Shown: positions 1-33,978 of the stretch, in pieces | Layout of the letters: every line of letters starts with the position of its first letter | Position numbering within the stretch: position 1 is the stretch's first letter | IMG/VR virus record: IMGVR_UViG_3300029868_000015 | Reading direction: 5' to 3' (one strand) | Source: a virus | Length of the DNA stretch: 33,978 bases | Program-made: the position numbers and the translations under genes | The notes under the pieces: generated by a model | Told to the model about the DNA's origin: nothing | Seen by the model: only the letters and a program-made list of their open reading frames with translations | Database searches by the model: none

Positions 1-119
1 ATCAGTGGGAAATACTAGACCTTCCAGCAATACAGGACAATCAAGCGCTATGGCCTTCAAAGTACCCACTTGATAAGCTCCAGAAGATTAAAGCCGCAAT
101 TGGTGCAAGGGAATGGTCG
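1..119. repeat. Terminal direct repeat, left copy (identical to 33860..33978). This is the assembly overlap of a circular or circularly permuted genome.
   Basis: Read directly: atcagtgggaaatactagacc...ggtgcaagggaatggtcg is present at both window ends. Unit length is 33859 bp. Confidence 0.95.
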
Positions 120-791
120 GCACTATATCAACAGCAGCCGCAACCAGACGAGGGAACATACTTCCTGAAGACATGGTTTGAAAGATACGACAAGTTGCCT
201 GACCCTGTGAACGTCTGGATGACTTCAGATTACGCCGTGAGTGAAGATAAGGGCGACTACACAGAACACACAGTCTGGGGTATTGATTACGAAAACAATA
301 TTTATGTGATGGATAATTGGCACGGCCAAACAACACCTGATGTGTGGATTGATGAAGCATTAAAATTGATCCGTAAATACACCCCTTATGTGTGGTTCGG
401 CGAAGGCGGGGTAATTCGCAGGTCAACAGAACCTTTCATCAGGAAGGCTATGCAAGACCAGGAGACATACGTTCGGCTAGAGTGGATAAACCCAGTTGGC
501 GATAAGCCTTCAAGGGCCAGAGCATTTCAAGCACGTGCCGCAATGGGCAAAGTGTTTCTTCCGAATAACGAGGTAGGCAATCGGGCGCTAGACCAATTAA
601 TACGGTTCCCAACTGGTAAGCATGACGATTTCGTTGATACCGCTTCATTGATGGGCTTAGTGATTGCTCAGGCACACCAAGCATTTATTCCAACCAAGGA
701 ACCAGCAACGGATTACTTGCGCCAAACAAGGTTTAAAGATATTGTTAGGGGCGCAGGCAAAAACCGCAAAGCAAGAGAAAAGATTTGGTAA
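1..791 (+). CDS. terL: Terminase large subunit, C-terminal (nuclease) part. The 5' part of the same ORF is 33121..33978.
   Basis: Frame 3 is open from base 3 to TAA 789-791. The duplicated 119 bp keeps this frame continuous with the ORF starting at ATG 33121, giving a joined length of 1530 nt. The motif FPTGKHDDFVDTASLMG resembles the TerL nuclease C-terminus. Confidence 0.9.
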   Translation, partial: QWEILDLPAIQDNQALWPSKYPLDKLQKIKAAIGAREWSALYQQQPQPDEGTYFLKTWFERYDKLPDPVNVWMTSDYAVSEDKGDYTEHTVWGIDYENNIYVMDNWHGQTTPDVWIDEALKLIRKYTPYVWFGEGGVIRRSTEPFIRKAMQDQETYVRLEWINPVGDKPSRARAFQARAAMGKVFLPNNEVGNRALDQLIRFPTGKHDDFVDTASLMGLVIAQAHQAFIPTKEPATDYLRQTRFKDIVRGAGKNRKAREKIW

Positions 792-2899
792 TGGCTAAAA
801 AACGTTCAATGACAGATTCACAAAAGTTCTGGGCGGGTCAGATTTCCGGCCAAAAGAAGAAGTTTAAGGACGGATGGTGGGGCCGTGGCGAGAACACCGT
901 TAAGCGGTATCGTGAGGGCGGGCAAGCTAAAGGTGAAACTAATTTTAATATCTTGTGGTCGAACACAGAAATCCTAAAAGCCGCTACATTCTCACGCACG
1001 CCTCCTCCCAATATTGCCCGCAGACATAAGAACGTTAATGCAGAGAATGACCCGCAGGTTAAGCTACAGTCAGCCGTAGCAAGGGAAGCTTCAGAAACAA
1101 TTGAACGTGTGCTTGAGTTCTACAGTGAAGAGAAGAGCTTCACCAAGAATCTCCGCAAGTGCCGCGATGATATGCTGTTGCCTGGGCGTGGCGTGGTTTG
1201 GGTTCAATATGATTCTGAGTTCAGGACTGTGCAGCTTGAGATAGAGGAGGATGTTTTAGACCTACCCGCAGAACAGCGACCAGAACCAACCTTTAGGTTT
1301 GAGGGGCAGATTATGACCCCTAATGAATTTATAGACATAGAAGGCGAAAGTACCCCGGTAGCGCATCAGTTCGTAAAGGAAGACCTTTCTCTCCATTACG
1401 TATACTGGAAGGACTTCCTAACGTCTGATTCCCGTTCATGGGAGGATGTGTGGTGGGTTGCTCGACTTCATGGGCTTGATAAAGACGAGTTAACTGATAA
1501 GTTCGGAAAAGAAGCTATAGACAAAATAGACTTTGACGGGTCCACGCAGACAGATAGCAACGACAACCGGCGCGATGTTTTCAACGTATGGGAAATATGG
1601 GATAAGACACGCGGAGAACGAGTGTGGTTTATGGAAGACGCGCTAGACACCCTGAAGATCCACAAGGTTACGCTTAACTTGAAAGACTTCTTCCCCTGCC
1701 CGCAGCCTATCATGCCATTTGAAACTAACGACACAATGATGCCTATTCCTGAGTTTTTGGTATACAAAGACTTGGCTGACGAACTTGATGTAATATCTAG
1801 CCGCCTTACTTCGTTGACAGAAGCCATGAAGCTTTCTGGCATCTATAATTCAATGAATAAGGAAAGCATTGCTAACCTACAGAGCGCAGATGATGGGCAA
1901 CTTATCGCTGTTAATATGTCGGCGTTTAATGAGGGCGGATCGTTAAGCCAGCAAATTGAATGGATGCCTATTGAGAAGGCTGCGGGTACTATTCAGCAGC
2001 TCGAATCTCGCAAGGCTATAATTAAAAACGAAATCCACGAGATTACAGGAATTAGTGATATTGTTCGCGGTGCTACTGATCCCAACGAAACGGCAACAGC
2101 GCAGCGTCTGAAGGGTTCCTTTGGTTCTCTTCGTTTGCGCCCAAGGCGTGAGCCTATGGAAGAGCTTGTTCGTGATGTTTACGGCATCATGGGCGAAATC
2201 ATTGCAGAACAATTTGACCAATCAACACTGGAGAAGATTACAGGAAAGCCTGTGCATCCAATGGTTATGGAGTTCTTACAGGATGATGAGCTTAGAGATT
2301 TCCGTATTGATGTTGAAACAGACGCTACAGTGCAGCCTAACCAGGAGCTAGACCAGCGCAACGCGGTAGAGTTTGTTCAAGTTATCAACAGTATGTTCTC
2401 TGTTGCTATCCCTGCCGTGAAAGAAACACCTGAATTAGGGGCTCTTGTGGGCGCAACCATGAAGTTCGTCGGCAATCAGTTTAAAGCGGGCCGTGAGCTT
2501 ATGGCTATCTTTGATGAAACAATTGACCGCATGACACAGCAGGCGCAGCAGCCACAAGGTGAAGACGTAGCGTCACAGCTTGCGGCTCAACAGCAGCAGA
2601 TTGAACAAGGCAAGCTTCAGGTTGACCAAGGCAAATTGCAGATCGAGCAAGGAAAACTACAGGGAGACTCTGAAGAGCGCCAATTAAAACAGCAGCAGCA
2701 GCAGATTGACGTTGCAACACTTCAGCAGGAAGAACGCATTAATAGCGAGAACAACCAGGTAGATTTACTGCAAAACCAGATCCAGGCAGGCGCGCAAGTA
2801 ACAACAGTGCAAATAGAGGCCGCAACATCTGCCGATGACAACGACACGAAAATAGCTGTTGAGCAGTTAAAACGCCTCGCTAGTAGTGGTTTAAATTAA
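791..2899 (+). CDS. Portal protein
   Basis: About 700 aa ORF immediately after terL, with a TAATG stop/start overlap at 789-793 (the track start 785 is an upstream TTG). Position and size are typical of a portal. The C-terminus is Q-rich and looks like a coiled coil. Confidence 0.75.
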   Translation: MAKKRSMTDSQKFWAGQISGQKKKFKDGWWGRGENTVKRYREGGQAKGETNFNILWSNTEILKAATFSRTPPPNIARRHKNVNAENDPQVKLQSAVAREASETIERVLEFYSEEKSFTKNLRKCRDDMLLPGRGVVWVQYDSEFRTVQLEIEEDVLDLPAEQRPEPTFRFEGQIMTPNEFIDIEGESTPVAHQFVKEDLSLHYVYWKDFLTSDSRSWEDVWWVARLHGLDKDELTDKFGKEAIDKIDFDGSTQTDSNDNRRDVFNVWEIWDKTRGERVWFMEDALDTLKIHKVTLNLKDFFPCPQPIMPFETNDTMMPIPEFLVYKDLADELDVISSRLTSLTEAMKLSGIYNSMNKESIANLQSADDGQLIAVNMSAFNEGGSLSQQIEWMPIEKAAGTIQQLESRKAIIKNEIHEITGISDIVRGATDPNETATAQRLKGSFGSLRLRPRREPMEELVRDVYGIMGEIIAEQFDQSTLEKITGKPVHPMVMEFLQDDELRDFRIDVETDATVQPNQELDQRNAVEFVQVINSMFSVAIPAVKETPELGALVGATMKFVGNQFKAGRELMAIFDETIDRMTQQAQQPQGEDVASQLAAQQQQIEQGKLQVDQGKLQIEQGKLQGDSEERQLKQQQQQIDVATLQQEERINSENNQVDLLQNQIQAGAQVTTVQIEAATSADDNDTKIAVEQLKRLASSGLN
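2600..2662 (+). repeat. Three tandem 21-bp coding repeats in the portal C-terminus (IEQGKLQ / VDQGKLQ / IEQGKLQ)
   Basis: Read directly: attgaacaaggcaagcttcag gttgaccaaggcaaattgcag atcgagcaaggaaaactacag. The units differ mainly at synonymous positions. Confidence 0.8.
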
Positions 2900-2902
2900 T
2901 TG

Positions 2903-2931
2903 TTTACGAATAACATAATTTTAGCTAGTAT
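2903..2931 (+). promoter_or_regulatory. Candidate sigma70-like promoter upstream of the scaffold/capsid genes
   Basis: TTTACG (2903-2908), a 17-nt spacer, then TAGTAT (2926-2931), in an AT-rich 59-bp gap after the portal stop. Confidence 0.3.
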
Positions 2932-2958
2932 TAACTGTAATTTAGTTAAGGGCGAATA

Positions 2959-3228
2959 ATGGCTATTTCACAGGAAGTCTTTGCATACTGGCGTAAACAT
3001 GGCGCTCCCGGTGTCACAACTAGTGAACGGGAGGCCTTTGTTTCTCAGGCTAACGGCAAGACTTACACTTGTTCCAAAAAATACGAAGCTGACATTAAAG
3101 CGCAGGGTTATGAGATTGTTGGAGACGCAGCAGTTGAAACCGCAGACGATAAGCCAAGCGCTGATTATGTGGCTAAACTAGATAGTGACATTAGAACAGC
3201 ATACAACAATCATGAGGGCGATACATGA
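2959..3228 (+). CDS. Hypothetical protein (89 aa) between portal and scaffold
   Basis: ORF with the SD-like sequence aagggcg upstream. An ATGA overlap joins it to the next gene. Confidence 0.6.
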   Translation: MAISQEVFAYWRKHGAPGVTTSEREAFVSQANGKTYTCSKKYEADIKAQGYEIVGDAAVETADDKPSADYVAKLDSDIRTAYNNHEGDT

Positions 3229-4343
3229 CTGATATGACACCAGAGCAGCAACTAACCGCTGACCTTGAAAAGGCTATGGAAGAGAACTTCTCGCCTGATG
3301 AAACAGAAGCCGTGGCCGAAGAGGTTACAAAAGCTGAGGAGCCGGAAGTTGAAGAAAGTACCGAACAATCTGAACCTGAAGAACCTGCTGATTCTACCGA
3401 AGCCAACGACGAAGATGGCGAAAAGCAGCCTGAAGCTTCCGACGTGGTGGAAGAAAGTGACACAGCATTAACTGAAGACGACGAAGAATTATTAACAGTA
3501 TCCGAAAGCTGGTCTAAAGAAGATCGCGCCGTTTTTGACGGAATGGAACCGGATGCACAACAGATATTACTTCAGCAGTCCAGGAACCTGCAAAAAGGGT
3601 TCACGCGTAAATCTATGAAACGTGCGGATGACCTGAAGTCTTATGAAGATATTGCCAGCCTATACAGTGGTATGGAAGTACAGTTGAACCAAGCAGGCCT
3701 GAACCCGGTAACGGCAACTCAGAGACTTGTGGGCGCTCAACAAGCACTTATGCAGAACCCTGAAGCTGGGCTAAGGCAATTAATGCAGGAATACGGCGGA
3801 GGCGACCTTAAGGGCATCGTCACGCGTATGGCAACAGACTTAGGCATAACCGCAGCAGCCGAAGAAGGCCAAGCTGAGTATATGAGCGATACAGAGCGAG
3901 CTTTGCAACAGCGTGTAACTGCAATGGAGCAGTCACAGATACAGCGGGCTCAAGAAACACAAACACAACAAGTCAACGCATTGCAAAATCAAGTCAATTT
4001 GTTTGAAGGCGCAACCGACGACCAAGGTAACAAGCTACACCCTCACTTTAATGAGGTTCAAAATGTAATCGTATCGTTAATAAACGGCGATCCGTCATTA
4101 AACCTAGACGCGGCATATGCCAAAGCCGTTCTGACTATTCCAAAGCATTTTGACTCATTAGTGAACGATAGAGTTACCGCAGCGCAGAAGACAGCAGACG
4201 CCAAGCGGAAACAAAAAGTAGCACAATCCAAGGACGCCGGTTTTAACGTCAACTCAAATAAAGCACCAGCTAAGAGCCGCGATAAGCGCGCCAACTTAGA
4301 TGATGCAATTAATGATTCGATGAGCAATCACAAGTTTGGCTAA
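3225..4343 (+). CDS. Scaffolding protein (candidate)
   Basis: Lies between portal and capsid. It has a very acidic E/D-rich N-terminal third followed by a Q/A-rich, helical-looking sequence. Call is from position and composition only. Confidence 0.6.
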   Translation: MTDMTPEQQLTADLEKAMEENFSPDETEAVAEEVTKAEEPEVEESTEQSEPEEPADSTEANDEDGEKQPEASDVVEESDTALTEDDEELLTVSESWSKEDRAVFDGMEPDAQQILLQQSRNLQKGFTRKSMKRADDLKSYEDIASLYSGMEVQLNQAGLNPVTATQRLVGAQQALMQNPEAGLRQLMQEYGGGDLKGIVTRMATDLGITAAAEEGQAEYMSDTERALQQRVTAMEQSQIQRAQETQTQQVNALQNQVNLFEGATDDQGNKLHPHFNEVQNVIVSLINGDPSLNLDAAYAKAVLTIPKHFDSLVNDRVTAAQKTADAKRKQKVAQSKDAGFNVNSNKAPAKSRDKRANLDDAINDSMSNHKFG

Positions 4344-4355
4344 TGGAGAAATAAT

Positions 4356-5336
4356 ATGGCTTCGGCTAATTCACTGTTTGACGATATTCTGACGTCAACG
4401 CTGATCAATCGTGATGGCGCTACCGCAGATAACGTATCAAACCATAACTCACTCTTGCGCTTCTTGCGTAAGGCTGGCAACATTTCATTGTATGACGGCG
4501 GCACTTCGCTATTGCAGAACATTGACTTCGCAGAAAACACTACTTTCAAGTGGTATAGCGATTACGATGTTCTTGACGTTTCAGCATCACAGACTTTTAG
4601 CGCTGCTGAGTACGATGAGAAGCAGTCTGCTGTTACTATCACTATGTCTGGTAAAGAGATGCGCCAGAACGCAGGCAGTAAAACCCGTGTATTCGATCTT
4701 GTAAAAGCTCGTATCATGAATGCTGACCGTACCGCTGCTAACAAGATTTCTACGGCAGTATATTCAGACGGAACTGGTTCTGGTGGTCAAGAGATTGGCG
4801 GCTTGCAGCTTCTTGTTGCTGATGATCCTACATCTGGTATCGTAGGCGGCATTAACCGCGCTAACTTCAGCTTCTGGCGTAACCAGAAATTTGATGTTGA
4901 CGTTGACGGTTCTGGCGCTGCTACTGCTGCGAACATTCAAGGCTACATGGATCAGCTATGGCTTGATTGTGTACGCGGCGAAGATGTTCCTAAGATGATC
5001 GTTGCAGACGTAAACTACTACAAGCTTTTCCGCGAGTCCTTGACTGACATTCAGCGCATCACAAGCACTGACACAGCAGGCGCTGGCGCAAACAACCTTG
5101 CCTACCACGGCACAGGCGGAACAGCACAGGTAATGATGGACAAGTCAGGCCCTGCAAATCACATGTATTTCTTGAACACAGACTTCCTGTTCTTCAAGGC
5201 GCACCGTGACGCTAACTTTACGTTCCAGCCTGAGCAGACACCTGTTAATCAAGACGCTGTTGTGAAGCACCTATTGTTCCAAGGTAATATGACCATGAGC
5301 AATGCTTCCCTCCAGGGCGTTCTGTTTGACGCATAA
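4356..5336 (+). CDS. Major capsid protein (candidate)
   Basis: 326 aa ORF directly after the scaffold gene, with the SD GGAGAA. The capsid plus decoration gene pair is followed by a strong hairpin. Order matches P22-type portal-scaffold-coat. Confidence 0.7.
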   Translation: MASANSLFDDILTSTLINRDGATADNVSNHNSLLRFLRKAGNISLYDGGTSLLQNIDFAENTTFKWYSDYDVLDVSASQTFSAAEYDEKQSAVTITMSGKEMRQNAGSKTRVFDLVKARIMNADRTAANKISTAVYSDGTGSGGQEIGGLQLLVADDPTSGIVGGINRANFSFWRNQKFDVDVDGSGAATAANIQGYMDQLWLDCVRGEDVPKMIVADVNYYKLFRESLTDIQRITSTDTAGAGANNLAYHGTGGTAQVMMDKSGPANHMYFLNTDFLFFKAHRDANFTFQPEQTPVNQDAVVKHLLFQGNMTMSNASLQGVLFDA

Positions 5337-5351
5337 GAAAGGAGAATAAAA

Positions 5352-5816
5352 ATGTCTAATGTAGGTTTAATTACTGACCGTATCGACACAAGCAAGAAAT
5401 ATACACTTGGCTTGGTTTTCGAGCAAAACCTTGATGCAACTGAAACTAAAAAGTTCAAGTACATTCAATATGAAGCTGGTACTGCCGCTGTAGCGGGTGT
5501 TGCTGGTGAGGTTTGTTACTATGATGGTGCCGGGGCAACTCTAACCAACATCGTAACAAGCGATCTATCTGATAGTGTTAATGTAGGCGCTGGCGTTCTT
5601 CAGGCTAATCTTGCTGACGGTAACTTCGGCTGGATTCAGGTTCGTGGTTCCGCAACGCTTACTATCGCACTAACCGCAGGCGCAGACGGTAACGCGCTTA
5701 CACCAGTTGGCTCAACAGACGGTTCACTTGATGTATCCGCCGCTTTTACTGACCATGTTTGTGCATATGCTGACGATATTTCTGAGAAGAAAATCATCTG
5801 TGCATTTCCAGACTAA
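5352..5816 (+). CDS. Head decoration / cement protein (candidate)
   Basis: 154 aa G/A/V-rich, beta-type sequence immediately after the capsid gene, with the strong SD GAAAGGAG. The call is positional. Confidence 0.4.
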   Translation: MSNVGLITDRIDTSKKYTLGLVFEQNLDATETKKFKYIQYEAGTAAVAGVAGEVCYYDGAGATLTNIVTSDLSDSVNVGAGVLQANLADGNFGWIQVRGSATLTIALTAGADGNALTPVGSTDGSLDVSAAFTDHVCAYADDISEKKIICAFPD

Positions 5817-5823
5817 TGAATTT

Positions 5824-5849
5824 GGGAGAGGGGCTTCGGCCCTTCTCTC
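5824..5849 (+). terminator. Stem-loop with a UUCG tetraloop after the capsid/decoration genes (attenuator or terminator-like, weak U tract)
   Basis: gggagaggggc ttcg gcccttctctc gives an 11-bp stem including 2 G-U pairs. It is followed by tcctc rather than a clean T run. Confidence 0.5.
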
Positions 5850-5873
5850 TCCTCAACAACAAAGGGCGAAACC

Positions 5874-6500
5874 ATGACTGACACAGAATTTTCCATATCT
5901 CACATCCACCAAGACGGCATAGATACAGGCACATTCATTTCCATCTACACTAAAGCTATACGAATGAACCGTCAGAGCGACGAAGAAGGCCGCGAGATTT
6001 ACGAAGACCGCGTATATATTAAGATTGAACCGCCAGGACAGACAAAATCTATCGTTAACCGCCCGATCAAAGATGATGACAAGGTGCGATTTAAAGCTGG
6101 GTGGGATAAGTTCGAGAGCGGAAAAGAATGTCAAGAGGGCGGCACACCAATTGAACGCTTGGGTGATTTGCCCCTATCTCGCTATAAGGAATTGCGGGCT
6201 ACTGGCTTTAGAACCATTGAACAATTAGCAAATGCACCAGATTCAAAGATTGGCTTTATTGGCCCTGATTCTTTGAACCTGAAAAAGCAAGCTAAATTAT
6301 TCCTTGCGGGACAAACAGAGGATAGTGTAAAGTTACAAGAGCTTGAAGCAGAGAATTCAGCCATGAAAGACGAAATGGCAGAGATGAAGGAAATGCTGGA
6401 ACAGCTAACGGCAGCCGAGGCCAAGCCGTCTACACCGAAACGTAGAGGAAGGCCTCCGAAGAATGACACTGCTGACCATAGTGAAGACAGCCCTGAATGA
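5874..6500 (+). CDS. Hypothetical head-module protein with an HhH-like segment and a C-terminal AT-hook
   Basis: 208 aa. LRATGFRTIEQLANAPDSKI is helix-hairpin-helix-like. A coiled-coil stretch (LQELEAENSAMKDEMAEMKEMLEQL) follows, then KRRGRPPKN, which contains the AT-hook core RGRP. Confidence 0.6.
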   Translation: MTDTEFSISHIHQDGIDTGTFISIYTKAIRMNRQSDEEGREIYEDRVYIKIEPPGQTKSIVNRPIKDDDKVRFKAGWDKFESGKECQEGGTPIERLGDLPLSRYKELRATGFRTIEQLANAPDSKIGFIGPDSLNLKKQAKLFLAGQTEDSVKLQELEAENSAMKDEMAEMKEMLEQLTAAEAKPSTPKRRGRPPKNDTADHSEDSPE

Positions 6501-7176
6501 AATCGGTAGTACCGAGGTTCCTTCAACTGTTGTAGGTAATGAGAACGAAACAGCAAAACAATCTTTAGCGCTTGCCAACCGGGCGCTAAGGGAGACCGCT
6601 AAACGTACTAAGTGGGAATTGCTGACCAGAACAGAGACTATCACAACGGTTGCCAGTCAAGCAGAGTATGACCTCCCCTCTGATTTCAAATCAATTCACA
6701 ATCAAACAATGTGGAACACCAGCCAGCGCAGGCCAACGCAGGCAGTGACGCCACAAGCATGGTCTTTCCTGCAAGCGTTCACTGACGTTAGCGGCATTAT
6801 CCTGCATTATAGAATTTTCCGTGATCCATCCGGAAACGGTCAAAAGGTGCAATTCTTTCCAACTCCAGGCGCAGGCCAAGTCATAACATACGAATATGTA
6901 TCTAATGGATTGGTGCAATCGGCTGCCGGAGTGTTGCAGGAAGAGTTCCTTGCGGATTCAGACACAGCATTGCTTGATGAAGACACAATTGCTTTAGGTT
7001 TAAAGTGGCGATTTGAATCGGCAAAAGGTTTCCCATATGCAGAATCTTTACAGGATTATGAGAAAGCCATTGCATATGATGTAGACGCAACACCTAGCCA
7101 AATCGTTAACATGGGCGGCGGGAATAGACGCTTGCGTACAGTGCTTATTGTTCCAGATTCGATAGTTGGCTCATGA
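6463..7176 (+). CDS. Head-to-tail adaptor (candidate, P22 gp4 position)
   Basis: 237 aa ORF that overlaps the previous gene by 38 nt. Call rests on synteny only. Confidence 0.4.
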   Translation: MTLLTIVKTALNEIGSTEVPSTVVGNENETAKQSLALANRALRETAKRTKWELLTRTETITTVASQAEYDLPSDFKSIHNQTMWNTSQRRPTQAVTPQAWSFLQAFTDVSGIILHYRIFRDPSGNGQKVQFFPTPGAGQVITYEYVSNGLVQSAAGVLQEEFLADSDTALLDEDTIALGLKWRFESAKGFPYAESLQDYEKAIAYDVDATPSQIVNMGGGNRRLRTVLIVPDSIVGS

Positions 7177-8771
7177 GAACAGCAATAGCAGACACAAGGC
7201 GGCGTACCCAGACTTCCACAGTGTTAGCACTGCAAGCTCCTATTGGGGGCTGGAATACTGCTGACAGCTTGGCAACGATGCCACAGCTTGACGCTATTGT
7301 TATGGATAACTTTATACCTGACGAATCAGGCGTAATTTTGCGGGGAGGGGATACCCTCTTTGCAACCGGCATGTCGGGCGCGGTTGAAATGTTGATTGAA
7401 TACGTCTCGCCCACGGATAATCAGCTTTTGGCCGCGTCTGACGGTAATATATACAATATCACATCTGGAACACCTTCGACACTAGGTACCGGGTTTACAA
7501 ATGCACAGTGGCAGACTGCTAACTATAATACGTTCACGTTCTTTGCCAACGGCGCGGATACTGTACAGCGGTATGACGGCACCACACTAGCCAATTCAAC
7601 GTTTAGCGGCGTGACACTCTCTACACTCATTAATGTGTCTGCTGTTCGCAATCGTATCTGGTTTGCCCGTAAGAACACAGGCGAAGCATGGTACGGGGGC
7701 CTAAACGCTGTATCTGGCGCTTTGACACTGTTCGATATTGGAGAAGTTGCAAGAGCTGGTTTCCTTGTTGAAGTCTCTTCATGGTCCCGTGATGCTGGTG
7801 ACGGCATGGACGATTTAACTATCTTCACAATGTCCACGGGCGAAACCCTAGCTTATACTGGCGATGTTGCTAGCACGTTTACCCTTGTAGGCAAGTTCCA
7901 GGCTCCTAAGCCTATCGGGTTTAGATGCACAACTAACATTGGTGGCGAATTGGTTGTTATCACTGAAGGCGGTTACTTTACCCTTTCGGATATTATGGCC
8001 GGTCAGATTAGACCGCAGGACGCGCTTTCAGCTAAGATCCGGCAGGCAGTTAGTGACGCGTTTAAGGCAAGCGGCAATCTAGACGGTTGGAGCATTCATT
8101 TAACTGAAGACAACCGGCGTATGATTATCAACGTTCCTGTTACAACAACCACATCAAACCAGCATGTGTTTAACACAGTTACTAAAGCATGGGGCAGATG
8201 GTTAGAGAGAAACACCTTCTCTATTGCTTCATTCCTTGGCGACCTATACGGCGGCTTTGCAGGCGGTGAAGTGTTCAAGCTTGAAACAGGACGCACCGAC
8301 GCCAGCCGCACGGCCAAATGGGACACCACAAACACAAATTGGGAAGATACAGTTCAGTTGTGGGAGTCACCACCCGGCGCTAATATTAAAGGTTACGCGA
8401 TACAAGCATTTAACGGCTTTGAAGAAGCGTTGCCCGGCGTAAGAAACAAACAGCTATCAATGATGCAGCCCTTCATTGAAGGTACGGGTAAAATTAAAAC
8501 TACCGTTGCAGTCTGGACAGATTTCTCTTTTGGCACGCTAACATCAAACTTGCAGACACTTAATGTGGGCGGTTTGTTTTGGGAAGAAGTACCAGACTTA
8601 TGGGAAGATGCAGACTTTAATTGGGAGAACAACCAAGGGGCGGTTTCACAAGTAAATCTCTCGGCGAACGCTATAGGAAGCAGCTTTGCAGTTGCAGTTG
8701 ATGCAGACACAAACCAAAGCATAGCTTGGTATAGTACAAACTTAACAATCAGGCCGGGAGGCATTATATAA
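7173..8771 (+). CDS. Tail hub / nozzle protein (candidate, P22 gp10 position)
   Basis: 532 aa, beta-rich with repeated G/T/N-rich segments. An ATGA overlap joins it to the upstream gene. Call rests on synteny only. Confidence 0.4.
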   Translation: MRTAIADTRRRTQTSTVLALQAPIGGWNTADSLATMPQLDAIVMDNFIPDESGVILRGGDTLFATGMSGAVEMLIEYVSPTDNQLLAASDGNIYNITSGTPSTLGTGFTNAQWQTANYNTFTFFANGADTVQRYDGTTLANSTFSGVTLSTLINVSAVRNRIWFARKNTGEAWYGGLNAVSGALTLFDIGEVARAGFLVEVSSWSRDAGDGMDDLTIFTMSTGETLAYTGDVASTFTLVGKFQAPKPIGFRCTTNIGGELVVITEGGYFTLSDIMAGQIRPQDALSAKIRQAVSDAFKASGNLDGWSIHLTEDNRRMIINVPVTTTTSNQHVFNTVTKAWGRWLERNTFSIASFLGDLYGGFAGGEVFKLETGRTDASRTAKWDTTNTNWEDTVQLWESPPGANIKGYAIQAFNGFEEALPGVRNKQLSMMQPFIEGTGKIKTTVAVWTDFSFGTLTSNLQTLNVGGLFWEEVPDLWEDADFNWENNQGAVSQVNLSANAIGSSFAVAVDADTNQSIAWYSTNLTIRPGGII

Positions 8772-9505
8772 TGGCAGATTTTACAGGTAATTCAATCGCA
8801 GATACTTACAAACGAGTGTTGCAGATCGGCGTGGATAATACCGGCGTTTCTGCAACACTACAGGACGTAGAAGACGGCGCGGGCGCAACAACGGCTTTGC
8901 AGCTGTCAACTAAAGCAGTCGTTTTCCAAAACGGCGGCACAGCGGAAGAATATGCTAGATTTAATGACAACGGCAAGTTATTGATGAACAATCCGGTAGC
9001 GTTAACCACTGGGCAGGGTTTCTCGTCTTCCCTTCAGTTAAACGGCTTGAATGGTAGCGATGCTAGCTTGTCAATTGCGCGATCTTCTGACAATACAGGC
9101 GGCACATTCTTATCTGGAAATAAGTCTAGGGGTACATTAGCTGCTCCGACTATTGTAGTGGACGGCGATAATATATTCAACATCACCGCAGCAGTACACA
9201 ACGGTACAGATTTTGACAATCCAGCGGTCCAAATGCGCTTTGTTGTTGAAGGCACTGTAACGCCCGGCGCGTCTTCGCAACCAGGAATGTTAGAAATAAC
9301 CAATGGTAGCGTTACGTCAGCTAGGTTTCATGGTGACAGTTACTTCGAAGTGCTTTTAGGAATTGTTAACGCCGTGTTTACAAACGGCTCAAGGCCTTCG
9401 GCTTCTTCTGTACGTGCAGGCACTGAGATTTGGAACAGCGACGACAAGTTTTCTAATACTTCAGACGGTTCTGACTGGTATGATCCTGCGGGGAACATCA
9501 CCTAA
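8771..9505 (+). CDS. Tail needle / fibre-like protein (candidate)
   Basis: 244 aa with a TAATG overlap. G/S/T/N-rich and beta-type. The call is positional. Confidence 0.35.
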   Translation: MADFTGNSIADTYKRVLQIGVDNTGVSATLQDVEDGAGATTALQLSTKAVVFQNGGTAEEYARFNDNGKLLMNNPVALTTGQGFSSSLQLNGLNGSDASLSIARSSDNTGGTFLSGNKSRGTLAAPTIVVDGDNIFNITAAVHNGTDFDNPAVQMRFVVEGTVTPGASSQPGMLEITNGSVTSARFHGDSYFEVLLGIVNAVFTNGSRPSASSVRAGTEIWNSDDKFSNTSDGSDWYDPAGNIT

Positions 9506-9918
9506 TGCCTGATATTGCCATAGGATATGACGAGCAAGTTCGGGATTGGGTTTCTAATGAGCTTGGCCTTGAAAAGATAGGCGGCGATATGTTTGCGGCT
9601 ATTGGCATTGCTGAAGACGGTGAGCTAATAGGCGGCGCTGTGTTTCATGATTACCGAGAACACATGATTGAAATGAGCTTTGCGTCAACGTCTCCTACGT
9701 GGTGTTCTAAGAAGATACTAAAGGCTATATTTGATTATCCTTTTAATCAGCTTGGCGTTACTCGGATAAACGCAGTTTGCGCTAAAGGTAATAAGAAGAT
9801 GCGGCTAACAGTTAAACGAATTGGGTTCAAACAAGAAGGCTGCGCCCGCAAAGGGTATGACGGAAAGCAAGACGCTGTATTGTACGGCATGCTAAATAAA
9901 GATTGTAACTGGAATTAG
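9505..9918 (+). CDS. GNAT-fold N-acetyltransferase-like protein (RimJ/RimL-like pattern)
   Basis: 137 aa. The stretch ...LKAIFDYPFNQLGVTRINAVCAKGNKKMRLTVKRIGFKQEGCARKGY...DAVLYGML matches the recalled Acetyltransf_3 core pattern (yaF..lgl.Ri.a.v...N..s.rl.ek.GF..EG..R). Confidence 0.55.
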   Translation: MPDIAIGYDEQVRDWVSNELGLEKIGGDMFAAIGIAEDGELIGGAVFHDYREHMIEMSFASTSPTWCSKKILKAIFDYPFNQLGVTRINAVCAKGNKKMRLTVKRIGFKQEGCARKGYDGKQDAVLYGMLNKDCNWN

Positions 9919-9921
9919 AAA

Positions 9922-11169
9922 ATGGGTAAAAGCTCACCAACACCACCACAAGCGCCGAATCCTATCGCCATTGCAGGCGCGCAGGGTGAAGCTAATATCG
10001 AGTCGGCAATTGCTAGCGCCATACTCAACCAACAGAATGTTGTTGGCCCTGAAGGGACTGTAAGCTTCGCACAGACGGGCGGCCAGAATGTTGGCGGTCA
10101 ATTTGTCCCTTCCTTCACGCGAACCACGCAGCTAACACCTGAAGCACAAGCTCAGTTTGAAGCACAGCAGCAACTTGGCGGCGCTCTTACTGGACTAGCA
10201 CAAGGACAAGTCGGCAGGATTGAAGGCGCATTAGGACAAGGCATTGACACTTCAGGATTGCCGGGCCTCGCTGGTGGCGCTCAAGGTGGCGCTATAACGG
10301 GCGGCATTGATACGTCCGGCTTACAACAAGTTCGTCAAGATTTCGGGCAGCAAGGCCAAGAGCTTGAGCAGGCCACCTTCCAGCGGGGGCTTAACTTACT
10401 ACGTCCGGAACTTGCACGACAGCGTGGCGATGTTGAACGGCTTGTCAGTGAGCGGGGGCTTCCTATAGGCTCTGAAGCCGCACAGAACAGATTATTCTCG
10501 CCGTTTGAAGAACGCAGAAACCAAGCGTTAGAAAACCTTGCTTTAAGCTCTGTAGGCGCAGGCCGTCAAGAACAAGCTAGATTGTTCCAGCAGGGTTCCC
10601 AGCAAAGAGGGCAGCAGTTCGGCGAACAAAGCGCAGGCGCACAGTTTGCAAATCAGGCTCAAAACTTAGGGTTTAATCAGGCTCTAGCAAGTGGACAGGC
10701 AGCAAATGCAGCAAGGGCGCAAGGCTTCCAAGAGCAAGCTTTCCAGCGTTCAATACCAATTAACGACATTGCCGCATTGCTCGGTACGGCTCCAGGTGTG
10801 CAGGCTCCGCAGTTCCAGGCAACGCCAGCCTTCGGTGTACAAGCTCCTGACGTTATCGGGGCTAGTCTAGGAGCTGCTAATATTGCACAGCAGCAGTTTG
10901 CACAACAGCAGCAACAAAGCAGCGGCTTACTTGGTGGTCTATTTAACCTTGGTGGATCTTTAGGATCGGCGGCCATTCTCTCAGATCGCAGGCTAAAAGC
11001 TAACGTTCGCAAGATCGGTAAAACATCTAAGGGCTTCAATCTCTACAGCTACATTAAAAACGGCATTGAAGAGATCGGCGTGATGGCGCAGGAAGTAATG
11101 CAAACCCTACCTGAAGCGGTTGTAATTAAAGACGGCTATTATGCTGTAATTTACAATGAGGTGACATAA
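9922..11169 (+). CDS. Q/G/A-rich virion protein with a C-terminal Peptidase_S74-like (intramolecular chaperone, self-cleaving) domain
   Basis: The C-terminal 62 aa, SDRRLKANVRKIGKTSKGFNLYSYIKNGIEEIGVMAQEVMQTLPEAVVIKDGYYAVIYNEV, fit the S74 pattern (SDxRLK...GxxAQEv..v.PeaV). The N-terminal 350 aa are low-complexity, with GIDTSGL repeated twice. Confidence 0.7.
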   Translation: MGKSSPTPPQAPNPIAIAGAQGEANIESAIASAILNQQNVVGPEGTVSFAQTGGQNVGGQFVPSFTRTTQLTPEAQAQFEAQQQLGGALTGLAQGQVGRIEGALGQGIDTSGLPGLAGGAQGGAITGGIDTSGLQQVRQDFGQQGQELEQATFQRGLNLLRPELARQRGDVERLVSERGLPIGSEAAQNRLFSPFEERRNQALENLALSSVGAGRQEQARLFQQGSQQRGQQFGEQSAGAQFANQAQNLGFNQALASGQAANAARAQGFQEQAFQRSIPINDIAALLGTAPGVQAPQFQATPAFGVQAPDVIGASLGAANIAQQQFAQQQQQSSGLLGGLFNLGGSLGSAAILSDRRLKANVRKIGKTSKGFNLYSYIKNGIEEIGVMAQEVMQTLPEAVVIKDGYYAVIYNEVT

Positions 11170-12338
11170 TGGCTTTTCAAGGCGGTGGGTTAAACCCATT
11201 ACTACAAGCTTTGCAGCAGCGGCAACAAGTACAGGGTGGGCAAGTTCCGCAACCGCCTGTTATCCAAACGGGGCCGGATCGTAGTCAGTTGGTCGCGCAG
11301 TTATTGCAGCAGCAACAAGCGCAGCAGCCTAGAAACATTGGTTCTATTGGCGAAGGTCTAGCTAGATTGGGTTCTAGGCTTGTTGATACAGCAGCAGGCA
11401 AGAGCCGCATTGATAAACAGGTATCAGCGCAGGAGACACAGCAGCAAGCAATAGCTCAAGCCCTTCAGGGTGCGTTCGCTGGTGATGAAGGTGCATTAGG
11501 CCAGGTCGCACAGTTTAACCCGCAGTTAGCGGCGCAATTGAAGGCACAACAGCTAGCGCAAAAGGCCAGGAGTGATGCCGCACAGGCCACACCAGCATCG
11601 CAGGCTGCCTTTAAAGCCCTAACCGCCGGCCTATCAGAAGAAGAAGTAACCGAGGCTCAGAAAATTAGGCTTGGCTTATCCCCTAGAGCTGTAGGCGCTG
11701 CCGCTAAAACCTTCGATATTGGCGGGGTTCCTCACGTATTCGATCCGGTAACGCAGGAAGTAGTGCCTGTAGAAGTCGGGGGTGCTGACATAACATCTAA
11801 AGAGGTTGGAGTATCTAGGGCCGAAATAGCCGAGGCTAAAAAGCGCGGTGAAGGTAAAGGAACGCTTGCAGGAAAGACTATAGATAAAGGGTTTACTGCA
11901 ATCGGGAAAATAAGAGCCAACCTATTTAACATTGATCGGGCTATTGCCGCACTAGACAAAGGCGCTGACACCGGAGCTGTATCTAGGTTCCTACCAAGCG
12001 TAAGGGCTTCGACTGTTGAGCTTAACCAAATACAAAATGAACTAGCTCTTGATGTTGTTGGCGCGACCACCTTTGGTGCGCTAAGTGCTGGGGAACTTGC
12101 GCTAGCGAGAGAAACGGCGCTCCCTACCGGATTATCACCCGCTGCTTTGAAAGAGTTCCTTGTTAACAAGAAGACGGCACAAACAAAGCTATCTAATTAC
12201 TTCCAGCAGCAAATAGAGTTTTTAGAGGATGGCGGAACAGTGGTAGAGTTCTTGCGGCAACAGGGAGGAGGGGCTGAAGCTCCTACAGACCTTTCGCAGC
12301 TTACAGATGAAGAATTATTGAAGAGATTGAACCAGTAA
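11169..12338 (+). CDS. Internal virion / ejection protein (candidate)
   Basis: 389 aa, Q/A-rich, with a TAATG overlap. It sits at the position of the P22 ejection proteins. Confidence 0.4.
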   Translation: MAFQGGGLNPLLQALQQRQQVQGGQVPQPPVIQTGPDRSQLVAQLLQQQQAQQPRNIGSIGEGLARLGSRLVDTAAGKSRIDKQVSAQETQQQAIAQALQGAFAGDEGALGQVAQFNPQLAAQLKAQQLAQKARSDAAQATPASQAAFKALTAGLSEEEVTEAQKIRLGLSPRAVGAAAKTFDIGGVPHVFDPVTQEVVPVEVGGADITSKEVGVSRAEIAEAKKRGEGKGTLAGKTIDKGFTAIGKIRANLFNIDRAIAALDKGADTGAVSRFLPSVRASTVELNQIQNELALDVVGATTFGALSAGELALARETALPTGLSPAALKEFLVNKKTAQTKLSNYFQQQIEFLEDGGTVVEFLRQQGGGAEAPTDLSQLTDEELLKRLNQ

Positions 12339-14149
12339 TGGCAGATCAAAAAGACATACTTGAGGCGCTGCGCCGGGGATTGATAACGGAAGCGGAGGCA
12401 AAGCGAAGGCTTGCAGGCCCGCAACCTGATATTGAAGCGCCCGCCGAAGCATTAACGCAGCCGGGAGAACCTGCGCCACAGCTTCGGCAGCGCAAGGGAG
12501 CTTTTGAAGCTGCGGGCCAAGAGGTCAGAAAGTTTGTAGGTGAAGAATTTGGTCTTGACCCTGAAAACGCTAGAGCTGTAACTAGCTTTCTTCGGAGAGG
12601 CAATTTACCTGCTGGCCTAGATACAATTGCGCAAGCTTTATTAAATACAGGTGTACAAGCTGGTGAACTTATCGGCGGGGCAACTATAGGCGGCGCTAGT
12701 CTATTGGGTGATGTTTTAGGTTCCGTAATACCCGGCGCTACACCGGAACAAGGGCGGCGTGAGGCTCTTGCTTTCACTGAAACAGCGTTTCCCCCTTCCC
12801 GTGCAGCAGCTATCCCAAGAATCGCAGCCCGTACAGCACGAAGAGCGCCAGAGCTAGCACAAGCTAGGCGCGGTCAAGAGATTGTTGAAGCTGGTGAACA
12901 GGCCGGCGTTCCGGTTCTTACTACTGATATTCGCCAGCCACAAACTGCAATTGGTAAGATCGCACGCTCTACCGCTGAAAAGGTTCCTTTCGGTGCAGGC
13001 ACAGGACCAGCAAGGGCAGCACAGCAAGAAGCACGCGTAACTGCAACTGAAGACATTCTTCGGGAGTTTGGAGCAACCGCAGACGCACCGCTAGAAGCTC
13101 GTATAATCGAAGGTCTTTCACAAACACAGAAAGCCAGCCAAGCCAGAGCCGCAACAATACGCACGCAAGCTGTTGATAGCTTAAACCAGTTTGGTGATGT
13201 TCCTACAAAGAGCGCAACCAGCGAAATTGCACAGCAAATTGCACGGGAAGAAGGCCTAGGGACACTAGCAAGGCAAGACCTTTTGCAAAGGCTACGTTCT
13301 GTTGATGGCGCTTTAGGTGGTGACTTTGAACTATTAACCCGTGTTCGTAGTGAGGTTATCAGCGACATAGAACAACTATCCAGAGGCCAGCACTCAGTTT
13401 TAATTCAGCGTGACGCTTCAGCACTGCGGAAAGTCAAAGCGGCAATTGACAAGGACTTGCAGACATTCGCTAAAGCAAACGATCCAGAAGCAGCGGCTAA
13501 GTTCACTAAATCCAATGAGTTGTTTGCAGAAGAGTTTAGTAAGTTCAAGCGCAGCGAATTGCGTAACGTTCTTTCTAGGGGTGAAACCACACCTGAAGTG
13601 GCGGCTCAAGTTCTTAGAGGCGGCAAGACAAGCGAGCTAGAACGTTTAGCTAGTAATGCCGGGCAAGAAGGACGCGCAGCAGCAAGGGCGGCTATTATTC
13701 GGGATGCAGTAAATAAAGCTGGCGGGTTTATTAATTTAAATCCTGACAGAATTACTAACGAGTTCCTGAAGCCAAACACACAGAAAGCTATTAAGGCCTT
13801 CTTTAAAGGTGACGACAGGAAGAGGTTAGACGGCTTTGTTAAGCTCCTTGATGCCACTAGAGAAGCACAAAGGGCTGCAACTACCACACCTACAGGTCAA
13901 CAGTTAATCCCGTTTGCAACAGGCGGTGCGGCCATTGTAGACCCACTATCAACATTTATCGGGGTTGCAGGCATTGGCGGAGCTGGCAGAGCATACGAGA
14001 GCAAAGCCTTTAGAGACTTCTTATTGCGGGCAGCTAATACACCTAAAGACACACGGCAGTTTAACGAGCTAGCGGCAAACTTTGCGGCAGCATTAAACGA
14101 TGCAGTTACAGCAACGCAGCTAGCACAATCAGCAGGGGCGGAACAATGA
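12338..14149 (+). CDS. Internal virion / ejection protein (candidate, largest)
   Basis: 603 aa, A/R/E-rich and helical-looking, with a TAATG overlap. It is the last large gene before the membrane/spanin genes, as with P22 gp16. Confidence 0.4.
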   Translation: MADQKDILEALRRGLITEAEAKRRLAGPQPDIEAPAEALTQPGEPAPQLRQRKGAFEAAGQEVRKFVGEEFGLDPENARAVTSFLRRGNLPAGLDTIAQALLNTGVQAGELIGGATIGGASLLGDVLGSVIPGATPEQGRREALAFTETAFPPSRAAAIPRIAARTARRAPELAQARRGQEIVEAGEQAGVPVLTTDIRQPQTAIGKIARSTAEKVPFGAGTGPARAAQQEARVTATEDILREFGATADAPLEARIIEGLSQTQKASQARAATIRTQAVDSLNQFGDVPTKSATSEIAQQIAREEGLGTLARQDLLQRLRSVDGALGGDFELLTRVRSEVISDIEQLSRGQHSVLIQRDASALRKVKAAIDKDLQTFAKANDPEAAAKFTKSNELFAEEFSKFKRSELRNVLSRGETTPEVAAQVLRGGKTSELERLASNAGQEGRAAARAAIIRDAVNKAGGFINLNPDRITNEFLKPNTQKAIKAFFKGDDRKRLDGFVKLLDATREAQRAATTTPTGQQLIPFATGGAAIVDPLSTFIGVAGIGGAGRAYESKAFRDFLLRAANTPKDTRQFNELAANFAAALNDAVTATQLAQSAGAEQ

Positions 14150-14391
14150 TTATAATAGGCACAATATTCCACATCATCATAGGGCTTGGCTTAAGCTTTA
14201 TATTCTCTCCAGTAGCCATTGCGTTGTTCTTCTGGTTCAAAGAGGTAGGCGAGGCGAAACATAAGGTTAAAGGCTCTATCAAGACCATCAAGAAAAACCT
14301 TGAAATGGTAGCTTATCCGTTCAGGCCTAAAATGTTACCGCAATGGATACTCCCTGGCGTTGGCGCTTACCTGCTGCAATTAGCATTCTAA
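14146..14391 (+). CDS. Small membrane protein (holin candidate)
   Basis: 81 aa with at least two hydrophobic segments (IIIGTIFHIIIGLGLSFIFSPVAIALFFWF, and LPGVGAYLLQLAF at the C-terminus). An ATGA overlap joins it to the upstream gene. Confidence 0.5.
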   Translation: MIIIGTIFHIIIGLGLSFIFSPVAIALFFWFKEVGEAKHKVKGSIKTIKKNLEMVAYPFRPKMLPQWILPGVGAYLLQLAF

Positions 14392-14576
14392 TGGACGATA
14401 AGTATAAAAACTCTCGGCGGTTTGCCGTTGTGTTGTACGGCGTGGTGACTGCTTTAATGATACTCGCTATATACATTATGGGCGAAAAGGCAGCGCCAAT
14501 CCTGACTACAACGCTCCCAACAATGTTATTGCACGCTATGGCCTATTCTCACACGACGAACAAAGGTGATAAATAA
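14391..14576 (+). CDS. Small membrane protein (holin/antiholin candidate)
   Basis: ATG at 14391 in a TAATG overlap (the track start 14343 is upstream and less likely). 61 aa with the TM segment FAVVLYGVVTALMILAIYIM. Confidence 0.5.
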   Translation: MDDKYKNSRRFAVVLYGVVTALMILAIYIMGEKAAPILTTTLPTMLLHAMAYSHTTNKGDK

Positions 14577-15058
14577 TGATGGCCGCCCTTTCATTCATAA
14601 CGTCAATGTTCGGTTCGAGTAAAACCGGCATTATGTTTGTGATCGGTGCAGTTGCGGCTATTGGTTGGGGCATGTACTATATGACCGATAAGGCGTATGA
14701 TGCTTTGTTGGTTGATAGCGCTAAGAAGATCGAACGCGCAGAGCAAAACACGCGAACAGTTGAAGGCGTTTTAAAGGCCACCAACGCGTCACTAGATCAA
14801 TTGAGGCTAGATAGGTTAGAAGACTACAAGCTTAAGATACAGCAGGACGTAGAACGGGCGCAAGACAGGAAAGAACTTGCAGACCTTCAGAACAAGCTGA
14901 ACAGTTATCGGAAGAGGTGGGCGAATGTTGCAAATAAGAAACCTGAGCTTCTTGCTCGTATTATCAACCGTGCTACTCGTAAGCGGGTGCGGGAAATCCA
15001 AGCTGCCACCTGTAGAGCGAATTGTAACCCAGACGAAAATAGTTCAAACGGTTCCTAA
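14576..15058 (+). CDS. i-spanin (Rz-like)
   Basis: N-terminal TM segment (GIMFVIGAVAAIGWGMYYM) followed by a charged coiled-coil region. A lipoprotein gene in another frame overlaps its 3' end. Confidence 0.6.
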   Translation: MMAALSFITSMFGSSKTGIMFVIGAVAAIGWGMYYMTDKAYDALLVDSAKKIERAEQNTRTVEGVLKATNASLDQLRLDRLEDYKLKIQQDVERAQDRKELADLQNKLNSYRKRWANVANKKPELLARIINRATRKRVREIQAATCRANCNPDENSSNGS

Positions 15059-15314
15059 TCCTGGCAATCTACCAGATGAAGTAACGCCGCGAGAGTTTGC
15101 AGAGTTTGAGATTATAACGCAGGCAAATATTCATTCGATCATTGAAAAGGTAGAATCTGGCGAAAGAGCACCCTTGAATCACGTAGCAATCGAATACACA
15201 TACTATCTAGAGCTAGCGGCATGGATGGCAGCAATACAGAAATATATTGACCAAGCCGACCCAATGCTTAAACGTTGGCAAGCTCTCTACCGCGAAAGTT
15301 TAGAGAAGAAGTAG
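14925..15314 (+). CDS. o-spanin (Rz1-like outer-membrane lipoprotein), overlapped architecture
   Basis: Signal peptide with a lipobox (LLVSGC), a proline-containing mature N-terminus and the SD GAGGTG. It overlaps the last 134 nt of the i-spanin gene in a different frame. Confidence 0.6.
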   Translation: MLQIRNLSFLLVLSTVLLVSGCGKSKLPPVERIVTQTKIVQTVPNPGNLPDEVTPREFAEFEIITQANIHSIIEKVESGERAPLNHVAIEYTYYLELAAWMAAIQKYIDQADPMLKRWQALYRESLEKK

Positions 15315-15353
15315 TTTTTGTTCCGAGTATTTACTATAACAAAGGAGTAAGTT

Positions 15354-15449
15354 ATGCTTGACATTACAATGAGCGACCCTGAGGACGATCTGGAAGACGG
15401 CGGCACAGCACCAGGGCCACCAATTGACCCAGATCCGGACGGTGACTAA
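15354..15449 (+). CDS. Tiny acidic ORF (31 aa, MLDITMSDPEDDLEDGGTAPGPPIDPDPDGD)
   Basis: ATG lies 6 nt after the strong SD AAGGAG. Too short for the ORF track, so read by hand. Confidence 0.35.
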   Translation: MLDITMSDPEDDLEDGGTAPGPPIDPDPDGD

Positions 15450-15527
15450 CGTGTCTAGCGACGGAAAAAGGGGCGGCACAGTTCGAAAGCCCCCGAAGAA
15501 ACCAACAAAAAAGAAGACTGTGAAAAA

Positions 15528-16208
15528 ATGACCTTATTCGACATAGCACAATATGCACCTCACGCTTTACTGGTGCTGTGCTGTGTCGGCATGGCTGGGT
15601 TGCCCGGCCCAACGCTCCAAAAGCCTAATACATGGCACATGACCATGATTATCATTGCAGGGTTCAGCGCGTTTAATATGGGTGCAGCCCATGTATACGG
15701 TTACTTCATGGGACAAGAATACGGCGATTCTCTATACAGCGAATACGGTTTAAAGGAGGGGTATAACCTCTGGCAGATGACATTCGCCTATATATATTCG
15801 TTCCTTGCATTCTTGGAATTAGCCACATTTAAGATGGTTCGCAAGTATTCACAGAAGGGTAGAACGTCCATAGCGTTCCTTATGGCGGCGTTTATCTCTG
15901 TCAACCTAGCCACTATAGTTTCCCTTTTAGCTAGAATTACAAAAGTAGATACTATTGAAGTGTTTAGTTTTAATATACTTAGTGCAACTAACAGTATATA
16001 TTCCAACTATGAGCAATCGATATTGTTTTTAAATATACTACAAATACTCGTCTTATTGGGAGCTTGCAGTGGATGGTCAAGAGGTGATGCTAGTAGGAAC
16101 ATACGGGGGTTTGTATCCTTTGTATGTGGTGGCGGTAATTTTGGCGGGCTGCGTCCTATCTTTAATTCAATACGGCATAAAAGGCCTAGTCAAGGAGTGG
16201 CGACGTGA
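15528..16208 (+). CDS. Multi-pass membrane protein (function unknown)
   Basis: 226 aa with several hydrophobic segments. The gene body is visibly more AT-rich than the neighbouring virion genes. The last 46 aa look non-native and overlap the next ORF. Confidence 0.55.
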   Translation: MTLFDIAQYAPHALLVLCCVGMAGLPGPTLQKPNTWHMTMIIIAGFSAFNMGAAHVYGYFMGQEYGDSLYSEYGLKEGYNLWQMTFAYIYSFLAFLELATFKMVRKYSQKGRTSIAFLMAAFISVNLATIVSLLARITKVDTIEVFSFNILSATNSIYSNYEQSILFLNILQILVLLGACSGWSRGDASRNIRGFVSFVCGGGNFGGLRPIFNSIRHKRPSQGVAT

Positions 16209-16257
16209 TAGGGCTGAAGCTAGAGAGCGTATTAATCGGGATCGGGATGACGGGTAG
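16069..16257 (+). CDS. Small single-TM protein with a highly charged C-terminus
   Basis: GTG 16069 follows the SD GGGAG. Contains the TM segment LYPLYVVAVILAGCVLSLI and then KEWRRDRAEARERINRDRDDG. It is embedded in another frame of 15528..16208. Confidence 0.45.
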   Translation: MDGQEVMLVGTYGGLYPLYVVAVILAGCVLSLIQYGIKGLVKEWRRDRAEARERINRDRDDG

Positions 16258-16456
16258 CTTATTTTCGGCTCTACTTGCAGACCTTAACGAAAACGCCGCA
16301 GCATACGGGTTAATAATTTCATTATGCATAGGGTTGATTGGTGTTATAATCCACGCCATACGAGGTGAAATCAACACAAGAGTAACAAAGAGAAACGCCC
16401 TGCTTACCAGAAAAGAACAGGCTCGGCACAATAGGGCGATTGAAGAAGCTAATTAG
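16247..16456 (+). CDS. Small membrane protein with a charged C-terminus
   Basis: Starts at ATG 16247 (alternative GTG 16205). Contains the TM segment YGLIISLCIGLIGVIIHAI and then a basic tail. It is the last gene of the rightward block. Confidence 0.5.
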   Translation: MTGSLFSALLADLNENAAAYGLIISLCIGLIGVIIHAIRGEINTRVTKRNALLTRKEQARHNRAIEEAN

Positions 16457-16769
16457 ATTCCTCCCAGGCATTCACAGCCCACGCCACCAAATCAATATCA
16501 TACATCTTCCTGAAGGCCTCTTCACCTCCGAGTAAATGCACGCCGTAACGACCCATATGGTGTTCAATATGACAAAGAGGAACCACAAACCTGTGATCCC
16601 TCCTTCTAGCTTTACCCTTCATATGCATAATATGGTGTGGAACAGCCTCCCTACCGCACACTAGGCATCCATAAGACAAAACCCGGTCAATGTGTGCCTG
16701 CTCTACCTTGTTGGGGTCTGCTGCCCCTTTAGGCTTAATGCGTTTGTGTTTGGGAGCTTTTGGCCGCAT
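16449..16769 (-). CDS. HNH-type nuclease, DUF968 / phage P1 Ref-like (candidate)
   Basis: Internal ATG 16769 follows the SD AAGGAG (the track start 17027 overlaps the upstream gene). The sequence CLVCGREAVPHHIMHMKGKARRRDHRFVVPLCHIEHHMGRYGVH fits the recalled pattern CxxC...HH...PLC..HH. Confidence 0.55.
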   Translation of the reverse strand: MRPKAPKHKRIKPKGAADPNKVEQAHIDRVLSYGCLVCGREAVPHHIMHMKGKARRRDHRFVVPLCHIEHHMGRYGVHLLGGEEAFRKMYDIDLVAWAVNAWEESN

Positions 16770-16776
16770 AGTCTTT

Positions 16777-17079
16777 CTAACTCCTTGCAATACTGCCCTC
16801 AAGATCCAGACCTTCAGCTTTTGATAGAGCGGCTTCAGTGTGAATATGTGAAGACCTGTATTGGCGTTTGTGGTTCCACTTTGCCAGCCTAAGGAATATA
16901 CCTGTTGTCTTCTCAATTCGTGCGAGTAAACAAGCGGTGACTTCCTTTTCACGCTTGGCAGTCTTAGCGCCCCATTCCTTGTCTCGTTCGGTTTGTGCGT
17001 GCTGTACAGCCTTAAGTGTGCGGTCAAACTCGCCGTCTTTTGTATATCCGCCCAGCAGTTTAATTAAAAAGTCTCTCAT
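16777..17079 (-). CDS. Hypothetical protein (100 aa)
   Basis: ORF preceded by a 38-nt gap. No motif recognised. Confidence 0.5.
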   Translation of the reverse strand: MRDFLIKLLGGYTKDGEFDRTLKAVQHAQTERDKEWGAKTAKREKEVTACLLARIEKTTGIFLRLAKWNHKRQYRSSHIHTEAALSKAEGLDLEGSIARS

Positions 17080-17117
17080 CGTCTCGCCTCTCTCTAGTTA
17101 ACTTAAATCTGGTTAAT

Positions 17118-17450
17118 TTATTTCACAATGTGAACAGTTACCCCGTAGTGCGCCTTTACCAGTGCGCGCTTTAGCTTTGATGTTGAGGTATCCATTCCCT
17201 TGAAGTCTTCTATAATCTCTCCCCTTTCCTTATCCATGTATTTGAAATCAGCTTTATATACAGCTTGTCTGCCACTTTCGTATTTAACCGGGACATCGCC
17301 ACAATAGAGCTTAAATGATGGCTGTAGCTCCAGGTTACTAATAACTCCGCCACGCTCTAATAGCTTTAGCTCCCGATACCTGCGGCCCTCGCCTCTACTT
17401 GCAAACCTAATGCCGTCAATGGTTATAGGCTTTGCGCCGTACTTATTCAT
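17118..17450 (-). CDS. DUF1064-like protein (putative nuclease / resolvase-like)
   Basis: MNKYGAKPITIDGIRFASRGEGRRYRELKLLERGG...YKADFKY...IEDFKG matches the recalled DUF1064 pattern. ATG 17450 follows the SD-like GAGAG, so the track start 17462 is less likely. Confidence 0.6.
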   Translation of the reverse strand: MNKYGAKPITIDGIRFASRGEGRRYRELKLLERGGVISNLELQPSFKLYCGDVPVKYESGRQAVYKADFKYMDKERGEIIEDFKGMDTSTSKLKRALVKAHYGVTVHIVK

Positions 17451-17451
17451 T

Positions 17452-17646
17452 CTAGCTCTCATCTTTTGGGGGTTTGTTGGCTAAATAGAACTCGGCGATT
17501 GCGTTGTAGAGCGCATTGCCAGTCTTGTCTCGATAACCACCATCAAAGCTCACCCCAAAACATTCAGTCAGAGAGTCAAATAACTCGTGACAACACTGCT
17601 CAATGTATTCGCTTTCCGGTCCTGTCAATTTATCCCTAGCTTCCAT
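17452..17646 (-). CDS. Hypothetical protein (64 aa)
   Basis: ATG 17646 follows the SD AAGGAT and overlaps the upstream gene by 11 nt. The C-terminus is ...LANKPPKDES. Confidence 0.5.
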   Translation of the reverse strand: MEARDKLTGPESEYIEQCCHELFDSLTECFGVSFDGGYRDKTGNALYNAIAEFYLANKPPKDES

Positions 17647-17974
17647 TGTCTGTATCCTTCGGGCGTTTGTTGTCAAAACTAGGGAAAAAATTAGCAGGAT
17701 CGGCATAGTAAGCGTGACTGCACATAATCACGTTTCTAAAACCATCGTCGCCGGTGAACATTGCCAGTATTGGATGAAAGCCACCATCAACCAAAATAAG
17801 CCACGGATTACCACTAGGCGCGTATTCGCTCTTAGGCCATGTCTTAACGTCCTCAGGGTCAAGCGTATCCCAAGCCGCATCAATACCAGCGCGCAGCATC
17901 GGCGCGGCTATGGGGGAAACGAATTCCTTTGCGGCTTCATCCTCGGCGGCAAGTTTCATTTTTTCGCTAATCAT
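17636..17974 (-). CDS. Hypothetical protein (112 aa)
   Basis: ATGA overlap with the upstream gene. The C-terminus is ...FDNKRPKDTDNGS. Confidence 0.55.
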   Translation of the reverse strand: MISEKMKLAAEDEAAKEFVSPIAAPMLRAGIDAAWDTLDPEDVKTWPKSEYAPSGNPWLILVDGGFHPILAMFTGDDGFRNVIMCSHAYYADPANFFPSFDNKRPKDTDNGS

Positions 17975-18198
17975 TTGATGCTCCCATCATTTGGGGGTTT
18001 GTTGGCAACTAGTTTGATGTGGCTTTTTCGTGCTGGATCGTTGTTAGTAACCTCAAAATCTCCATGTTGGATAAGCAAAGAAATATGCTCTTTCGCATCA
18101 CCTTCTTGCTCGAACTGCATAGCGTCATCACTGATAATGTGATCTTCATCCGATCCTAAAAATAGGCCAGTCGGCTTATGTTTGATTACGTACGTCAT
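17971..18198 (-). CDS. Hypothetical protein (75 aa)
   Basis: ORF with the C-terminus ...VANKPPNDGSIK. Confidence 0.55.
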   Translation of the reverse strand: MTYVIKHKPTGLFLGSDEDHIISDDAMQFEQEGDAKEHISLLIQHGDFEVTNNDPARKSHIKLVANKPPNDGSIK

Positions 18199-18210
18199 GT
18201 TATTTATCCG

Positions 18211-18366
18211 TTACTTTCTCGGCCTTAAAAAATACTCGTCAATGAAATGGACACCCCAAAGCAAAACGAAACTTGCATCAGCACGCTTGCCTCGGCTCTC
18301 TGTCTTGCGAACCAACCAAAACCCCACAAGAAGATATATTGCTATTGTGATGGCTATGATTTCCAT
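18211..18366 (-). CDS. Small membrane protein (51 aa, MEIIAITIAIYLLVGFWLV...)
   Basis: Hand-translated because it is below the track size cutoff. ATG 18366 is in an ATGA overlap with the upstream stop. One clear TM segment. Confidence 0.45.
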   Translation of the reverse strand: MEIIAITIAIYLLVGFWLVRKTESRGKRADASFVLLWGVHFIDEYFLRPRK

Positions 18367-18782
18367 CACGTCTCTCCCTCGACAGGTGATAGGGGTGAGT
18401 TGGCAGGATTTCCAAAGGCGGCTTGTGCGGCCTCAGTAACGGGCGTCATAGCTTCGCCATAACCCCAAACATCACCGCGCCAGTCTTTAAAGTTTCTGAA
18501 ATAATTTAAATTCACCGGCTTACCCTTTCGAATGTAGTCGGTGAACATTTTGACAATACTTTGAAGCGTTCCGCCGTTGGTGAAACCCTTATGCCAATTG
18601 TTCATGCCTGTTAGATAAATTGCCTTATTGGTATATTCATCACGCCATCTAAGATGGCCATCAAACCCAAGGAAAAAATGACCGTAGCGATCAAACTTTT
18701 TGCTGTAGAAAAACCGGCGACCATTATCGGCCATGACACGTATGAAGGTGTTCACCTGCTTTATGCGATCCGCTTTATTCAT
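18366..18782 (-). CDS. Hypothetical protein (138 aa)
   Basis: ATGA overlap with the upstream gene. Aromatic-rich sequence with no family recognised. Confidence 0.55.
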   Translation of the reverse strand: MNKADRIKQVNTFIRVMADNGRRFFYSKKFDRYGHFFLGFDGHLRWRDEYTNKAIYLTGMNNWHKGFTNGGTLQSIVKMFTDYIRKGKPVNLNYFRNFKDWRGDVWGYGEAMTPVTEAAQAAFGNPANSPLSPVEGET

Positions 18783-19030
18783 TGCTCAGTCTCCAGGGGG
18801 CGTTTGTTGGCCGGACGGGCCATTGCCCAAGTGGACTTAACTTTAACCGCATGGCTATAACCAGCGAACAAATCATTTCCTGTTGTTCCAGGATACGCAG
18901 TGGTCGTTATGCCGTTAATATTTAATTCAGTATTCACCCCCAGCAGGGTTGCAACACGGCAAAGCTCGTCACAGCCCTCTCGTATAGAAGGCCCCGCAAC
19001 ATTGTCTAACTTGAGTGTAAGGATGCCCAT
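18779..19030 (-). CDS. Hypothetical protein (83 aa)
   Basis: First gene downstream of the inverted cassette, with a candidate promoter of its own. The C-terminus is ...PANKRPLETEQ. Confidence 0.55.
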   Translation of the reverse strand: MGILTLKLDNVAGPSIREGCDELCRVATLLGVNTELNINGITTTAYPGTTGNDLFAGYSHAVKVKSTWAMARPANKRPLETEQ

Positions 19031-19048
19031 TGCTTTATCTTTCCTTTA

Positions 19049-19057
19049 TGATACAAT
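19049..19057 (+). promoter_or_regulatory. Candidate extended -10 promoter for the recombinase-like gene
   Basis: TGATACAAT (TGn plus TACAAT) lies about 50 nt upstream of the TTG start at 19107. Confidence 0.3.
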
Positions 19058-19077
19058 TCTTGTTACCAATTACATTT

Positions 19078-19105
19078 ACTGTACTAGATATGTAGGAGTT
19101 GTCAA
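19078..19105 (-). promoter_or_regulatory. Candidate sigma70-like promoter reading leftward into 18779..19030
   Basis: On the minus strand: TTGACA (19105-19100), a 16-nt spacer, then TACAGT (19083-19078). Confidence 0.4.
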
Positions 19106-19106
19106 G

Positions 19107-19649
19107 TTGAATTCAAGATTTAAAATAGGTTTTATTCAGGTTCTTAATTATGGCCCATCTGCCGATCAACAGGAACAAATGCTTGTTGGTGCTGGCGTGC
19201 TGAAGGACAACATATTCAGATCAAAGCCTGATACTATTCTTGATGCAATCAACGCCTGCCGTTTAGGTGACAAAAACATTCTTGTCGTAGCCTTTGAGCG
19301 TATCCTTGGTAAGCTTACAGGCGAGGTATTCAAACAGTTGGATGAACGGGGCGCAGACCTTTACTGTGTGGCTAGCGATACCCTGTACCCTGGCGCTAAT
19401 GGTGCGACGTTCTGCGAGTTCCTTAAGCAAAAGCAAAAGGGGCAGACTGCCAAGGCACGTTCTATGCGTGGTGATAGAAAAGGCGGCGCTCCCGTTAAGG
19501 TCACTGCTACCGACCTGCTGCGCGCTGAGAAGCTTATTCATCAAGGCTGGTCTATGCGCGAAGTCACTGACGAACTTGGCGTGGCTCCTAACTACCTCTA
19601 TCGCAAAGGGATTACGCTTGAGAGTGTCACGGCCAAGTACGACAACTGA
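19107..19649 (+). CDS. Serine-recombinase (resolvase/invertase)-like protein lacking the catalytic serine, with a C-terminal HTH; probable DNA-binding regulator
   Basis: TTG start lies 8 nt after AGGAG. IGFIQVLNYGPSADQQEQMLVGAGV..NIF...GDKNILVVAFERILGK aligns by eye with the resolvase pattern GYxRVSTxxQ....L...G.....if.D...GD.LvV..lDRLgR, but RVS is replaced by QVL. The C-terminal WSMREVTDELGVAPNYLYRK is HTH_7-like. Confidence 0.6.
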   Translation: MNSRFKIGFIQVLNYGPSADQQEQMLVGAGVLKDNIFRSKPDTILDAINACRLGDKNILVVAFERILGKLTGEVFKQLDERGADLYCVASDTLYPGANGATFCEFLKQKQKGQTAKARSMRGDRKGGAPVKVTATDLLRAEKLIHQGWSMREVTDELGVAPNYLYRKGITLESVTAKYDN

Positions 19650-19660
19650 TGACTGTTTGC

Positions 19661-19891
19661 TCATGTTCCATGCTCCATATATTGCAAATAAACATCTAAA
19701 GCCGCGAGCATTGGCCATTTAACATTGGTGCCCATAAAGCCCATGTTTTGGTAATGAGTGTCCATCCCAATCAGTGCCCGAGTTTCTCTTTCGGTCATAT
19801 CAAACTGTTCTGAGAGTTTTTCAACATCGTGTCCCTTGCAGAGTTCGTCTACCCATTCCACGATAGATGTATTATCAACTGTAGACTTCAT
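19661..19891 (-). CDS. Hypothetical protein (76 aa)
   Basis: ATGA overlap with the upstream gene. N-terminus MKSTVD. Confidence 0.55.
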   Translation of the reverse strand: MKSTVDNTSIVEWVDELCKGHDVEKLSEQFDMTERETRALIGMDTHYQNMGFMGTNVKWPMLAALDVYLQYMEHGT

Positions 19892-20082
19892 ATCATTACC
19901 TCAATCTTTACAGGCACAAATTTCAGACGCTTAAATAGTTCGTATTCACCACATATTGTATCGTGAAAATTAAGCTCGGCTTCTTCCTCATTCGATCCAA
20001 TGGCGTTGATGTAATAAACATCTTCAACAGGATCATAGGGGATTACACCCTTGAATTTCTTGTCAACTGATGACTGTTTCAT
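19888..20082 (-). CDS. Hypothetical protein (64 aa)
   Basis: ATGA overlap with the upstream gene. N-terminus MKQSSVD. Confidence 0.55.
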   Translation of the reverse strand: MKQSSVDKKFKGVIPYDPVEDVYYINAIGSNEEEAELNFHDTICGEYELFKRLKFVPVKIEVMI

Positions 20083-20318
20083 TCGATCACTCCTTCAGCC
20101 TTCAGCACAAGTTCAAGCATATGCTCAATAACCTTGCTTGCTTCAGGGCTTCTCTCTGCCGCTTTTTGAATGATTGCTTGATAGCGCCCGCAAATCATCG
20201 CGGTTGCCATACCAGAAGTGGCTGAGTGCCTATATTCGTAGCTTTCGAGCATTGCCATAAGCTCGACCACGCGAGGCAATCTATTGATGACAACTGAGGA
20301 CCTAGTAGAACTCGACAT
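20079..20318 (-). CDS. Hypothetical protein (about 79 aa)
   Basis: ATG 20318 (or 20321) follows the SD GGAGG. The track start 20441 lies inside the upstream gene. N-terminus MSSSTRSSVV. Confidence 0.5.
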   Translation of the reverse strand: MSSSTRSSVVINRLPRVVELMAMLESYEYRHSATSGMATAMICGRYQAIIQKAAERSPEASKVIEHMLELVLKAEGVIE

Positions 20319-20604
20319 CATTAACCTCCGGTTTCTGCGGCTTTGATAATTTAGGGCCCGGTGGGTTTGGCGGAAGCATCCAGTGCGTAGGCAGCAGGAA
20401 CGGGCCAAGCCATGTAGCCGTTGTCGGCGTCCATGCTTCATCCAAGGAATCCCACCCGCCAGTAGTCATGAATGGCTCTTTGAAAAGAACCCCTTCAAAT
20501 TCCTGTGAGAATTCGGGTTTGCAATACATCAGAATATGCGTCCCATCTTTGGGCGCTGTTTCCATTGGCTGCCATGTGCTATCTGATGACTTTGAATTGC
20601 TCAT
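20302..20604 (-). CDS. DUF551-like protein
   Basis: ATG 20604 is in an ATGA overlap. WQPMETAPKDGTHILMY resembles the recalled DUF551 N-terminal motif (W.p....P.dG..vL). Confidence 0.5.
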   Translation of the reverse strand: MSNSKSSDSTWQPMETAPKDGTHILMYCKPEFSQEFEGVLFKEPFMTTGGWDSLDEAWTPTTATWLGPFLLPTHWMLPPNPPGPKLSKPQKPEVNDVEFY

Positions 20605-20891
20605 AGTGACAACCTCACTTTTTGAAACGGGATAATACCAACTATCTCTTCGTCGGGAAAAACAGGCTCCTTTGACCACTCAACTTTAAAGTTGAAATAC
20701 ATGCGGCCATCCCCACTGAATTTATAGTTTCCGGGGTTAGGAATATGGACGTGCGGCAGTGCATCAACCAGATTTTGAGCCTGCCCTTTAGTGATCCTAC
20801 ATTTGCGCGCTAATTCAGAAAGCCATATGGGACCACTGCCTTTTACAATGCGGGTTAGCTTTTCGCCCATGTCAACTGAGGACTGTTTCAT
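20601..20891 (-). CDS. Hypothetical protein with a winged-helix-like segment
   Basis: N-terminus MKQSSVD. LSELARKCRITKGQAQNLVDAL looks like an HTH. Confidence 0.5.
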   Translation of the reverse strand: MKQSSVDMGEKLTRIVKGSGPIWLSELARKCRITKGQAQNLVDALPHVHIPNPGNYKFSGDGRMYFNFKVEWSKEPVFPDEEIVGIIPFQKVRLSL

Positions 20892-21109
20892 AAATCTAAC
20901 CCTTCCAAAATCTTGCGCTTCGAAACCTCCAACATGAAAACCGCTGATGAGTTATCCATATGACTGCTGGTGATTGCTAATGCGCCGTCCTTGTCATAGC
21001 TAATTATCAGAACATCTTTCATGCCTTCACGTCCGACCTTTTCAAGTGCTTGTTCAACCGTCATTTTATCATGATTGTTTAACTCGCTGACAACTGATGA
21101 CTTAGACAT
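20888..21109 (-). CDS. Hypothetical protein (73 aa)
   Basis: ATG 21109 (MSKSSVV...) overlaps the peptidase stop by 8 nt. The track start 21127 is less likely. Confidence 0.5.
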   Translation of the reverse strand: MSKSSVVSELNNHDKMTVEQALEKVGREGMKDVLIISYDKDGALAITSSHMDNSSAVFMLEVSKRKILEGLDL

Positions 21110-21545
21110 GTGGCAACCCCTTCGCATAAAGATTGTGCGTCTTAGTTAAAACCTCGTTCCGGTTCTTCTCTGAGATGCTGCAATGTATCCAGGCTTTCCC
21201 GAGCTGACGCTGTTCGAGTATGAGCTGGTCAAACTCAACATTGTCTCTAATCCAGCGCGCTAGATTTACAATGTCAATTCCTGGCACGGTGAAGTCAACA
21301 GCTTGGCCTAGCATGTGCTGGCTTTTCGGTGAGCCTCCTATAGCCGAGTTAAGCGCCTCACATCTAAACCCGCTACTAGGCGTTATCGGTACACCGTAAT
21401 GCTCTCTGACGGGCTGTAAAATCTCGTTACATACGCGCTCAAGGTATTCTTCTGCCTTCTTGTCAGGCGTGTTGTCTATGCCTTCACGTTCCGCTGTATC
21501 GCTGCGGGTCATTTCTGCAAGGGTAAAGTTTTTGCTCAGTTCCAT
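21102..21545 (-). CDS. Peptidase M15 family (VanY / L-alanyl-D-glutamate peptidase-like) cell-wall hydrolase; endolysin candidate
   Basis: FTLAEMTRS...SGFRCEALNSAIGGSPKSQHMLGQAVDF...WIHCS matches the recalled Peptidase_M15_3 zinc-site pattern (SGyR...N...GG...SqH..G.AvD...H). Confidence 0.8.
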   Translation of the reverse strand: MELSKNFTLAEMTRSDTAEREGIDNTPDKKAEEYLERVCNEILQPVREHYGVPITPSSGFRCEALNSAIGGSPKSQHMLGQAVDFTVPGIDIVNLARWIRDNVEFDQLILEQRQLGKAWIHCSISEKNRNEVLTKTHNLYAKGLPHV

Positions 21546-21745
21546 TGTTTAAGCCTTTCGAATGCTTCCAGAACGTCCGACCACTTAGCAGGGCCGGGTA
21601 ATACCTTACCATGTCGCCACATTGACCAACTGGTTGTTGAAACGTTAGCGTCACCTAGAAACTGTTCTAGCGTTACATCTCGAATTTTCATCTCTGCTTC
21701 AATAGCGTGCGTTTTCCGCACTATCTTCTCAACGGTTATAATCAA
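21536..21745 (-). CDS. Cro/XRE-like HTH regulator, first gene of the leftward block
   Basis: TTG start lies 7 nt after AAGGAG. VTLEQFLGDANVSTTSWSMWRHGK fits the XRE-type HTH pattern. Confidence 0.55.
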   Translation of the reverse strand: MIITVEKIVRKTHAIEAEMKIRDVTLEQFLGDANVSTTSWSMWRHGKVLPGPAKWSDVLEAFERLKQWN

Positions 21746-21763
21746 TTGTTCTCTCCTTATGCC

Positions 21764-21794
21764 TCTTTATACGCTGTACATATATATACGTCAA
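21764..21794 (-). promoter_or_regulatory. Candidate leftward early promoter
   Basis: On the minus strand: TTGACG (21794-21789), a 19-nt spacer, then TATAAA (21769-21764). The spacer is longer than the optimum. Confidence 0.35.
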
Positions 21795-21847
21795 GTTTAT
21801 TTAAATAAAGCTGATGCCTATTGACTTCTTTATATAAGTACATATAT
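21774..21847. promoter_or_regulatory. Two exact 10-bp direct repeats, GTACATATAT (21774-21783 and 21838-21847); operator candidates
   Basis: Read directly. The copies are 64 bp apart start to start, one inside each divergent promoter candidate. Confidence 0.45.
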
Positions 21848-21848
21848 T
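21821..21848 (+). promoter_or_regulatory. Candidate rightward early promoter
   Basis: TTGACT (21821-21826), a 16-nt spacer, then TATATT (21843-21848). The SD AAGGAGAGAGA lies downstream, before ATG 21872. Confidence 0.55.
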
Positions 21849-21871
21849 AAGTAGTAACAAGGAGAGAGAAA

Positions 21872-22141
21872 ATGCAGCAGCAAGAATCAATCATCATCGA
21901 AGAATACCCGGTAACAATATTCGGGTGTGAAATGCTCATCACTATAGAAGCCTTCGGATCTTTCGAGTCTGTAGGATTATGCGAGAGCTACAACGGCGGC
22001 GGCGTTGCACGCCTTTATGAGGATTACGAGCTTAGCTGGGTTGATGTACAATCGCCTGAAGTTGGAACCATGAAGTTCGACGCAATGCCTAAAGAGCTGC
22101 AAGACAAGATTAAGCGTATGCTGGAAAGGGAGCGAGAATGA
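21872..22141 (+). CDS. Hypothetical acidic protein (89 aa), first rightward gene
   Basis: Strong SD. By my count D+E is roughly twice K+R. Confidence 0.6.
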   Translation: MQQQESIIIEEYPVTIFGCEMLITIEAFGSFESVGLCESYNGGGVARLYEDYELSWVDVQSPEVGTMKFDAMPKELQDKIKRMLERERE

Positions 22142-22299
22142 CCGAGCTAGAAAGATTTAAGCACGACATTGACCAGCAGATAATTGCGCTGGAGGGTTAT
22201 CTTTTAGGCAAAGGCCAAACCCAGGCGGTGCGGGAACTGATGTTTCAGAAGCAGCGATTTGACCAAATTATGAACGAACAAATAAAGGGCGAGATATGA
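22138..22299 (+). CDS. Small hypothetical protein (53 aa)
   Basis: Hand-translated as MTELERFKHDIDQQIIALEGYLLGKGQ.... ATGA overlaps are present at both ends. Confidence 0.45.
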   Translation: MTELERFKHDIDQQIIALEGYLLGKGQTQAVRELMFQKQRFDQIMNEQIKGEI

Positions 22300-23105
22300 G
22301 CGAATTAAATATACACCAGCGGATTGCAGCAGTTATGCAGGCTATCGCATACGTGCAAAAAGAGAATAAAAAGGTCAACAATCAGTACACGTTTGTTAGC
22401 CATGACGCCGTTACAGCGGCAGTGAGAACGCACCTTATTGATAACGGTATCGTTGTTATCCCCACGGTGACAAAGCATATACAGGACGGCAACAGGACCG
22501 AGGTAGATTTAAACATCGACTTCGTGAACATTGATAAACCTGAAGACAAGATTTCAGTGCAGATGTTCGGCTATGGTGTTGACCAACAAGACAAGGGGCC
22601 GGGCAAGGCTTTCTCATACGCAAAGAAATACGCCTTCCTGCAATTGTTCCTCTTGGAAACTGGCGACGATCCAGAGCGTGACAACATTGACCACAGGAAA
22701 ACATCGCGCACGAAAACAGCGGTTCACAAGGATATGAAAGCCGCAGCGTTTAAGATGACACAGACCGCAACCATTGAAGCGTTTGAAAGCTTCTTGGCTG
22801 GTGACGGGTTCCAAAAGCTGATTAAAGAGTTACGCAGTGAATGGCCTGAAGAATTTCAAGGCTTGCGTGAAGAGAAGGACAAGCACAAGAAACGCCTTGA
22901 GGCTGGCCCAAAGCTCACCAGTGAAGATATACAGCTCTATATAGAGAAGTTCACTAAAGACCTTAGCTCTGAATTTGATGCTGGAATGTGCGCGGAAATG
23001 TTTAAGATAGCCAAGAACGACCTGTTAAAAGCTGCCGCAACTGGCGAGCAAATCCATGAGGTCGAGGTTGCTTATGATGAACACATACAGCGCTTAGGTG
23101 ATTAA
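22296..23105 (+). CDS. erf: ERF-family single-strand annealing recombinase
   Basis: The N-terminal 130 aa (IHQRIAAVMQAIAYVQKENKKVNNQYTFVSHDAVTAAVRTHLIDNGI...GPGKAFSYAKKYAFLQLFLLETGDDPE) match the recalled ERF domain pattern. Confidence 0.75.
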   Translation: MSELNIHQRIAAVMQAIAYVQKENKKVNNQYTFVSHDAVTAAVRTHLIDNGIVVIPTVTKHIQDGNRTEVDLNIDFVNIDKPEDKISVQMFGYGVDQQDKGPGKAFSYAKKYAFLQLFLLETGDDPERDNIDHRKTSRTKTAVHKDMKAAAFKMTQTATIEAFESFLAGDGFQKLIKELRSEWPEEFQGLREEKDKHKKRLEAGPKLTSEDIQLYIEKFTKDLSSEFDAGMCAEMFKIAKNDLLKAAATGEQIHEVEVAYDEHIQRLGD

Positions 23106-23512
23106 TGTTATTCCGCCGTACACTTGAAGGCTTTTCCCCTGCTGACACAGAGGCGGGGGATTGGCACCACAAGACCAAGCTAGGCGCACTGGTGGAGCTT
23201 AAAGGCAACCGGCCACGCAATCCACAGCATCACCGAAAGTTCTTTGCCTTGATGAACATCGTTGTAGACAATAGCGATGACTACGACACGGTGGAACAAT
23301 TCAGGTTTGTGTTAATGGCCACACTACAGCGGGGCAAGTGGATAGAGGTTCCGCACGCAACCAGGGCAATGTTTATCCCTGAAAGCATATCGTTCAAGAG
23401 CATGAAGCAGGAGGATTTCGACACGCTGTACAATGCTGCGATTAATGCAATCCTGAAATACTTCATACCGATGGACAGAGACGACCTGATAGAAATGATT
23501 GCTTTAGCTTAG
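23105..23512 (+). CDS. DUF1367-like phage protein
   Basis: NPQHHRKFFALMNIVVDN and the overall size resemble the recalled DUF1367 family. Confidence 0.45.
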   Translation: MLFRRTLEGFSPADTEAGDWHHKTKLGALVELKGNRPRNPQHHRKFFALMNIVVDNSDDYDTVEQFRFVLMATLQRGKWIEVPHATRAMFIPESISFKSMKQEDFDTLYNAAINAILKYFIPMDRDDLIEMIALA

Positions 23513-23525
23513 ATATTCATAGATT

Positions 23526-23593
23526 GCCCTCAAACATCTGACCCGAGGGCATCAACAGGGGTGAGGTTGTTGTTTTCCCCAGCGCCTCACCCC
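23526..23593 (+). other. Two consecutive stem-loops in the gap after 23512
   Basis: GCCCTC (23526-31) pairs with GAGGGC (23545-50). GGGGTGAGG (23558-66) pairs with CCTCACCCC (23585-93). There is no T run, so this is not a canonical intrinsic terminator. Confidence 0.5.
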
Positions 23594-23611
23594 AAACCTA
23601 AAAGGTGACAT

Positions 23612-23740
23612 ATGAGTGAGAACCCAGGATTTCAAGAGTTCAAAACGGTGAAAGACCTAGAGAAGTACGAACCCGGCGCGGCAAAGAAGATGCAGGAGCT
23701 GCGGGCAAAGTGGAAGCGTGAGGAGAAAGACGGTGAGTGA
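23612..23740 (+). CDS. Small hypothetical protein (42 aa)
   Basis: Hand-translated as MSENPGFQEFKTVKDLEKYEPGAAKKMQELRAKWKREEKDGE. The SD-like aaaaggtg lies upstream. Confidence 0.4.
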   Translation: MSENPGFQEFKTVKDLEKYEPGAAKKMQELRAKWKREEKDGE

Positions 23741-23843
23741 TTTACTGGTTATTTCCGCGTTAGGTGTTGGCTTTATCTTGGGGTGCGGATTTGCAATGTT
23801 GTTAATCGTTTTAGCTCGGAAATTGAAAAAGGATGAGACATGA
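23733..23843 (+). CDS. Small single-TM peptide (36 aa)
   Basis: GTG lies 7 nt after GAGGAG. Reads (M)SDLLVISALGVGFILGCGFAMLLIVLARKLKKDET. An ATGA overlap joins it to the next gene. Confidence 0.4.
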   Translation: MSDLLVISALGVGFILGCGFAMLLIVLARKLKKDET

Positions 23844-24106
23844 CCAACTACGTAATAGAAAAATCACCAACGAAAAGCATATCCTTAACACCAACCATTA
23901 AAATAGAAGCGTGCAAAGATAGTGTTTTAATCACCATGACTGATTGCAACAAGGCATTAAAGTTTGGTGGCATTGTCATAGATAGCAATGCGGATGGCGT
24001 CCATAACTTTATTGATGATGCATCCGAATGGCTGAAAGATGAGCTAGTAAGGGCGATAGATTTAGTAATTAAAGGTTCATCAAAAATTAACTTGCACGAA
24101 GACTAA
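23840..24106 (+). CDS. Hypothetical protein (88 aa)
   Basis: ORF in the track with no motif recognised. Confidence 0.55.
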   Translation: MTNYVIEKSPTKSISLTPTIKIEACKDSVLITMTDCNKALKFGGIVIDSNADGVHNFIDDASEWLKDELVRAIDLVIKGSSKINLHED

Positions 24107-24120
24107 CTAAATAATACTAT
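24092..24120 (+). promoter_or_regulatory. Candidate promoter at the left edge of the long noncoding region
   Basis: TTGCAC (24092-97), a 17-nt spacer, then TACTAT (24115-20). Confidence 0.25.
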
Positions 24121-24579
24121 ATGCATGCAACACGTTTTGACCTCGTATGTGGTCAATATGTAACGGGGAGCTAGAGATAGCTCTTGAACGTTAGGCCCCA
24201 GTCCTTTCTGCTCCCCATTTCTACCCACTGGAACCGCTTACTGGGCGCGGTGTCTATTTCAGACAAAACACTTCCCAAGGACTAAACCCCAAGATTTGGC
24301 TGACCGCAGCATTTCTTGTGTATGAGTTGACTACTGTGGTGTCTAGCGTCAGTCAACAGGCCAGAGCGAAAGAAGGATGGTCTTGCTAGCATAGGGAGAA
24401 TGGCCCCTAAGAAAGAACCTTCGAGGCGTGAGTGTCGTTAATCACGCTGACCGTAAGACCACTACAAAGCTCTAAAGGTTTTTAGATGGCCCGGTAAGCT
24501 CTACCCCTTGCTCTAATAAGCTTGGTTGGTAGAGCTATGACCAACGACATACAAGATAAAGGTTTTTAGGAACTTACAG
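24107..24579 (+). ncRNA. 473-nt noncoding, stem-rich region upstream of the HNH gene (candidate structured RNA or cis-acting DNA site, class unknown)
   Basis: No plausible ORF on either strand. At least 8 stems of 5-9 bp were read by eye (listed in the findings), one with a GAGA tetraloop. The 3' part contains internal repeats of about 85 nt. Confidence 0.4.
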
Positions 24580-25071
24580 ATGTATATATGGAACAGTAGG
24601 AAACTAGGTAAACAACACATTTTAAGCCCTGAAGGAAAATCATGGTGCAATGTAGAAAATAGTGGTGTGGATCTAAATGTGAGTTCAATGAGCGCAAACG
24701 GATCAAGAAAAATATGCAGCCTTTGTGCGCGTAAAGCTAGTGCGCCTCCTAAAAAAAAGAAGAAGCACAAGGCAAAAAAGGGTTCGCCTAAATACCGTGA
24801 TAACTTTTACAGAAGCATGTCCTGGAAGAAATTACGTTACAAAGCTTTGAAGTTTAATAACGGTAAATGTGAATTGTGCGGAGCTTCTAAACACTACGGC
24901 GCAGTCCTTAATGTAGACCATATAAAACCTAGAAAGCACAGACCCGACCTCGAATTAAAACTAAGCAACCTGCAAGTTCTTTGTGCAAGCTGCAACATGG
25001 GAAAGTGCAACGACGACGATACAGACTGGCGAGAACCTTCACTGAAGAAATTAATGGGCGAAGAGATGTAG
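24580..25071 (+). CDS. HNH endonuclease (free-standing)
   Basis: CELCGASKHYGAVLNVDHIKPRKHRPDLELKLSNLQVLCASCNMGK is a classical HNH motif. The start is uncertain, with an in-frame ATG at 24688 as an alternative. The N-terminal part is AT-rich with a K-run. Confidence 0.8.
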   Translation: MYIWNSRKLGKQHILSPEGKSWCNVENSGVDLNVSSMSANGSRKICSLCARKASAPPKKKKKHKAKKGSPKYRDNFYRSMSWKKLRYKALKFNNGKCELCGASKHYGAVLNVDHIKPRKHRPDLELKLSNLQVLCASCNMGKCNDDDTDWREPSLKKLMGEEM

Positions 25072-25102
25072 AGCTATGCCTGAAACACAAAGGAGAGAGA
25101 GA

Positions 25103-25294
25103 ATGAAGTGGATTTTAGTAATATTTTTGGTCGGCGCTCCAGAAGGCGGTGCTGATGTTAAAACCATAGAAATGGAAACAAAGGAGCTGTGTGAAGTCGC
25201 TGCGAGGGCGGTTCCAAAGGTGAGTGACGGTGGATGGATTAGGTTCGTAGCTAAAGCATTTTGCGTTAAGGTAAGGGAGCAAGACAGTGAGTGA
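25103..25294 (+). CDS. Small protein with an N-terminal hydrophobic segment (63 aa)
   Basis: ATG 25103 follows the SD AAGGAGAGAGAG. Begins MKWILVIFLVGAPEGG... Confidence 0.5.
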   Translation: MKWILVIFLVGAPEGGADVKTIEMETKELCEVAARAVPKVSDGGWIRFVAKAFCVKVREQDSE

Positions 25295-25511
25295 GCGAAC
25301 AGTTAAGAAGGTTACGTCTTTTGAGGCCACTGACGGGAAAGGTTTCCTGACACTGGAAGAAGCAATAAGCCACCAGATAAAATTAGAGCTTGAGGAATTT
25401 TGCATTCAACGCGGTATTTTTGGGGAAGGACTGCCTGCCTTAGATGTAGCTGAAGGACTGTTTGATTGGCAGGATCAATTGCGCTCAATTCTGGCGGGAG
25501 AACCCCAGTGA
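25287..25511 (+). CDS. Hypothetical protein (74 aa)
   Basis: GTG start within the junction sequence GTGAGTGA. Confidence 0.5.
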   Translation: MSERTVKKVTSFEATDGKGFLTLEEAISHQIKLELEEFCIQRGIFGEGLPALDVAEGLFDWQDQLRSILAGEPQ

Positions 25512-25765
25512 GTAAACGGTACGAATATAAAAAAGATATTTACATTGAAGCCTACCCACTAGAAGACGTCCTGAATAAAGAAGGTGGTGAAGGTTGGCGT
25601 GCGATAAAGGTGGAAGGCAACGAACTTAGAGGCGATATACTTTTTGAACGGGAAATAATAGAACAAGACACACAATACACGGACTTCTTGCGATCATTAC
25701 TCGGAACCGATGAAGCAATTTCACTTGCTGAAGCCACAAGAGAATACTGGGGGCGAGACAAATGA
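25508..25765 (+). CDS. Hypothetical protein (85 aa)
   Basis: GTG 25508 is in a GTGA overlap (junction GTGAGTAA). The track start 25466 is upstream. Confidence 0.5.
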   Translation: MSKRYEYKKDIYIEAYPLEDVLNKEGGEGWRAIKVEGNELRGDILFEREIIEQDTQYTDFLRSLLGTDEAISLAEATREYWGRDK

Positions 25766-26433
25766 ATGAGAGAGAATTAACAGAATACAACGAACGCTGG
25801 CTTAAAGAGTGCGAGAAGGACGAGAACCTTTTCGACCATGAGCGCGCATTACTACGGGTTATGATTGGCGCGTTGCCTTCACCGGAGAAAAACAAAGAGA
25901 GCATGTTAGAGATCCTTGGGGAGATGTCCAAAAACTACAATAGGGGCGATGCCGACCAAGGTGAACCGGGCGGCGATTTCCTGACCACCAGCAAGAAGAA
26001 AAAACTTAAAGGTGCAGACCTAGAAAAGTTCTGGTTGTTTTGGAATGCGTTTGACTACAAGAAAAGCCGTGCAGAAGCCGCACAAGCTTGGATGGATATT
26101 CAAGACACCAAAGACGAAGCGTTCATGGAGGCAATCCTGTACGCAGCCCGCCAGACCGTAAGCGAGCGAAAGCCTACAGTTACACCCAAGATGGCACAAG
26201 GCTGGCTCTCAGCGCGTCGGTGGGAGGATTACGAGGCATCTAACGCACAAGCACCAACAGAATGGAACCTAGACAAGTGGAGGGAAACGCTAGACGGCCC
26301 AGCAGGTAGCTTTATGAAGCGCTCGCAATCCTGGCCAGAATACATGCCCGGCCATAACCCATGGGAACACCGCAACACAGATATACCCCGCGAAGTTCAC
26401 CTAATTTATGCAGAGAAGTGGAATTGGAAATGA
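25762..26433 (+). CDS. Hypothetical protein; weak resemblance to replication-organiser-type proteins
   Basis: LEKFWLFWNAFDYKKSRAEAAQAWMDI...PKMAQGWLSARRWEDYE resembles a pattern I recall (F..FW..Yp.K..k..A...w......P....WL...rWeD) from proteins annotated as replication or DnaD-like. This is unverified. Confidence 0.3.
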   Translation: MNERELTEYNERWLKECEKDENLFDHERALLRVMIGALPSPEKNKESMLEILGEMSKNYNRGDADQGEPGGDFLTTSKKKKLKGADLEKFWLFWNAFDYKKSRAEAAQAWMDIQDTKDEAFMEAILYAARQTVSERKPTVTPKMAQGWLSARRWEDYEASNAQAPTEWNLDKWRETLDGPAGSFMKRSQSWPEYMPGHNPWEHRNTDIPREVHLIYAEKWNWK

Positions 26434-26603
26434 GTAAATCGTTATTTTATACAGTGCCGTGCTGGATCAAACATTCTTGGTCAGAATGGTCAAGGCCGCT
26501 AGAAGTAATATTTGAAGAAACCGTTTTTCTTCCTTCAAGTGAAGGTCTGGTGCAACAGAGATCATGTAGCAAGTGCAATCGCATTCACACGAGGAAGCTA
26601 TGA
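26430..26603 (+). CDS. Small Cys-containing protein (57 aa)
   Basis: ATG 26430 is in an ATGA overlap. Contains C..W...C..C. Confidence 0.45.
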   Translation: MSKSLFYTVPCWIKHSWSEWSRPLEVIFEETVFLPSSEGLVQQRSCSKCNRIHTRKL

Positions 26604-26836
26604 AAAATGCATCAGTTATCAACGTGGTGGATATGGGTGAATTTAAATTTAACAGCTACAATATCATATCCGAGAGTGATTTCAATAAAGCCACTTTACA
26701 GCGGACGTCGTTCATAGATGTAGGAACTAATCTAGGGCGCATCGCGTTATTTCTTGTTGGGGGAAAAGTCTACAAGCGCACAGGACAAGACGGGGAATTT
26801 CAATACTGGTTAATCAAGGAGGTGATCTATGAATAA
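26600..26836 (+). CDS. Hypothetical protein (78 aa)
   Basis: ATG 26600 is in an ATGA overlap. Confidence 0.5.
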   Translation: MKNASVINVVDMGEFKFNSYNIISESDFNKATLQRTSFIDVGTNLGRIALFLVGGKVYKRTGQDGEFQYWLIKEVIYE

Positions 26837-27041
26837 TCTATCAATAGACAAGGTATCAAAAGCACACATCGCAGCATCTCAAGCTGTAGACCAATACCTA
26901 GAAGGACACCCCGAGCGATCAGCATGGGATATGCCCGCAGAGATAGCCAAGAAACGCGGTTGGGGATGGGCAACAGGGACAATCAGCGGCAGGGAATACG
27001 CTGCATTCGTTCTGATGTTCAACGCATTAGTTAGGGAATAG
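26829..27041 (+). CDS. Hypothetical protein (70 aa)
   Basis: ORF in the track with the SD aaggagg upstream. Confidence 0.55.
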   Translation: MNNLSIDKVSKAHIAASQAVDQYLEGHPERSAWDMPAEIAKKRGWGWATGTISGREYAAFVLMFNALVRE

Positions 27042-27043
27042 TT

Positions 27044-27400
27044 ATGATATTCGAAAGAAAGAGAGTTAGCAAAGATTATTTATACAAGGCAATAGAAACG
27101 CTAAACGGCACATTAAACCGCTATGCGTCGGTAATTGAGATAGCAAAATATTTAAACTGTGAGCCTGAAGCATTATCAAGGCCGCTGCATTTATTGGTGG
27201 CGAAAGGATTAATCAAACATGACATACAAGATGGGTTATTTTTCCGCGTGGTACCGAAGCACTTTGTTAAGGCGAAGGCTAAGAAAACTAGAAAAGTTGG
27301 TAGACCGCTTAGCAAGAAAGATGCAAACGGAAAGCTAATACACCTTAAAAGATACAACGAATATGGGCTTAAGATAATTCAAGGGCATGTTGTATTATAG
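27044..27400 (+). CDS. Winged-helix DNA-binding protein with a basic C-terminal region (late regulator candidate)
   Basis: YASVIEIAKYLNCEPEALSRPLHLLVAKGLI is wHTH-like. It is followed by KAKAKKTRKVGRPLSKK. This is the last gene before the tailspike cluster. Confidence 0.45.
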   Translation: MIFERKRVSKDYLYKAIETLNGTLNRYASVIEIAKYLNCEPEALSRPLHLLVAKGLIKHDIQDGLFFRVVPKHFVKAKAKKTRKVGRPLSKKDANGKLIHLKRYNEYGLKIIQGHVVL

Positions 27401-27484
27401 CAACGCAAGGAAAAAGTTATTGTTAACCGCGTTCATATAAAGGGGTTTAGATAGTTCTGTAATATTTGTTCTGAGTTAATATTT

Positions 27485-28726
27485 ATGAGGCGAGACGTTA
27501 TATTGGAAACAATCATGACGGTATACCAATTCGTAGGCGGTGAACTCGCTTCAAGTAGTGATACAGAGATACTAGTGCAGAAAGCCTCCGACCTAGCAGG
27601 TACACTAAGGAGCGACGTTGCCTATTTAATTGACGGCAGCATTGATATGGGTAGCCAATCCATAATAGTTCCGCAGGGTGGTTTAACCTTGATGGGGAAT
27701 GGTTTCAATATCGCACAGCTAACAACCAGCGTAACCAACGCAACTCTATTTGTAGACGATGGTGTTTTTGCTGGAGATTTATTCCTTCGCATGATGGATA
27801 TTGAAGTTACAGGAACCGGCGCGAAAGTGTTTGACCTAGATAATAACGAAAATTCTGACGCGATAGAATTTGACGCTGTTAACTTCAATAATTGCACAAG
27901 CCTTGGTTCAATGGATAGCTACAGGCAGCTACTTGCGAGAAACGTTGCATTCTTTGCCCCTGCTGACGGGCTGGAATTTATCGGCCCGTGGTCCGGTGGT
28001 TTAGCTATTGTTGACACAATTGTAATTCTATTGCCATCTGGCGCAACATTATTTAAAGCTGGTACGGGTTTCCTTGTGGGCGCAAGTGTTCGCTCAGATA
28101 TGAACGCGTTATCAGTAGATGCCAGTTCAACTATATTTGACTTTGCACCATCTAACATCACCCCTGATGGTGGGTTCTCATTAAGCAACTTCAGAACAGC
28201 CGCAGACGATGCATTGCCTAATTTCCCCTCTTCTAGTGTGAAGGCTAATTTCTCAAACTGTATTGGTATTAGTAACACATTCCCTGGCGGCAACTGGTCT
28301 ATATCCAGCGCTGCAACAACCACAATCGGAATGGTTGACACATTAGTTAAGCTTGCAGGAACCACCACATACAACGGGTTGCAGTGGTTTACAGGTTCGA
28401 ACAACAATGAGTTTGTTTTTGAGTCCACACAGGAAATTGACATTGTTGTTTCTGGTATATTGACCTTCACAGGCGGCGCTAACGATGAGATGGCCGTGCA
28501 GATACGAAGGTTTGACGATAGCGCAAGTTCATACGTAAATGTAGGTTCAGAGTTTAGCACTACTATCAGTTCAGGAGGCAGGGCCTCAAATTTACCGTTT
28601 AGAGGTGTAACAACCGTAGCAGAGAATGACCGTATTGAAGTATGGGTTAAGAACCTGACGGATGACACAGATATAACTGGATCAGTCGGCGGTAGTGTAG
28701 CCATTGGCGAGCGCTCATCTGTATAG
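27485..28726 (+). CDS. Tailspike / receptor-binding protein with a beta-helix-like repeat pattern
   Basis: About 400 aa, rich in G/N/S/T/V/I beta-strand periodicity (…IIVPQGGLTLMGNGFNIAQL…IEVTGTGAKVFDLDN…AVNFNNCTSLG…). The start is uncertain, with ATG 27515 as an alternative. Confidence 0.5.
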   Translation: MRRDVILETIMTVYQFVGGELASSSDTEILVQKASDLAGTLRSDVAYLIDGSIDMGSQSIIVPQGGLTLMGNGFNIAQLTTSVTNATLFVDDGVFAGDLFLRMMDIEVTGTGAKVFDLDNNENSDAIEFDAVNFNNCTSLGSMDSYRQLLARNVAFFAPADGLEFIGPWSGGLAIVDTIVILLPSGATLFKAGTGFLVGASVRSDMNALSVDASSTIFDFAPSNITPDGGFSLSNFRTAADDALPNFPSSSVKANFSNCIGISNTFPGGNWSISSAATTTIGMVDTLVKLAGTTTYNGLQWFTGSNNNEFVFESTQEIDIVVSGILTFTGGANDEMAVQIRRFDDSASSYVNVGSEFSTTISSGGRASNLPFRGVTTVAENDRIEVWVKNLTDDTDITGSVGGSVAIGERSSV

Positions 28727-28782
28727 CTTGCGGTCCCTTAACTTCCATAGTAGACTAGCCGAAACAATTAAAGGAATTTAAT

Positions 28783-29157
28783 ATGCCGGGTCTTTTTGGT
28801 AGCGGCGGTATAGGTGACGAGGTTGGTGATTTTAGCATTTCGGGGAAATTAAATCTTGGAATGCCTGAGGAACTAACAATATCTTCTGGCGCTGTTTTAA
28901 TTACCATGTCTAACCACATCATAGACACTGAAGCAGACGCGGCAACAGATGATCTTGACACCATCAACGGGGGGGATATAGGTGACCTTCTGATTATACG
29001 GGCCGTTGATAATTCTCGTACAGTGGTGGTAAAAGATGGCGGCGGCAACCTGAGAATAGACGGTGACTTCTCATTGACGCACGTCCAAGATTCTATGATG
29101 TTGCTTTTTATAGGCACAAATTGGGTCGAAATAAGTAGGTCAAATAACGCGAGTTAA
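28783..29157 (+). CDS. Hypothetical virion-associated protein (124 aa)
   Basis: ORF following the tailspike gene. The motif TISSGAV..T.S.H..DTE....TDDLDTI.GG is one I recall from genes next to phage tail fibres. This is unverified. Confidence 0.45.
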   Translation: MPGLFGSGGIGDEVGDFSISGKLNLGMPEELTISSGAVLITMSNHIIDTEADAATDDLDTINGGDIGDLLIIRAVDNSRTVVVKDGGGNLRIDGDFSLTHVQDSMMLLFIGTNWVEISRSNNAS

Positions 29158-29174
29158 GCGAAGGACATGTTATA

Positions 29175-29513
29175 ATGGGTACTGCAACAATTGAATGGGT
29201 AGACCTCCGCGCTAATAACGCAACGGTTGCTACAAACGTAAACGACACACCGGTTGATTTGAAGTCAATTGATTTCACCAACTCAAGCTTTGAGGTAGTT
29301 GCAACAACAGCCACAAGCACAGACTCAGGCACACCACCCGCAACAGCAACGCACGCAGTTGTAACCAGTGTTGGATCAAGCCACTATGTACGAATAACCA
29401 CAGCCCCAACCACATCAACGGGCGGTGTAACTATTATGTCAGGTGGGTCACGGCTAATCGCTGTAGAAGGCGGCGCAGCGGGTTCAGTACTCAAGATTTG
29501 CACAACAAGCTAA
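29175..29513 (+). CDS. Hypothetical T/A/S-rich protein (112 aa)
   Basis: ORF in the track. Confidence 0.45.
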   Translation: MGTATIEWVDLRANNATVATNVNDTPVDLKSIDFTNSSFEVVATTATSTDSGTPPATATHAVVTSVGSSHYVRITTAPTTSTGGVTIMSGGSRLIAVEGGAAGSVLKICTTS

Positions 29514-29523
29514 GGAATTAACT

Positions 29524-29751
29524 GTGGGCGAGACAGTGATAAGCGACGGCAAGACCTTCCACTGCCTCTGCATGAGCGGCGCAGGGACAAGTGAGTGCAC
29601 AGAAATCACAGCATTAGGCGTAATAGGCGGCGGAGTTATAATTCGCACGAAGACAACTACAGCAAAAACAGTAGCCGAAGCACTCACTCACCTACCCGGC
29701 GCACACCTCACTGAAGACAACGGCATTATAGCTATTAGCGGTGAAGCGTAA
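29524..29751 (+). CDS. Hypothetical protein (75 aa)
   Basis: GTG start, with a TAATG overlap into terS. Confidence 0.4.
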   Translation: MGETVISDGKTFHCLCMSGAGTSECTEITALGVIGGGVIIRTKTTTAKTVAEALTHLPGAHLTEDNGIIAISGEA

Positions 29752-30167
29752 TGACAGGCAGACCCTCCGCATACACCAAAGAACTAGGTGATGAGATCCT
29801 AGTACGCATATCAGCAGGTGAGAAGATTACTCACATCGCACACGATAAACATATGCCAGCGTTATCAACAATATATTTGTGGAAGTCAGCACAAGAAGGC
29901 TTTTCGGAAGCTTTCGCACATGCGCGAGATGAAGGATGTGATGCAATATCCTTCCAAGCCCTTGAAATTGCTGATGATGTTGACATAGACCCTGCACACA
30001 AGCGGGTTATGGTTGACACTAGATTGAAGCTCTTGGGCATGTGGAGCAACCGCTACAGCGCCAAGCAATCCATAGACCACACCACAGCAGGCAAAGAGAT
30101 AAAGCCCGCACAGCAAGCTAGTACAGCAGAGCTTGAGGCCCTTATAGCCTCACACATGAAGAAGTAG
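29751..30167 (+). CDS. terS: Terminase small subunit
   Basis: GRPSAYTKELGDEILVRISAGEKITHIAHDKHMPALSTIYLWKSAQEGFSEAFAHARDEG...IADDVD...RLKLLGMWSNRYS matches the recalled TerS pattern GRP.kYt.e.a..Ic..la.G.sl..ic.....P...tv..W......F...y..Ar. Confidence 0.75.
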   Translation: MTGRPSAYTKELGDEILVRISAGEKITHIAHDKHMPALSTIYLWKSAQEGFSEAFAHARDEGCDAISFQALEIADDVDIDPAHKRVMVDTRLKLLGMWSNRYSAKQSIDHTTAGKEIKPAQQASTAELEALIASHMKK

Positions 30168-30194
30168 GCTAAGGGTTGTCCCCCTTAAAAGCGC

Positions 30195-30225
30195 GTTCCC
30201 GTCCGTGTAGCCGAAGGCGGGGAAC
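30195..30225 (+). other. Imperfect hairpin after terS (part of repeated element X1)
   Basis: GTTCCC (30195-200) pairs with GGGAAC (30220-25). An inner stem GCC-gaa-GGC is also present. Confidence 0.5.
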
Positions 30226-30239
30226 AAAAAGGACAAGCT

Positions 30240-30551
30240 ATGATAGACAAAGGAATATTCGACCAGAAGCATGTGTGGGTGCCGTTTCGTGACGGCTGGC
30301 ATTTCACGAGCGCACGTAACTCTGGCGGTGACGTTGAGCTTTTGATAGGAGCTAGGGCTTGGGATAAAGAGGGTGGTTGGGAAGGAAACCAATTCACATG
30401 GTCTTTCATTGGCCCGCTGTTTTCTGCCAAAAAAGAACATGTTGCCTCAACGATGTCTGAGAATGGAATTGAGATAACAGGCGAAGAGATTGCAGACATT
30501 GCGCTGAAGGTTAAAGAGCTATTCCCTAAAGCCAAGATGAATATTAACTAA
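30240..30551 (+). CDS. Hypothetical protein (103 aa)
   Basis: ORF in the track with the SD-like aaaaagga upstream. Confidence 0.55.
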   Translation: MIDKGIFDQKHVWVPFRDGWHFTSARNSGGDVELLIGARAWDKEGGWEGNQFTWSFIGPLFSAKKEHVASTMSENGIEITGEEIADIALKVKELFPKAKMNIN

Positions 30552-30565
30552 CGTAAGGGCGGAAA

Positions 30566-30982
30566 ATGAGAAGCACATCAAAGAACGACATTACATTCTC
30601 TGTGAACAAGGACGGCGATAATAACCGCTTTTGGGCTGGCAATTACAAGGTTGTCTGCAAAAAAGGTGAGGATTTCCAATGGGGTCCGGCTGATTTCACC
30701 TTTCAACTGGTAGACATGACATTCGAGGCAGACCCTAGCATGGACGGTACGCATGTGTTTATTATCAACTGGGCTGTAGCATCTAAAGACATAATGAAAC
30801 CTATAGAGATAGCCGGCCCAGAGGTGCCTGATGCAGGCCGTGACTTCATGATAGGTGAGGACTTCACGCTAGACGATCTAAACAAGCAGCTAGCACCACT
30901 CCTTACCTTTGACCGTGCAGACGCTAACTTAATGCTAGAGATGGTTAAACATCTTGGCGGTCCAGATATTACAATAGGCTAA
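30566..30982 (+). CDS. Hypothetical protein (138 aa)
   Basis: ORF in the track with the SD-like aagggcgg upstream. Confidence 0.55.
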   Translation: MRSTSKNDITFSVNKDGDNNRFWAGNYKVVCKKGEDFQWGPADFTFQLVDMTFEADPSMDGTHVFIINWAVASKDIMKPIEIAGPEVPDAGRDFMIGEDFTLDDLNKQLAPLLTFDRADANLMLEMVKHLGGPDITIG

Positions 30983-31041
30983 GGGCGACGGCATAGCGTC
31001 CTCGTATGCACCTCCGCAGTGTTAGCCGAAGCGGGAAGATT

Positions 31042-31066
31042 AAGCCTCTCACGGGGCTTTTTCTTT
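31042..31066 (+). terminator. Intrinsic terminator candidate
   Basis: The stem AAGCCTC / GGGGCTT (31042-48 and 31053-59, 7 bp including one G-U pair) has the loop TCAC and runs into TTTTTCTTT. Confidence 0.6.
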
Positions 31067-31070
31067 GTCT

Positions 31071-31490
31071 GCCGTGCAAGTATCTTATAGGATATTAAAG
31101 ATATAACCCGCTGTAAGACCGGAAAGCATCAGAAATCTTTTAGATTGCCCTTGTATTCCTGTTTTGAAGGCGTATATTAGGATGGTAACGAGCGGCGTTG
31201 AAAGTAGAAACGCAGTAGGTTTGTGAGAGGGTAAGCATCCTTTGGGCGATGCAGGGTTGCCGATGAATGGATCGAAGCCATACTGATGACCACAATACGG
31301 AGGCAGCAAGCCCTAGTAACGCGGGGCCTCGTTACAAGTTCTGAGTATGTATTGAGTAAGGTGTGTGCAGATGATCAGATACCAGAGGAAGTAGGCAAAA
31401 TAGCGATAGCATTAGCCTGACCGGAAGCCAGAGACTGTTCATTAATGCCGGGCCGCACACCGCTCACCACATCAAACACAGAGGCGAGAC
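31071..31490 (+). other. 420-nt noncoding, stem-rich region between terS and terL (candidate structured RNA, promoter/leader or packaging-related site)
   Basis: No credible ORF on either strand. Five or more stems were read by eye. Promoter candidate: TTGTAT (31151-56), 16-nt spacer, TATATT (31173-78). Confidence 0.4.
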
Positions 31491-31814
31491 ATGAGTGACT
31501 TTGAGACAGATGATTTTGAAATGTATTGGGACCCTGATGGGCTTGGTGTAAGCGTACGTGATTATGAGGGGTCGGCGTTCGCTCTACTCACTAGAGATGA
31601 GTCTAGGTGGCTCCTAGGGTGGCTACAGGCCAACCAACATGAAGACAATCACGAATACAAGCTAGGCGACAAGGGCCTCACCACCAGAGGCATTGCATAC
31701 GAGATCGTAGCTACAGATCCTGTGCGTGTCCACATGGGAGGCAATGACATGCAGCTAGAGGGTATGAAAATAGAGCTGCTGCCACCTACGGGAAATGTAG
31801 CAGACGGGGATTAA
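31491..31814 (+). CDS. Strongly acidic hypothetical protein (107 aa)
   Basis: ATG immediately follows GAGGCGAGAC, the same leader as terL. Rich in D/E. Confidence 0.55.
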   Translation: MSDFETDDFEMYWDPDGLGVSVRDYEGSAFALLTRDESRWLLGWLQANQHEDNHEYKLGDKGLTTRGIAYEIVATDPVRVHMGGNDMQLEGMKIELLPPTGNVADGD

Positions 31815-31827
31815 TGGGAGAGAGGCG

Positions 31828-31992
31828 ATGAGTATAGTTACATGTGTGCGTGATTGGCACAGGCGGGGCATATTTCACGAAGACCTGAATACAAGCAATC
31901 ATGACGGCTGCGACTTGGTTATGACTAATGACGGGCGGATGGTTCGCAATTACGATGTGATTTACAAGAACGCATGGAACATCAAGCGATGA
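31828..31992 (+). CDS. Small hypothetical protein (54 aa)
   Basis: Hand-translated as MSIVTCVRDWHRRGIFHEDLNTSNHDGCDLVMTNDGRMVRNYDVIYKNAWNIKR. The SD is GAGAGG. Confidence 0.4.
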   Translation: MSIVTCVRDWHRRGIFHEDLNTSNHDGCDLVMTNDGRMVRNYDVIYKNAWNIKR

Positions 31993-32174
31993 CCTTTGTA
32001 GACAAGCTAGCAGAAGCAGGCTTCACCAGTAAGCGCCAGTTTGCCATGTACGTTAATTACACACCGCAGGCCGTGAGCGATTGGAAAGAGAAGCCCCCGC
32101 ACTGGGCGCACATCATCTTGGATGACCGCATAAGAGACCAGGTATTGATCAAACTCATACAGCAGGGGTTATAA
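31989..32174 (+). CDS. Small HTH DNA-binding protein (Cro/YdaS-like)
   Basis: ATG 31989 is in an ATGA overlap. FTSKRQFAMYVNYTPQAVSDWKEKPP fits an HTH pattern. Confidence 0.5.
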   Translation: MTFVDKLAEAGFTSKRQFAMYVNYTPQAVSDWKEKPPHWAHIILDDRIRDQVLIKLIQQGL

Positions 32175-32341
32175 TGGACTATTCAACATACGTTCTATTC
32201 ATTGCCATAGTAGCCATTGGCTTCATCAACTACGAGCAAACAGCCCACCGCAGCTTTTGGCGCATAATCGAAACTCAAGTGTTGTTCACGTGCTTTTTAA
32301 TCATAGCGTGGTTATGCTGGCAGGTGGCTTGGTTTGATTGA
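32174..32341 (+). CDS. Small two-TM membrane protein (55 aa)
   Basis: Hand-translated as MDYSTYVLFIAIVAIGFINYEQTAHRSFWRIIETQVLFTCFLIIAWLCWQVAWFD. A TAATG overlap joins it to the upstream gene. Confidence 0.45.
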   Translation: MDYSTYVLFIAIVAIGFINYEQTAHRSFWRIIETQVLFTCFLIIAWLCWQVAWFD

Positions 32342-32342
32342 T

Positions 32343-32831
32343 ATGAAACTATTAGCTTTATTGCTGATGTTAAGTGCCTGCGCTGTATATCCGCAGTCTG
32401 ATGCAGTTAGGGGCGTTGCGAGGGCTGAGTTGATCCCAGGTGCCGTGAGGCCTTCCAACATATACGAGTTAGAGCATACGATTGAGGCTTATGATTGTCT
32501 TGGTGGGTGGTCTCACCAGTTTAAAAATCTAGCCGACTATGCAGTGAAGACCGGAAAAATGGTAAGATGGCACGGTAACGTTTTCAGCGCCTGTACTGTA
32601 ATGGCCGACAGGATACGGGATAAGGGCGGCAATCAGTGCCTTGTGTCTAATCGGGTTAATTTCGGATACCATCAGGCCCGTGATAATGCAGGAAACTATA
32701 GCTCAAACATAAGTTACCGAGATGATACAAAAGCATGGATCAAAAAACAGGGCGGCATGAAAAAAGGCAACAACCTGTTAATCATGAAGGGTGCAGAGCT
32801 GCTAAAGTTCTACAAGATGTGCAATGGTTAA
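32343..32831 (+). CDS. Lipoprotein (162 aa), function unknown
   Basis: MKLLALLLMLSAC has a signal peptide and a lipobox (L-S-A-C). The track start 32334 is an upstream TTG. Confidence 0.6.
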   Translation: MKLLALLLMLSACAVYPQSDAVRGVARAELIPGAVRPSNIYELEHTIEAYDCLGGWSHQFKNLADYAVKTGKMVRWHGNVFSACTVMADRIRDKGGNQCLVSNRVNFGYHQARDNAGNYSSNISYRDDTKAWIKKQGGMKKGNNLLIMKGAELLKFYKMCNG

Positions 32832-33045
32832 AGTTGGAGACAAAATAGAATGCTGCGGTAATCACATGATAACCATGATTAAGCCGGTTAAAAGCTGTGA
32901 ACCGCTAATCGCTCATAAATGGGCTTATGCTAACGGTGATGTCATTAAGTTTGGCGAAGCTATCAAGATGTGCCCGACTTGCGGTAATATGGATTGGTTT
33001 AATTTACTGCGATTAAGGATCGGTGACGAGAATAAAGATGTGTGA
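32824..33045 (+). CDS. Small Cys-rich (zinc-ribbon-like) protein (73 aa)
   Basis: Contains CC at residues 10-11 and CPTC near the C-terminus. Confidence 0.5.
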   Translation: MVKVGDKIECCGNHMITMIKPVKSCEPLIAHKWAYANGDVIKFGEAIKMCPTCGNMDWFNLLRLRIGDENKDV

Positions 33046-33120
33046 ATAGAGCATTACTAAATAAACTCTTTGGGTTGGCGCTAGGTGATATATACTAGTG
33101 TCAACACATGGAGGCGAGAC

Positions 33121-33978
33121 ATGAACATAGAAGAAGCAGCTAAAGAGCTGTTGAGGCGCAGGCGGGCAGAGGCAGGCCTGATAGATTTCACACGGTATAC
33201 ATTCCCAAAGTACCGACCTGCCGACCACCATTTCCAAATAGCGGCAAAACTTGAAGCTGTAGAGCGTGGCGACATTAAACGCCTGATGATATTTATGCCA
33301 CCTCGTCACGGTAAGAGTGAGCTAGCATCAAAGCGCTTCCCTGCATGGTGCCTTGGCCGTGATCCAGATAAGAACTTCATATCAGCATCATACAACTCAG
33401 AGCTTGCTGGTGATTTTGGCCGTGAGGTTAGAAACATCATTCAAGAGGAAGAATATGCAAACCTGTTTCCGAATACCAGCATTGCAAAGGATAGCGGATC
33501 TGCACCACGCTGGCACACTAACGGGCTAGGTGGATATGTTGCGGCGGGTATTGGTACAGCGGTTACAGGCCGGGGCGCTCACATCTTCACCATTGATGAC
33601 CCGATTAAAGACAGAGAACAGGCAGAGAGCGAAACCCAACGGCGCAGAATTTACGACTGGTACAAGTCAACAGCCTACACACGCCTGGAATCAGAACTAA
33701 GCGGTGAAGTAACAGAGGAAGACCTGTTTTGGGACGTGTCTGCATCACTTAGGGAAGGGTTAATCAAGCCATTCGAGGGCGCAATCGTTCTAATTCAAAC
33801 ACGATGGCATGAAGACGATCTAGCAGGCAAGCTGATAACCGACATGGAGAACGGGGCGGATCAGTGGGAAATACTAGACCTTCCAGCAATACAGGACAAT
33901 CAAGCGCTATGGCCTTCAAAGTACCCACTTGATAAGCTCCAGAAGATTAAAGCCGCAATTGGTGCAAGGGAATGGTCG
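33121..33978 (+). CDS. terL: Terminase large subunit, N-terminal (ATPase) part. It is open to the window end and continues at 120..791.
   Basis: Hand-translated as MNIEEAAKELLRRRRAEAGLIDFTRYTFPKYRPADHHFQIAAKLEAVERGDIKRLMIFMPPRHGKSELAS.... Walker A-like PRHGKS, Walker B-like HIFTIDDP, and TRWHEDDL are present. There is no stop before the end of the window. Confidence 0.9.
   Translation, partial: MNIEEAAKELLRRRRAEAGLIDFTRYTFPKYRPADHHFQIAAKLEAVERGDIKRLMIFMPPRHGKSELASKRFPAWCLGRDPDKNFISASYNSELAGDFGREVRNIIQEEEYANLFPNTSIAKDSGSAPRWHTNGLGGYVAAGIGTAVTGRGAHIFTIDDPIKDREQAESETQRRRIYDWYKSTAYTRLESELSGEVTEEDLFWDVSASLREGLIKPFEGAIVLIQTRWHEDDLAGKLITDMENGADQWEILDLPAIQDNQALWPSKYPLDKLQKIKAAIGAREWS
33860..33978. 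repeat. Terminal direct repeat, right copy (identical to 1..119)
   Basis: Read directly. Confidence 0.95.

Follow-up and report, generated by a model that had tools for sequence, protein, structure and literature searches.

The window (the whole 33,978-nt stretch of DNA analysed, from IMG/VR virus record IMGVR_UViG_3300029868_000015) carries an array of small, tightly packed minus-strand genes, which leads into a DUF1064 gene and diverges from a resolvase-like HTH gene on the opposite strand (Table 1). At nearly all junctions of the array, the stop codon of one gene overlaps the start codon of the next (ATGA, TGATG or TAATG) and the SD lies within the 3' end of the gene upstream; the junctions have the properties of translationally coupled operon junctions. 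Towards the end of most of these genes lies a copy of a short sequence element, which the original prediction had placed at the close of five consecutive genes. All five copies are indeed present on the minus strand, starting at 18811, 18404, 18006, 17674 and 17481; the genes are not strictly consecutive, as the element-less g3 (52 aa) lies between g2 and g4. The statement that the upstream proteins are otherwise unrelated stands for the other pairs and fails for g5 and g6, which are diverged paralogs: nucleotide comparison of their bodies reveals the relationship (z = 7.6), along with indels that shift the frame. Apart from g5/g6, no protein homology was found among the cassette bodies. The array had also been taken for one of two sub-arrays of a single leftward operon. 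Instead, the two are separate transcription units, with the opposite-strand HTH gene between them and a promoter-like site at 19105-19078.

Table 1 Features of the array and its surroundings (distances run from the motif start to the next start codon)
Feature	Position	Strand	Description
Resolvase-like HTH gene	19107..19649	+	180 aa; divergent from the array; conserved beside such arrays
Array promoter candidate	19078..19105	-	sigma-70-like, TTGACA-16-TACAGT; GACAAC hexamer overlaps the -35
g1	18779..19030	-	83-aa ORF; no family match; opens the array
Copy 1, GCCAACAAACGCCC	18798..18811	-	within the 3' end of g1; g2 start 29 nt downstream
g2	18366..18782	-	138 aa; YoqU family (PF27459); sole cassette common to relatives
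Copy 2, GCCAACTCACCCCT, S-type	18391..18404	-	within the 3' end of g2 (YoqU); g3 start 35 nt downstream
g3	18211..18369	-	52-aa putative membrane ORF; end without element
g4	17971..18198	-	75-aa ORF; no family match
Copy 3, GCCAACAAACCCCC	17993..18006	-	within the 3' end of g4; g5 start 32 nt downstream
g5	17636..17974	-	112 aa; 3' two-thirds is a paralog of g6
Copy 4, GACAACAAACGCCC	17661..17674	-	within the 3' end of g5; g6 start 28 nt downstream
g6	17452..17646	-	64 aa; partial, diverged duplicate of g5
Copy 5, GCCAACAAACCCCC	17468..17481	-	within the 3' end of g6; g7 start 31 nt downstream
g7	17118..17450	-	DUF1064 (Holliday-junction-resolvase-like); first gene past the motif array

When up to 2 mismatches were allowed, GCCAACAAACSCCC had 4 matches in the window, every one of them in the array, and 4 matches were reached in 0 of 100 shuffles. 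The fifth copy (18404, GCCAACTCACCCCT) has 3 mismatches to GCCAACAAACSCCC and, taken alone, is at chance level; it is validated by the same S-type junction in a related phage, L253, where a 32-nt patch (134-165) is 94% identical to positions 18371-18402 of the window. A pattern derived from the related phages, G-N-C-R-A-C-W-N-W-S-S-C-C, matched the window 5 times (0.41 expected), only at the five sites of Table 1. The window copies share one reading frame, in which they encode A/D-N-x-(P/R)-P, and their spacing to the next start is less variable than that to the stop of the ORF in which they lie. The near-identity reported for the g4 and g6 junctions was confirmed, with 25 of 27 positions matching despite unrelated gene bodies. 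The motif is missing from the remaining ~60 genes of this phage and from the rest of the window, and it is therefore not a general translation signal.

Far from being absent from relatives, the same element was found in six related metagenomic phages (L253, L254/L255, L256, L266, L267 and L268), most of them represented by short metagenomic contigs. Across the seven phages, it is present on 46 of 59 array ORF ends (45 unique copies), as compared with 4.5% for a random 61-nt window, and the copies counted are all in frame 0. For 39 copies a start was called within 60 nt; 38 of these lie 25-38 nt ahead of it and the one outlier 53 nt ahead, with a mean of 30 nt. Copies seemingly without a nearby start proved to precede unannotated small ORFs. 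The expectation that ORFs would vary in related genomes while the linker is kept was borne out: nearly every small ORF in the relatives' arrays ends in the element, whereas YoqU was the only gene shared in BLASTP comparisons among four arrays (the window, L253, L254/L255 and L256), and most cassettes of such arrays have no detectable homolog.

Wider searches returned little. No DNA-level close relative was matched in the phage collection, and the portal protein is only ~30% identical to the portals of Rhizobium, Brucella and Mx8 phages. Searches of IMG/VR and metagenomes with DUF1064, ERF and a tail gene as anchors yielded distant, non-syntenic loci only, none with the motif. A concatenated g1+g4+g5+g6 protein query gave no matches, an unreliable negative, since the window's own proteins did not come back either, whereas the g2 search did return g2. 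A junction-specific pattern and a two-copy gapped pattern retrieved nothing from IMG/VR, or unrelated tandem repeats.

Aligned across phages, the element has a core of 14 nt, 5'-NNC AAC WNN NSC CC-3', with a constant reading frame. All 45 copies have C3, C12 and C13, and 42 of them have A4 and A5; these invariance counts are somewhat circular, since the scored positions had partly served to define the motif set. Codon 1 specifies seven amino acids (A/V/D/N/Y/S/T) and codon 4 six (R/P/G/C/S/D), and in both the third base is always C, although motif codons are rare in this phage (GCC 17%, CCC 12%). Given the amino acids, codons identical within each column have a probability of ~3e-6 in the window copies by themselves. 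In the YoqU gene shared between phages, third-position identity is 32-47%, near saturation, and one codon is retained in only 8 of 43 invariant amino-acid columns. Conservation of the motif is position-specific and has sharp boundaries at 14 nt. An out-of-frame, untranslated copy in L267 retains the motif, while a fused cassette, P0003, contains an internal relic (…SINKGS…) that keeps several residues and has decayed at the invariant third positions. Nor does a shared protein domain explain the peptide in general: upstream homology is seen only in g5/g6, the YoqU domain stops short of the tail, and distant YoqU homologs are without it. Together, these comparisons show, at the level of sequence, that the motif is conserved as a nucleotide (DNA or RNA) signal with the encoded residues varying, and the ANK(P/R)P peptide would be a by-product of that signal.

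These same data make it very improbable that the shared C-terminal peptide, [AVD]-N-x-[PR]-P followed by an acidic tail, is itself a docking, degradation or stalling signal. The single reading frame of all copies would fit such a role, as would the frequent Asn of codon 2 (69% of copies) and Pro of codon 5 (73%), and the presence of PP, a known pause motif, in about half. However, chemically diverse residues occupy codons 1, 3 and 4 while third bases are invariant, changes as radical as A/D and P/R are tolerated, and rare codons are fixed; the untranslated L267 copy, which retains the motif, and the P0003 relic, which kept residues and lost the invariant third bases, also count against it.

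We then consider how the copies are distributed relative to the genes. Between phages, patches of 20-32 nt at the junctions show 94-100% identity, with unrelated ORFs on both sides. The S-type junction lies after YoqU in the window and before it in L253, and the K-type junction of copy 1 recurs as ACAAACGCCCCYTGGAGA upstream of YoqU in L255 and L256. Mosaic joints between related phages thus fall at the junctions, indicating that cassettes have been exchanged or replaced between conserved linkers. Fused and decayed cassettes are also present. Within the window, the local g5/g6 duplication took the linker along; the two paralogs end in different junction subtypes. Since the motif is kept at the DNA or RNA level while the intervening genes are unrelated, it acts as a cassette-boundary signal, and the initial description of the locus as a cassette array with boundary sequences largely holds.

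That both diverged paralogs, g5 and g6, retained a junction is also what would be seen if the copies were passive relics, a single ancestral cassette having been duplicated in tandem and the repeats being no more than its undiverged, functionless remnants. This reading was already disfavoured, and we find it barely tenable: no other pair shows residual similarity, the motif has persisted between phages with nearly saturated synonymous sites, its conservation is confined to specific positions within sharp boundaries, and YoqU, elsewhere a tail-less family, acquired its tail here.

No consensus stem-loop was found when conserved RNA structure was sought at the junctions. A strong local hairpin occurs at the g5/g6 junction only, predicted folds leave most of the motif unpaired, and sequestration of the SD by the C-run is inconsistent from copy to copy. 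Complementarity to 16S rRNA was no better than that of shuffles, the E. coli 16S serving as a proxy. Neither sigma-70 promoters nor terminators were found at the junctions, nor was an attC-like hairpin, and Rfam and tRNA scans gave no matches. Two further candidates were rejected: a programmed frameshift at the C-run, which on sequence inspection would fuse only g6/g7 and so is not general, and a C/A-rich enhancer upstream of all genes, as other upstream regions have no such stretch.

The unpaired state of the motif and its narrow spacing to called starts, with the one outlier, are consistent with an RNA operator or processing site, where a phage or host RNA-binding protein, or an endoribonuclease, would recognise the motif on the polycistronic mRNA 25-38 nt upstream of the starts, either to regulate or couple translation or to divide the transcript by cleavage. 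The unannotated small ORFs behind seemingly start-less copies point the same way, and the SAS/ESAS repeats of Cluster K provide a precedent for start-associated repeats without a known reader (PMC3203893). On the other hand, spacing and frame could simply reflect common descent of the junction module, the phage's other genes lack the motif, and in unrelated genomes the exact 16-mer is not enriched near starts (3 of 131 versus a 1.75% background, p = 0.40). We therefore rejected a universal translational element; in IMG/VR and GTDB genomes the 16-mer gave single matches, in about the number expected by chance, two or three of which looked start-associated. A role as an RNA site in this phage family is, in our view, unlikely.

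The HTH gene next to the array was also analysed. In all four loci with visible context, the motif array is divergent from a conserved HTH gene and the convergent array opposite is without the motif. The HTH protein shows weak full-length similarity to the Gin invertase (E = 0.17) and has no Pfam match. Conservation does not extend to the catalytic Ser and Arg, and no Ser of the N-terminal region is invariant among four HTH homologs; an active serine recombinase adjoining the array was rejected on these grounds. A hexamer, G[AT]CAAC, overlapping the -35 of the array promoter was seen in 3 of the 4 phages.

Both the divergent arrangement and the promoter hexamer would be accounted for if the copies were stoperator-like DNA sites, bound by a phage DNA-binding protein, for which the divergent HTH protein is the prime candidate. 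Binding at each junction would repress or dampen transcription of the array, and the role as a cassette joint would be secondary. The element is ~14 bp long and asymmetric and combines invariant with free positions, as protein recognition would predict, every copy is co-oriented with transcription, and L5-type stoperators are comparable in size, orientation rule and junction location (PMC9283540). However, the promoter shares the hexamer only, and this largely coincides with TTGACA itself; the right half of the motif (CSCCC) is missing there, and the full motif was not found at promoters. The conserved intergenic sequences resemble GTACA/TGTAC repeats instead, and the sites occur in a single operon and not throughout the genome. 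Judged on these features, the stoperator-like reading appears unlikely.

Quite improbable, to our mind, is an integron-like phage platform, in which the 14-nt core would be both the recognition and the crossover site of a system built around the HTH protein or a recruited partner. Such a system would capture, excise and reshuffle promoterless, coupled cassettes of orphan ORFs, for example host-takeover or anti-defence genes, and it might include the inverted GTCAAC hexamer that lies in the convergent array's N-terminal element. Integron attC sites are 57-141-bp imperfect hairpins (R''-L''...L'-R') recombined by the tyrosine recombinase IntI. As in integrons, promoterless, co-oriented cassettes are closed by a boundary site, the array is divergent from a gene of a recombinase family, and RYYYAAC-like 'CAAC' cores are found in both. 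Unlike attC, the 14-nt core has no dyad symmetry or conserved fold, junction inspection revealed no 3'-side GTTRRRY core, and the neighbouring gene encodes a degenerate serine-recombinase-like HTH protein without a conserved nucleophile, not a tyrosine recombinase. The hix, gix and res sites differ as well, being ~26-30 bp long with dyad symmetry and served by an active serine recombinase, whereas the motif is an asymmetric direct repeat.

The linker is best grouped with phage junction repeats such as stoperators, SAS and PeSLs. The stoperators of L5 gp71 in Cluster A mycobacteriophages are 13-bp asymmetric repeats at gene junctions, oriented according to transcription; they occupy short intergenic spaces genome-wide, the same site is the early-promoter operator, and they are bound by the immunity repressor, which blocks elongation (PMC9283540, PMC3029335). 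The motif resembles them in being short (13-14 bp), asymmetric, present in many copies, co-oriented with transcription and located at phage operon junctions. It differs in lying inside coding 3' ends, in being frame-locked, in its restriction to one operon and in its unrelated sequence; only the G[AT]CAAC hexamer recurs at the promoter, so that neither the operator role nor the genome-wide distribution of stoperators is reproduced. The SAS of Cluster K is a 13-bp sequence, GGGATAGGAGCCC, located 3-7 bp upstream of starts and containing an SD-like AGGAG (PMC3203893). Shared with SAS/ESAS are the length of ~13 nt, the asymmetry, the single orientation, the restriction to non-structural genes, the association with starts of different gene families and the conservation, across subclusters there and across phages here. 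The motif, by contrast, lies 25-38 nt upstream of starts, separate from the SD and in frame within the upstream ORF, is unrelated in sequence and lacks an ESAS-type inverted repeat. PeSLs of T4-type phages consist of an intergenic sigma-70 promoter and a stem-loop terminator, which make their cassettes transcriptionally autonomous (PMC2839356, PMC4122927). In both systems, short conserved elements flank orphan ORFs in hyperplastic regions and the joints of shuffling or mosaicism fall in the element; unlike PeSLs, the junctions here have neither promoter nor stem-loop, and comprise overlapping genes on one transcript, coupled translation and a coding linker.

Taking all of this into account, we favour, with a rough probability of 0.55, the view that the element is a nucleotide-level inter-cassette linker that closes each small ORF of a translationally coupled array in a family of uncultured phages. 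The core would head a junction module of ~30-45 nt that supplies a short hydrophilic tail, the SD region and the overlapping stop/start for the next cistron. We infer that this module is kept because it is needed for expression of the next cistron, either via translational coupling or via a sequence-specific factor acting on mRNA or DNA. As the only sequence shared within the array, the linker may also serve as a homology patch for cassette shuffling, for which possible helpers are the phage-encoded ERF, a Ref-like HNH protein and DUF1064. What counts against the homology patch is that 14 nt, some of them variable, make a short stretch for homologous recombination; the invariance of particular bases suggests recognition by a protein more than homology alone.

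The early regions of phages are rich in orphan genes with a fast turnover, and how these are gained, expressed and exchanged is an old question with roots in the 'linker' hypothesis of modular evolution. With an explicit, frame-locked linker at the nucleotide level adjoining a conserved pseudo-recombinase gene, this question becomes testable, and the motif provides a sequence handle with which such arrays can be found in metagenomes. It also carries a warning for annotators, in that a shared C-terminal 'peptide motif' can be the by-product of a nucleic-acid signal.

All five copies of the 14-nt motif that the original prediction had located on the minus strand, at the 3' ends of small genes where it reads ANK(P/R)P, were found where they had been placed (genes g1, g2, g4, g5 and g6, see table). 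Searching the window with GCCAACAAACSCCC at up to 2 mismatches yielded 4 matches, all at these junctions, a number reached in 0/100 shuffles. With 3 mismatches, the g2 copy is not significant when taken alone. A pattern derived from the relatives described below, G N C R A C W N W S S C C, matches the window exactly 5 times versus 0.41 expected, and only at these same five sites, thereby validating the weak g2 copy. Each window copy is read as A/D-N-x-(P/R)-P and begins 28-35 nt upstream of the following start codon, with stop and start codons overlapping or abutting at the junctions. The g4 and g6 junctions, predicted to be near-identical, agree at 25/27 positions. The five genes had been described as consecutive, which they are not since g3, without the element, interrupts them. 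Two arrays do exist; they are not parts of one operon, as had been proposed, but separate units with a plus-strand gene encoding a resolvase-like HTH protein between them. A promoter-like sequence (TTGACA-16-TACAGT) lies upstream of g1.

Features of the window, with coordinates, strand and annotation
Feature	Coordinates	Strand	Length	Annotation	Motif at 3' end
g1	18779-19030	minus	83 aa	no family match	yes
g2	18366-18782	minus	138 aa	YoqU, PF27459	yes
g3	18211-18369	minus	52 aa	hydrophobic	no
g4	17971-18198	minus	75 aa	no family match	yes
g5	17636-17974	minus	112 aa	no family match	yes
g6	17452-17646	minus	64 aa	no family match	yes
g7	17118-17450	minus	110 aa	DUF1064, resolvase-like	
Promoter-like sequence	19105-19078			upstream of g1	
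Resolvase-like HTH gene	19107-19649	plus	180 aa	C-terminal HTH	
Antisense ORF	19263-19664	minus		begins with N-terminal element	
Second junction element	19640-19664, 19871-19891, 20061-20082, 20288-20305, 20870-20891, 21088-21109	minus		5' ends of upper-array genes	
HNH gene	16449-16769			DUF968/Ref-like	
ERF gene	22296-23105			single-strand annealing protein	

No protein similarity was found among the window cassette bodies outside the tails, in keeping with the claim that the upstream proteins are unrelated. That claim fails for g5 and g6, which are paralogous by nucleotide local alignment (z = 7.6 against codon shuffles, confirmed separately; z < 1.4 for the other pairs in that test). They have collinear segments in common, including a 33-nt stretch that is ~82% identical, with a frameshifting indel; these alignments show g6 to be a partial copy of g5 that arose by duplication together with the junction and has since diverged. 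The two paralogs differ in junction subtype (CGCCC versus CCCCC) while g4, unrelated to g6, has nearly exactly the subtype of g6. Thus, junction history disagrees with gene-body history. The pair (17482-17974) also illustrates that small early genes can diverge very fast with the junction retained. Separately, ~37 nt of g6 (~17575-17611) resemble part of a Peptidase_M15_3 gene (~21416-21450, minus strand) at the nucleotide and amino-acid levels (z = 4.9; BLASTP E = 8e-4 in a small local database; EYIEQCCHELF versus EYLERVCNEIL), which may reflect patchwork origin or chance.

The window copies share codons, including rare ones (GCC and CCC make up 17% of Ala and 12% of Pro codons in the phage, respectively), and, given the amino acids, the probability that codons would be identical in all columns is ~3e-6. 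Between the g5 and g6 copies, radical non-synonymous changes (A/D, P/R) are as frequent as synonymous ones. Together, these observations already pointed, from the window alone, to identity at the nucleotide level.

The uncultured phage (~34 kb; JGI 3300005056 Ga0071102_1000499) carries plus-strand structural genes up to ~16.2 kb, leftward genes from 21.75 kb to 16.4 kb and, starting at 21.87 kb, an operon that runs rightward. A 1.8-kb ENA metagenome fragment, L252, is 99.95% identical to it, and no close DNA relative was found among deposited phages; its portal matches the portals of Bradyrhizobium, Rhizobium, Brucella and Mx8 phages at ~30% identity. The g2 protein also appears in NCBI, assigned to a 'Flavobacteriales bacterium' MAG (JKY52_00055), a host that is doubtful because clear SD-like sites precede most genes and the portal is alphaproteobacterial-phage-like. 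In many genes, an RBS-like string, RGGGCGA(G/A)A, which differs from the canonical AGGAGG, lies 5-8 nt 5' of ATG (for example at starts 2959, 3225, 5874, 14146, 16777, 22296, 25762 and 31491).

Searches with DUF1064, ERF, a tail gene, the exact 16-mer and junction patterns returned no informative relatives, and in unrelated genomes the 16-mer is not enriched upstream of starts (3/131, p = 0.40). The g2 search identified YoqU homologs (51-61% identity) on short metagenomic contigs (L253, L254/L255 and L256), where the same kind of tail ends nearly all small ORFs: ANCPPKEKQ, VNCPPEVENEDV, DDKRPLEKSDE, VNKRPLETCHE, ANSSPKGSDNG and NNTPPSSTEDGK, each running to the stop codon. More distant YoqU proteins do not have the tail, which is therefore not part of the YoqU domain. 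By BLASTP, YoqU alone is common to the four arrays (window, L253, L254/L255 and L256); as anticipated for cassettes, ORFs vary while the linker is kept. A junction patch located 3' of YoqU in the window (18402-18371) is 94% identical across 32 nt to L253 134-165, but there lies 5' of YoqU. Patches of 100% identity between unrelated ORFs join L253 to L256 (22 nt) and L253 to L254 (20 nt), the K-type junction ACAAACGCCCCYTGGAGA is found upstream of YoqU in three phages after three unrelated ORFs, and fused and decayed cassettes are present among the arrays. Thus, mosaic joints coincide with junctions. Joints at conserved linkers have been proposed for linker-mediated modular evolution and shown experimentally for the PeSLs of T4-type phages (PMC2839356).

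A more distant YoqU array (L263, Logan SRR29093000, 1-2000) has another conserved junction, with ORFs ending in (V)TD(Q/R)xGG and the stop codon, encoded by ...GTCACAGACC..GGAGGGTGA then C(A/G)TG; junction modules specific to each lineage therefore seem general in arrays of this type. Motif-like strings also occur in a 54-nt tandem repeat of at least 12 copies, with CTCAACAAACGCCC inside each (L258, IMGVR_UViG_2630968576_000005, ~8900-9500, minus strand), and in ~10 copies of the repeat AACAACACTCCCCCTCGAGGGGAG spaced ~76-85 nt apart (L261, ~4900-6400, minus strand). Both are probably unrelated repeat families with coincidental likeness.

The resolvase-like HTH protein shows weak full-length similarity to the Gin DNA invertase (E = 0.17) and no match in Pfam. 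Because it has no invariant nucleophilic Ser and lacks the catalytic Arg of serine recombinases, an active integron-like recombinase appears unlikely. Homologs (49-56% identity) are encoded on two ~36-kb contigs, L266 and L267, and on L268, a fragment that also carries a tyrosine integrase. In all three, the operon divergent from the HTH gene is an array of small motif-ending ORFs (17/21 in L267); the motif is absent from the array converging on it. The antisense ORF overlaps the HTH gene, and L252 carries a 1-nt deletion at ~19560 that frameshifts the HTH. The second element, M-x-K-x-S-S-V-D (...TCATCAGTTGAC...), is kept in L266 (MSKQSSVD, MKTGSSVD) and L267 (MKSRSSVD). TTGACA also lies within it, and its reverse complement includes the left half of the 3' motif, GTCAAC(TG); the two arrays thus bear this hexamer inverted around the resolvase-like gene.

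Pooling seven phages, the motif is present at 46/59 ORF ends (45 unique) versus 4.5% of random 61-nt windows, in frame 0 in all copies. Thirty-nine copies have a called start within 60 nt, at a distance of 25-38 nt (mean 30) save for one outlier at 53 nt; two copies seemingly without a nearby start (L253 and L267) are in fact followed, 25-31 nt downstream, by small ORFs that had not been annotated. The edges of the logo are sharp, information being absent before position 1 and after position 14. C3, C12 and C13 are invariant among the 45 copies, and A4 and A5 are found in 42/45, counts that are partly circular since copies were gathered by a score including the invariant positions (1 mismatch allowed). 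Codon 1 is GCC, GTC, GAC, AAC, TAC, TCC or ACC (seven amino acids) and codon 4 is CGC, CCC, GGC, TGC, TCC or GAC (six), C-ending throughout. By comparison, third-position identity of the YoqU gene between phages is just 32-47%, with a single codon retained in only 8/43 invariant amino-acid columns. One L267 copy, overlapping a stop codon, out of frame and untranslated, still has the motif, while in P0003, a fused protein, the invariant third bases of an internal relic are gone (AAC to AAT, GGC to GGT). Invariant bases despite varied residues, the untranslated copy and the decayed relic all argue that the selected object is the nucleic-acid string, ANK(P/R)P being its translation.

The reader of this string may be a stoperator-like DNA-binding protein, an RNA-level factor or the ribosome. 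No conserved RNA fold, promoter or terminator was found at the junctions and no family in Rfam; pairing between the C-run and the SD is not consistent across copies, no complementarity was found to 16S rRNA, with that of E. coli as proxy, and the phage's other genes do not generally have the motif upstream. That certain bases are invariant and other positions free suggests that a protein recognises the string, on DNA or RNA. The obvious candidate is the product of the conserved HTH gene divergent from the array, but all that the array promoter regions have in common is G[AT]CAAC, a hexamer that overlaps the -35 in 3/4 phages; they otherwise hold GTACA-type repeats.

Among known systems, stoperators, SAS/ESAS and PeSLs come closest. 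The motif has neither the operator identity and genome-wide spread of the first, nor the position and SD content of the second, nor the promoter plus stem-loop of the third. It therefore belongs, as a distinct version, to the general kind of short, oriented repeats located at junctions in phage genomes.

The element is thus a real boundary motif of a cassette array, frame-locked, present family-wide and kept at the nucleotide level, within a 30-45-nt junction also bearing the SD and the overlapping stop/start. Most array cassettes have no detectable homologs, and cassette replacement between phages takes place at the junctions. Besides DUF1064, the phage encodes ERF and the HNH protein, a weak match to RecA-dependent nuclease, a recombination toolkit that could use short homologies. 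The junction would be retained because expression or regulation of the next cistron depends on it, and may double as a recombination joint.

Follow-up and report, generated by a model that had tools for sequence, protein, structure and literature searches.

A phage serine recombinase homologue without its catalytic residues, embedded against an early operon and opposed by a putative pass-through reading frame

Results

The embedded gene encodes a serine recombinase homologue

The window, that is the whole stretch of 33,978 nucleotides that was analysed (IMG/VR virus record IMGVR_UViG_3300029868_000015), contains a leftward early operon in which one gene of opposite orientation is embedded (Table 1). 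The ORF of this gene starts with a TTG codon, and this start is backed by the N-termini of four homologues, which share the pattern M-x-x-R-[FHY]-K-[IM]-G-F-I; the GAGTTGTCAAG-start block was kept in the related loci L001 and L009. Homologues with 49-57% identity were found on other phage contigs, and a profile of the four-homologue family matched the Gin invertase (3uj3/4m6f) over residues 7-169 with E=6.8e-5.

The AlphaFold (AF2) model of the 180-aa protein had a pLDDT of 94.1 and resembled the gamma-delta, Tn3 and Sin resolvases. Its layout consists of the catalytic-domain fold, an E-helix (residues 99-122) and a three-helix HTH (134-166), and an additional conserved helix is present at the C-terminus (171-179, RKGITxxSxxAKYD). 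The best Foldseek matches of the model were 1gdt, 5cy1, 2r0q, 2gm4 and 1zr2 (E=3.5e-8 to 2e-6); 1gdt ranked first (E=3.5e-8), and the first four had about 175-180 aligned columns each. The structure matches in BFVD were likewise resolvases.

An earlier reading, made from the sequence alone, had aligned the protein with resolvase/invertase N-domains and had assigned an HTH to its C-terminus, and the Gin profile match and the Foldseek matches 1gdt, 5cy1 and 2r0q (E=4e-8 to 6e-7) bear this out. Of the checks it had suggested, a search of the single window protein with the Pfam profiles Resolvase (PF00239) and HTH_7 (PF02796) gave no match even at E<=1, whereas the structure model revealed the expected fold and the loss of the nucleophile serine was seen. 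Single-sequence searches of Pfam and PHROG yielded marginal HTH matches only, and the weak PHROG matches over the HTH region included a small terminase (E=0.021) and a DNA invertase (E=0.022). An S24 or HTH_3 domain was not found in the protein with Pfam. The gene is real, and it encodes a homologue of serine recombinases whose C-terminal part is an HTH.

Table 1. Features of the locus and of the main early gap (positions in the window).
Feature	Position	Strand	Remarks
Candidate rightward promoter	19030..19057	+	TTGCTT-N16-TACAAT, TG extension TGATACAAT at 19049-57; consensus-level evidence only
Inverted repeat TACAT-N14-ATGTA, candidate operator	19071..19094	.	24 bp
Candidate leftward promoter	19078..19105	-	TTGACA-N16-TACAGT; scan, 10/12 matches
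Shine-Dalgarno AGGAG	19094-19098	+	8 nt before the TTG start of the embedded gene
Degenerate small serine recombinase homologue gene	19107..19649	+	180 aa; homologues, Gin profile match, AF2, Foldseek
Putative pass-through (bridge) ORF, 133 codons	19263..19664	-	codon-for-codon reverse complement of sense codons 54-180
Predicted initiation region of the pass-through ORF	19641..19676	-	SD GGAG 19676-19673, 8-nt spacer, ATGAGCAAACAGTCATCAGTTGTC 19664-19641 ("seventh" MK.SSV motif)
Six further AGTCATCAGTTG copies, upstream early-gene starts	19876-87, 20064-75, 20291-302, 20580-91, 20873-84, 21091-102	-	
Two TACATAT elements, main divergent early-promoter gap	21777-83, 21839-45	+	within GTACATATAT direct repeats
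Predicted rightward promoter TTGACT-N16-TATATT	21821-48	+	scan; main early gap

Loss of the catalytic residues

The active-site stretch of the window protein reads GFIQVLNYG, so that the R-V-S of resolvases is replaced by Q-V-L, exactly as had been read from the sequence. The position of the nucleophile serine (gamma-delta S10, Gin S9; R-x-S motif) is taken by Leu13. The four closest members have L, M, L and L at this position, and V or another non-Ser residue is found there in the wider Ser-less clade. At the position of R8 there is Q, K, S or A. The counterpart of DRLGR (D67-R68-x-x-R71) is FERILGK, the E64, R65 and K69 of which are not conserved in P0005 or P0006, and GGRPPK has become GGAPVK, by which the minor-groove GRP arm is lost. 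A conserved glutamine, Q22, was retained (roughly gamma-delta Q19), and Y15-G16-P17 is invariant among the five closest members. With its serine nucleophile gone, and with it the catalytic arginines and the GRP arm, the 180-aa protein is very probably a non-catalytic DNA binder, the binding itself being predicted.

Recombination sites around the gene were also considered and rejected, as the repeat search revealed no inverted or direct repeats of crossover-site size that flank the gene or a neighbouring segment. The sole match between the two ends of the gene was a 7-nt inverted match, AGTTGTC.

A rare and unannotated family

A profile search of 1.84 billion representative proteins yielded only 50 matches at E<=1e-3. 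Among 33 aligned relatives, PF00239 matched 13 and PF02796 matched 14. Nine Ser-less relatives belong to unnamed protein clusters of one or two sequences each, and the only relative whose cluster has a name ("DNA invertase Pin-like site-specific DNA recombinase") is P0025, which has kept the R-x-S motif. No member of the family was found in 50,697 GenBank phage records, in IMG/VR or in 185,579 GTDB species genomes, and searches for related loci in IMG/VR, JGI metagenomes and GTDB genomes found nothing. Comparison of positions 18000-21000 with GenBank phages by megablast gave no match; tblastn of the window protein against GenBank phages gave a single weak match, a DNA invertase, and tblastn of P0016 and P0008 gave none. 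All family members lie on uncultured metagenomic contigs.

Position and neighbourhood of the gene

In the relatives the gene is the first rightward one at a divergent gap within a leftward early operon. Its lone placement on the opposite strand was kept in eight related loci (L001, L002, L008, L009, L004, L005, L011 and L012), down to 25% identity, which speaks against the earlier proposal that a minus-strand cassette had been replaced at the motif described below. In 11 of the 13 loci examined the gene is the first of a unit that leaves a short, promoter-bearing divergent gap; the exceptions are L010 and L003, in which it is co-directional with the upstream gene. No terminator was found between the convergent genes within about 400 nt downstream of the stop codon of the plus gene.

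A Phage_integrase (tyrosine integrase) gene lies 1.3-1.6 kb away in L008, a close relative, and in L004, a distant one. The window ORFs that were tested include no integrase, in agreement with the sequence-only reading, and any link to integrase control therefore cannot apply in the window. An integrase is also missing from the genes that were called in the portions of L001 and L002 fetched. An Sf6-type small terminase is present in the window. The prophage L004 has its own HTH_31 and Peptidase_S24 gene (S24-type CI), which adjoins a Cro-like gene. As a separate CI and Cro are thus present in L004, it is unlikely that the protein acts as a primary immunity repressor of the CI type, which alone represses the lytic promoters and often combines HTH_3 with an S24 peptidase domain. 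An immunity or repressor function had been among the possibilities named in the earlier reading.

The divergent gap contains opposed candidate promoters and a candidate operator

Two opposed promoter candidates had been proposed for the gap in front of the gene, and both were recovered. The leftward one reached 10 of 12 matches in a promoter scan and would restart transcription of the distal leftward genes. The rightward extended -10 sequence is present, and the pattern TGnTACnnT was invariant in an alignment of the window, L001 and L002; its -35 (TTGCTT) is weak, and the rule of the scan does not list this promoter. The predicted start sites, at about 19064 (+) and 19071 (-), are face-to-face and about 7 nt apart. 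Equivalents of the leftward promoter, with a perfect TTGACA, were found only in the loci with a truncated pass-through ORF (window, L001 and L009). Over the region as a whole there is no excess of promoter-like sites, with 5 seen versus 10.6 in shuffles.

The inverted repeat in the gap overlies the leftward -10 and start site and is located at about +8 to +31 of the predicted rightward transcript. TACAT/ATGTA occurs in 9 of 10 upstream regions of the family, which was matched by 0 of 500 shuffles, and ACAT-N2-5-ATGT was found five times in 1.2 kb of gaps versus three times in 128 kb outside; TACAT is, at the same time, a short AT-rich word that was found post hoc, the spacing of the arms varies, and the intergenic composition inflates some of the enrichment. 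The 19-nt arm spacing of the window repeat is shared by L003. The word TACATAT is present five times in the whole window, three of these within the two regulatory gaps, and the two elements in the main early gap are possible additional binding sites. A reading of CTGTACATATATATAC in the early gap as a LexA box was rejected, because its right half is mismatched (by eye).

A recurrent start motif at the junction with the upstream gene

The stop codon of the embedded gene lies within a sequence motif that recurs at minus-strand gene starts. A search with the 12-mer AGTCATCAGTTG at <=2 mismatches yielded exactly seven copies, all at minus-strand gene starts between 19643 and 21102, and thus the junction copy is indeed a seventh copy, as had been noticed before. 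The start peptides at the seven copies are MSKSSVV, MKQSSVD (twice), MSNSKSS, MSSSTRSSVV, MKSTVD and MSKQSSVV. The 16-mer core of the motif had three matches at <=3 mismatches versus 0.32 expected. The motif, MK.SSV at the peptide level, was also present at gene starts in L001, L002, L004, L009, L011 and L012, and the window copy is identical in 22 of 22 positions to the start of the gene that adjoins the plus gene in L001. In L002, the gene 10554..10853 is flanked by a direct repeat of about 30 nt.

The opposite strand of the junction copy encodes the final Asn codon and the stop codon of the plus gene, directly after the conserved KYD. The copy and the stop of the minus-strand gene 19661..19891, which lies upstream, share an ATGA, which confirms the overlap described from the sequence.

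A putative pass-through ORF opens at this junction

The ATG of this overlap opens the ORF 19263..19664, an open run with P=0.0004 that spans 71% of the plus gene and ends 233 nt before the next gene. A coupled ATG with an SD (GGAG, GAGGG, GGAGG, AGGAG or similar) was found in all eight embedded loci, which are the window, L001, L002, L004, L005, L008, L011 and L012, with L009 left out. In these loci the ATG overlaps or directly follows the stop of the upstream gene, and the ORF is in the exact antisense codon register; in four of the eight its end overlaps the following minus gene by ATGA. The designation of the junction copy as an orphan motif did not hold, since a coupled SD and ATG open an antisense ORF here in every embedded locus. 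The antisense ORFs vary in length from 65 to 442 aa and are truncated in three loci: those of L001 and L009 are shorter than that of the window, and L009 has only a truncated register ORF of 70 aa.

For the antisense product neither a Pfam or PHROG family nor a homologue among 5.8 billion proteins was found. Its amino-acid identity between loci (0.27-0.33) was barely above that simulated from the constraint of the sense gene (0.22-0.26). A conserved antisense protein was thus rejected. The GC skew flips across the plus gene, and the leftward RNA has more C than G in this region.

Codons that give antisense stops are depleted in the embedded genes

In the embedded loci the sense gene avoids TTA, CTA and TCA, by which the antisense frame stays open. 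The observed versus expected numbers of these codons were 3 versus 9.4 in the window, 2 versus 6.2 in L001, 0 versus 3.7 in L002, 0 versus 2.9 in L008, 0 versus 3.9 in L004 and 0 versus 2.9 in L005, with P values from 0.005 to 0.045. L009 had no codon depletion, and the combined P value (Fisher) including this non-conforming locus was 1.5e-5. When the test was calibrated with 113 reference genes, 4.4% of them had P<=0.05.

The hypothesis itself was post hoc on these first seven loci, and the embedded loci L011 and L012 were fetched after it had been formulated. There, 0 codons were observed versus 7.4 expected (L011, P=1e-4) and 0 versus 7.9 (L012, P<1e-4), with reference sets that are small for these two loci and for L008 (438-866 codons). 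In the co-directional relatives L010, L006, L007 and L003 no depletion was found (P=0.12-0.76). The loci are related, though synonymous sites are saturated at such distances.

GC3 or a general codon bias as the reason for the open antisense frame was rejected, because the target gene is enriched in Leu and Ser codons that end in T (CTT, TCT and AGT); moreover, its GC3 is not consistently above that of the reference. Given an antisense ORF that begins at a coupled ATG and that codon choice holds free of stops, we read the motif copy at 19664-19641 as a predicted working start and not as a scar.

Discussion

A probable non-catalytic regulator and a proposed pass-through frame

The account that is set out in this paragraph appears to us to be on the probable side, by a little. 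A small serine recombinase homologue would live on as a protein, probably dimeric, that binds specific DNA sequences without catalysis, and the position of its gene was maintained in a rare group of uncultured phages that are temperate or derived from temperate ones. The protein would bind the TACAT inverted repeats in the gap and, once bound, would repress its own extended -10 promoter as well as the opposed leftward promoter, which would feed the distal early genes; in relatives, these end with the integrase. The leftward operon would be read across the plus gene in antisense. On the predicted mRNA, an SD and an ATG at the stop codon of the upstream gene, to which they are coupled, would start an ORF whose codons are in exact register with those of the embedded gene. 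The sense gene would keep this frame open by its choice among synonymous codons, while the peptide would be unconstrained and selection would act on translation as such. In this way ribosomes would be kept behind the RNA polymerase on the C-rich antisense stretch, so that Rho-dependent polarity would be avoided and the chain of translationally coupled genes would stay intact.

Comparison with known systems

The window protein shares with the small serine recombinases (gamma-delta/Tn3, Sin, Gin/Hin; PF00239 and PF02796) the size of about 180 aa and the order of domains, from an alpha/beta catalytic-domain fold through a long E-helix and a linker to the three-helix HTH at the C-terminus. In contrast to them, it has Leu (or, in a family member, Met) in place of the serine, the equivalents of R8, R68 and R71 are not conserved, GRP is changed to GGAP, a C-terminal helix is added, and no recombination sites were found. 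The TnpR of Tn3/gamma-delta represses at res and is also an active recombinase. Here, too, a resolvase-fold protein is encoded next to a short divergent region that has both promoters, and dimers on inverted repeats would repress both units, binding in the window being predicted. The subsites of res are 25-34 bp long, and the candidate site of 24 bp was reported as within this range. Unlike TnpR, the window protein cannot be a recombinase, and the TACAT half-site is unrelated to the res half-sites.

Face-to-face promoter switches with converging, overlapping transcripts and mutual interference are known from P2 (Pe/Pc) and 186 (pR/pL). Opposed promoters, one of which reads a small regulator gene, are a common feature of these switches and, as candidates, of the window. 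In the window, however, the start sites, which are predicted ones, are about 7 nt apart in a gap of 76 bp, the regulator would be a dead resolvase and not of the C/CI type, and the unit sits in the middle of an operon and is not the main lysis-lysogeny switch.

ATGA overlaps pass ribosomes from gene to gene, and untranslated C-rich RNA is a substrate of Rho. The antisense frame in codon register is the one that is most easily left open ("shadow" ORFs). The pass-through frame differs from passive shadow ORFs in that its start, an SD and ATG of its own, is coupled to the gene upstream, in that its end is often coupled to the gene downstream, and in that a bias among synonymous codons would hold it open, and this only in a gene that is embedded against the operon. 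In the literature searched no description of a pass-through ORF of this kind was found, and no precedent for it or for a Ser-less resolvase. Papers on Ralstonia filamentous phages were rejected as a precedent, since they deal with a resolvase-like integrase that is active and with a repressor that is unrelated.

Alternative explanations

Several other explanations of the locus were weighed. The junction copy could be a recombination scar, in line with the earlier reading, with MK.SSV as a short-homology junction for the exchange of early-gene cassettes, by which the plus gene or its neighbour was acquired, and with an incidental antisense ORF. The occurrence of the motif at seven gene starts of the window and at gene starts of six relatives would fit, as would the 22/22 identity with L001, the direct repeat around the L002 gene and the origin of the last Asn codon and stop of the plus gene from the opposite strand of the motif, right after KYD. 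Such a scar is nevertheless unlikely, because the embedded layout and the coupled ATG recur at the exact junction in all eight embedded loci, down to 25% identity, and because it leaves unexplained both the depletion of antisense stops across the sense gene and its absence in the co-directional relatives. The two ideas are compatible; the motif may serve as a preferred start region and at the same time be a hotspot of recombination. A genuine overlapping gene on the minus strand, in the extreme version as the only expressed product, would account for the lengths of 133-442 aa, the SD-ATG starts, the ATGA overlaps at both ends in four loci and the depleted stop codons. It is very improbable in view of the variation from 65 to 442 aa with truncation in three loci, an identity between loci that is roughly imposed by the sense gene, and the failure to find a Pfam family or a homologue among 5.8 billion proteins; moreover, the resolvase homology resides in the plus frame, which is intact at every locus, including the co-directional ones.

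With respect to the protein, an architectural accessory of recombination that bends or synapses DNA, like the non-catalytic resolvase subunits at res II/III or a directionality factor, and that aids a tyrosine integrase or another recombination or packaging reaction, is suggested by the nearby integrase genes of L008 and L004, by the complete resolvase architecture including the E-helix and by the weak terminase and invertase matches of the HTH region. This also seems improbable: the gene is conserved in the window, L001 and L002, where no integrase was found among the ORFs tested or the genes called in the fetched parts, an Sf6-type small terminase is already present in the window, and the candidate binding sites are on promoters and not at an att-like site. 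The lone opposite orientation and an own promoter within the early operon are the classical layout of a moron, and L004 has a separate CI/Cro switch, so that an accessory gene for superinfection exclusion, defence or anti-defence that is expressed from its own promoter, independently of the early operon, and does not regulate phage genes was also considered. The probability of such cargo appears low, because the precise position at the divergent gap and the recurrent upstream TACAT were kept across very divergent phages, and an autoregulated regulator fits this conservation better. An active recombinase with a non-canonical nucleophile (Tyr15 or Ser14/Ser18), acting on the 13-bp imperfect palindromes GTCAnCnGnTGAC at gene junctions, could draw on the invariant Y15-G16-P17 and on a partly palindromic junction motif that co-occurs with the gene in several phages. 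It is hardly credible, however, as the wider Ser-less clade has G, M or I in place of Tyr15, residue 14 of the window protein is Asn, the phosphate-activating arginines are lost as well, and no crossover-size inverted or direct repeats flank any invertible or excisable segment.

Possible generality

The family comprises rare, unannotated phage proteins in which the architecture of small serine recombinases was kept and the chemistry was discarded, and it would be a clean natural case in which a recombinase became a DNA-binding factor. The pass-through frame of the preferred account may reflect a more general rule, to which we give a little less than an even chance. Phages that embed an opposite-strand gene in a coupled operon would maintain a dedicated pass-through ORF, which would start at an SD and ATG coupled to the upstream gene, be the exact reverse complement of the codons of the embedded gene, be free of stops purely by synonymous choice, encode a meaningless peptide, often be coupled to the next gene, and hold ribosomes on the antisense stretch, by which Rho termination would be blocked and the coupling chain kept whole; it would decay where a downstream promoter evolves, as in the window, L001 and L009. 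If true, this would be a new class of selected translation that does not serve to encode a protein and a new constraint on synonymous sites, and it would suggest a route by which a counter-oriented gene can be inserted into a tightly coupled operon without breaking it. If general, some of the long antisense shadow ORFs that are now dismissed would be selected features, the codon usage of embedded genes would be informative about transcription across them, and gene callers and dN/dS analyses would have to take the constraint into account. The prediction of codon depletion, derived from seven loci, held in the two new embedded loci and in the four co-directional controls.

A probable non-catalytic derivative of small serine recombinases

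The window represents the genome (~34 kb) of a tailed, uncultured phage. Its portal protein shares 26-30% identity with the portals of Mx8, Stenotrophomonas phage BUCT555 and Brucella phages. Further genes encode an Sf6-type small terminase, ERF, DUF1367, HNH, DUF1064 and M15 peptidase proteins, and none of the ORFs tested was identified as an integrase. The leftward gene block spans ~21745 down to ~16450, and it was verified that 19107..19649 is the sole plus-strand gene therein with independent support. Its TTG start codon, with AGGAG 8 nt ahead, agrees with the N-termini of homologues (MxxR[FHY]K[IM]GFI).

The sequence-only reading had described the product as a serine-recombinase homologue with a C-terminal HTH. 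As a single sequence it yielded marginal HTH matches at best in Pfam, only weak matches confined to the HTH region in PHROGs, and one match in GenBank phages ("DNA invertase", 26% identity). Four homologues (49-57% identity) were found on phage-sized metagenome contigs, and their profile aligned with the Gin invertase (3uj3/4m6f) over residues 7-169 (E=6.8e-5). When 1.84 billion representative proteins were searched exhaustively with a profile, just 50 matched at E<=1e-3; among 33 aligned relatives, 13 matched PF00239 and 14 PF02796. An AlphaFold model based on the relatives' alignment (pLDDT 94.1) had the strand and helix order of resolvases, including a long helix (99-122), a three-helix HTH and an additional C-terminal helix. 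The top 28 PDB matches in Foldseek were gamma-delta, Tn3, Sin and a gamma-delta/Hin chimera (best E=3.5e-8), and viral resolvases were also matched. Although the single-sequence evidence was weak, the profile, the model and the Foldseek matches were clear, and they confirmed the predicted serine-recombinase fold.

In the profile alignment, the nucleophile Ser9 of Gin corresponds to Leu13, with L/M/L/L in the close family, and the Arg7 position is Q/K/S/A. DRLGR aligns with FERILGK, of which E, R and K are not retained in the next relatives (P0005, P0006), and the minor-groove arm GGRPPK is changed to GGAPVK. A wider clade (P0007, P0008, P0012, P0014, P0016, P0047) has retained the Arg and likewise lacks the Ser. 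No alternative nucleophile was conserved across the clades compared, and no crossover-type repeats were found flanking the gene. The loss of the Ser, the Arg7 equivalent and the GRP arm bears out the proposed catalytic deadness, and the product is very probably a non-catalytic serine-recombinase derivative. The Ser-less members form clusters of one or two sequences without cluster names, and the family was not found in GenBank phages, IMG/VR, JGI metagenome contigs or GTDB species genomes. Literature searches revealed no description of a Ser-less small serine recombinase kept as a DNA binder; the protein is new as such a variant, with DNA binding presumably retained.

A proposed pass-through ORF on the opposite strand

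The 12-mer AGTCATCAGTTG (<=2 mismatches) is present in seven copies within 19643-21102, all at minus-strand gene starts, as had been counted before. The seventh copy had been regarded as an orphan leading only into antisense sequence, but its ATG at 19664, which overlaps the TGA of gene 19661..19891 and has GGAG 8 nt ahead, opens an antisense ORF of 133 codons (19263..19664), every one of them reverse-complementary to a sense codon in the resolvase-like gene. With the protein sequence and phage codon usage taken as given, the probability that a run from the 3' end stays open for so long is 0.0004. At all loci at which a relative lies embedded counter to a leftward operon, such a pass-through ORF begins with an ATG that overlaps the stop codon of the gene upstream or lies at most a few nt from it, has a Shine-Dalgarno motif ahead and is in the codon-register frame. 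Its stop overlaps the start of the following leftward gene (ATGA) in L008, L004, L005 and L012. A coupled, codon-register pass-through ORF was not described in the literature searched; it is the more surprising element than the protein, and it can be tested computationally at scale.

Pass-through ORF length and antisense-stop codons at embedded loci (L, loci carrying relatives of the resolvase-like gene)
Locus	ORF (codons)	Observed	Expected	P
Window	133	3	9.4	0.005
L001	65	2	6.2	0.03
L002	193	0	3.7	0.018
L008	213	0	2.9	0.04
L004	295	0	3.9	0.012
L005	442	0	2.9	0.045
L011 (hold-out)	194	0	7.4	1e-4
L012 (hold-out)	384	0	7.9	<1e-4

In this frame, stops arise solely from sense TTA, CTA and TCA, and these codons were depleted (Fisher's combined P=1.5e-5, with the non-conforming locus L009 counted in). 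Calibration on 113 other genes of the same loci gave 4.4% at P<=0.05 and none at 0.005, and the resolvase-like gene had the lowest or second lowest P in each locus. Three loci fetched later served as hold-out: the depletion recurred in L011 and L012, which are embedded or probably so, and P was 0.30 in the co-directional L010. For the non-embedded loci of the earlier set, P was 0.71 (L006), 0.12 (L007) and 0.76 (L003). A GC3 effect was ruled out as the cause, because GC3 of the target gene was below the reference in L004 and L005 and T-ending CTT, TCT and AGT were enriched 1.2- to 2.2-fold.

A 179-aa plus-strand ORF (17603-18142) is also antisense in codon register to a minus-strand gene, 17636..17974, which has no antisense-stop codons versus 4.1 expected (P=0.0066, the lowest among the 113 reference genes). 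The finding may be due to chance or may be a mirror image of the pass-through case.

A conserved antisense protein was considered as the object of selection. The antisense translations shared identities of 0.27-0.33 between loci versus 0.22-0.26 expected from sense constraint alone, an excess that was non-significant for most locus pairs. This nearness to the sense-imposed level, the sevenfold variation in ORF length, and the lack of a Pfam family and of homologues among 5.8 billion proteins all speak against it, and the selected minus-strand feature appears not to be a protein. The simplest reading is selection on openness, hence translation. The GC skew flips across the resolvase-like gene, and the leftward RNA is C-rich and G-poor just there, a composition that promotes Rho loading on untranslated RNA. 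The pass-through ORF would keep ribosomes coupled to RNA polymerase across the embedded gene and preserve the ATGA coupling chain.

A perfect leftward TTGACA promoter is present in the gaps of the window, L001 and L009, the loci with a truncated ORF (scores 10, 10 and 9 of 12), whereas the six loci with a complete ORF have only the background score of 8. This is consistent with the pass-through proposal; the three loci are close relatives, and thus the link may reflect one evolutionary event.

Candidate opposed promoters and operator

The proposed face-to-face arrangement of two promoter candidates in the gap 19031-19106 was recovered, with predicted starts at ~19064 and ~19071. The leftward -10 and start site fall within an inverted repeat, which is located a short way downstream of the rightward start. 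Nine of 10 loci have TACAT/ATGTA ahead of the gene, equalled by none of 500 composition-preserving shuffles; ACAT-N2-5-ATGT was counted 5 times over 1.2 kb of gaps of this kind versus 3 times over 128 kb of other sequence; and three of the five TACATAT heptamers of the window lie within this gap and the main divergent early gap (21777, 21839). On this evidence, which is post hoc and compositionally fragile, the repeat is a candidate operator.

Coordinates of sequence features
Feature	Position	Strand	Remark
Leftward promoter candidate	19105-19078	-	TTGACA-N16-TACAGT; promoter scan
Rightward promoter candidate	19049-57	+	TGATACAAT; weak -35; TGnTACnnT invariant in window, L001, L002
Inverted repeat	19071-19094		TACAT-N14-ATGTA
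Start-straddling element	window 19099-19126; L001 9993-10020; L002 9993-10020; L008 2414-2441; L009 898-925; L005 314-341		TTGnCA-N16-(T/C)AAA(A/G)T
Early-gap direct repeat	21776-21785; 21838-21847		GTACATATAT; 62 bp apart
MK.SSV start motif	window 19643-21102; L001 10799, 11207, 13188; L002 12208; L004 10587; L009 2252; L011 4094; L012 1874, 2097, 1625		AGTCATCAGTTG
L002 direct repeat	10547-10575; 10839-10868	+	~30 nt; AAGTATG(T)ACAA..GGGACCGGTCAGTCAT
Distal junction repeat	16100-16114; 17455-17481; 17648-17674; 17980-18006; 18786-18809	-	GGGGGTTTGTTGGC type

The sequence data show the anatomy and the selection signatures. Beyond these, we infer that the dead resolvase would bind the gap as a dimer; at 24 bp, the candidate site falls within the sizes of res subsites. 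Both of the opposed promoters would then be damped, resulting in autoregulation and in control of the distal leftward genes, which include an integrase in relatives. Strong early leftward transcription from upstream, Rho-proofed by the pass-through ORF, would silence the plus gene via collision and antisense effects.

In six loci, a promoter-like element extends across the start codon of the resolvase-like gene. Its -10 is made by conserved F-K-I codons. Because transcription from it would begin inside the gene, the element probably arose as a side effect of constraint on the coding sequence. A direct repeat in the main divergent early gap has one copy overlapping a rightward TTGACT-N16-TATATT promoter and the other within the spacer of a likely leftward promoter. 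The first gene of the leftward operon (21536-21745, minus strand, 69 aa, TTG start) has a product that by eye resembles a small HTH protein (TLEQFLGDANVSTTSWSMWRHGK), with nothing beyond a marginal match in PHROG; this product is a candidate for a Cro/Ner-like regulator that acts early on the main switch.

Conserved position and junction modules

In L001, L002, L008, L009, L004, L005, L011 and L012 the gene occupies the same position, being the first rightward gene leaving a divergent gap of 65-116 bp, at the other side of which the leftward gene begins. Its 3' end meets an oncoming leftward gene at a distance of only 5-11 nt, or else one or two additional plus ORFs come in between. It stands at the head of a rightward operon in L006 and L007 and runs in the same direction as its neighbours in L010 and L003. 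L008 (49% identity) has five small leftward genes followed by a tyrosine integrase; L004, a prophage within a 118-kb bacterial contig, has an integrase 1.6 kb from the gene and a separate S24-type repressor plus Cro-like gene as main switch. The conserved position argues against a recent replacement of a cassette at the motif, as had been suggested, and also against a role as primary immunity repressor; of the proposed immunity function in an integrase-less genome, the lack of an integrase was upheld for the ORFs tested.

The MK.SSV start motif is common, at the nucleotide level, to early-gene starts of several divergent phages with the resolvase-like gene. The 13-bp core of the motif, GTCAnCnGnTGAC, forms an imperfect palindrome, and the L012 copy at 1625 has no start codon; the motif may act as a module for initiating translation, as a junction for recombination or as a binding site for a protein. 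The L002 direct repeat lies either side of gene 10554..10853, one copy comprising the 3' end of the resolvase-like gene and the start of the pass-through ORF, and resembles the trace left by a gene that was inserted or duplicated at the junction motif. In the distal leftward block, successive small proteins have a C-terminal '..ANK(P/R)PxD..' encoded by a second junction repeat, which also supplies the next gene's Shine-Dalgarno motif. The conserved junction modules thus differ between the two operon halves that flank the resolvase-like gene.

The large terminase of L001 (3029-5164) contains an intein (PF14890 Intein_splicing with PF04466 Terminase_3). Within a phage-like early region, L005 has a LuxR-LuxI-LuxR trio (4999-7499; Autoind_bind, Autoind_synth, Autoind_bind + GerE) adjoining two genes, one HTH_3 repressor-like and one Phage_CP76; the trio may be a phage-borne quorum-sensing module.

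What the first reader, a model, noticed from the sequence alone, without database searches (positions are those of the whole stretch)
19641..21109. The same 13-21 nt element sits at the first codons of seven consecutive, otherwise unrelated leftward early genes
Minus-strand sense sequences, each starting at the gene's ATG:
- 21109-21089: ATGTCTAAGTCATCAGTTGTC
- 20891-20871: ATGAAACAGTCCTCAGTTGAC
- 20604-20581: ATGAGCAATTCAAAGTCATCAGAT
- 20318-20289: ATGTCGAGTTCTACTAGGTCCTCAGTTGTC
- 20082-20062: ATGAAACAGTCATCAGTTGAC
- 19891-19874: ATGAAGTCTACAGTTGAT
- 19664-19641: ATGAGCAAACAGTCATCAGTTGTC

The core is GTC(A/C)TCAGTTG(A/T)C, encoding M-(S)K-(Q)-S-S-V-(D/V). The rest of each protein shows no similarity to the others. 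Four of the copies (20891, 20604, 20082, 19891) begin in an ATGA stop/start overlap with a called upstream gene, and so does the orphan copy at 19664. The starts at 21109 and 20318 overlap the upstream gene by 8 and 17 nt.

Conservation at the nucleotide level across unrelated genes points to a function of the sequence itself. Possibilities are:
- a recombination linker that lets gene cassettes be swapped;
- a shared translational operator for a RegA-like repressor, or a re-initiation element;
- a common N-terminal peptide tag.

I do not recognise this as a described element.
Basis: seen in the sequence. Interest (0 to 1): 0.78.

Follow-up and report, generated by a model that had tools for sequence, protein, structure and literature searches.

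The report
In-frame junction repeat of phage cassettes
A 16-base sequence sits in the first codons of every gene in a fast-changing block of small early genes in a handful of marine P22-like phages, and related phages stop being alike exactly at it, so it most likely acts as the seam where gene cassettes are swapped.

Summary
Seven same-strand, same-frame copies of RGTCMTCAGWTGACA lie 3-15 nt after consecutive start codons at 21109-19641. Nothing comparable occurs elsewhere in the 34-kb genome.

The window is a nearly complete uncultured P22-like phage genome. Five mosaic relatives were found, three of them without using the motif. All carry the motif at gene starts in the equivalent early-gene array, yet about 27 cassettes are almost all unrelated.

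Conservation is at nucleotide level: Val is always GTT and the second Ser always TCA, while non-synonymous changes are as common as synonymous ones.

Homology between phages breaks at the element:
- the M15 peptidase gene (85% identity) ends inside copy 1;
- cassette 6 (about 90% identity to a sixth phage) is bounded by junction elements on both sides, with unrelated neighbours.

Gene-less copies exist. A terminal copy abuts the stop codon of a convergent, apparently inactive serine-recombinase-like gene in all five phages where that junction is held.

No promoter, RNA structure, Rfam family or 16S complementarity explains it.

Best reading (about 0.55): a recombination junction ("linker") of a hyperplastic cassette array. 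A cis-acting binding site, a site-specific enzyme target and a peptide tag are not excluded. I class it as a new variant of a known kind.

The parts
21088..21109 (-). Junction copy 1: ATGTCTAAGTCATCAGTTGTCA, start of a 73-aa cassette. Overlaps the end of the M15 peptidase gene by 8 nt.
   Evidence: 23.2 bits. Homology to L089 (84.7% over 580 nt) ends at 21099, inside this copy.
20870..20891 (-). Junction copy 2: ATGAAACAGTCCTCAGTTGACA, start of a 96-aa cassette. ATGA overlap with the upstream gene.
   Evidence: 23.2 bits.
20577..20604 (-). Junction copy 3 (degenerate): ATGAGCAATTCAAAGTCATCAGATAGCA, start of a 100-aa cassette of the 'ETAPKDGT' family.
   Evidence: 18.1 bits. Its homologue in L089 also carries the motif. 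A member of the same family in L094 (5045-5284), lying outside the array, lacks it.
20288..20318 (-). Junction copy 4: ATGTCGAGTTCTACTAGGTCCTCAGTTGTCA, start of a 79-aa cassette. The core lies 15 nt after the ATG.
   Evidence: 19.6 bits.
20061..20082 (-). Junction copy 5: ATGAAACAGTCATCAGTTGACA, start of a 64-aa cassette.
   Evidence: 24.4 bits.
19873..19891 (-). Junction copy 6 (degenerate): ATGAAGTCTACAGTTGATA, start of a 76-aa cassette.
   Evidence: 15.4 bits. About 90% nt identity to L195 begins at the last bases of this core and ends just before the next ATG.
19641..19664 (-). Terminal, gene-less junction copy: ATGAGCAAACAGTCATCAGTTGTC. The reverse complement of its core supplies ...GAC AAC TGA, the last codons and stop of the convergent gene. 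It opens a 133-codon antisense ORF.
   Evidence: (22.8 bits). The same 23-mer occurs in L094 (twice) and the corresponding start in L102. An equivalent ATG plus half-motif abuts the stop codon of the homologous gene in L094, L102, L103 and L104.
19661..21109 (-). Array of six unrelated small cassettes (73, 96, 100, 79, 64 and 76 aa), each translationally overlapped with its neighbour.
   Evidence: All are singletons at 90% identity among about 15 billion proteins, except cassette 6.
19107..19649 (+). Convergent gene for a small serine-recombinase-like protein with a C-terminal helix-turn-helix. The catalytic serine and arginines are not conserved. It marks the distal end of the array in all relatives where that end is held.
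   Evidence: A profile of 4 homologues hits Gin invertase at E=7e-5 over the full length. The 12 best Foldseek matches to the model are all serine recombinases. Alignment; position.
21102..21545 (-). Peptidase M15 gene immediately upstream of the first junction copy.
   Evidence: Pfam PF08291, E=1e-24. 80% aa identity to the L089 gene.
22296..23105 (+). Erf single-strand annealing protein, the candidate enzyme for exchange at short homologies. The relatives L089 and L094 carry RecT at this position.
   Evidence: Pfam PF04404, E=8e-19. RecT.
17455..18809 (-). Second, unrelated junction repeat in the next leftward gene block. CAACAAAC(C/G)CCC... encodes a shared C-terminal ...NK(P/R)P... tail just before the next gene's Shine-Dalgarno sequence. 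Copies lie at 17455-17481, 17648-17674, 17980-18006 and 18786-18809.
   Evidence: D2, D3, D6; 4 hits against 0.30 expected. The same kind of tail occurs in L094, L103 and L104.

Best explanation
The motif is the junction ('linker') sequence of a hyperplastic array of accessory-gene cassettes in the early-left region of a small group of marine P22-like phages.

The genes overlap (ATGA), so there is no intergenic room. The junction is therefore carried in frame as a short, tolerated N-terminal extension (M-x-K/Q-S-S-V/D-D) on otherwise unrelated proteins.

Copies in the same orientation and frame give patches of identity: 16 nt in the core, and up to 23-25 nt within sub-families. Recombination between co-infecting phages, or between copies in one genome, can then replace, delete or insert whole genes without breaking reading frames or translational coupling. 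The likely enzyme is the phage's own single-strand annealing protein, Erf here and RecT in relatives. A gene-less terminal copy gives the last cassette its second flank.

Shown:
- the repeat, with its strand, frame and position;
- its presence in every relative examined that holds this array;
- nucleotide-level rather than peptide-level conservation;
- almost complete turnover of cassettes;
- homology breakpoints at the element;
- gene-less copies.

Inferred:
- that recombination at the element produced these patterns;
- which enzyme acts;
- that this role, rather than another cis function, is why the element persists.
For: 1. Relatives.
- Five relatives carry the motif at gene starts in the same array, in the same strand and frame. 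Three of them (L102, L103, L195) were found through proteins, not through the motif.
- The motif occurs nowhere else in those loci.

2. Local conservation amid divergence.
- The flanking conserved gene is only 24-57% identical in protein between these phages.
- A 23-nt stretch, CATGAGCAAACAGTCATCAGTTG, is identical in the window and L094. The start ATGAGCAAACAGTCATCAGTTG is also identical in L102.

3. Cassette turnover.
- About 27 cassettes in five arrays give only two homologous pairs (plus Pfam PF27050).
- The window's cassettes are singletons among 15 billion proteins.

4. Breakpoints.
- Window against L089: 84.7% identity over 580 nt stops at 21099, inside copy 1.
- Window cassette 6 against L195: about 90% identity runs only from the 3' end of its core to just before the next ATG. 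The neighbours on both sides are unrelated.

5. Gene-less copies.
- A terminal copy abuts the convergent gene's stop codon in all five phages where that junction is held.
- L102 has a 10-codon mini-ORF made of the motif, followed by a gene with its own Shine-Dalgarno sequence.
- This parallels the single PeSL left where a cassette is absent (PMC2839356).

6. Nucleotide rather than peptide constraint.
- Val is GTT in 14 of 14 copies, against 44% genome usage. The second Ser is TCA in 16 of 16, against 23%.
- Departures from consensus are about 13 non-synonymous to 8 synonymous.
- Individual copies decay: window copies 3 and 6, and copies in L103.

7. One gene family occurs with the motif inside the array and without it outside.

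8. A second, unrelated junction repeat marks gene 3' ends in the neighbouring array. Junction repeats are therefore a general habit of this phage group.

9. Enzymes.
- Every long relative in which the recombinase region was annotated (window, L094, L089) encodes Erf or RecT.
- Published minimal efficient pairing for Red-beta is 23-27 bp (PMC3945230).
Against: - The invariant core is only 16 nt, below published minimal pairing lengths. Only sub-families reach 23-25 nt.
- No recombination event was observed directly. Any strongly conserved element would become a breakpoint whatever its primary function, so the breakpoints do not prove that exchange is what maintains it.
- In the window/L195 comparison the right-hand break lies about 20 nt 5' of the next core, not inside it.
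- Two breaks sit exactly at the 3' edge of the core and join it to DNA that has no motif: the window terminal copy and the L102 mini-ORF. Simple homologous exchange does not predict this.
- The near-palindromic core has a chance probability of about 0.005 by my estimate. Genome-specific sub-variants also occur in L103 and L195. Both features are what a binding site that co-evolves with a factor would show.
- Only six genomes or fragments are known, and the host is unknown.
Confidence: 0.55

Rival explanations
1. The 16-mer is a cis-acting binding site for a phage or host factor, either protein or RNA. It could act on mRNA as a translational operator covering codons 2-7, or on DNA as a stoperator-like roadblock. 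It would co-regulate every gene of this operon. Recombination at it would then be a side effect of its conservation.
For: - Fixed strand and position inside the translation initiation region of each gene.
- Sharp information-content profile with a few tolerated positions.
- Near-palindrome GTCATC-A-GWTGAC, perfect in the GAT variants.
- Genome-specific sub-variants in L103 and L195.
- Precedents of unknown or regulatory function: SAS/ESAS and stoperators (PMC3203893).
Against: - No copy in either promoter region, and none anywhere else in the genome.
- No shared RNA fold, and the hairpin is broken in most variants.
- No Rfam match.
- 16S complementarity is no better than for shuffled motifs.
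- The motif does not co-vary with the helix-turn-helix of the neighbouring recombinase-like protein. L094 has a 24%-identical protein but an identical motif. L103 has a nearly identical recognition helix but a divergent motif.
- Decayed copies and gene-less copies are tolerated.
- A regulatory site does not explain the conserved terminal copy without a gene.
Confidence: 0.2
2. The 16-mer is the target of a dedicated enzyme, either a site-specific recombinase or a nuclease that makes a break there. The array would then be an integron-like cassette-capture system. The terminal copy next to the serine-recombinase-like gene would be the primary insertion site.
For: - All copies are direct repeats in a promoterless, co-oriented cassette array.
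- The core is near-palindromic.
- Breaks lie exactly at the 3' edge of the core and join it to motif-less DNA.
- A terminal copy abuts a serine-recombinase homologue in all five phages where that junction is held.
- HNH genes are present in these phages.
Against: - The recombinase homologue lacks the catalytic serine. Leu aligns with Gin S9 in all four aligned homologues, and in the window the next residue is Asn. The catalytic arginines are not conserved across the family.
- A 13-16 bp site is about half the size of known serine-recombinase crossover sites. This comparison rests on my own knowledge.
- The motif does not co-vary with that protein.
- No enzyme can be assigned.
Confidence: 0.1
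3. The shared element matters as a peptide, an N-terminal tag M-x-K/Q-S-S-V-D. It would direct unrelated proteins to a common fate such as packaging into virions, export or degradation. The model is the capsid targeting sequence shared by the otherwise diverse T4 internal proteins.
For: - Always in frame and at the extreme N-terminus of unrelated small proteins.
Against: - The peptide is not conserved beyond what the nucleotides impose. SSVD, SSDD, SLDD, SFDD, SSVV, STVD, SSVG and SSDS all occur, with non-synonymous changes at least as common as synonymous ones.
- Codons are fixed: GTT in 14 of 14, TCA in 16 of 16.
- Spacing from Met-1 varies from 1 to 5 residues.
- Gene-less copies have nothing to tag.
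- The genes lie in an early, non-structural operon.
Confidence: 0.08
4. There is no present function. The copies are relics of repeated duplication of one gene start, followed by replacement of the gene bodies.
For: Copies decay, and individual cassettes seem not to need an intact motif.
Against: - Identity of 23 nt is kept across phages whose neighbouring conserved gene has diverged to 24-57% protein identity.
- The motif is present in all six genomes or fragments, and breakpoints coincide with it.
Confidence: 0.04

Closest known systems
Short conserved boundary ('linker') sequences at module junctions of lambdoid phages. This is the Susskind-Botstein modular theory and the HK620 analysis of Clark et al. 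2001, cited as refs 21 and 22 in PMC3029335.
   Same: - A short conserved sequence at the junction of non-homologous modules in mosaic temperate-type phages.
- Proposed to guide homologous recombination.
- The phages encode Rad52-like annealing proteins.
   Different: - Here the sequence is a multi-copy tandem series, one copy per gene, inside one operon.
- It lies in frame within the first codons rather than between genes.
- It has a terminal gene-less copy.
[quoted passage not shown]
PeSL (promoter-early stem-loop) cassettes of T4-type phages (Arbiol et al. 2010, PMC2839356).
   Same: - Repeated conserved elements flank ORFans in hyperplastic regions.
- Differences between related phages map to them.
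- A single element remains where a cassette is missing.
   Different: - PeSLs are intergenic elements of about 100 bp made of a sigma-70 promoter and a terminator hairpin.
- This element is 16 nt and lies in coding sequence.
- It has no promoter and no conserved hairpin.
Start-associated sequences (SAS/ESAS) of Cluster K mycobacteriophages (Pope et al. 2011, PMC3203893).
   Same: - A 13-bp-scale asymmetric repeat in one orientation.
- Tied to the start codons of non-structural genes from different families.
- Lineage-specific, with function unknown.
   Different: - SAS lies 3-7 bp upstream of the start and contains the Shine-Dalgarno core.
- This motif lies downstream of the ATG and is translated.
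- The sequences are unrelated.
- Breakpoint evidence is available here.
Stoperators of Cluster A mycobacteriophages (L5 gp71 sites; mentioned in PMC3203893 and PMC3029335).
   Same: - Many copies of a 13-bp asymmetric site in one orientation relative to transcription.
- Located at gene boundaries.
- Genome-group-specific variants.
   Different: - Stoperators share their sequence with the operator at the early promoter and are spread over the whole genome.
- Here there is no promoter copy, and the sites are confined to one array.
Integron cassette arrays (attI/attC with IntI).
   Same: - A co-oriented, promoterless array of unrelated cassettes, each with a recombination-site-like repeat.
- A terminal site next to a recombinase-family gene.
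   Different: - No tyrosine recombinase.
- The neighbouring serine-recombinase homologue appears catalytically dead.
- The repeat is 16 nt at the 5' coding end, not a 57-141-nt folded attC at the 3' end.
Capsid targeting sequence of T4 internal proteins (PMC3012670).
   Same: Diverse, probably host-interaction proteins that share only a short N-terminal sequence.
   Different: - The CTS is conserved as a peptide and is cleaved by the prohead protease.
- Here the peptide drifts while the codons are fixed, and the genes are early.

Membership tests
Phage module boundary / linker sequences | Short sequence conserved at the junction between otherwise non-homologous genes | tested here: met
   There are 7 copies in the window and 16-20 more in five relatives. 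The flanks fall to background information content.
Phage module boundary / linker sequences | Homology between related genomes begins or ends at the sequence | tested here: met
   The break between the window and L089 lies inside copy 1. Window cassette 6 and its L195 homologue are bounded by junction elements on both sides.
Phage module boundary / linker sequences | Recombination actually takes place at the sequence | not testable with these tools
   This needs split-read or PCR detection of junctions, or crosses.
PeSL regulatory cassettes (T4-type) | Strong sigma-70 early promoter within the element | tested here: not met
   No promoter-like site overlaps any copy. TTGACA occurs in the core but has no -10 partner.
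PeSL regulatory cassettes (T4-type) | Stem-loop terminator within the element | tested here: not met
   Folds of 19 copies share no structure, and no terminator-like site lies at the copies.
PeSL regulatory cassettes (T4-type) | Flanks ORFans in hyperplastic regions, with a single element left where a cassette is absent | tested here: met
   The cassettes are singletons, and gene-less copies exist.
Start-associated sequences (Cluster K) | Repeat lies 3-7 bp upstream of the start codon and contains the AGGAG core | tested here: not met
   The core begins 3-15 nt downstream of the ATG and has no Shine-Dalgarno sequence. Separate Shine-Dalgarno sequences lie upstream.
Start-associated sequences (Cluster K) | One orientation only, on non-structural genes of different families | tested here: met
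   All copies are on the sense strand of the early-left array.
Stoperators (Cluster A) | The same site also serves as operator at the early promoter and is bound by the repressor | tested here: not met
   There is no copy in 21745-21872 or 19030-19107. Binding itself cannot be tested here.
Integron | IntI-type tyrosine recombinase next to the array | tested here: not met
   The adjacent gene has a serine-recombinase fold.
Integron | attC: imperfect inverted repeats that fold, placed at the 3' end of each cassette | tested here: not met
   The repeat is 16 nt at the 5' coding end, with no stable fold.
Active small serine recombinase (for the neighbouring gene) | Catalytic Ser (Gin S9) with Arg residues (R8, R68 and R71 in gamma-delta numbering) | tested here: not met
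   In the aligned homologues (alignment A3) the position of Gin S9 is Leu. In the window the next residue is Asn. The R8 equivalent is Q, K, S or A. DRLGR is replaced by ERILGK or EQVLGR in the aligned homologues. In L094 the same stretch reads LGALGN.
Active small serine recombinase (for the neighbouring gene) | Resolvase/invertase fold with a C-terminal helix-turn-helix | tested here: met
   The profile hits Gin 3uj3 and 4m6f at E=7e-5 over the full length. The 12 best Foldseek hits are Sin, gamma-delta and Tn3 resolvases. The model is of moderate quality, pLDDT 69.
RegA-type translational operator | RNA site overlapping the initiation region of several early genes, bound by a phage translational repressor | tested here: inconclusive
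   The position fits (codons 2-7). No repressor candidate was identified, and no RNA feature is detectable.
CTS-type N-terminal targeting peptide | Conservation at amino-acid level, with a processing site | tested here: not met
   About 13 non-synonymous against 8 synonymous departures from consensus, with fixed codons.
Any Rfam RNA family | Match to a curated covariance model | tested here: not met
   No match in 18800-22000 at E up to 5, and none in the whole window at gathering scores.

The most novel reading that the evidence does not exclude
The array is a phage-borne cassette-capture system that works in frame. The near-palindromic 16-mer in the first codons would be cut or exchanged by a dedicated enzyme. 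That enzyme could be the neighbouring serine-recombinase-like protein, acting alone or with a partner, or a phage HNH nuclease. New gene bodies would be slotted behind a resident start codon, and the terminal gene-less copy next to the recombinase gene would serve as the insertion site.
Probability: 0.1. Interest if true: 0.9.

Novelty: new variant of a known kind. Interest (0 to 1): 0.6.

Why it matters
The modular theory of phage evolution predicted short homologous linkers between exchangeable modules. Such linkers are rarely visible at real mosaic boundaries.

This is an unusually clean case:
- every junction of a fast-turning accessory-gene array carries the same in-frame 16-mer;
- the 16-mer is shared by phages that otherwise share almost no cassettes;
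- breakpoints fall at it, and a terminal empty site is present;
- the neighbouring array uses a second, different linker at gene 3' ends.

If confirmed, it shows how phages can shuffle promoterless, translationally coupled genes without losing expression. The cassettes include an RtcB ligase and possibly other anti-defence functions.

It also gives a simple sequence handle for finding and delimiting such cassettes in metagenomes.

If instead a factor binds the site, it defines a new operon-wide control element.

Tried and rejected
**Searches for relatives**
- Megablast of the window against INPHARED phages: no match.
- Motif scan of JGI metagenome contigs: 84 single hits, all chance-like.
- Motif scan of GTDB genomes: 9 chance hits. 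A protein-based scan found none, so no host could be named.
- A second IMG/VR motif scan: 77 chance singles.
- More distant M15 peptidase homologues lie in unrelated siphovirus lysis modules and told nothing about the array.

**Functional readings tested**
- Sigma-70 promoter reading of the embedded TTGACA: rejected, because there is no -10 partner.
- RNA hairpin or Shine-Dalgarno sequestration: rejected. The folds share nothing, and most variants break the stem.
- Downstream-box-like pairing to 16S rRNA, with E. coli as proxy: a 7-nt match, the same as for shuffled motifs.
- Hammerhead reading (the antisense strand contains CUGAUGA) and any other known RNA: no Rfam hit.
- The neighbouring recombinase-like helix-turn-helix protein as binder of the motif: disfavoured by the lack of co-variation.
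- Pfam and PHROGs on the cassettes: nothing informative.


Full report
**1. What is in the window**

The window is essentially a whole uncultured phage genome.
- It holds 33,978 of the 34,146 nt of a contig deposited as a 'Flavobacteriales' MAG.
- It has a P22-type portal, an Sf6-type small terminase, Erf, DUF1367 and DUF1064.
- It has no close relative in INPHARED.

A leftward operon starts near 21745. It runs through a small first gene, an M15 peptidase gene (21102-21545) and six small unrelated genes. It then meets the 3' end of a convergent plus-strand gene at 19107-19649.

**2.

| Test | Result |
|---|---|
| Consensus AGTCMTCAGTTGWC, up to 2 mismatches | 5 hits against 0.59 expected; 0 of 100 shuffles reach 5 |
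| 15-nt weight matrix, at least 15 bits | the seven starts only; 0-1 in 30 shuffles |
| BLASTP among the six proteins | no hit at E<0.01 |

- The conserved block is RGTCMTCAGWTGACA, 16 nt. Information content drops to background on both sides.
- It is always on the sense strand and always read as ..K/Q-S-S-V/D-D.
- It starts 3-15 nt after the ATG.
- The core is a near-palindrome (GTCATC-A-GWTGAC), perfect in the GAT variants.

**3. Relatives**

| Phage | Loci | How found |
|---|---|---|
| A (IMG/VR 3300029867_000009, also a 'Thalassobium' MAG contig) | L001, L094 | motif scan |
| B | L089 | through DUF1367 |
| C, D and a fragment | L102, L103, L104 | convergent protein |
| E | L195 | 90% cluster of cassette 6 |

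- All are mosaic. DUF1367 is 85-90% identical among its close relatives, including A and B, whereas the convergent protein is 24-57% identical between the window and A, C, D and the L104 fragment.
- Every one has the motif at consecutive gene starts in the equivalent array, in the same strand and frame.
- A has 4 copies and B has 4, plus one cut off by the contig end. C has 3 good copies and several decayed ones. D has 1 good copy and 4 decayed ones. E has 2 variant copies.
- No copies occur outside the arrays.
- Genes beyond the convergent gene never carry the motif.
- Larger scans of metagenomes, GTDB genomes and IMG/VR gave only chance singles. The element is confined to a small lineage, and the host remains unknown.

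**4. The conservation is in the nucleotides**

In the window genome GTT makes up 44% of Val codons and TCA 23% of Ser codons.
- Across the 19 good copies, Val is GTT in 14 of 14 and the second Ser is TCA in 16 of 16.
- Departures from the consensus are about 13 non-synonymous (GTT to GAT; TCA to TTA, TTT or ACA; GAC to GTC, GGC or AGC) against 8 synonymous.
- The peptide is therefore nearly neutral. This argues against a tag as the selected feature.

The stretch CATGAGCAAACAGTCATCAGTTG is identical over 23 nt between the window's terminal copy and two copies in A. The corresponding start in C is also identical. The adjacent conserved protein, by contrast, has diverged to 24-57% identity.

**5. 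Gene content turns over at the motif**

- About 27 cassettes in five arrays give only two homologous pairs (PF27050).
- The window's cassettes are singletons at 90% identity among about 15 billion proteins, except cassette 6.
- Window and B are 84.7% identical over 580 nt of the M15 gene. The similarity stops at 21099, inside ATGTCTAAGTC| of copy 1, and unrelated genes follow.
- Cassette 6 and its homologue in E are about 90% identical from ...TTGAY|AATACATC, the last bases of the core, to ...TATATGGAGCATG, just before the next ATG.
- Their upstream neighbours are unrelated. Downstream, the window has the gene-less terminal copy, whereas E has a real gene with its own motif variant.
- An 'ETAPKDGT'-family gene carries the motif inside the array in the window and in B. 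It lacks the motif where it sits outside the array in A, and there it carries the other array's C-terminal tail instead.

**6. Gene-less copies**

The 'orphan' at 19664 is followed by no gene. Its core, read on the other strand, supplies GAC AAC TGA, the end of the convergent gene.

The homologous junction in C, D, L104 and A shows the same architecture:
- ATGAAAAAGTCA|
- ATGACTGACCGGTCC|
- ATGAGTGATCGGTCA|
- ATGAAGAAACCA|

Each abuts the complement of the convergent gene's stop codon. The terminal copy is therefore a conserved feature, the distal boundary of the array, and not only a deletion scar.

C also has an internal 10-codon mini-ORF, ATGAAAAAGTCATCAGATGACACAGGAGGCAATTAG. It is followed by a gene that brings its own Shine-Dalgarno sequence.

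**7. Rival functions tested**

| Reading | Result |
|---|---|
| Sigma-70 promoter at the copies | none, despite the embedded TTGACA |
| Shared RNA fold | none among 19 copies |
| Complementarity to E. coli 16S rRNA | 7 nt, typical of shuffled motifs |
| Rfam family | none |
| Motif copy in either promoter region | none |

**8. The neighbouring gene**

- The convergent protein is a small serine-recombinase homologue. Its profile hits Gin invertase at E=7e-5 over the full length. The 12 best Foldseek hits are all resolvases or invertases, on a model with pLDDT 69.
- It lacks the catalytic serine and conserved arginines, so it is probably inactive as a recombinase.
- Its helix-turn-helix does not co-vary with the motif, so it is a poor candidate for a binder.

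**9. Interpretation**

The pattern matches what is proposed for boundary sequences in lambdoid phages and for PeSLs in T4-type phages. In those cases conserved junction elements flank ORFans in hyperplastic regions, and exchanges map to them (PMC3029335; PMC2839356).
- The genes here overlap, so the junction has to lie in coding sequence. The same strand and frame in every copy is what keeps recombinants in frame.
- The terminal empty copy gives the last cassette a second flank.
- The window encodes Erf, and A and B encode RecT. Rad52-like annealing proteins act on short and diverged homologies, with a minimal efficient pairing of 23-27 bp for Red-beta (PMC3945230). That is about the length of the sub-family identities seen here.

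I put this reading at about 0.55.

Points that do not fit simple homologous exchange:
- the 16-nt core is short;
- some breaks sit exactly at the core's 3' edge and join it to motif-less DNA;
- the core is near-palindromic;
- D and E have genome-specific sub-variants.

These keep open a binding-site function (about 0.2) and a dedicated nuclease or recombinase (about 0.1). A peptide tag (about 0.08) and pure relic (about 0.04) are less likely.

**10. Context noticed**

- The next leftward block uses a different junction repeat at gene 3' ends. CAACAAAC(C/G)CCC encodes ...NK(P/R)P... tails just before the next Shine-Dalgarno sequence. It gives 4 hits against 0.30 expected, and it recurs in A, D and L104.
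- Two arrays with two different in-frame junction sequences fit a structural, recombinational role better than a single regulatory one.

**11. Verdict**

This is a real, lineage-specific, in-frame junction repeat. I class it as a new variant of a known kind of element. It is interesting as an unusually explicit example of the 'linker' long postulated for modular phage evolution. There remains a minority chance of something more novel.

Noticed in passing
window 17455-17481, 17648-17674, 17980-18006, 18786-18809 (minus strand); also L094 about 2900-5300, L103 about 5200-9700, L104 about 1380-2344: A second junction repeat lies at the 3' ends of unrelated small genes beyond the convergent gene. 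CAACAAAC(C/G)CCC... encodes shared ...NK(P/R)P...(D/E)(E/S)* tails, followed by the next gene's Shine-Dalgarno sequence. It gives 4 exact hits in the window against 0.30 expected.
   Followed up: partly
window 19107-19649 (+): The convergent gene encodes a small serine-recombinase (Gin/resolvase-like) homologue with a helix-turn-helix. It lacks the catalytic Ser and Arg residues, and Pfam does not detect it. It is conserved at the end of the array in A, C, D and the L104 fragment. It might be a regulator or repressor.
   Followed up: partly
window 19263-19664 (-); L103, L104 and L094 equivalents: The terminal motif copy opens a codon-aligned antisense ORF through the recombinase-like gene: 133, 65, 193, 213 and 193 codons in five phages. 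The sense gene is depleted in TTA, CTA and TCA, the codons that would be antisense stops (5 seen against about 30 expected). This could be a translated read-through linking the two leftward blocks, or a real overlapping gene.
   Followed up: partly
L102 11176-11230 (minus strand): A 10-codon mini-ORF consists of the motif alone (MKKSSDDTGGN*). It is followed by a gene with its own Shine-Dalgarno sequence. The same array also holds a full RtcB RNA ligase gene (11425-12657).
   Followed up: partly
whole window; L095: The window contig and relative A are deposited as bacterial MAG contigs ('Flavobacteriales bacterium', 'Thalassobium sp.'). Both are complete P22-like phage genomes and are probably mis-binned. 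No prophage copy was found in GTDB species representatives.
   Followed up: partly
L093 353-877 against L089: A variant of phage B from a sister sample carries an HNH_3 endonuclease gene inserted between the early promoter region and the M15 peptidase gene. The gene is absent from L089.
   Followed up: no
window 16449-17079 (-): The 192-aa ORF matches relative A in two pieces (64-72% identity), which suggests two genes or a frameshift. Its C-terminal part gives sub-threshold DUF968 and RecA-dependent-nuclease (Ref-like) hits.
   Followed up: partly
L102 3029-5164: The large terminase of relative C carries an intein (PF14890 together with Terminase_3).
   Followed up: no
L089 position 1 (contig end): The contig of relative B ends exactly within a further motif copy (ATGAATAAGTC). 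This is consistent with the repeat breaking the assembly.
   Followed up: no

Follow-up and report, generated by a model that had tools for sequence, protein, structure and literature searches.

A previously undescribed family of predicted structured leader RNAs

Comparative analysis identified, in a 33,978-nt stretch of viral DNA (the whole stretch analyzed, here called the window), a noncoding element of ~400 nt that is a member of a previously undescribed family of predicted structured leader RNAs in seven uncultivated phages. The element follows a conserved sigma-70-like promoter motif, carries helices with compensatory changes among its relatives, and presents a loop complementary to two downstream repeats. 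We consider it most likely, with a probability of roughly 45%, that the element is a regulatory leader gating read-through into the operon behind it.

When the whole window was scanned, the longest stretch in which neither strand has an open reading frame (ORF) of 60 aa or more was 24107-24512, and the sole other such stretch of at least 200 nt was 23513-23839. The longest plus-strand ORF within the gap has 33 aa, and neither tRNA nor tmRNA was found in the window. The initial annotation had described this gap as ORF-free and dense in stems, and both points were confirmed; the stems and repeats that it quoted were all verified at these positions:

24168-83: stem GAGCTA-GAGA-TAGCTC
24200-06 with 24277-83: long-range pairing of AGTCCTT with AAGGACT
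24233-51: stem ACCGC..GCGGT
24251-65: stem TGTCT..AGACA
24290-318: nested hairpin
24326-57: stem GTTGACT/AGTCAAC
24426-47: stem GCGTGA/TCACGC
24497-536: stem AGCTCTACC/GGTAGAGCT
24249 and 24338: repeat GGTGTCTA
24400 and 24486: repeat ATGGCCC
24473 and 24557: repeat TAAAGGTTTTTAG, 13 nt, an exact match whose second copy falls within an inserted HNH cassette

Perfect 6-bp stems with loops of 3-40 nt numbered 15 in the gap, compared to 4.2 +/- 2.5 in 1,000 mononucleotide shuffles, none of which reached 15; coding neighbors of equal length held 1 to 11. The global folding energy of the gap was unexceptional (z = -1.32 on the plus strand and -2.24 on the minus strand); its 5' half alone gave z = -1.5 and its 3' half z = 0.0.

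Recovery of relatives

Six distinct relatives were recovered through a linked downstream gene, which served as the marker:

25762..26433, plus strand: 223-aa gene, the constant member of the operon behind the element

The element precedes this gene in all six, with a noncoding stretch of ~450-560 nt at the equivalent place, and the relatives of the 223-aa protein (P0002-P0007) share 35-71% identity with it over the full length. The seven members are the window, L009, L011, L012, L013, L024, and L025; L013 and L014 are near-identical loci. Five members, termed type-1, were used for hairpin P2a, its alternative stem, and covariance model R1.

Other searches added no members. R1 recovered its five type-1 source members at 44-70 bits, as it must by construction, and L011 weakly; in other loci, taken from phages and genomes and totaling ~1.5 Mb, it gave nothing convincing, the three weak matches (13-24 bits) being off-target. 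No credible R1 match came from loci whose 223-aa homologues are more remote (80 from metagenomes, plus L222-L225), the single match scoring 13 bits (E = 0.22). Blastn of the region against GenBank phages gave no match, and the 88-aa upstream protein and ERF yielded no relatives as queries. Relatives of the HNH protein (L001-L008, 37-51% identity) were not syntenic and gave no R1 match. A DNA-pattern scan for the P2 motif returned L009's contig only from the viral collection and nothing from genomes or metagenomes. The scan for a 3'-domain motif returned the known members and 8 chance matches, and that for a central motif 31 genome and 3 viral matches, all chance except L009's contig. A 413-aa protein was discarded as a route to relatives, being encoded by a mobile gene in unrelated contexts with >350 relatives known; the element was absent from all 80 viral loci and 3 contigs fetched with it. 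The presence of Mtd_N in some relatives of this protein raised the idea of a diversity-generating template, which was dropped because no other part of the window repeats the element. The window's contig bears the label marine MAG.

A conserved promoter motif precedes the element

The promoter candidate that had been proposed for the left edge of the gap gained support, as its motif recurs at the equivalent place in all seven members with the pattern TTGCNN, 16-17 nt, TAnnnT:

24092..24120, plus strand: sigma-70-like promoter TTGCAC-N17-TACTAT (TTGCAC 24092-97, 17 nt, TACTAT 24115-20)
L009: TTGCAA-N17-TATAAT, with 10 of 12 consensus matches
L011: TTGCAA-N17-TATTAT
L012: TTGCAC-N17-TACTAT
L013: TTGCGC-N16-TATACT
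L024: TTGCGC-N16-TATAAT
L025: TTGCAA-N17/18-TATAAT

A simple promoter scan of the window picked a neighboring weaker match instead. Promoter activity is predicted here, and transcription would be expected to start near 24125-24129. At the element's 3' end, scans of the window, L009, L024, and L011 detected no terminator-like site, and no conserved intrinsic terminator follows the second repeat, X2 (hairpin C, described below, was flagged as terminator-like in L009 only).

Helices of the 5' domain covary across the family

The members share a 5' domain of ~160 nt, with the family-wide core at 24137-24285. Its predicted parts are as follows:

24137..24156, plus strand: P1 hairpin TTGACC..GGTCAA, in the MFE and centroid folds; a variable module, absent in L013
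24165..24185, plus strand: P2a hairpin GGGGAGCUA-GAGA-UAGCUCUU, the stem at 24168-83 plus two G-U pairs
24193..24205, plus strand: hairpin B (AGG / CCU)
24196-24202, plus strand: loop Y, CCCCAGU, 7 nt, presented by hairpin B
24210..24216, plus strand: GCUCCCC, partner of GGGGAGC (24165-71) in a candidate alternative stem of 7 bp that encloses hairpin B and excludes P2a
24227..24231, plus strand: X1, ACUGG, first complement of Y, single-stranded in the model, directly 5' of hairpin C
24233..24251, plus strand: hairpin C (ACCGC / GCGGU)
24240-24245, plus strand: X2, ACUGGG, second complement of Y, within the loop of hairpin C
24251..24265, plus strand: hairpin D (UGUCU-AUUUC-AGACA)
24265..24285, plus strand: A/C-rich, G-poor conserved tail AAAACACUUCCCAAGG, with no predicted pairing

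In the core, 98.4% of cells pair, a percentage inflated by the fitting of the 5' alignment by hand to the proposed structure, compared to 28-47% in slid controls; both sides change in 14 of the 21 pairs, and none of 500 shuffles reached these values. The covariation-supported helices for which the initial annotation had looked to homologues are present in the relatives, and three of its stems (24168-83, 24233-51, and 24251-65) are conserved there with compensatory change. For its long-range AGTCCTT/AAGGACT pairing, inspection by eye showed no counterpart in L009.

Individual helices behaved as follows. Hairpin B pairs in 100% of cells, with 3 of 6 pairs changing on both sides, and in the stem of hairpin C 4 of 4 pairs do so. 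Hairpin D occurs in 7/7 members, pairs in 100% of cells, and at one position passes from U-A to U-G (L024) and C-G (L025). P1 has an L009 counterpart in the same place, read by eye as TGATCAC..GTGGTCA. In the five type-1 members P2a pairs in 97.5% of cells versus 36-60% in slid controls; an A-U pair becomes G-C in L012 and L024, and G-U stands at two positions in 4 of the 5 members. The alternative stem pairs in 91.4% of cells in the same five members versus 54-72% in slid controls, which the G and C runs raise, and the A-U to G-C change fits this stem as well. Both pairings of the G run at 24165-71 are compatible with all five type-1 members and are mutually exclusive. With slid controls this high, the data suggest the alternative stem and go no further.

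The tail motif ..AAAAUCCCAAA.. is found in all seven members, and one could imagine the tail as a Rho or Hfq site. Two other candidates in this domain were dropped: a boxA at 24178-89 (UAGCUCUUGAAC), whose resemblance is limited to the window and L009, and a small ORF after X2, whose start codon is not conserved (by eye, ATG or GTG in the window, L009, and L012 only) and whose frame shifts between members.

One loop matches two downstream repeats in every member

Loop Y is complementary to both X1 and X2 in 7/7 members, with a different sequence in each. Across the seven, Y:X1 pairs in 85.7% of cells and Y:X2 in 98%; each of the two shows two-sided change in 6 of its 7 pairs, and for Y:X2 none of 500 shuffles reached the observed values. 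A perfect 6-mer with two downstream complements, which arises in 1-2% of shuffles of the 5' domain, is present in 5/7 members, and the window and L024 have a 5-mer version. X1 and X2 are spaced 12-16 nt apart, and the nearest conserved start codon, that of a conserved short ORF, follows them at a distance of ~280 nt.

These patterns could also arise at the DNA level if Y, X1, and X2 were three copies, one inverted, of a short phage-specific protein-binding site and the hairpins were palindromes or the origin structures of single-stranded DNA. A 5-9 bp motif that occurs three times and differs between phages would mimic covariation, 4/7 promoters carry an inverted repeat across the -35 hexamer and spacer, and a plus-strand single-stranded DNA structure is compatible with the sequence data. 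However, at least 10 further compensatory helices are not repeated motifs, and the X1-X2 spacing shows no helical repeat. Read from the other strand, moreover, many invariant G-U pairs would become A-C mismatches, and the alifold energy was -65.8 kcal/mol on the plus strand versus -53.2 kcal/mol on the minus strand; G-U pairs and energies together favor the plus strand as the structured one. We regard a DNA-level element as very improbable.

The 3' domain, a probable swappable module, ends at a conserved boundary

Downstream of the core, the element comprises a variable domain and a short conserved motif:

24286..24528, plus strand: variable 3' domain, window-specific version, holding the stems at 24290-318, 24326-57, 24426-47, and 24497-536
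24529..24539, plus strand: conserved 3' boundary motif GTAGAGCTATG, also the left direct-repeat copy around the HNH cassette
L009, element 3' end: ..GGGTAGAATTATG
L012, element 3' end: GGGTGGAACTATG
L013, element 3' end: GGGTAGAGCTATG
L024, element 3' end: GCGATAGCTATG
L025, element 3' end: GGATAGAACTATG

In the relatives, the ATG of the boundary motif opens a short upstream ORF. At least four mutually unalignable 3' domains occur among the members. The window's 3' half had no homologue by BLAST and no match to model R2, which was built from the 3' domain of L009, L012, and L013 and matches only those three source sequences. The relatives' 3' domains are structured, with 14 compensatory pairs among 77 in one comparison and 16 among 58 in another, and include invariant G-U pairs; by analogy, that of the window is probably structured too. 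Between L009 and L013 the 3' domain is 85% identical and the 223-aa proteins 47% identical. We read the ~250-nt 3' domain as a swappable structured module.

A size of ~400 nt, many helices, and loop-loop complementarity recall the large phage-associated RNAs, and the element could be a stand-alone, trans-acting structured RNA processed from the transcript, its position ahead of the operon being incidental. An anti-defense decoy, a host-factor sponge, or a self-assembling ornate RNA kissing through the Y and X loops would be possible roles; two X copies per Y would permit multivalent contacts, and the 3' domain is better conserved than the neighboring proteins. We nevertheless judge this quite unlikely, as we detected neither a terminator nor any other defined 3' end, the element is strictly linked to one operon and to the short-ORF boundary in 7/7 members, and 3' domains that are nonhomologous between members would be unexpected for a single trans function. 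The element shares with GOLLD, ROOL, and HEARO/omega RNA its size class, many helices, occurrence in phage genomes, and discovery by comparative analysis. Unlike these RNAs, it has no Rfam match in the window or the six relatives, is smaller, has no detected terminator-like site, and is tied to a promoter and operon start, not to tRNAs or IscB/TnpB genes.

The adjacent HNH gene is a later insertion

Next to the boundary motif lies a gene that the initial annotation had linked to the RNA:

24540..25078, plus strand: free-standing HNH endonuclease cassette, inserted, with its ORF at 24580-25071

The ORF encodes a 163-aa, HNH-only protein (Pfam HNH, 5.7e-9; phrog_144, 9e-21). The cassette is bounded by the 11-nt direct repeat GTAGAGCTATG, the right copy of which is at 25068-25078; past it, the sequence (CCTGAAACACAAAGGAGAGAGAGAATG) resumes homology with the HNH-less relatives, in which the boundary reads ..GGGTAGAGCTATGYCTRAAACA... 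The gene is absent at this position in L009, L011, L012, and L024, and none was seen in the short L025 contig; L013/L014 carry a different HNH family (PF13392) at a different position. HNH insertions between element and operon have thus been tolerated twice. An HNH catalytic domain, presence and absence among syntenic relatives, and clean boundaries were all found, and because the cassette sits between 11-nt direct repeats, it is, as its sequence context indicates, a later, homing-type insertion and no partner of the RNA.

It resembles free-standing HNH homing genes (24540-25078 only) in its small ORF, its presence or absence among relatives, its site beside a highly conserved sequence, its short direct repeat, and the apparent preservation of the downstream gene's expression signals. 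Unlike the usual free-standing HNH genes, it has an RNA boundary motif and not a protein-coding gene as its conserved neighbor; its mobility is predicted.

An HNH gene beside the element in the window and in L013/L014 had invited the idea of an intron-like or homing-associated RNA working with the endonuclease, or of a HEARO, GOLLD, or ROOL member. However, the same RNA occurs without HNH in four relatives (with none seen in L025) and with the other HNH family in L013/L014, and the two genes differ in Pfam family and position. The direct repeat flanks the window's cassette, and the flanks are not a split gene: the upstream 88-aa ORF is complete with its stop, and the downstream genes are complete in the HNH-less relatives, so that no host gene is interrupted. 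The cmscan run against Rfam 15 that had been proposed as a check gave no match at the gathering threshold for any query (the whole window, its isolated 5' domain, the element of L009, and the six complete relative loci), and thus none to HEARO, GOLLD, or ROOL. At E up to 10 there was noise far below threshold only (sau-41, IRES_Bip, STnc30, b55, ZMP-ZTP, and freshwater-1), and the group I and II intron models gave no match at either setting. HEARO/omega RNA, furthermore, adjoins IscB/TnpB (RuvC plus HNH, ~400 aa or more), unlike the 163-aa HNH-only ORF here. As far as sequence analysis goes, the intron and HNH-partner idea is refuted, and we give it hardly any credence; what holds of the original proposal is the structured RNA with its own left-edge promoter, while the HNH, intron, HEARO, GOLLD, and ROOL associations fall away; its alternative, a DNA-level site such as an origin, keeps some probability.

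The downstream operon and the possibility of an origin

The 223-aa protein weakly matched phrog_9474, "replication initiation protein" (8.6e-5), and its central domain recurs in proteins with Phage_rep_O, DUF1376, or DUF4373 N termini. Pfam (all 7 members) and a PDB sequence search returned nothing, and its AlphaFold model (pLDDT 85) had no fold match in the PDB by Foldseek. On one weak PHROG match and domain sharing, the operon appears weakly replication-like. Among the screened ORFs, a subset of those in the window, there was no match to a polymerase, primase, or helicase, and no repressor or integrase was found. The marks of an iteron-type or DnaA-dependent origin were absent: DnaA boxes were lacking within 8 kb, 23500-27600 held no iteron family, and there was no AT-rich unwinding element nearby.

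The main rival to a regulatory leader is a transcript-dependent origin, in which the structured noncoding RNA would form an R-loop or primer or activate an adjacent origin, and the alternative Y/X pairings would set whether it reaches a priming-competent fold. Control of ColE1 RNA II rests on a related principle, alternative pairings of one segment with two partners. In the c2 group, an early promoter precedes the noncoding origin region, whose noncoding transcript is essential; the region exists in three mutually unalignable types, each >90% conserved (PMC7150918). Like ColE1 RNA II and the PE1-T region of the lactococcal phage c2 (Ceduovirus), our element has ~400-600 nt of noncoding sequence behind a promoter and a structured transcript, here predicted; like PE1-T, it has several unalignable versions, each highly conserved, near replication functions. 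It differs from both in having no sequence similarity to them and no antisense promoter noted, and in ending in a ribosome-binding site and a short ORF leading into the operon.

An origin would suit the element's constant position ahead of the operon with the region's only replication-related match, and host-dependent priming is plausible because the screened subset of ORFs includes no polymerase, primase, or helicase match. The at least four unalignable 3' domains, one 85% conserved between distant phages, follow the c2-like pattern, and a G-rich stretch with an ATG adjoins the element's 3' end in most members. However, the window's own G-rich stretch is a weak one and, with the ATG, such a stretch is equally readable as the ribosome-binding site of the conserved short ORF, and the absence of unwinding element, DnaA box, and iteron also counts against an origin. 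On balance an origin seems unlikely.

Discussion

Under the regulatory leader model, the sigma-70-type promoter at 24092-24120 would start a plus-strand transcript near 24127. The transcript would extend, free of ORFs and of detected terminators, over ~400 nt to the boundary motif and short upstream ORF at 24529-39, and continue into the operon with the 223-aa gene as its constant member. The 5' domain would act as a conformational switch that admits or stops RNA polymerase and ribosomes, its output being attenuation, Rho access to the C-rich tail, or antitermination. The 5' part with loop Y may in addition target newly made transcripts in trans, like P4 CI RNA and P1/P7 c4. The comparison itself demonstrates the conservation, the promoter motif, the helices, the complementarity of Y with X1 and X2, the strand preference, and the independence from HNH; transcription itself, the switch, and the regulatory output are parts that we infer. 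Since two HNH insertions have been tolerated between element and operon, control of elongation fits better than control of one adjacent start codon.

P4 CI RNA and the c4 RNA of P1/P7 reportedly have a constitutive promoter and a long untranslated leader. In systems of this type, one sequence of a small structured RNA complements two repeated targets in the same leader (in P4, seqB versus seqA and seqC), related phages show matched changes in RNA and target, and the controlled operon carries replication or anti-repressor genes; the P1 and P4 targets are at or near ribosome-binding sites. Such a target overlaps the ribosome-binding site of a small ORF, translation of which keeps Rho from terminating the transcript, and RNase P processing yields a small stable RNA that acts in trans. 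The element resembles them in the matched changes of Y with X1 and X2 in 7/7 members, the conserved promoter motif in front, and the operon with a weakly replication-like gene behind. Unlike them, it has both targets downstream of Y and ~280 nt from the next conserved start codon and an extra structured domain of ~250 nt, and its 181-nt 5' domain matches neither Rfam C4 nor another family, even at E up to 10. Immunity as the frame for the element may be wrong; the screened ORFs included neither repressor nor integrase.

Several observations count against the leader model. There is no conserved intrinsic terminator after X2, X1 and X2 are far from a start codon, unlike the P1 and P4 targets, and the ~250-nt 3' domain has no role in the model. 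The alternative P2 stem is statistically weak (5 sequences, high slid controls), the folding energies are ordinary, the 5' alignment was fitted by hand, and the replication label of the operon is weak.

A bolder and rather doubtful proposal is that the family represents a new class of RNA-only phage replication control, built on a ~400-nt leader RNA with phage-specific Y-X1/X2 pairing. Such a leader would either act in trans to set immunity or copy control, dispensing with a protein repressor, or be a folding-controlled primer or activator of a host-dependent origin, with the swappable 3' domains as specificity cassettes.

The family adds to phage biology a covariation-supported structured RNA that is invisible to Rfam 15 models and that folding-energy screens would miss (z-scores of -2.2 to +0.5). 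It also offers a clean example of two independent homing-endonuclease insertions beside a conserved RNA boundary, which explains how an HNH gene can come to neighbor a structured RNA with which it has no joint function. A single loop with two matching repeats downstream, in a sequence that differs from member to member, is the signature of systems in which RNA sets specificity, among them P4 and P1 immunity and the copy control of plasmids. Should the element gate or prime replication, it would be a case of RNA-level replication control in uncultivated phages.

Gene content and the ORF-poor gap

The window has the appearance of a phage genome, with the following features.

195-14149, +, terminase, portal, and structural genes (ORF annotation)
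+, Rz-like spanin
16449-21545, −, block with Holliday-junction resolvase and endolysin
From 21872, +, early block
22296-23105, +, ERF (early block)
23105-23512, +, NinB/Orf (early block), followed by small ORFs and the gap
24580-25071, +, HNH gene, 3′ of the gap, followed by small ORFs
25762-26433, +, 223-aa gene
27485-28726, +, 413-aa gene (phrog_16509, function-unknown family)
After the 413-aa gene, +, Sf6-type small terminase

No match to an integrase, repressor, polymerase, primase, or helicase was obtained for the subset of ORFs that was screened. A tRNA or tmRNA gene is absent from the window; one relative carries a tRNA gene (L011:7510-7583; Rfam tRNA, 41 bits) downstream of its small terminase gene. 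The 413-aa protein has >350 relatives in widely differing contexts, including among structural genes, some bearing collagen (PF01391), DUF2190 (PF09956), or Mtd_N (PF18454) domains; the gene behaves like a mobile accessory or receptor-binding gene. The window's copy is labeled "MAG: Flavobacteriales bacterium JKY52" and one relative "Colwellia sp. JKY81"; the former label may be a binning artifact, since the contig looks like the whole, or nearly the whole, genome of a phage.

The initial annotation had singled out a stem-dense gap (24107-24579), and all of the stems, repeats, and promoter hexamers that it quoted lie where it placed them. Positions 24107-24512 are the longest stretch lacking an ORF of ≥60 aa on either strand, and the sole other such stretch of ≥200 nt is 23513-23839, which contains just two small overlapping ORFs of 42 and 41 aa, the latter hydrophobic in appearance. 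The gap holds 15 perfect 6-bp stems with loops of 3 to 40 nt, compared to 4.2 ± 2.5 in shuffles, a count matched in 0 of 1,000 shuffles; coding neighbors of the same length hold 1 to 11. Its global folding energy is ordinary (z = −1.32 on the + strand and −2.24 on the − strand; −1.5 for the 5′ half and 0.0 for the 3′ half), and thermodynamics alone would therefore not have picked it out. We refer to the candidate structured leader RNA in the gap (5′ domain, 24137-24285; 3′ domain, 24286-24528; + strand) as the element. An intron-like or large ornate RNA had been suggested, but an Rfam 15 scan of the whole window did not support this, with no match at gathering thresholds; at E values up to 10, the region, the 5′ domain alone, and the relatives returned unrelated noise only. 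The element is thus in no Rfam 15 family, the region has no match in GenBank phages, and the literature searched gave no description of it.

Relatives carry a noncoding stretch at the same position

Searches with the HNH protein, the 88-aa upstream protein, and ERF gave no useful relatives; the 223-aa protein has six close ones (35 to 71% identity, full length). In every relative contig, a noncoding stretch of ~450 to 560 nt occupies the same position.

L009:526-1004
L011:1857-2403
L012:4036-4543
L013:2926-3430 (same as L014 and L015)
L024:431-925
L025:259-735

As at the left edge of the gap, where a promoter had been predicted, every member's stretch opens with a candidate promoter (TTGCNN, 16 to 17 nt, TAnnnT), and three members carry a perfect TATAAT at −10. 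Four of the seven promoters have an inverted repeat over the −35 hexamer and spacer (L009:526-550, L011:1849-1872, L013:2929-2952, and L024:431-455), in the forms CTTGC-N11-GCAAG, TTGC-N11-GCAA, and GCGC-N11/12-GCGC, which could be an operator for a dimeric repressor. Upstream of its element, L025 has more noncoding DNA (117-258), with a second promoter-like site (TTGAAT-N17-TATAAT) and a GC-rich hairpin whose 12-bp stem closes a long loop (GCGGGGCCAGCA..TGCTGGCCCCCGC).

The 5′ domain is supported by covariation

The part common to the whole family is the 5′ domain, of type 1 in the window, L009, L012, L013, and L024 and of type 2 in L011 and L025. Its parts are as follows, with window coordinates.

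P1, variable 5′ hairpin (type 1; absent in L013)
24165-85, +, P2a, GGGGAGCUA-GAGA-UAGCUCUU (type 1)
24193-205, +, hairpin B, presenting the 7-nt loop Y (24196-202)
24210-16, +, C-run GCUCCCC (type 1)
24227-31, +, X1, a complement of Y
24233-51, +, hairpin C, whose loop carries X2 (24240-45), the other complement of Y
24251-65, +, hairpin D
24265-85, +, A/C-rich tail, ..AAAAUCCCAAA..

In type 2, the P2 part is replaced by a 6-bp closing stem with G-U (GCGGCG or GCGAUG against CGUCGC, by eye), and Y, X1, X2, D, and the tail are retained. In the window and L009, the 3′ strand of P2a (UAGCUCUUGAAC, 24178-24189) is similar to boxA (GCUCUUUAA), an antitermination motif; the similarity is weaker in L012 and absent from the remaining members, and it is probably a coincidence.

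In each of the seven members, Y has its own sequence and is complementary to X1 as well as to X2.

Loop Y and its two complements
Window: Y CCCCAGT, X1 ACTGG, X2 ACTGGG
L009: Y CCCGATA, X1 TATCGG, X2 TATCGGG
L013: Y CCCGACA, X1 TGTCGG, X2 TGTCGGG
L012: Y TTCCACA, X1 TGTGGA, X2 TGTGGAA
L024: Y TCCGAGT, X1 CTCGGA, X2 ACTCGGG
L011: Y CCCGAAACC, X1 GGTTCGGG, X2 GGTTTCGGG
L025: Y CCCTTGC, X1 GCAAGGG, X2 GCAAGGG

A perfect 6-mer with two downstream complements, observed in five members (a 5-mer version occurs in the window and L024), arises in 1 to 2% of mononucleotide shuffles of each 5′ domain. Covariation was counted on a hand-made seven-member alignment (A9), which MAFFT left unaltered. Hairpins B, C, and D and Y:X2 jointly were paired in 98.4% of 122 cells and Y:X1 in 85.7% of cells, percentages favored by the fitting of the alignment to the structure by hand. 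Less affected by this fitting are the compensatory counts, with changes on both sides in 14 of 21 pairs and in 6 of 7 pairs, respectively, and the slid controls for B, C, D, and Y:X2, in which partners moved by 1 to 3 columns paired in 28 to 47%; none of 500 shuffles reached the values observed for these four. Judged from these comparisons, the family has a genuine structured RNA, and covariation supports the window's 5′ domain.

An RNA of the + strand is favored by the promoter orientation, by the G-U pairs, which become A-C mismatches if read on the opposite strand, and by the alifold energy (−65.8 kcal/mol and 77 pairs on the + strand versus −53.2 kcal/mol and 68 pairs on the − strand). Folded single-stranded + strand DNA stays a formal alternative as the molecule, and a site acting at the DNA level is improbable.

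The type 1 G-run (24165-71) has two alternative partners. With UAGCUCUU, it forms P2a (97.5% of cells paired; G-U at two positions in four of five members); with GCUCCCC, it would enclose hairpin B in a 7-bp stem (91.4% of cells paired in type 1), a pairing that, given five sequences and slippery G and C runs, is at most suggested. The sole variable G-run position (A-U to G-C) is compatible with both pairings. Given these two pairings and the two alternative partners of Y, the 5′ domain looks like a conformational switch.

DNA-pattern scans of viral, genome, and metagenome collections returned known members and chance matches only. R1, a covariance model of the 5′ core, scored its five type 1 source members at 44 to 70 bits, as expected by construction, and the type 2 member L011 at 15 bits, and it missed L025. 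On ~1.5 Mb of other fetched loci, R1 found nothing convincing; its three weak matches (13 to 24 bits) coincide neither with pattern matches nor with syntenic positions. The known family comprises seven members, all metagenomic.

The 3′ domain varies and HNH genes sit beyond it

Between the tail and a boundary motif lies the 3′ domain of ~250 nt, in at least four versions without detectable mutual similarity: that of the window, of L009/L012/L013, of L024/L025, and of L011. The L009/L012/L013 version is a hairpin series of 77 pairs, 14 of them compensatory, with many invariant G-U pairs, and that of L024/L025 has 58 pairs, 16 compensatory. Over 211 nt of the 3′ domain, L009 and L013 are 85% identical in nucleotide sequence, and their 223-aa proteins are 47% identical; this domain is therefore either under strong constraint or the product of a recent exchange. 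For the window's version (24286-24528), neither BLAST nor R2, a covariance model of the L009/L012/L013 version, detects a homologue, and its folding energy is ordinary. The structured RNA proposed initially is supported in the 5′ domain, and the four stems read in the 3′ half are plausible predictions.

The RNA had also been linked to the adjacent HNH gene, a partnership that the relatives argue against. No HNH gene lies behind the element in L009, L011, L012, or L024, and none was seen in L025, a short contig. The HNH genes at L013:3430-3855 and L014:1524-1985, slightly further downstream, belong to another Pfam family (HNH_3, PF13392) than that of the window (PF01844). The window's HNH cassette (24540-25078) is framed by an 11-nt direct repeat, GTAGAGCTATG (24529-39 and 25068-78), whose second copy contains the HNH stop codon; downstream of this copy, CCTGAAACACAAAGGAGAGAGAGAATG resumes homology with the HNH-less relatives. 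By this comparison, the HNH gene is an insertion, and two endonuclease genes have inserted independently beside the same conserved 3′ boundary of the RNA. Two different HNH genes at one boundary explain the adjacency without a functional link, and an HNH- or intron-linked RNA is highly improbable. An exact 13-nt repeat, TAAAGGTTTTTAG, in the 3′ domain (24473-24485) and the 5′ untranslated part of the cassette (24557-24569) may be a trace of cassette acquisition or chance.

The repeat's terminal ATG (GTG in L011) opens a short ORF of 7 to 19 codons (by eye) in the relatives that were read.

Window, 24537-24569 and 25076-25105, short upstream ORF from the boundary-motif ATG
Relatives (approximate, by eye), L009:977-1036, L012:4516-4554, L024:916-939, and L025:725-748

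This ORF runs up to, or into, the start of the first real gene, an arrangement suggestive of translational coupling into the operon. The HNH coding end (GGGCGAAGAG) may offer a ribosome-binding-site-like stretch for the downstream gene.

A proposed leader RNA ahead of the operon

The element lacks a closing terminator-like site in the window, L009, L024, and L011, and it continues into a G-rich stretch, the short ORF, and the operon. From its sequence context, the best description is therefore a long leader, structured and with a predicted promoter of its own; an independent trans-acting RNA is unlikely. We tentatively prefer a regulatory leader, with a probability of about 0.45. The 5′ domain would gate elongation into the operon: alternative Y:X1/Y:X2 and G-run pairings would decide how the region of hairpins C and D and the C-rich tail folds, which in turn would determine termination, Rho access, or antitermination, and the Y-bearing part is perhaps active in trans too. 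Two independent HNH insertions were tolerated between element and operon, a better fit to elongation control than to the control of a single adjacent start codon. Counting against the leader reading, no conserved terminator was found in the four sequences scanned, the X targets are distant from any conserved start codon, and the 3′ domain is given no part.

The main rival, a transcript-dependent origin, is considerably less probable, if somewhat ahead of a separate trans-acting RNA. The element always lies 5′ of the region's only gene with a replication-related match, and the screened ORFs include no polymerase, primase, or helicase match. In c2-group lactococcal phages, the noncoding region behind early promoter PE1 yields a transcript implicated in transcription-mediated replication initiation, and it occurs in three unalignable types, each >90% conserved (PMC7150918); the element matches this pattern of conserved yet unalignable types. 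A classical origin is unlikely, since there are no DnaA boxes within 8 kb and no iterons in 23500-27600.

For the regulatory leader, the closest precedents are the CI RNA of P4 (seqB versus seqA and seqC) and c4 of P1/P7, which are leader-encoded antisense RNAs. In these phages, one internal sequence matches two targets within the same leader, as Y matches X1 and X2, and the changes that distinguish heteroimmune phages are matched ones. PMC8201110 refers to the role of c4. The function that we infer for this small family of seven members would thus follow a principle with precedents: a leader RNA, with pairing between a loop and its targets, ahead of a replication-related operon.

Follow-up and report, generated by a model that had tools for sequence, protein, structure and literature searches.

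A structured leader RNA that accompanies a small HNH endonuclease gene holds two of four similar intergenic sequences in a P22/Sf6-like phage

Do four similar-looking sequences in the long intergenic regions of a single phage genome represent copies of one regulatory site and, if not, what are they? The window analysed here, i.e. the whole 33,978-nt stretch of IMG/VR record IMGVR_UViG_3300029868_000015, contains two such sequences upstream of an HNH endonuclease gene (A1, 24446-24492; A2, 24534-24570), one upstream of a gene described as a tailspike gene (the core-only copy C, 27438-27454) and one upstream of an accessory island plus terL (B, 31110-31150), and these coordinates were found to be exact for all four strings. 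A sequence-only reading had interpreted them as a recurring cis-regulatory site: an operator of a phage regulator such as the wHTH protein, a common middle/late promoter element or an RNA-level signal.

The window and the four proposed copies

The window represents a circularly permuted phage contig (bases 1-119 are identical to bases 33860-33978) with a P22/Sf6-like gene set. Erf and a NinB-like protein are encoded, as is an Sf6-type small terminase (29751-30167), the TerL gene spans both contig ends, and the minus strand encodes an endolysin and a Holliday-junction resolvase. JGI contig Ga0071102_1000499 is identical in sequence to the window. The presumed tailspike (27485-28726) yielded a PHROG of unknown function as its sole match, while the helix-turn-helix matches of the 'wHTH' gene (27044-27400) were all sub-threshold. 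Searches for tRNA and tmRNA genes found none, and the long gaps were shown to contain short ORFs only. Known phage genomes in INPHARED gave no nucleotide matches to the gap upstream of the HNH gene (gap A) or to that containing copy B (gap B), and these gaps were conserved in none of the 80 loci (at ≤66% amino-acid identity) of TerL-based relatives. The G+C content of the window genome is 46.7%, and the background is therefore not AT-rich.

An identical 13-mer, TAAAGGTTTTTAG, is present in A1 and A2 at a distance of 84 nt and, together with TAAAGGGGTTTAG at position 27438, its two occurrences make up the recurring 12-14-mer that ranks first across the intergenic sequence (2,434 nt). When compared with a shuffled background, this A1/A2/C triple exceeded all 40 of 40 dinucleotide shuffles, whereas B was not above shuffles; at 16-20 nt, no significant recurrence was observed in intergenic DNA. 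Local alignment of the two gaps gave z < 1.7 for A1 and B, which is not above shuffles, A1 finds a match as good as B in 19-23% of shuffled genomes, family profiles of A1 or A2 left B undetected even at E = 1000, and a comparison of gap B with all leaders (described below) gave p = 0.29. Homology of A1 and B was ruled out by these alignments, profiles and leader comparisons.

The ten-base string TAGATKGCCC has three exact occurrences, at 23520, 24483 and 31141. The first of these (TAGATTGCCC, 23520-23529, plus strand) lies after the NinB-like gene and is identical to the 3' end of A1 and B; it is judged to be due to chance. By our own estimate, ~0.7 occurrences would be expected in 2.4 kb of an 11-mer that two sites have in common. 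Gap D gave p = 0.46 against the leaders, and TAGATTGCCC at 23520 is not kept in L090, a relative of the window phage. The proposed ~40-nt element common to the long intergenic regions thus stands as the A1/A2 pair and a short match in C, while the 40-nt similarity between A1 and B is at chance level. Placing all four copies in one repeat family is not supported, as B is missed by the profiles and C is significant against one HNH lineage (L096) only. A1 and A2 are retained as a pair in eight other loci.

A leader RNA tied to the HNH gene

The HNH endonuclease gene (24580-25071, plus strand) encodes a protein of 163 aa (PF01844, phrog_144), for which a family alignment shows a Cys/His-rich N-terminal domain, a Lys-rich linker and a C-terminal HNH domain. 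Its nearest solved structure is the HNH endonuclease of phage GVE2 (5h0m); structure prediction provided no clue to an RNA-binding fold, structural matches being to the HNH domain only. Homologues at 46-65% identity conserve the same three-part layout and, with the exception of P0131, each homologue with enough upstream contig is preceded by 337-570 nt that is free of ORFs. A nhmmer profile of the 3' half of gap A identified a leader directly before the HNH gene in L096/L097, L093, L178, L179, L180/L181, L182, L263 and L265 (E = 1e-46 to 1e-91); the rest of the 265 loci gave no match, and no copy was seen without an HNH gene. These leaders represent ~5 independent lineages, all sampled via the HNH protein, and leaders lacking an HNH gene would escape such sampling. 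A diverged HNH homologue in L094/L095 is preceded by a 508-nt gap without detectable leader similarity or internal repeat. Pattern scans of IMG/VR with the A1 core and the invariant block of the leader gave zero matches, and scans of metagenomes and GTDB genomes with the HNH alignment returned mostly generic HNH domains and no additional leader.

The genes that flank the leader and the HNH gene are unrelated from locus to locus, while the leader and the HNH gene are constant (at least nine loci of uncultured phages, including the window). The closest relatives of the window phage, both from IMG/VR, are L088, with ~82% nucleotide identity in structural genes, and L090, a mosaic relative that has Erf, NinB, the wHTH gene and gap B in common with the window; the HNH gene, A1 and A2 are absent from both. 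Homology between the window and L088 breaks at ~24285 and resumes at 25073, just past the HNH stop codon, and this behaviour, together with the differing flanks, implies that the leader and the HNH gene behave as one mobile cassette. The leader was thereby shown to be linked, both in position and in evolution, to a small, free-standing gene for an HNH endonuclease, and A1 and A2 are parts of this single leader, which moves with the HNH gene, rather than a site common to three gene clusters.

The 5' part of gap A (24127-24285, plus strand) represents backbone sequence common to the HNH-less L088, to which positions 24130-24188 are 84% identical, and terminates in a CAGACAAAACACTTCCCAA box, after which the homology to L088 breaks. 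TCCCAA-type boxes are also located upstream of the leader in L093, L178 and L265, and likewise occur in L094. At the start of the gap, a sigma70-type promoter (P_A, 24092-24120, plus strand; TTGCAC, 17-nt spacer, TACTAT) is predicted, the corresponding position being TTGCAA-17-TATAAT in L088 and TTGCAC-17-TATTAT in L090; P_A would be expected to transcribe the entire leader plus the HNH gene. Separately, readings of the A1/A2 core as a sigma28, a Bacteroidetes-type or a T4-late promoter were rejected by eye, spacing or key bases being unfit.

The leader (24303-24579, plus strand; ~290 nt, ~11 helices) contains both A1 and A2. RNAalifold predicted the same 11-12 helices from seven and from nine sequences, with 59-61 consensus pairs of which 25-29 are compensatory. 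Within the seven-sequence alignment, 94% of cells were found to pair, compared with 36-46% when partners were slid by 1-3 columns; pairs changed on both sides numbered 25 (versus 2-5 slid), and the covariation score was 0.367 (versus 0.054-0.091 slid). None of 500 shuffles matched the observed percentage paired, the both-side pair and cell counts or the covariation score, while the count of further pair types was not significant (76/500 shuffles). G-U pairs are retained in most sequences, for example at columns 21-58, 145-168 and 189-199, and identify the plus strand as the folded strand, because they would be C-A mismatches on the opposite strand. The fold of the window sequence by itself is not unusually stable (z = -1.47), and the case for the fold therefore rests on the comparison between sequences. 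Rfam 15 produced no match at gathering score across the window, and matches with E ≤ 10 at 24050-24650 and 30950-31550 were noise only. The loops that are invariant across the leaders include GUGUC and GAGAAUGGCC.

A1 corresponds to an irregular hairpin (24449-24496, plus strand) that comprises helices 7 (GACCG/CGGTA), 8 (GACC/GGC) and 9 (TACAAAGCTC/AGGTTTTTA), as deduced from RNAalifold and pair counts, with compensatory changes in helices 7 and 9. Its 5' strand, designated here as S, spans 24463-24472, and its 3' strand contains the core TAAAGGTTTTTAG at 24473-24485; what had been described as the core of a repeat is the 3' strand of helix 9. The TCTAAA/TTTAGA hairpin previously proposed for A1 is paired in 79% of cells, but one of its pairs is broken in five of seven sequences and its support lies below that of helix AAGCU(C)/(G)GGUUU. 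A further hairpin (24498-24535, plus strand; helices 10-11, GCTCTAC...GTAGAGC) separates A1 from A2. A2 (24536-24579, plus strand) consists of helix 12 (TATG/CATA, 24536-24551) and an unpaired tail (24552-24579), in which the second core TAAAGGTTTTTAG (24557-24569) and AAGG/AGGA Shine-Dalgarno-like bases are located, the core ending 10 nt before the ATG of the HNH gene. A2 is a copy of the 3' strand of the A1 hairpin that is predicted to be unpaired and sits immediately in front of the HNH start codon. In four of five lineages (the window, L096, L180 and L263), 8-15 nt separate the AAGG(G) of the A2 core from the start codon, while the L093 group has its likely Shine-Dalgarno sequence ~25 nt downstream of the A2 core.

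The two cores were shown to change in concert. Both copies are TAAAGGTTTTTAG in the window, TAAAGGGTTTTAG in L096, TAAGGGTTCGAG in L180 and TAAGGGCTGCAT in L263, while the L093 group has TATGAGTTTCTAG in A1 and TAAGAGTTTCTAG in A2. The A1 and A2 cores of one genome thus show 0-1 differences over 13 positions, compared with a mean of 5.4 across the five lineages, and the true A1-A2 assignment is the only one of 120 permutations that reaches so small a total. S was also found to track the cores, CUAC, CUGC, CUCC and GCUAC pairing with UAG, UAG, GAG and GC, respectively. A second candidate partner of the cores, segment X (AGAAAGAACCTTC, 24401-24413), pairs well in three sequences and was rejected, as only 75% of cells pair overall; in L182 and L265, an X of the window or L096 type occurs together with a core of the L093 type.

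Copies B and C

Copy B (31110-31150, plus strand) falls outside the A family and occupies positions -36 to -76 of a predicted sigma70-type promoter (P_B, 31151-31178, plus strand; TTGTAT, 16-nt spacer, TATATT), its 3' end abutting the predicted -35 hexamer exactly. The position of P_B reads TTGATT-16-TATATT in L088 and TTGCAA-16-TATATT in L090, and the -10 hexamer plus the downstream sequence are 91-97% identical in these relatives. Upstream of B, an intrinsic terminator (31042-31066) is retained in L088 with compensating changes, and downstream of P_B a second conserved leader of ~300 nt is located (31185-31490). The 3' half of B (AGAAATCTTTTAGAT, ~-38 to -57) is A/T-rich, resembles an UP element and is loosely kept in L088, while the 5' half (GCTNTAAGACCGGAAAGNATCAGAAAT) is not A/T-rich, is identical to L088 at 25 of 27 positions and may bind a protein. 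A module homologous to B is positioned at a different promoter in L090, where AAGAAATCTCATTTAGTCC is directly followed by TTGCAT and then by TCCTGTT.

B is therefore best compared with sigma70 promoters that possess an UP element or a class I activator site. It abuts the -35 hexamer, the hexamers are kept in three phages and an A/T-rich tract precedes them, all of which is consistent with a sigma70 promoter with an upstream element; conversely, the -35 hexamer TTGTAT agrees with the consensus at only three of six positions, and the conserved 5' half of B appears, from its composition, to differ from an A/T-rich UP element. Judged from these features, B is the upstream flank of P_B and probably represents an UP element or an activator region. 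Its likeness to A1 (TTTTAGATkGCCC) is confined to the window phage, the A1 positions concerned differ in other HNH lineages, and the likeness is taken as chance.

Copy C, when extended to 27436-27468 (plus strand), resembles the A2 of the L096 lineage plus the first HNH codons, with agreement in 28 of 33 columns and a change of ATG to CTG. Its score of 37 compares with a null of 19 ± 2 and a null maximum of 26, none of 300 shuffles scoring as high. This similarity identifies C as a 33-nt relic of an A2-type module from another cassette lineage, rather than a working copy.

Further repeats were observed around the HNH ORF. In the window, copies of the 11-mer GTAGAGCTATG at 24529 and 25068 bracket A2 together with the HNH gene (p = 0.013), L178 possesses a comparable 10-mer repeat (p = 0.033), and flanking repeats in the other six lineages were not significant. 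L263 carries a third A2-like module (20/24 matches, p = 0.003) before the gene that follows the HNH gene. The evidence is thin, yet these repeats hint that the HNH ORF may insert at translation-start modules and duplicate them.

Possible control of nuclease synthesis

Selfish nuclease genes are common in phage genomes; to our knowledge, how their expression stays harmless is understood in detail for a few T4 examples only. The leader described here probably controls the amount of nuclease made. Our favoured reading, held with moderate confidence, is that A1 and A2 are modules of an HNH gene-linked leader that acts as a translational gate, C being a relic and B unrelated. Pairing of S with the A1 core would form the local hairpin and leave the start region open, while pairing of S with the A2 core would occlude it, and such a three-part switch would restrict, or set the timing of, the production of a nuclease that could do harm. 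Because the 3' strand of helix 9 recurs in A2, either core can serve as the partner of S. The S:A2 helix is possible in 90% of cells, compared with 29-71% when slid, and dominates the computed ensemble in L093 and L178; in the window ensemble A2 is mostly unpaired, and the consensus fold leaves both A2 and the Shine-Dalgarno region unpaired. Covariation of S:A2 beyond shuffles was not detected, as A2 simply mirrors A1, and direct occlusion would not be universal because of the downstream position of the Shine-Dalgarno sequence in the L093 group.

Riboswitch platforms and translational attenuators employ comparable three-part switches composed of anti-Shine-Dalgarno, anti-anti-Shine-Dalgarno and Shine-Dalgarno elements. 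The leader resembles these in that S has two mutually exclusive partners of the same sequence, one of which lies over the translation start, and in that the three segments co-evolve; it differs in that no ligand, sensor domain or trigger was identified and no riboswitch or leader in Rfam was matched.

The same concerted pattern of the cores would be produced by gene conversion or by a common protein partner, and A1 and A2 might accordingly represent two RNA sites for one protein, such as a phage translational repressor or the HNH protein, which would bind by its Cys/His N-terminal domain and Lys-rich linker; occupancy by this protein would regulate the start region. The cores would then change together since the specificity of the protein co-evolves, and no alternative RNA pairing would be involved. 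This reading, which we regard as rather unlikely, fits the concerted change of the A1 and A2 cores, the conservation of the N-terminal domain and the Lys-rich linker alongside the leader, the invariant loops, which suggest a bound partner, and the lack of independent covariation in the S:A2 helix. It is weakened by the position of the A1 core in the 3' strand of a compensating helix, whereby its sequence is already constrained by S, and no RNA-binding fold was recognised in the HNH protein.

The conserved ~11 helices and invariant loops go far beyond the needs of a simple gate, and this complexity speaks for an alternative in which the RNA has a function of its own and does not regulate the HNH gene. 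It could then be an antitermination or leader element of the early/replication operon, adopted by the nuclease gene as its site of insertion, or it could partner the nuclease as an RNA. Under this interpretation, the A2-type module would be a portable translation-start module that is duplicated upon insertion of the HNH ORF, as may be reflected by the direct repeat GTAGAGCTATG in the window and its counterpart in L178, by the third A2-like module of L263 and by C as such a module before a non-HNH gene. However, no leader without an HNH gene was present among the 265 loci, a sample that is biased to HNH-bearing loci, relatives without the HNH gene are also without the leader, and for six of nine lineages no significant flanking repeat was seen. 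We therefore consider an independent function of the leader improbable.

We consider it very improbable that the copies are one recurring DNA site upstream of three clusters, whether as an operator of the wHTH protein or as a shared middle/late promoter element. All copies are intergenic and on the plus strand, the 12-14-mer triple exceeds shuffles, and B and C are each located immediately upstream of a predicted -35 hexamer; these features are, however, outweighed by observations on the copies and on relatives. With ≤1 mismatch allowed, the core pattern TAAAGGNNTTTAG occurs nowhere in the complete L090 genome (36.7 kb), and a wHTH operator is unlikely because L090 keeps the wHTH gene (80% nucleotide identity) without a core anywhere. 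The L088 contig has a single one-mismatch match to the core, located elsewhere (20021-20033), and its sites corresponding to the copies are diverged; similarly, 20 kb of L093 surrounding its HNH gene contains no further copy of that phage's own core. Nor is a middle/late promoter element common to the copies supported, since the similarity between B and A1 is not significant and A1 is located within a covarying helix with strand-specific G-U pairs. Among the interpretations offered by the sequence-only reading, that of an RNA-level signal is borne out, as A1 and A2 are situated in a conserved, covarying plus-strand RNA. That reading is supported in part: the copies do act in cis, as it had assumed, but not as one site for three gene clusters. 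A1 and A2 belong to the leader, B to the flank of a predicted promoter, and C is a short relic.

The ~290-nt RNA might also be more than a gate: a functional partner of the nuclease, within a ribonucleoprotein whose RNA assists in finding or avoiding the DNA target, or a riboswitch-like sensor with a conserved core that responds to a cellular signal, a reading to which we assign a very small probability. If it were true, the A1/A2 mimic pair would constitute the output stage, and the cassette would encode a very small phage-borne RNA-associated HNH nuclease. OMEGA systems (IscB/IsrB/IshB plus omega RNA) offer a parallel to the layout of the leader and the HNH gene, combining a structured RNA of several hundred nucleotides, located upstream and in the same orientation, with an HNH nuclease in a mobile unit. 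In contrast to these systems, the HNH protein of the window is without a RuvC or PLMP domain (sequence and fold searches; Pfam PF01844 only), no HEARO or omega RNA was matched in Rfam, and no sign of IS200/IS605 was found in the phage setting.

That everything represents chance similarity in intergenic DNA is almost certainly wrong, since this explanation, while it applies to B and to the TAGATTGCCC occurrence at 23520, is excluded for A1, A2 and C by the 12-14-mer shuffles, the pairing test, the concerted cores and the score of C.

The translational gate that we favour has its closest known counterpart in T-even phages, in which RNA hairpins sequester the ribosome-binding site of I-TevI, I-TevII, I-TevIII, segB and Aeh1 mobE; these hairpins are single, stable, a few tens of nucleotides in length and bypassed by a late promoter inside the hairpin (PMC2988022). 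Both represent a cis-acting RNA structure directly 5' of a selfish phage nuclease gene that reaches the Shine-Dalgarno and start region, both are presumed to limit or delay nuclease synthesis, and in both the structure moves with a homing-type nuclease gene, as observed here by its presence in nine loci and its absence from the closest relatives. The window leader is distinguished by its length of ~290 nt and its ~11 covarying helices, by a start region that is unpaired in the consensus while a hairpin holds a copy of this region, possibly as a decoy, and by the lack of an evident internal promoter. The A1/A2 leader is thus a new, larger form of the known structured leaders before phage homing-type nuclease genes: a much larger, covarying family in which the leader itself contains a copy of the start region, copy and original evolving together. 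This copy provides a clear hypothesis that can be tested by mutation and restored pairing. With regard to annotation, where a long 'empty' gap adjoins a small HNH gene in an uncultured P22-like phage, it is likely to be an RNA element of the nuclease cassette, and similar-looking short motifs in other gaps may be unrelated.

Finally, an upstream ORF (24537-24569; MTNDIQDKGF) was observed inside A2, with its stop codon within the A2 core. Its ATG is invariant in the leader family, while reading frame and length vary, with a fusion to the HNH gene in L263; the ORF may couple ribosomes to the HNH start.

Possible boundaries of the leader-HNH cassette

The CAGACAAAACACTTCCCAA box (window 24253-24278), at which homology to L088, one of the two closest phage relatives and devoid of the HNH gene, was observed to stop, may represent the left junction of the cassette formed by the leader and the HNH gene. 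L093, L178 and L265 carry boxes resembling ...CAAAA...TCCCAA on the 5' side of their leaders, and a box of this kind was also present in the gap preceding the diverged HNH homologue of L094.

Both sides of the combined A2 module and HNH ORF were shown to carry the 11-mer GTAGAGCTATG (24529-24539 and 25068-25078; p = 0.013), with a 10-mer counterpart of this flanking repeat in L178. L263 has one more A2-like module, its third, between the HNH gene and the gene that follows (CAAGATAAAGGTTGCAAAACAATG, 20/24 matches). These flanking repeats and the third module may be the trace of an insertion of the HNH ORF at a translation-start module.

Upstream ORF and the diverged homologue

An upstream ORF of ten codons (MTNDIQDKGF*, 24537-24569) begins at an ATG inside helix 12, the small helix that opens A2, and terminates within the A2 core, 10 nt 5' of the HNH ATG. 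Its start ATG is invariant across the leader family, its frame and length differ among lineages, and in L263 it is joined in frame to the HNH gene.

The HNH homologue of L094/L095, encoded by another phage on a contig bearing the name of a Nitrosomonadaceae MAG, is 49% identical and is preceded by 508 nt without ORFs (9493-10000). Neither similarity to the window's leader nor an internal repeat was detected in this gap, which would correspond either to a very diverged form of the leader or to a different leader.

Conserved leader in gap B

A non-coding leader of ~300 nt (31185-31490), located 3' of the predicted promoter P_B in the long intergenic gap B, was shown to be conserved in L088 and L090 (91-97% identity), exceeding the neighbouring terS gene (75%), with no match in Rfam. 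In L090, it directly follows the wHTH gene, in place of terS. A hypervariable insert (~31217-31310) is bracketed by a predicted long-range helix, in which GGTAACGAG pairs with CTCGTTAC; three compensatory pairs were observed, yet substitutions are few, so the fold stays a prediction.

Small genes and start codons

The 327-nt 'gap' 3' of the NinB-like gene plausibly contains two small genes, encoding 42 aa (23612-23740; AAAAGG 5' of the ATG, nucleotides 96% identical to L090) and a hydrophobic 41 aa product (23718-23843), which would leave only ~100 nt of truly non-coding DNA.

Two start codons (27485-27517 and 25076-25105 regions) were probably called too early. For the 413-aa gene, ATG 27515 appears the more likely start, because L088 lacks an ATG at the position matching 27485 and a conserved -10-like hexamer, TAATAT, occupies 27477-27482. 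For the gene 3' of the HNH gene, ATG 25103, preceded by AAGGAGAGAG, appears the likelier start, as in L088.

Follow-up and report, generated by a model that had tools for sequence, protein, structure and literature searches.

The window, meaning the whole 33,978-nt stretch of viral DNA analysed here, is a circularly assembled phage contig of ~33.86 kb, with bases 1-119 repeated at 33860-33978. The same phage has also been assembled in ENA metagenomes. terS lies at 29751-30167 (phrog_1482; PF20901, Sf6_terminase), and terL (phrog_38) starts at 33121 and wraps round the contig end. The ~2.95-kb interval between them contains ORF103, ORF138, a gap (30983-31490) and six small ORFs. For the six small ORFs, Pfam, PHROGs and PADLOC give no significant family. 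None of the eight ORFs in this interval encodes a reverse transcriptase or has any other significant Pfam match, so the locus does not qualify as a retron msr-msd. In distant terL relatives (55-66% identity) where terS is still recognisable, terS directly abuts terL. The split layout, including the long gap, is also present in L084, the closest relative with a long contig. The features of the gap and its borders are as follows.

31042 to 31068, + strand: intrinsic terminator, a seven-pair stem (31042-31059) followed by the tail TTTTTCTTTG
31069 to 31150, no strand assigned: upstream block of ~80 bp with the dyads TATC-N6-GATA (31081-94) and AATCT-TTT-AGATT (31134-46)
31085 to 31309, minus strand: a 74-aa ORF judged spurious
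31151 to 31178, + strand: sigma-70-type promoter TTGTAT-N16-TATATT, with a predicted transcription start near 31185
31185 to 31335, + strand: domain 1, a predicted structured RNA made of P1, a CG linker, H1, a variable middle and H2
31185 to 31192 with 31328 to 31335: P1, the 8-bp closing helix, GTAACGAG with CTCGTTAC
31195 to 31213: H1, with loop GAAAGUAGA
31214 to 31309: variable middle
31310 to 31327: H2, with loop AGUAACGC, abutting P1
31352 to 31467, + strand: domain 2, a second predicted closed module, whose helix P2 encloses ~86 nt
31352 to 31357 and 31360 to 31367 with 31454 to 31461 and 31462 to 31467: predicted helix P2
31481 to 31493, + strand: ribosome-binding-site/start junction GAGGCGAGACATG, repeated at 33111-33123, the terL start
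31491 to 31814, + strand: ORF107, the first gene past the leader, known only in the window phage and G001

The long noncoding gap between terS and terL, directly after a terminator, was reported in a preliminary description of this DNA; the gap is real, and everything listed in that description is present in the sequence. The minus-strand ORF was rightly regarded there as spurious. Specifically, it has no match in Pfam or PADLOC and no IMG/VR relatives, and the homologous frame is interrupted by stops in L084 and L094. A 44-aa ORF on the + strand (31286-31420) was rejected, a stop codon interrupting it in L084.

Five relatives were informative for the gap.

L084 / L088: JGI 3300023443; TerS 66% identical
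G001 / L087: IMG/VR 3300029867_000009, 36.8 kb; TerS 30% identical
L094: Logan contig; terminator, upstream block and promoter as in the window (96.6%), followed by another, shorter leader; terS lies off the contig
L096: TerS 67% identical; same promoter type as the window; leader of 340 nt
L083: TerS 84% identical; promoter followed by 24 nt only

Poor conservation in relatives had been named as a finding that would speak against a functional gap. The gap aligns with L084 and G001: window 31041-31471 is 75% identical to L084, about equal to the match of the terS gene, and window 31171-31815 is 77% identical to G001. Conservation is strongly modular, with sub-blocks of the gap 92-99% identical versus 66-77% for the flanking genes. 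The block from the −35 hexamer to the end of H1 is 81% identical in G001 and 84% in L084; the variable middle (31214-31309) falls to 53% and 56% and is essentially unalignable; the block containing H2 and the 3' strand of P1 (31310-31335) rises to 96% and 92%; and the block containing domain 2 (31336-31480) reaches 98.6% and 89.8%.

In the right half of the window, the + strand has no good terminator other than that at 31042-31068, which L084 and L094 retain with loops of other sequence. It probably closes the tailspike-terS-ORF103-ORF138 transcript. The adjoining upstream block is conserved in L084 and L094 and missing from G001, L083 and L096. It contains 'copy B' of a shared repeat (31110-50). 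The stem TATCTT/AAGATA (31081-103) proposed in this block is not kept in L084, a TATC-N6-GATA dyad is kept, and the proposed stem AATCT/AGATT exists as a DNA dyad abutting the −35 hexamer, 5' of the transcript. Because the block lies 5' of the transcript, its role, if any, is at the DNA level; a regulator site may be conjectured.

The promoter candidate of the preliminary description, TTGTAT-N16-TATATT, has gained support, the same hexamers and spacing being positionally conserved in relatives. Specifically, TTGnnn-N16-TATATT occurs at the homologous place in six phages (the window phage, L084, G001, L094, L096 and L083) with divergent spacers. The full pattern TTGTAT-N16-TATATT occurs just twice in the window; the other occurrence is the rightward switch promoter (21821-48), which has the same −10 hexamer. 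The leader, previously put at about 300 nt, measures ~306 nt from the start near 31185 to junction GAGGCGAGACATG.

Domain 1 belongs to a family of motifs in which a closing helix (P1) of 7-8 bp leads through a CG linker to H1, whose 5-bp stem bears the loop GAAAGYAGA; H2, also with a 5-bp stem, carries the loop AKUARCGM and abuts P1. The stretch between H1 and H2 is hypervariable, 56-150 nt across members. R1, a small covariance model built on the −10-to-H1 region, detected a copy in a far more distant phage (L059; 35.6 bits), and comparison with it revealed the full architecture. The second model, R2, found a copy in a 52-kb phage (G013; 27 bits). The window itself scores 121.7 bits with R2 over 31183-31337, with 18 of 18 helix pairs formed. 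In total, the architecture is present in at least seven phage lineages, including cultured cyanophages, with different helix sequences. Besides the window, the carriers are four contigs from IMG/VR or JGI, one from Logan and two Synechococcus phages in culture, and the family has seven distinct sequences.

The structure of domain 1 is defined by compensatory change in all three helices. P1 is wholly different in sequence between lineages, being GUAACGAG / CUCGUUAC in the window, L084 and G001, GGUGAG / CUCACC in L096, UUUGAGAGUGG / CCACUCUCAAA in L059, GCUGCGG / CCGCAGC in Synechococcus phage Ssp-JY40, and CAGGACGG / CCGUCCUG in G013. H1 keeps its loop GAAAGYAGA over a 5-bp stem that changes among U-A, U.G, C-G and G-C; the stem GCGTT/AACGC (31195-213), read by eye in the earlier work, is this helix and is confirmed by the covariation. 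H2 keeps its loop A(G/U)UA(A/G)CG(C/A) on the stems GCCCU, GCCUC, GCCUU, GCAGG, GCCAG, GCGGG and GCCGG, each with a matching partner. In a MAFFT alignment of six sequences (A7), 98.1% of cells are paired and 10 of 18 pairs show compensatory changes (shuffles 0/500; slid controls 38-47%). In a model-aligned set of seven sequences (A8), the paired fraction of cells is 98.6%, with compensatory changes at 13 of 20 pairs (shuffles 0/500; slid controls 37-48%), although there are fewer independent events than the counted cells suggest, because three of the seven distinct sequences have the same P1 and H2 loop. Among the pairs counted in A8 is a covarying loop-loop pair, in which position 6 of the H1 loop and position 5 of the H2 loop are U-A in four sequences and C-G in three. 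Unconstrained minimum-energy folding recovers P1 in five of five sequences and both H1 and H2 in L059, L096 and G001.

Two of the other stems read by eye fare differently. GTAACG/CGTTAC (31316-35) is probably non-native and is better explained by the H2 loop together with the 3' strand of P1, since CTCGTTAC pairs with GTAACGAG, and GCATC/GATGC falls in the hypervariable part and is not conserved.

The strand of the RNA and its 5' end can be assigned from the same comparison. H1 of L084 and H2 of the window, L084 and G001 contain G.U pairs, which on the minus strand would be A.C mismatches; thus, domain 1 is read as a + strand RNA. P1 starts 7 nt past the −10 hexamer, at the predicted transcription start, which places the 5' end of the transcript within P1.

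Folding energy does not reveal this structure. Neither the whole gap (z = -0.24, -0.96 for the two strands) nor 31305-31480 folds more stably than shuffled sequence, whichever strand is taken; the evidence for structure is therefore the comparison with relatives, and from the window alone the finding would look weak. The proposed search of Rfam returned no family at the gathering score over the whole window (Rfam 15), and matches at E up to 10 in 30900-31600 are noise. Rfam also has no match to the motif in L084, L096, L098, L100 and L101, ARAGORN detects no tRNA or tmRNA gene over the window, and BLAST of the gap against GenBank phages gives nothing at 1e-5. Judged from sequence comparison, domain 1 very probably represents a folded-RNA family uncatalogued so far and absent from Rfam.

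Helix covariation with G.U pairs points to RNA rather than double-stranded DNA, which bears directly on an earlier suggestion that the gap is a packaging site, that is, a pac/cos recognition or cleavage site or genome end read as DNA by terminase. The suggestion has some appeal, as the motif adjoins terminase or portal genes in six of eight carriers, and the circular record of Synechococcus phage Yong-M3-232 (OM868076.1, position 1; L099/L106) opens inside the motif, just after H1, at ends that may have been mapped or chosen arbitrarily. A pac site is expected to co-occur and co-vary with its cognate TerS. L083, with a TerS that is 84% identical, nevertheless lacks the element, and in L094 of the same clade it is replaced, while domain 2 is near-identical (98.6%) in G001 beside another TerS of only 30% identity. 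The motif follows terL in the cyanophages and lies 14 kb from terL in G013, and the 119-bp circular overlap of the contig is as expected for circular permutation. Phages with Sf6/P22-type TerS package by a headful mechanism from a pac site in or next to terS. The RNA-like covariation, the absence of the element from phages with close TerS, the presence of domain 2 beside an unrelated TerS and the Sf6/P22 pac location together make a packaging-site role highly improbable.

All copies of the motif are on the coding strand, and they usually lie within a packaging/structural gene block or at its head. In L059 it occupies part of a 460-nt gap, upstream of a cluster in which terS and terL accompany a gene for a virion structural protein. 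Used as a BLAST query, the L059 copy identified the cultured Synechococcus phages Ssp-JY40 and Yong-M3-232, in both of which the motif fills a 231-nt gap between terL and portal, inside an operon, where a convincing promoter is absent. In G013 it is upstream of terL. The gene immediately after the motif varies, being ORF107, a 95-aa ORF, portal or a 421-aa ORF. L083 and L094 are without domain 1, Pam1 and MW202426 are without the motif, and phiAO1 gives only a 13-bit noise match. Exact-pattern scans of genome contigs and a viral scan for helix P2 returned nothing, and the single match of an exact-pattern metagenome scan (L089) was attributed to chance. The patchy occurrence and varied contexts across relatives indicate that the motif is sporadic and mobile within the terL lineage, and domain 1 is probably a module that phages can exchange or do without, and not an essential site.

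Directly 5' of the G013 copy there is a sub-threshold match to mmgR/suhB (RF00519; 35.4 bits, cut-off 41) at L101 1713-1791 on the minus strand (G013:C1 ~18409-18487), a hint that the host is alphaproteobacterial and that small RNAs are clustered here.

Downstream of domain 1, the predicted fold of domain 2 pairs the SD-like GAGUAAGGUGUGUG with CGCACACCGCUCA, and the GC-rich tract pointed out in the preliminary description turns out to be the 3' arm of predicted P2. L094 keeps both P2 arms round a different, shorter interior, with one compensatory pair and weak statistics; the closure of domain 2 through P2 is a tentative assignment. A mini-ORF (31370-31393) starts 7 nt past the SD-like AAGGTG in domain 2 and reads MIRYQRK* in both the window and G001. 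It has 12 codons in L084 and is absent in L094, and the peptide is not conserved.

Other modules occupy the same position in other phages. In the six phages, the start codon lies 24, 166, 298, 312, 340 and ~460 nt past the −10 hexamer. The leader of L084 contains an extra ~170 nt (6978-7146), with AACACAG repeats on both sides. This extra stretch would be a third closed RNA module, shut by CUAUACCCGAAGGAU / AUCCUUCGGAUAUAG in a long-range helix (CTATACCCGAAGGAT / ATCCTTCGGATATAG) that is complementary at 14 of 15 positions. In L096, the + strand at 734-816, between the promoter and domain 1, resembles Rfam DUF3800-VII (full-length model; 29.8 bits against a cut-off of 36.2). Relatives thus differ in their modules, and the slot from promoter to junction can be empty or contain up to three closed RNA modules.

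The junction that ends the leader is itself conserved. GAGGCGAGACATG has two exact copies in the window, and its four matches at ≤2 mismatches were reached by 0 of 100 shuffles. One further occurrence, with 2 mismatches, is at 27487-27499. The junction ends the leader in G001, L094, L095, L096 and L083, ahead of unrelated genes, and leaders end in (G)GGCGAGAC(N)ATG irrespective of the gene that follows. Bracketing the block from ORF107 to ORF73, GAGGCGAGACATG behaves as a portable cassette seam. In the simplest history, the ancestral order was promoter, leader, junction and terL, and the ORF107-to-ORF73 cassette entered by recombination at the 13-bp junction.

A second seam is visible upstream. 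The repeat TAGGCTAAGGG...TAGCCGAAG(C)GGG lies on the terS stop (window 30165-30225) and on the ORF138 stop (30975-31040). In L084, terS is followed directly by the terminator, and in L094, ORF103 is present and ORF138 missing; ORF103 and ORF138 thus look like cassettes put in at the repeat.

Such mosaicism raises the question of whether the gap is a recombination scar, a cassette-swap patchwork that is functionless beyond its promoter and owes its identity to recent exchange. The extreme mosaicism with sharp identity breaks fits this account, as do the direct repeats that flank inserts (the two copies of GAGGCGAGACATG, AACACAG round the extra 170 nt of L084, and TAGGCTAAGGG...TAGCCGAAG round ORF103/138) and the fact that L083 functions with a 24-nt leader. 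Scar DNA, however, would not keep three helices by compensatory changes in phages whose terL is only 58-66% identical, and it would not hold a 9-nt and an 8-nt loop nearly invariant. We consider a scar unlikely.

The reading that we favour, with a probability of roughly 60% for the structural and functional parts together, is that the gap is a control region heading the terL/morphogenesis transcription unit, whose leader RNA acts in cis. Of the roles listed in the preliminary description, those of a late-operon leader or small-RNA gene agree best with the data, as the promoter is conserved in position and the leader holds a covariation-supported + strand RNA. Specifically, the upstream transcript would be ended by the terminator, and the conserved sigma-70-like promoter (31151-78) would restart transcription at ~31185. 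The resulting ~306-nt leader would consist of two RNA modules, both closed by long-range helices. Domain 1 would fold co-transcriptionally on the + strand and act on its own transcript. Burial of the 5' end in P1 may protect the RNA from 5'-end-dependent decay, and the two invariant loops may serve as a recognition surface for a protein or for RNA polymerase. In this way, domain 1 would stabilise, process or otherwise tune the long late mRNA. Action in cis that is independent of the next gene fits the varied genes found downstream of the motif. A strictly promoter-proximal function cannot be general, because the cyanophage copies are inside an operon and the G013 copy lies 14 kb from terL.

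A precedent for such a leader is the lambda PR'-6S RNA-tR' region, on which Q acts. Both have a strong, constitutive-looking promoter and a long untranslated leader that heads the late packaging/morphogenesis operon. Similarly, the G001 leader directly follows the last early gene: the homologue of window 27044-27400 is immediately 5' of its promoter. In the window, this last early-right gene encodes a 118-aa protein with weak winged-helix/MarR-like matches, a candidate late regulator. Unlike in lambda, the leader here contains no terminator, and no Q protein is recognisable. A search of the + strand from 31178 to 33121 found no terminator, and a search upstream for a Q-family gene (Pfam, PHROGs) returned only the weak winged-helix matches at 27044-27400. 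Moreover, the conserved part in lambda is a Q-binding/pause element embedded in the promoter, whereas here it is a three-helix RNA fold.

Antitermination, another role on the earlier list, is weakened by the same result, the leader and late operon containing no intrinsic terminator that would call for it. The H1 stem resembles P22 boxB. As a boxB/nut candidate it was rejected: its loop has 9 nt, it occurs once in the window and not after the early promoters, and a + strand boxA is absent. Classical Q- or N-type antitermination is thus not supported. The put RNAs of HK022 (mentioned in PMC9974457), which mediate cis-acting, protein-independent antitermination, offer another comparison, being promoter-proximal, built of two hairpins and active in cis independently of the gene that follows, as domain 1 would be. 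Put RNAs are ~70 nt long with two adjacent stem-loops and, unlike domain 1, have neither a closing helix nor a variable insert. Downstream terminators are not evident here, and an action on RNA polymerase is only putative.

Paired termini, invariant loops and a freely varying middle are also typical of stable RNAs, and domain 1 might instead be cut from the late transcript as a trans-acting small RNA of ~150 nt, serving as a decoy, an anti-defence RNA or a tRNA-shaped mimic. Its target would be a host or phage factor, and the variable middle would be lineage-specific. Domain 1 moves independently of the downstream gene, the motif is within an operon in the cyanophages, and its neighbours include modules like orphan small-RNA motifs, namely DUF3800-VII in L096 and mmgR next to the motif in G013, both sub-threshold. 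Its topology also recalls a tRNA cloverleaf, with an 8-bp closing stem, a 2-nt linker, two 5-bp hairpins, the second of which abuts the stem, and a loop-loop pair. On the other hand, neither a terminator nor a known processing site comes after P1, matches are lacking both from ARAGORN and from the Rfam models for tRNA, tmRNA and Y-RNA, and the H2 loop AGUAACGC is not a T-loop. The longest complementary match of the variable middle to its own genome is 10 nt, and shuffles give 10-14 nt; the middle was accordingly rejected as an antisense guide against the phage's own genome, complementarity being not above chance. A trans-acting RNA is the main rival of the favoured reading, possible though less likely.

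A more specialised version of an acting RNA would make the motif a cofactor or mimic of the packaging machinery, like a pRNA, or a tRNA-shaped punctuation or decoy element processed by RNase P/RNase Z. Either would explain its recurrence beside terS, terL and portal in divergent phages. The phi29 pRNA (RF00044) resembles domain 1 in being phage-encoded and 120-170 nt long, in pairing its 5' end with its 3' end and in having two conserved loops, and domain 1 lies beside terminase/portal genes. The pRNA loops, however, are complementary over 4 nt and form rings, whereas GAAAGUAGA and AGUAACGC share a 2-bp core that is apparently intramolecular. RF00044 does not match domain 1, and the 4-nt intermolecular loop complementarity is absent. 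In addition, phi29 is a terminal-protein system, whereas the domain 1 phages have a TerS/TerL terminase. We regard these cofactor and punctuation roles as quite unlikely and retain the cis-acting leader.

Two further sets of phage RNAs offer a comparison. The orphan motifs of Weinberg et al. 2017 (DUF3800-I to XI, drum, skipping-rope; PMC5737381) are likewise covariation-supported RNAs of phages and prophages, and DUF3800-VII is among those whose function is unknown (PMC5737381). In contrast, the modules of the window match no such model, and a DUF3800 gene is absent nearby. The staphylococcal phage cabRNA is, like domain 1, a structured phage RNA from the terminase gene region (PMC10686824); unlike cabRNA, domain 1 is intergenic, and a sequence relation is not expected.

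Structured late-operon leaders are known from few model phages (lambda, HK022), and the fold of domain 1 is distinct from these. The interval between a fixed promoter and a fixed ribosome-binding junction appears to be a slot for swappable RNA modules, an RNA counterpart of the protein 'morons', and may indicate unrecognised RNA-level control of packaging and late genes, or RNA-level manipulation of the host. Because the motif is present in two cultured phages of Synechococcus PCC 7002, it can be tested at the bench straight away.

The genes around the leader are themselves rarely represented. A search of 5.8 billion proteins with ORF107 gave ORF107 itself as the sole match, and neither ORF107 nor ORF138 has IMG/VR relatives. 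The G001 leader is 2.6 kb upstream of the different TerS type of that phage (30% identity). The G001 homologue of ORF107 (L091 reverse-complement 6624-6967) is split into two overlapping 57-aa ORFs; identity to the window is 42% over the N-terminal half and 81% over the C-terminal half, a mosaic divergence inside one small gene.
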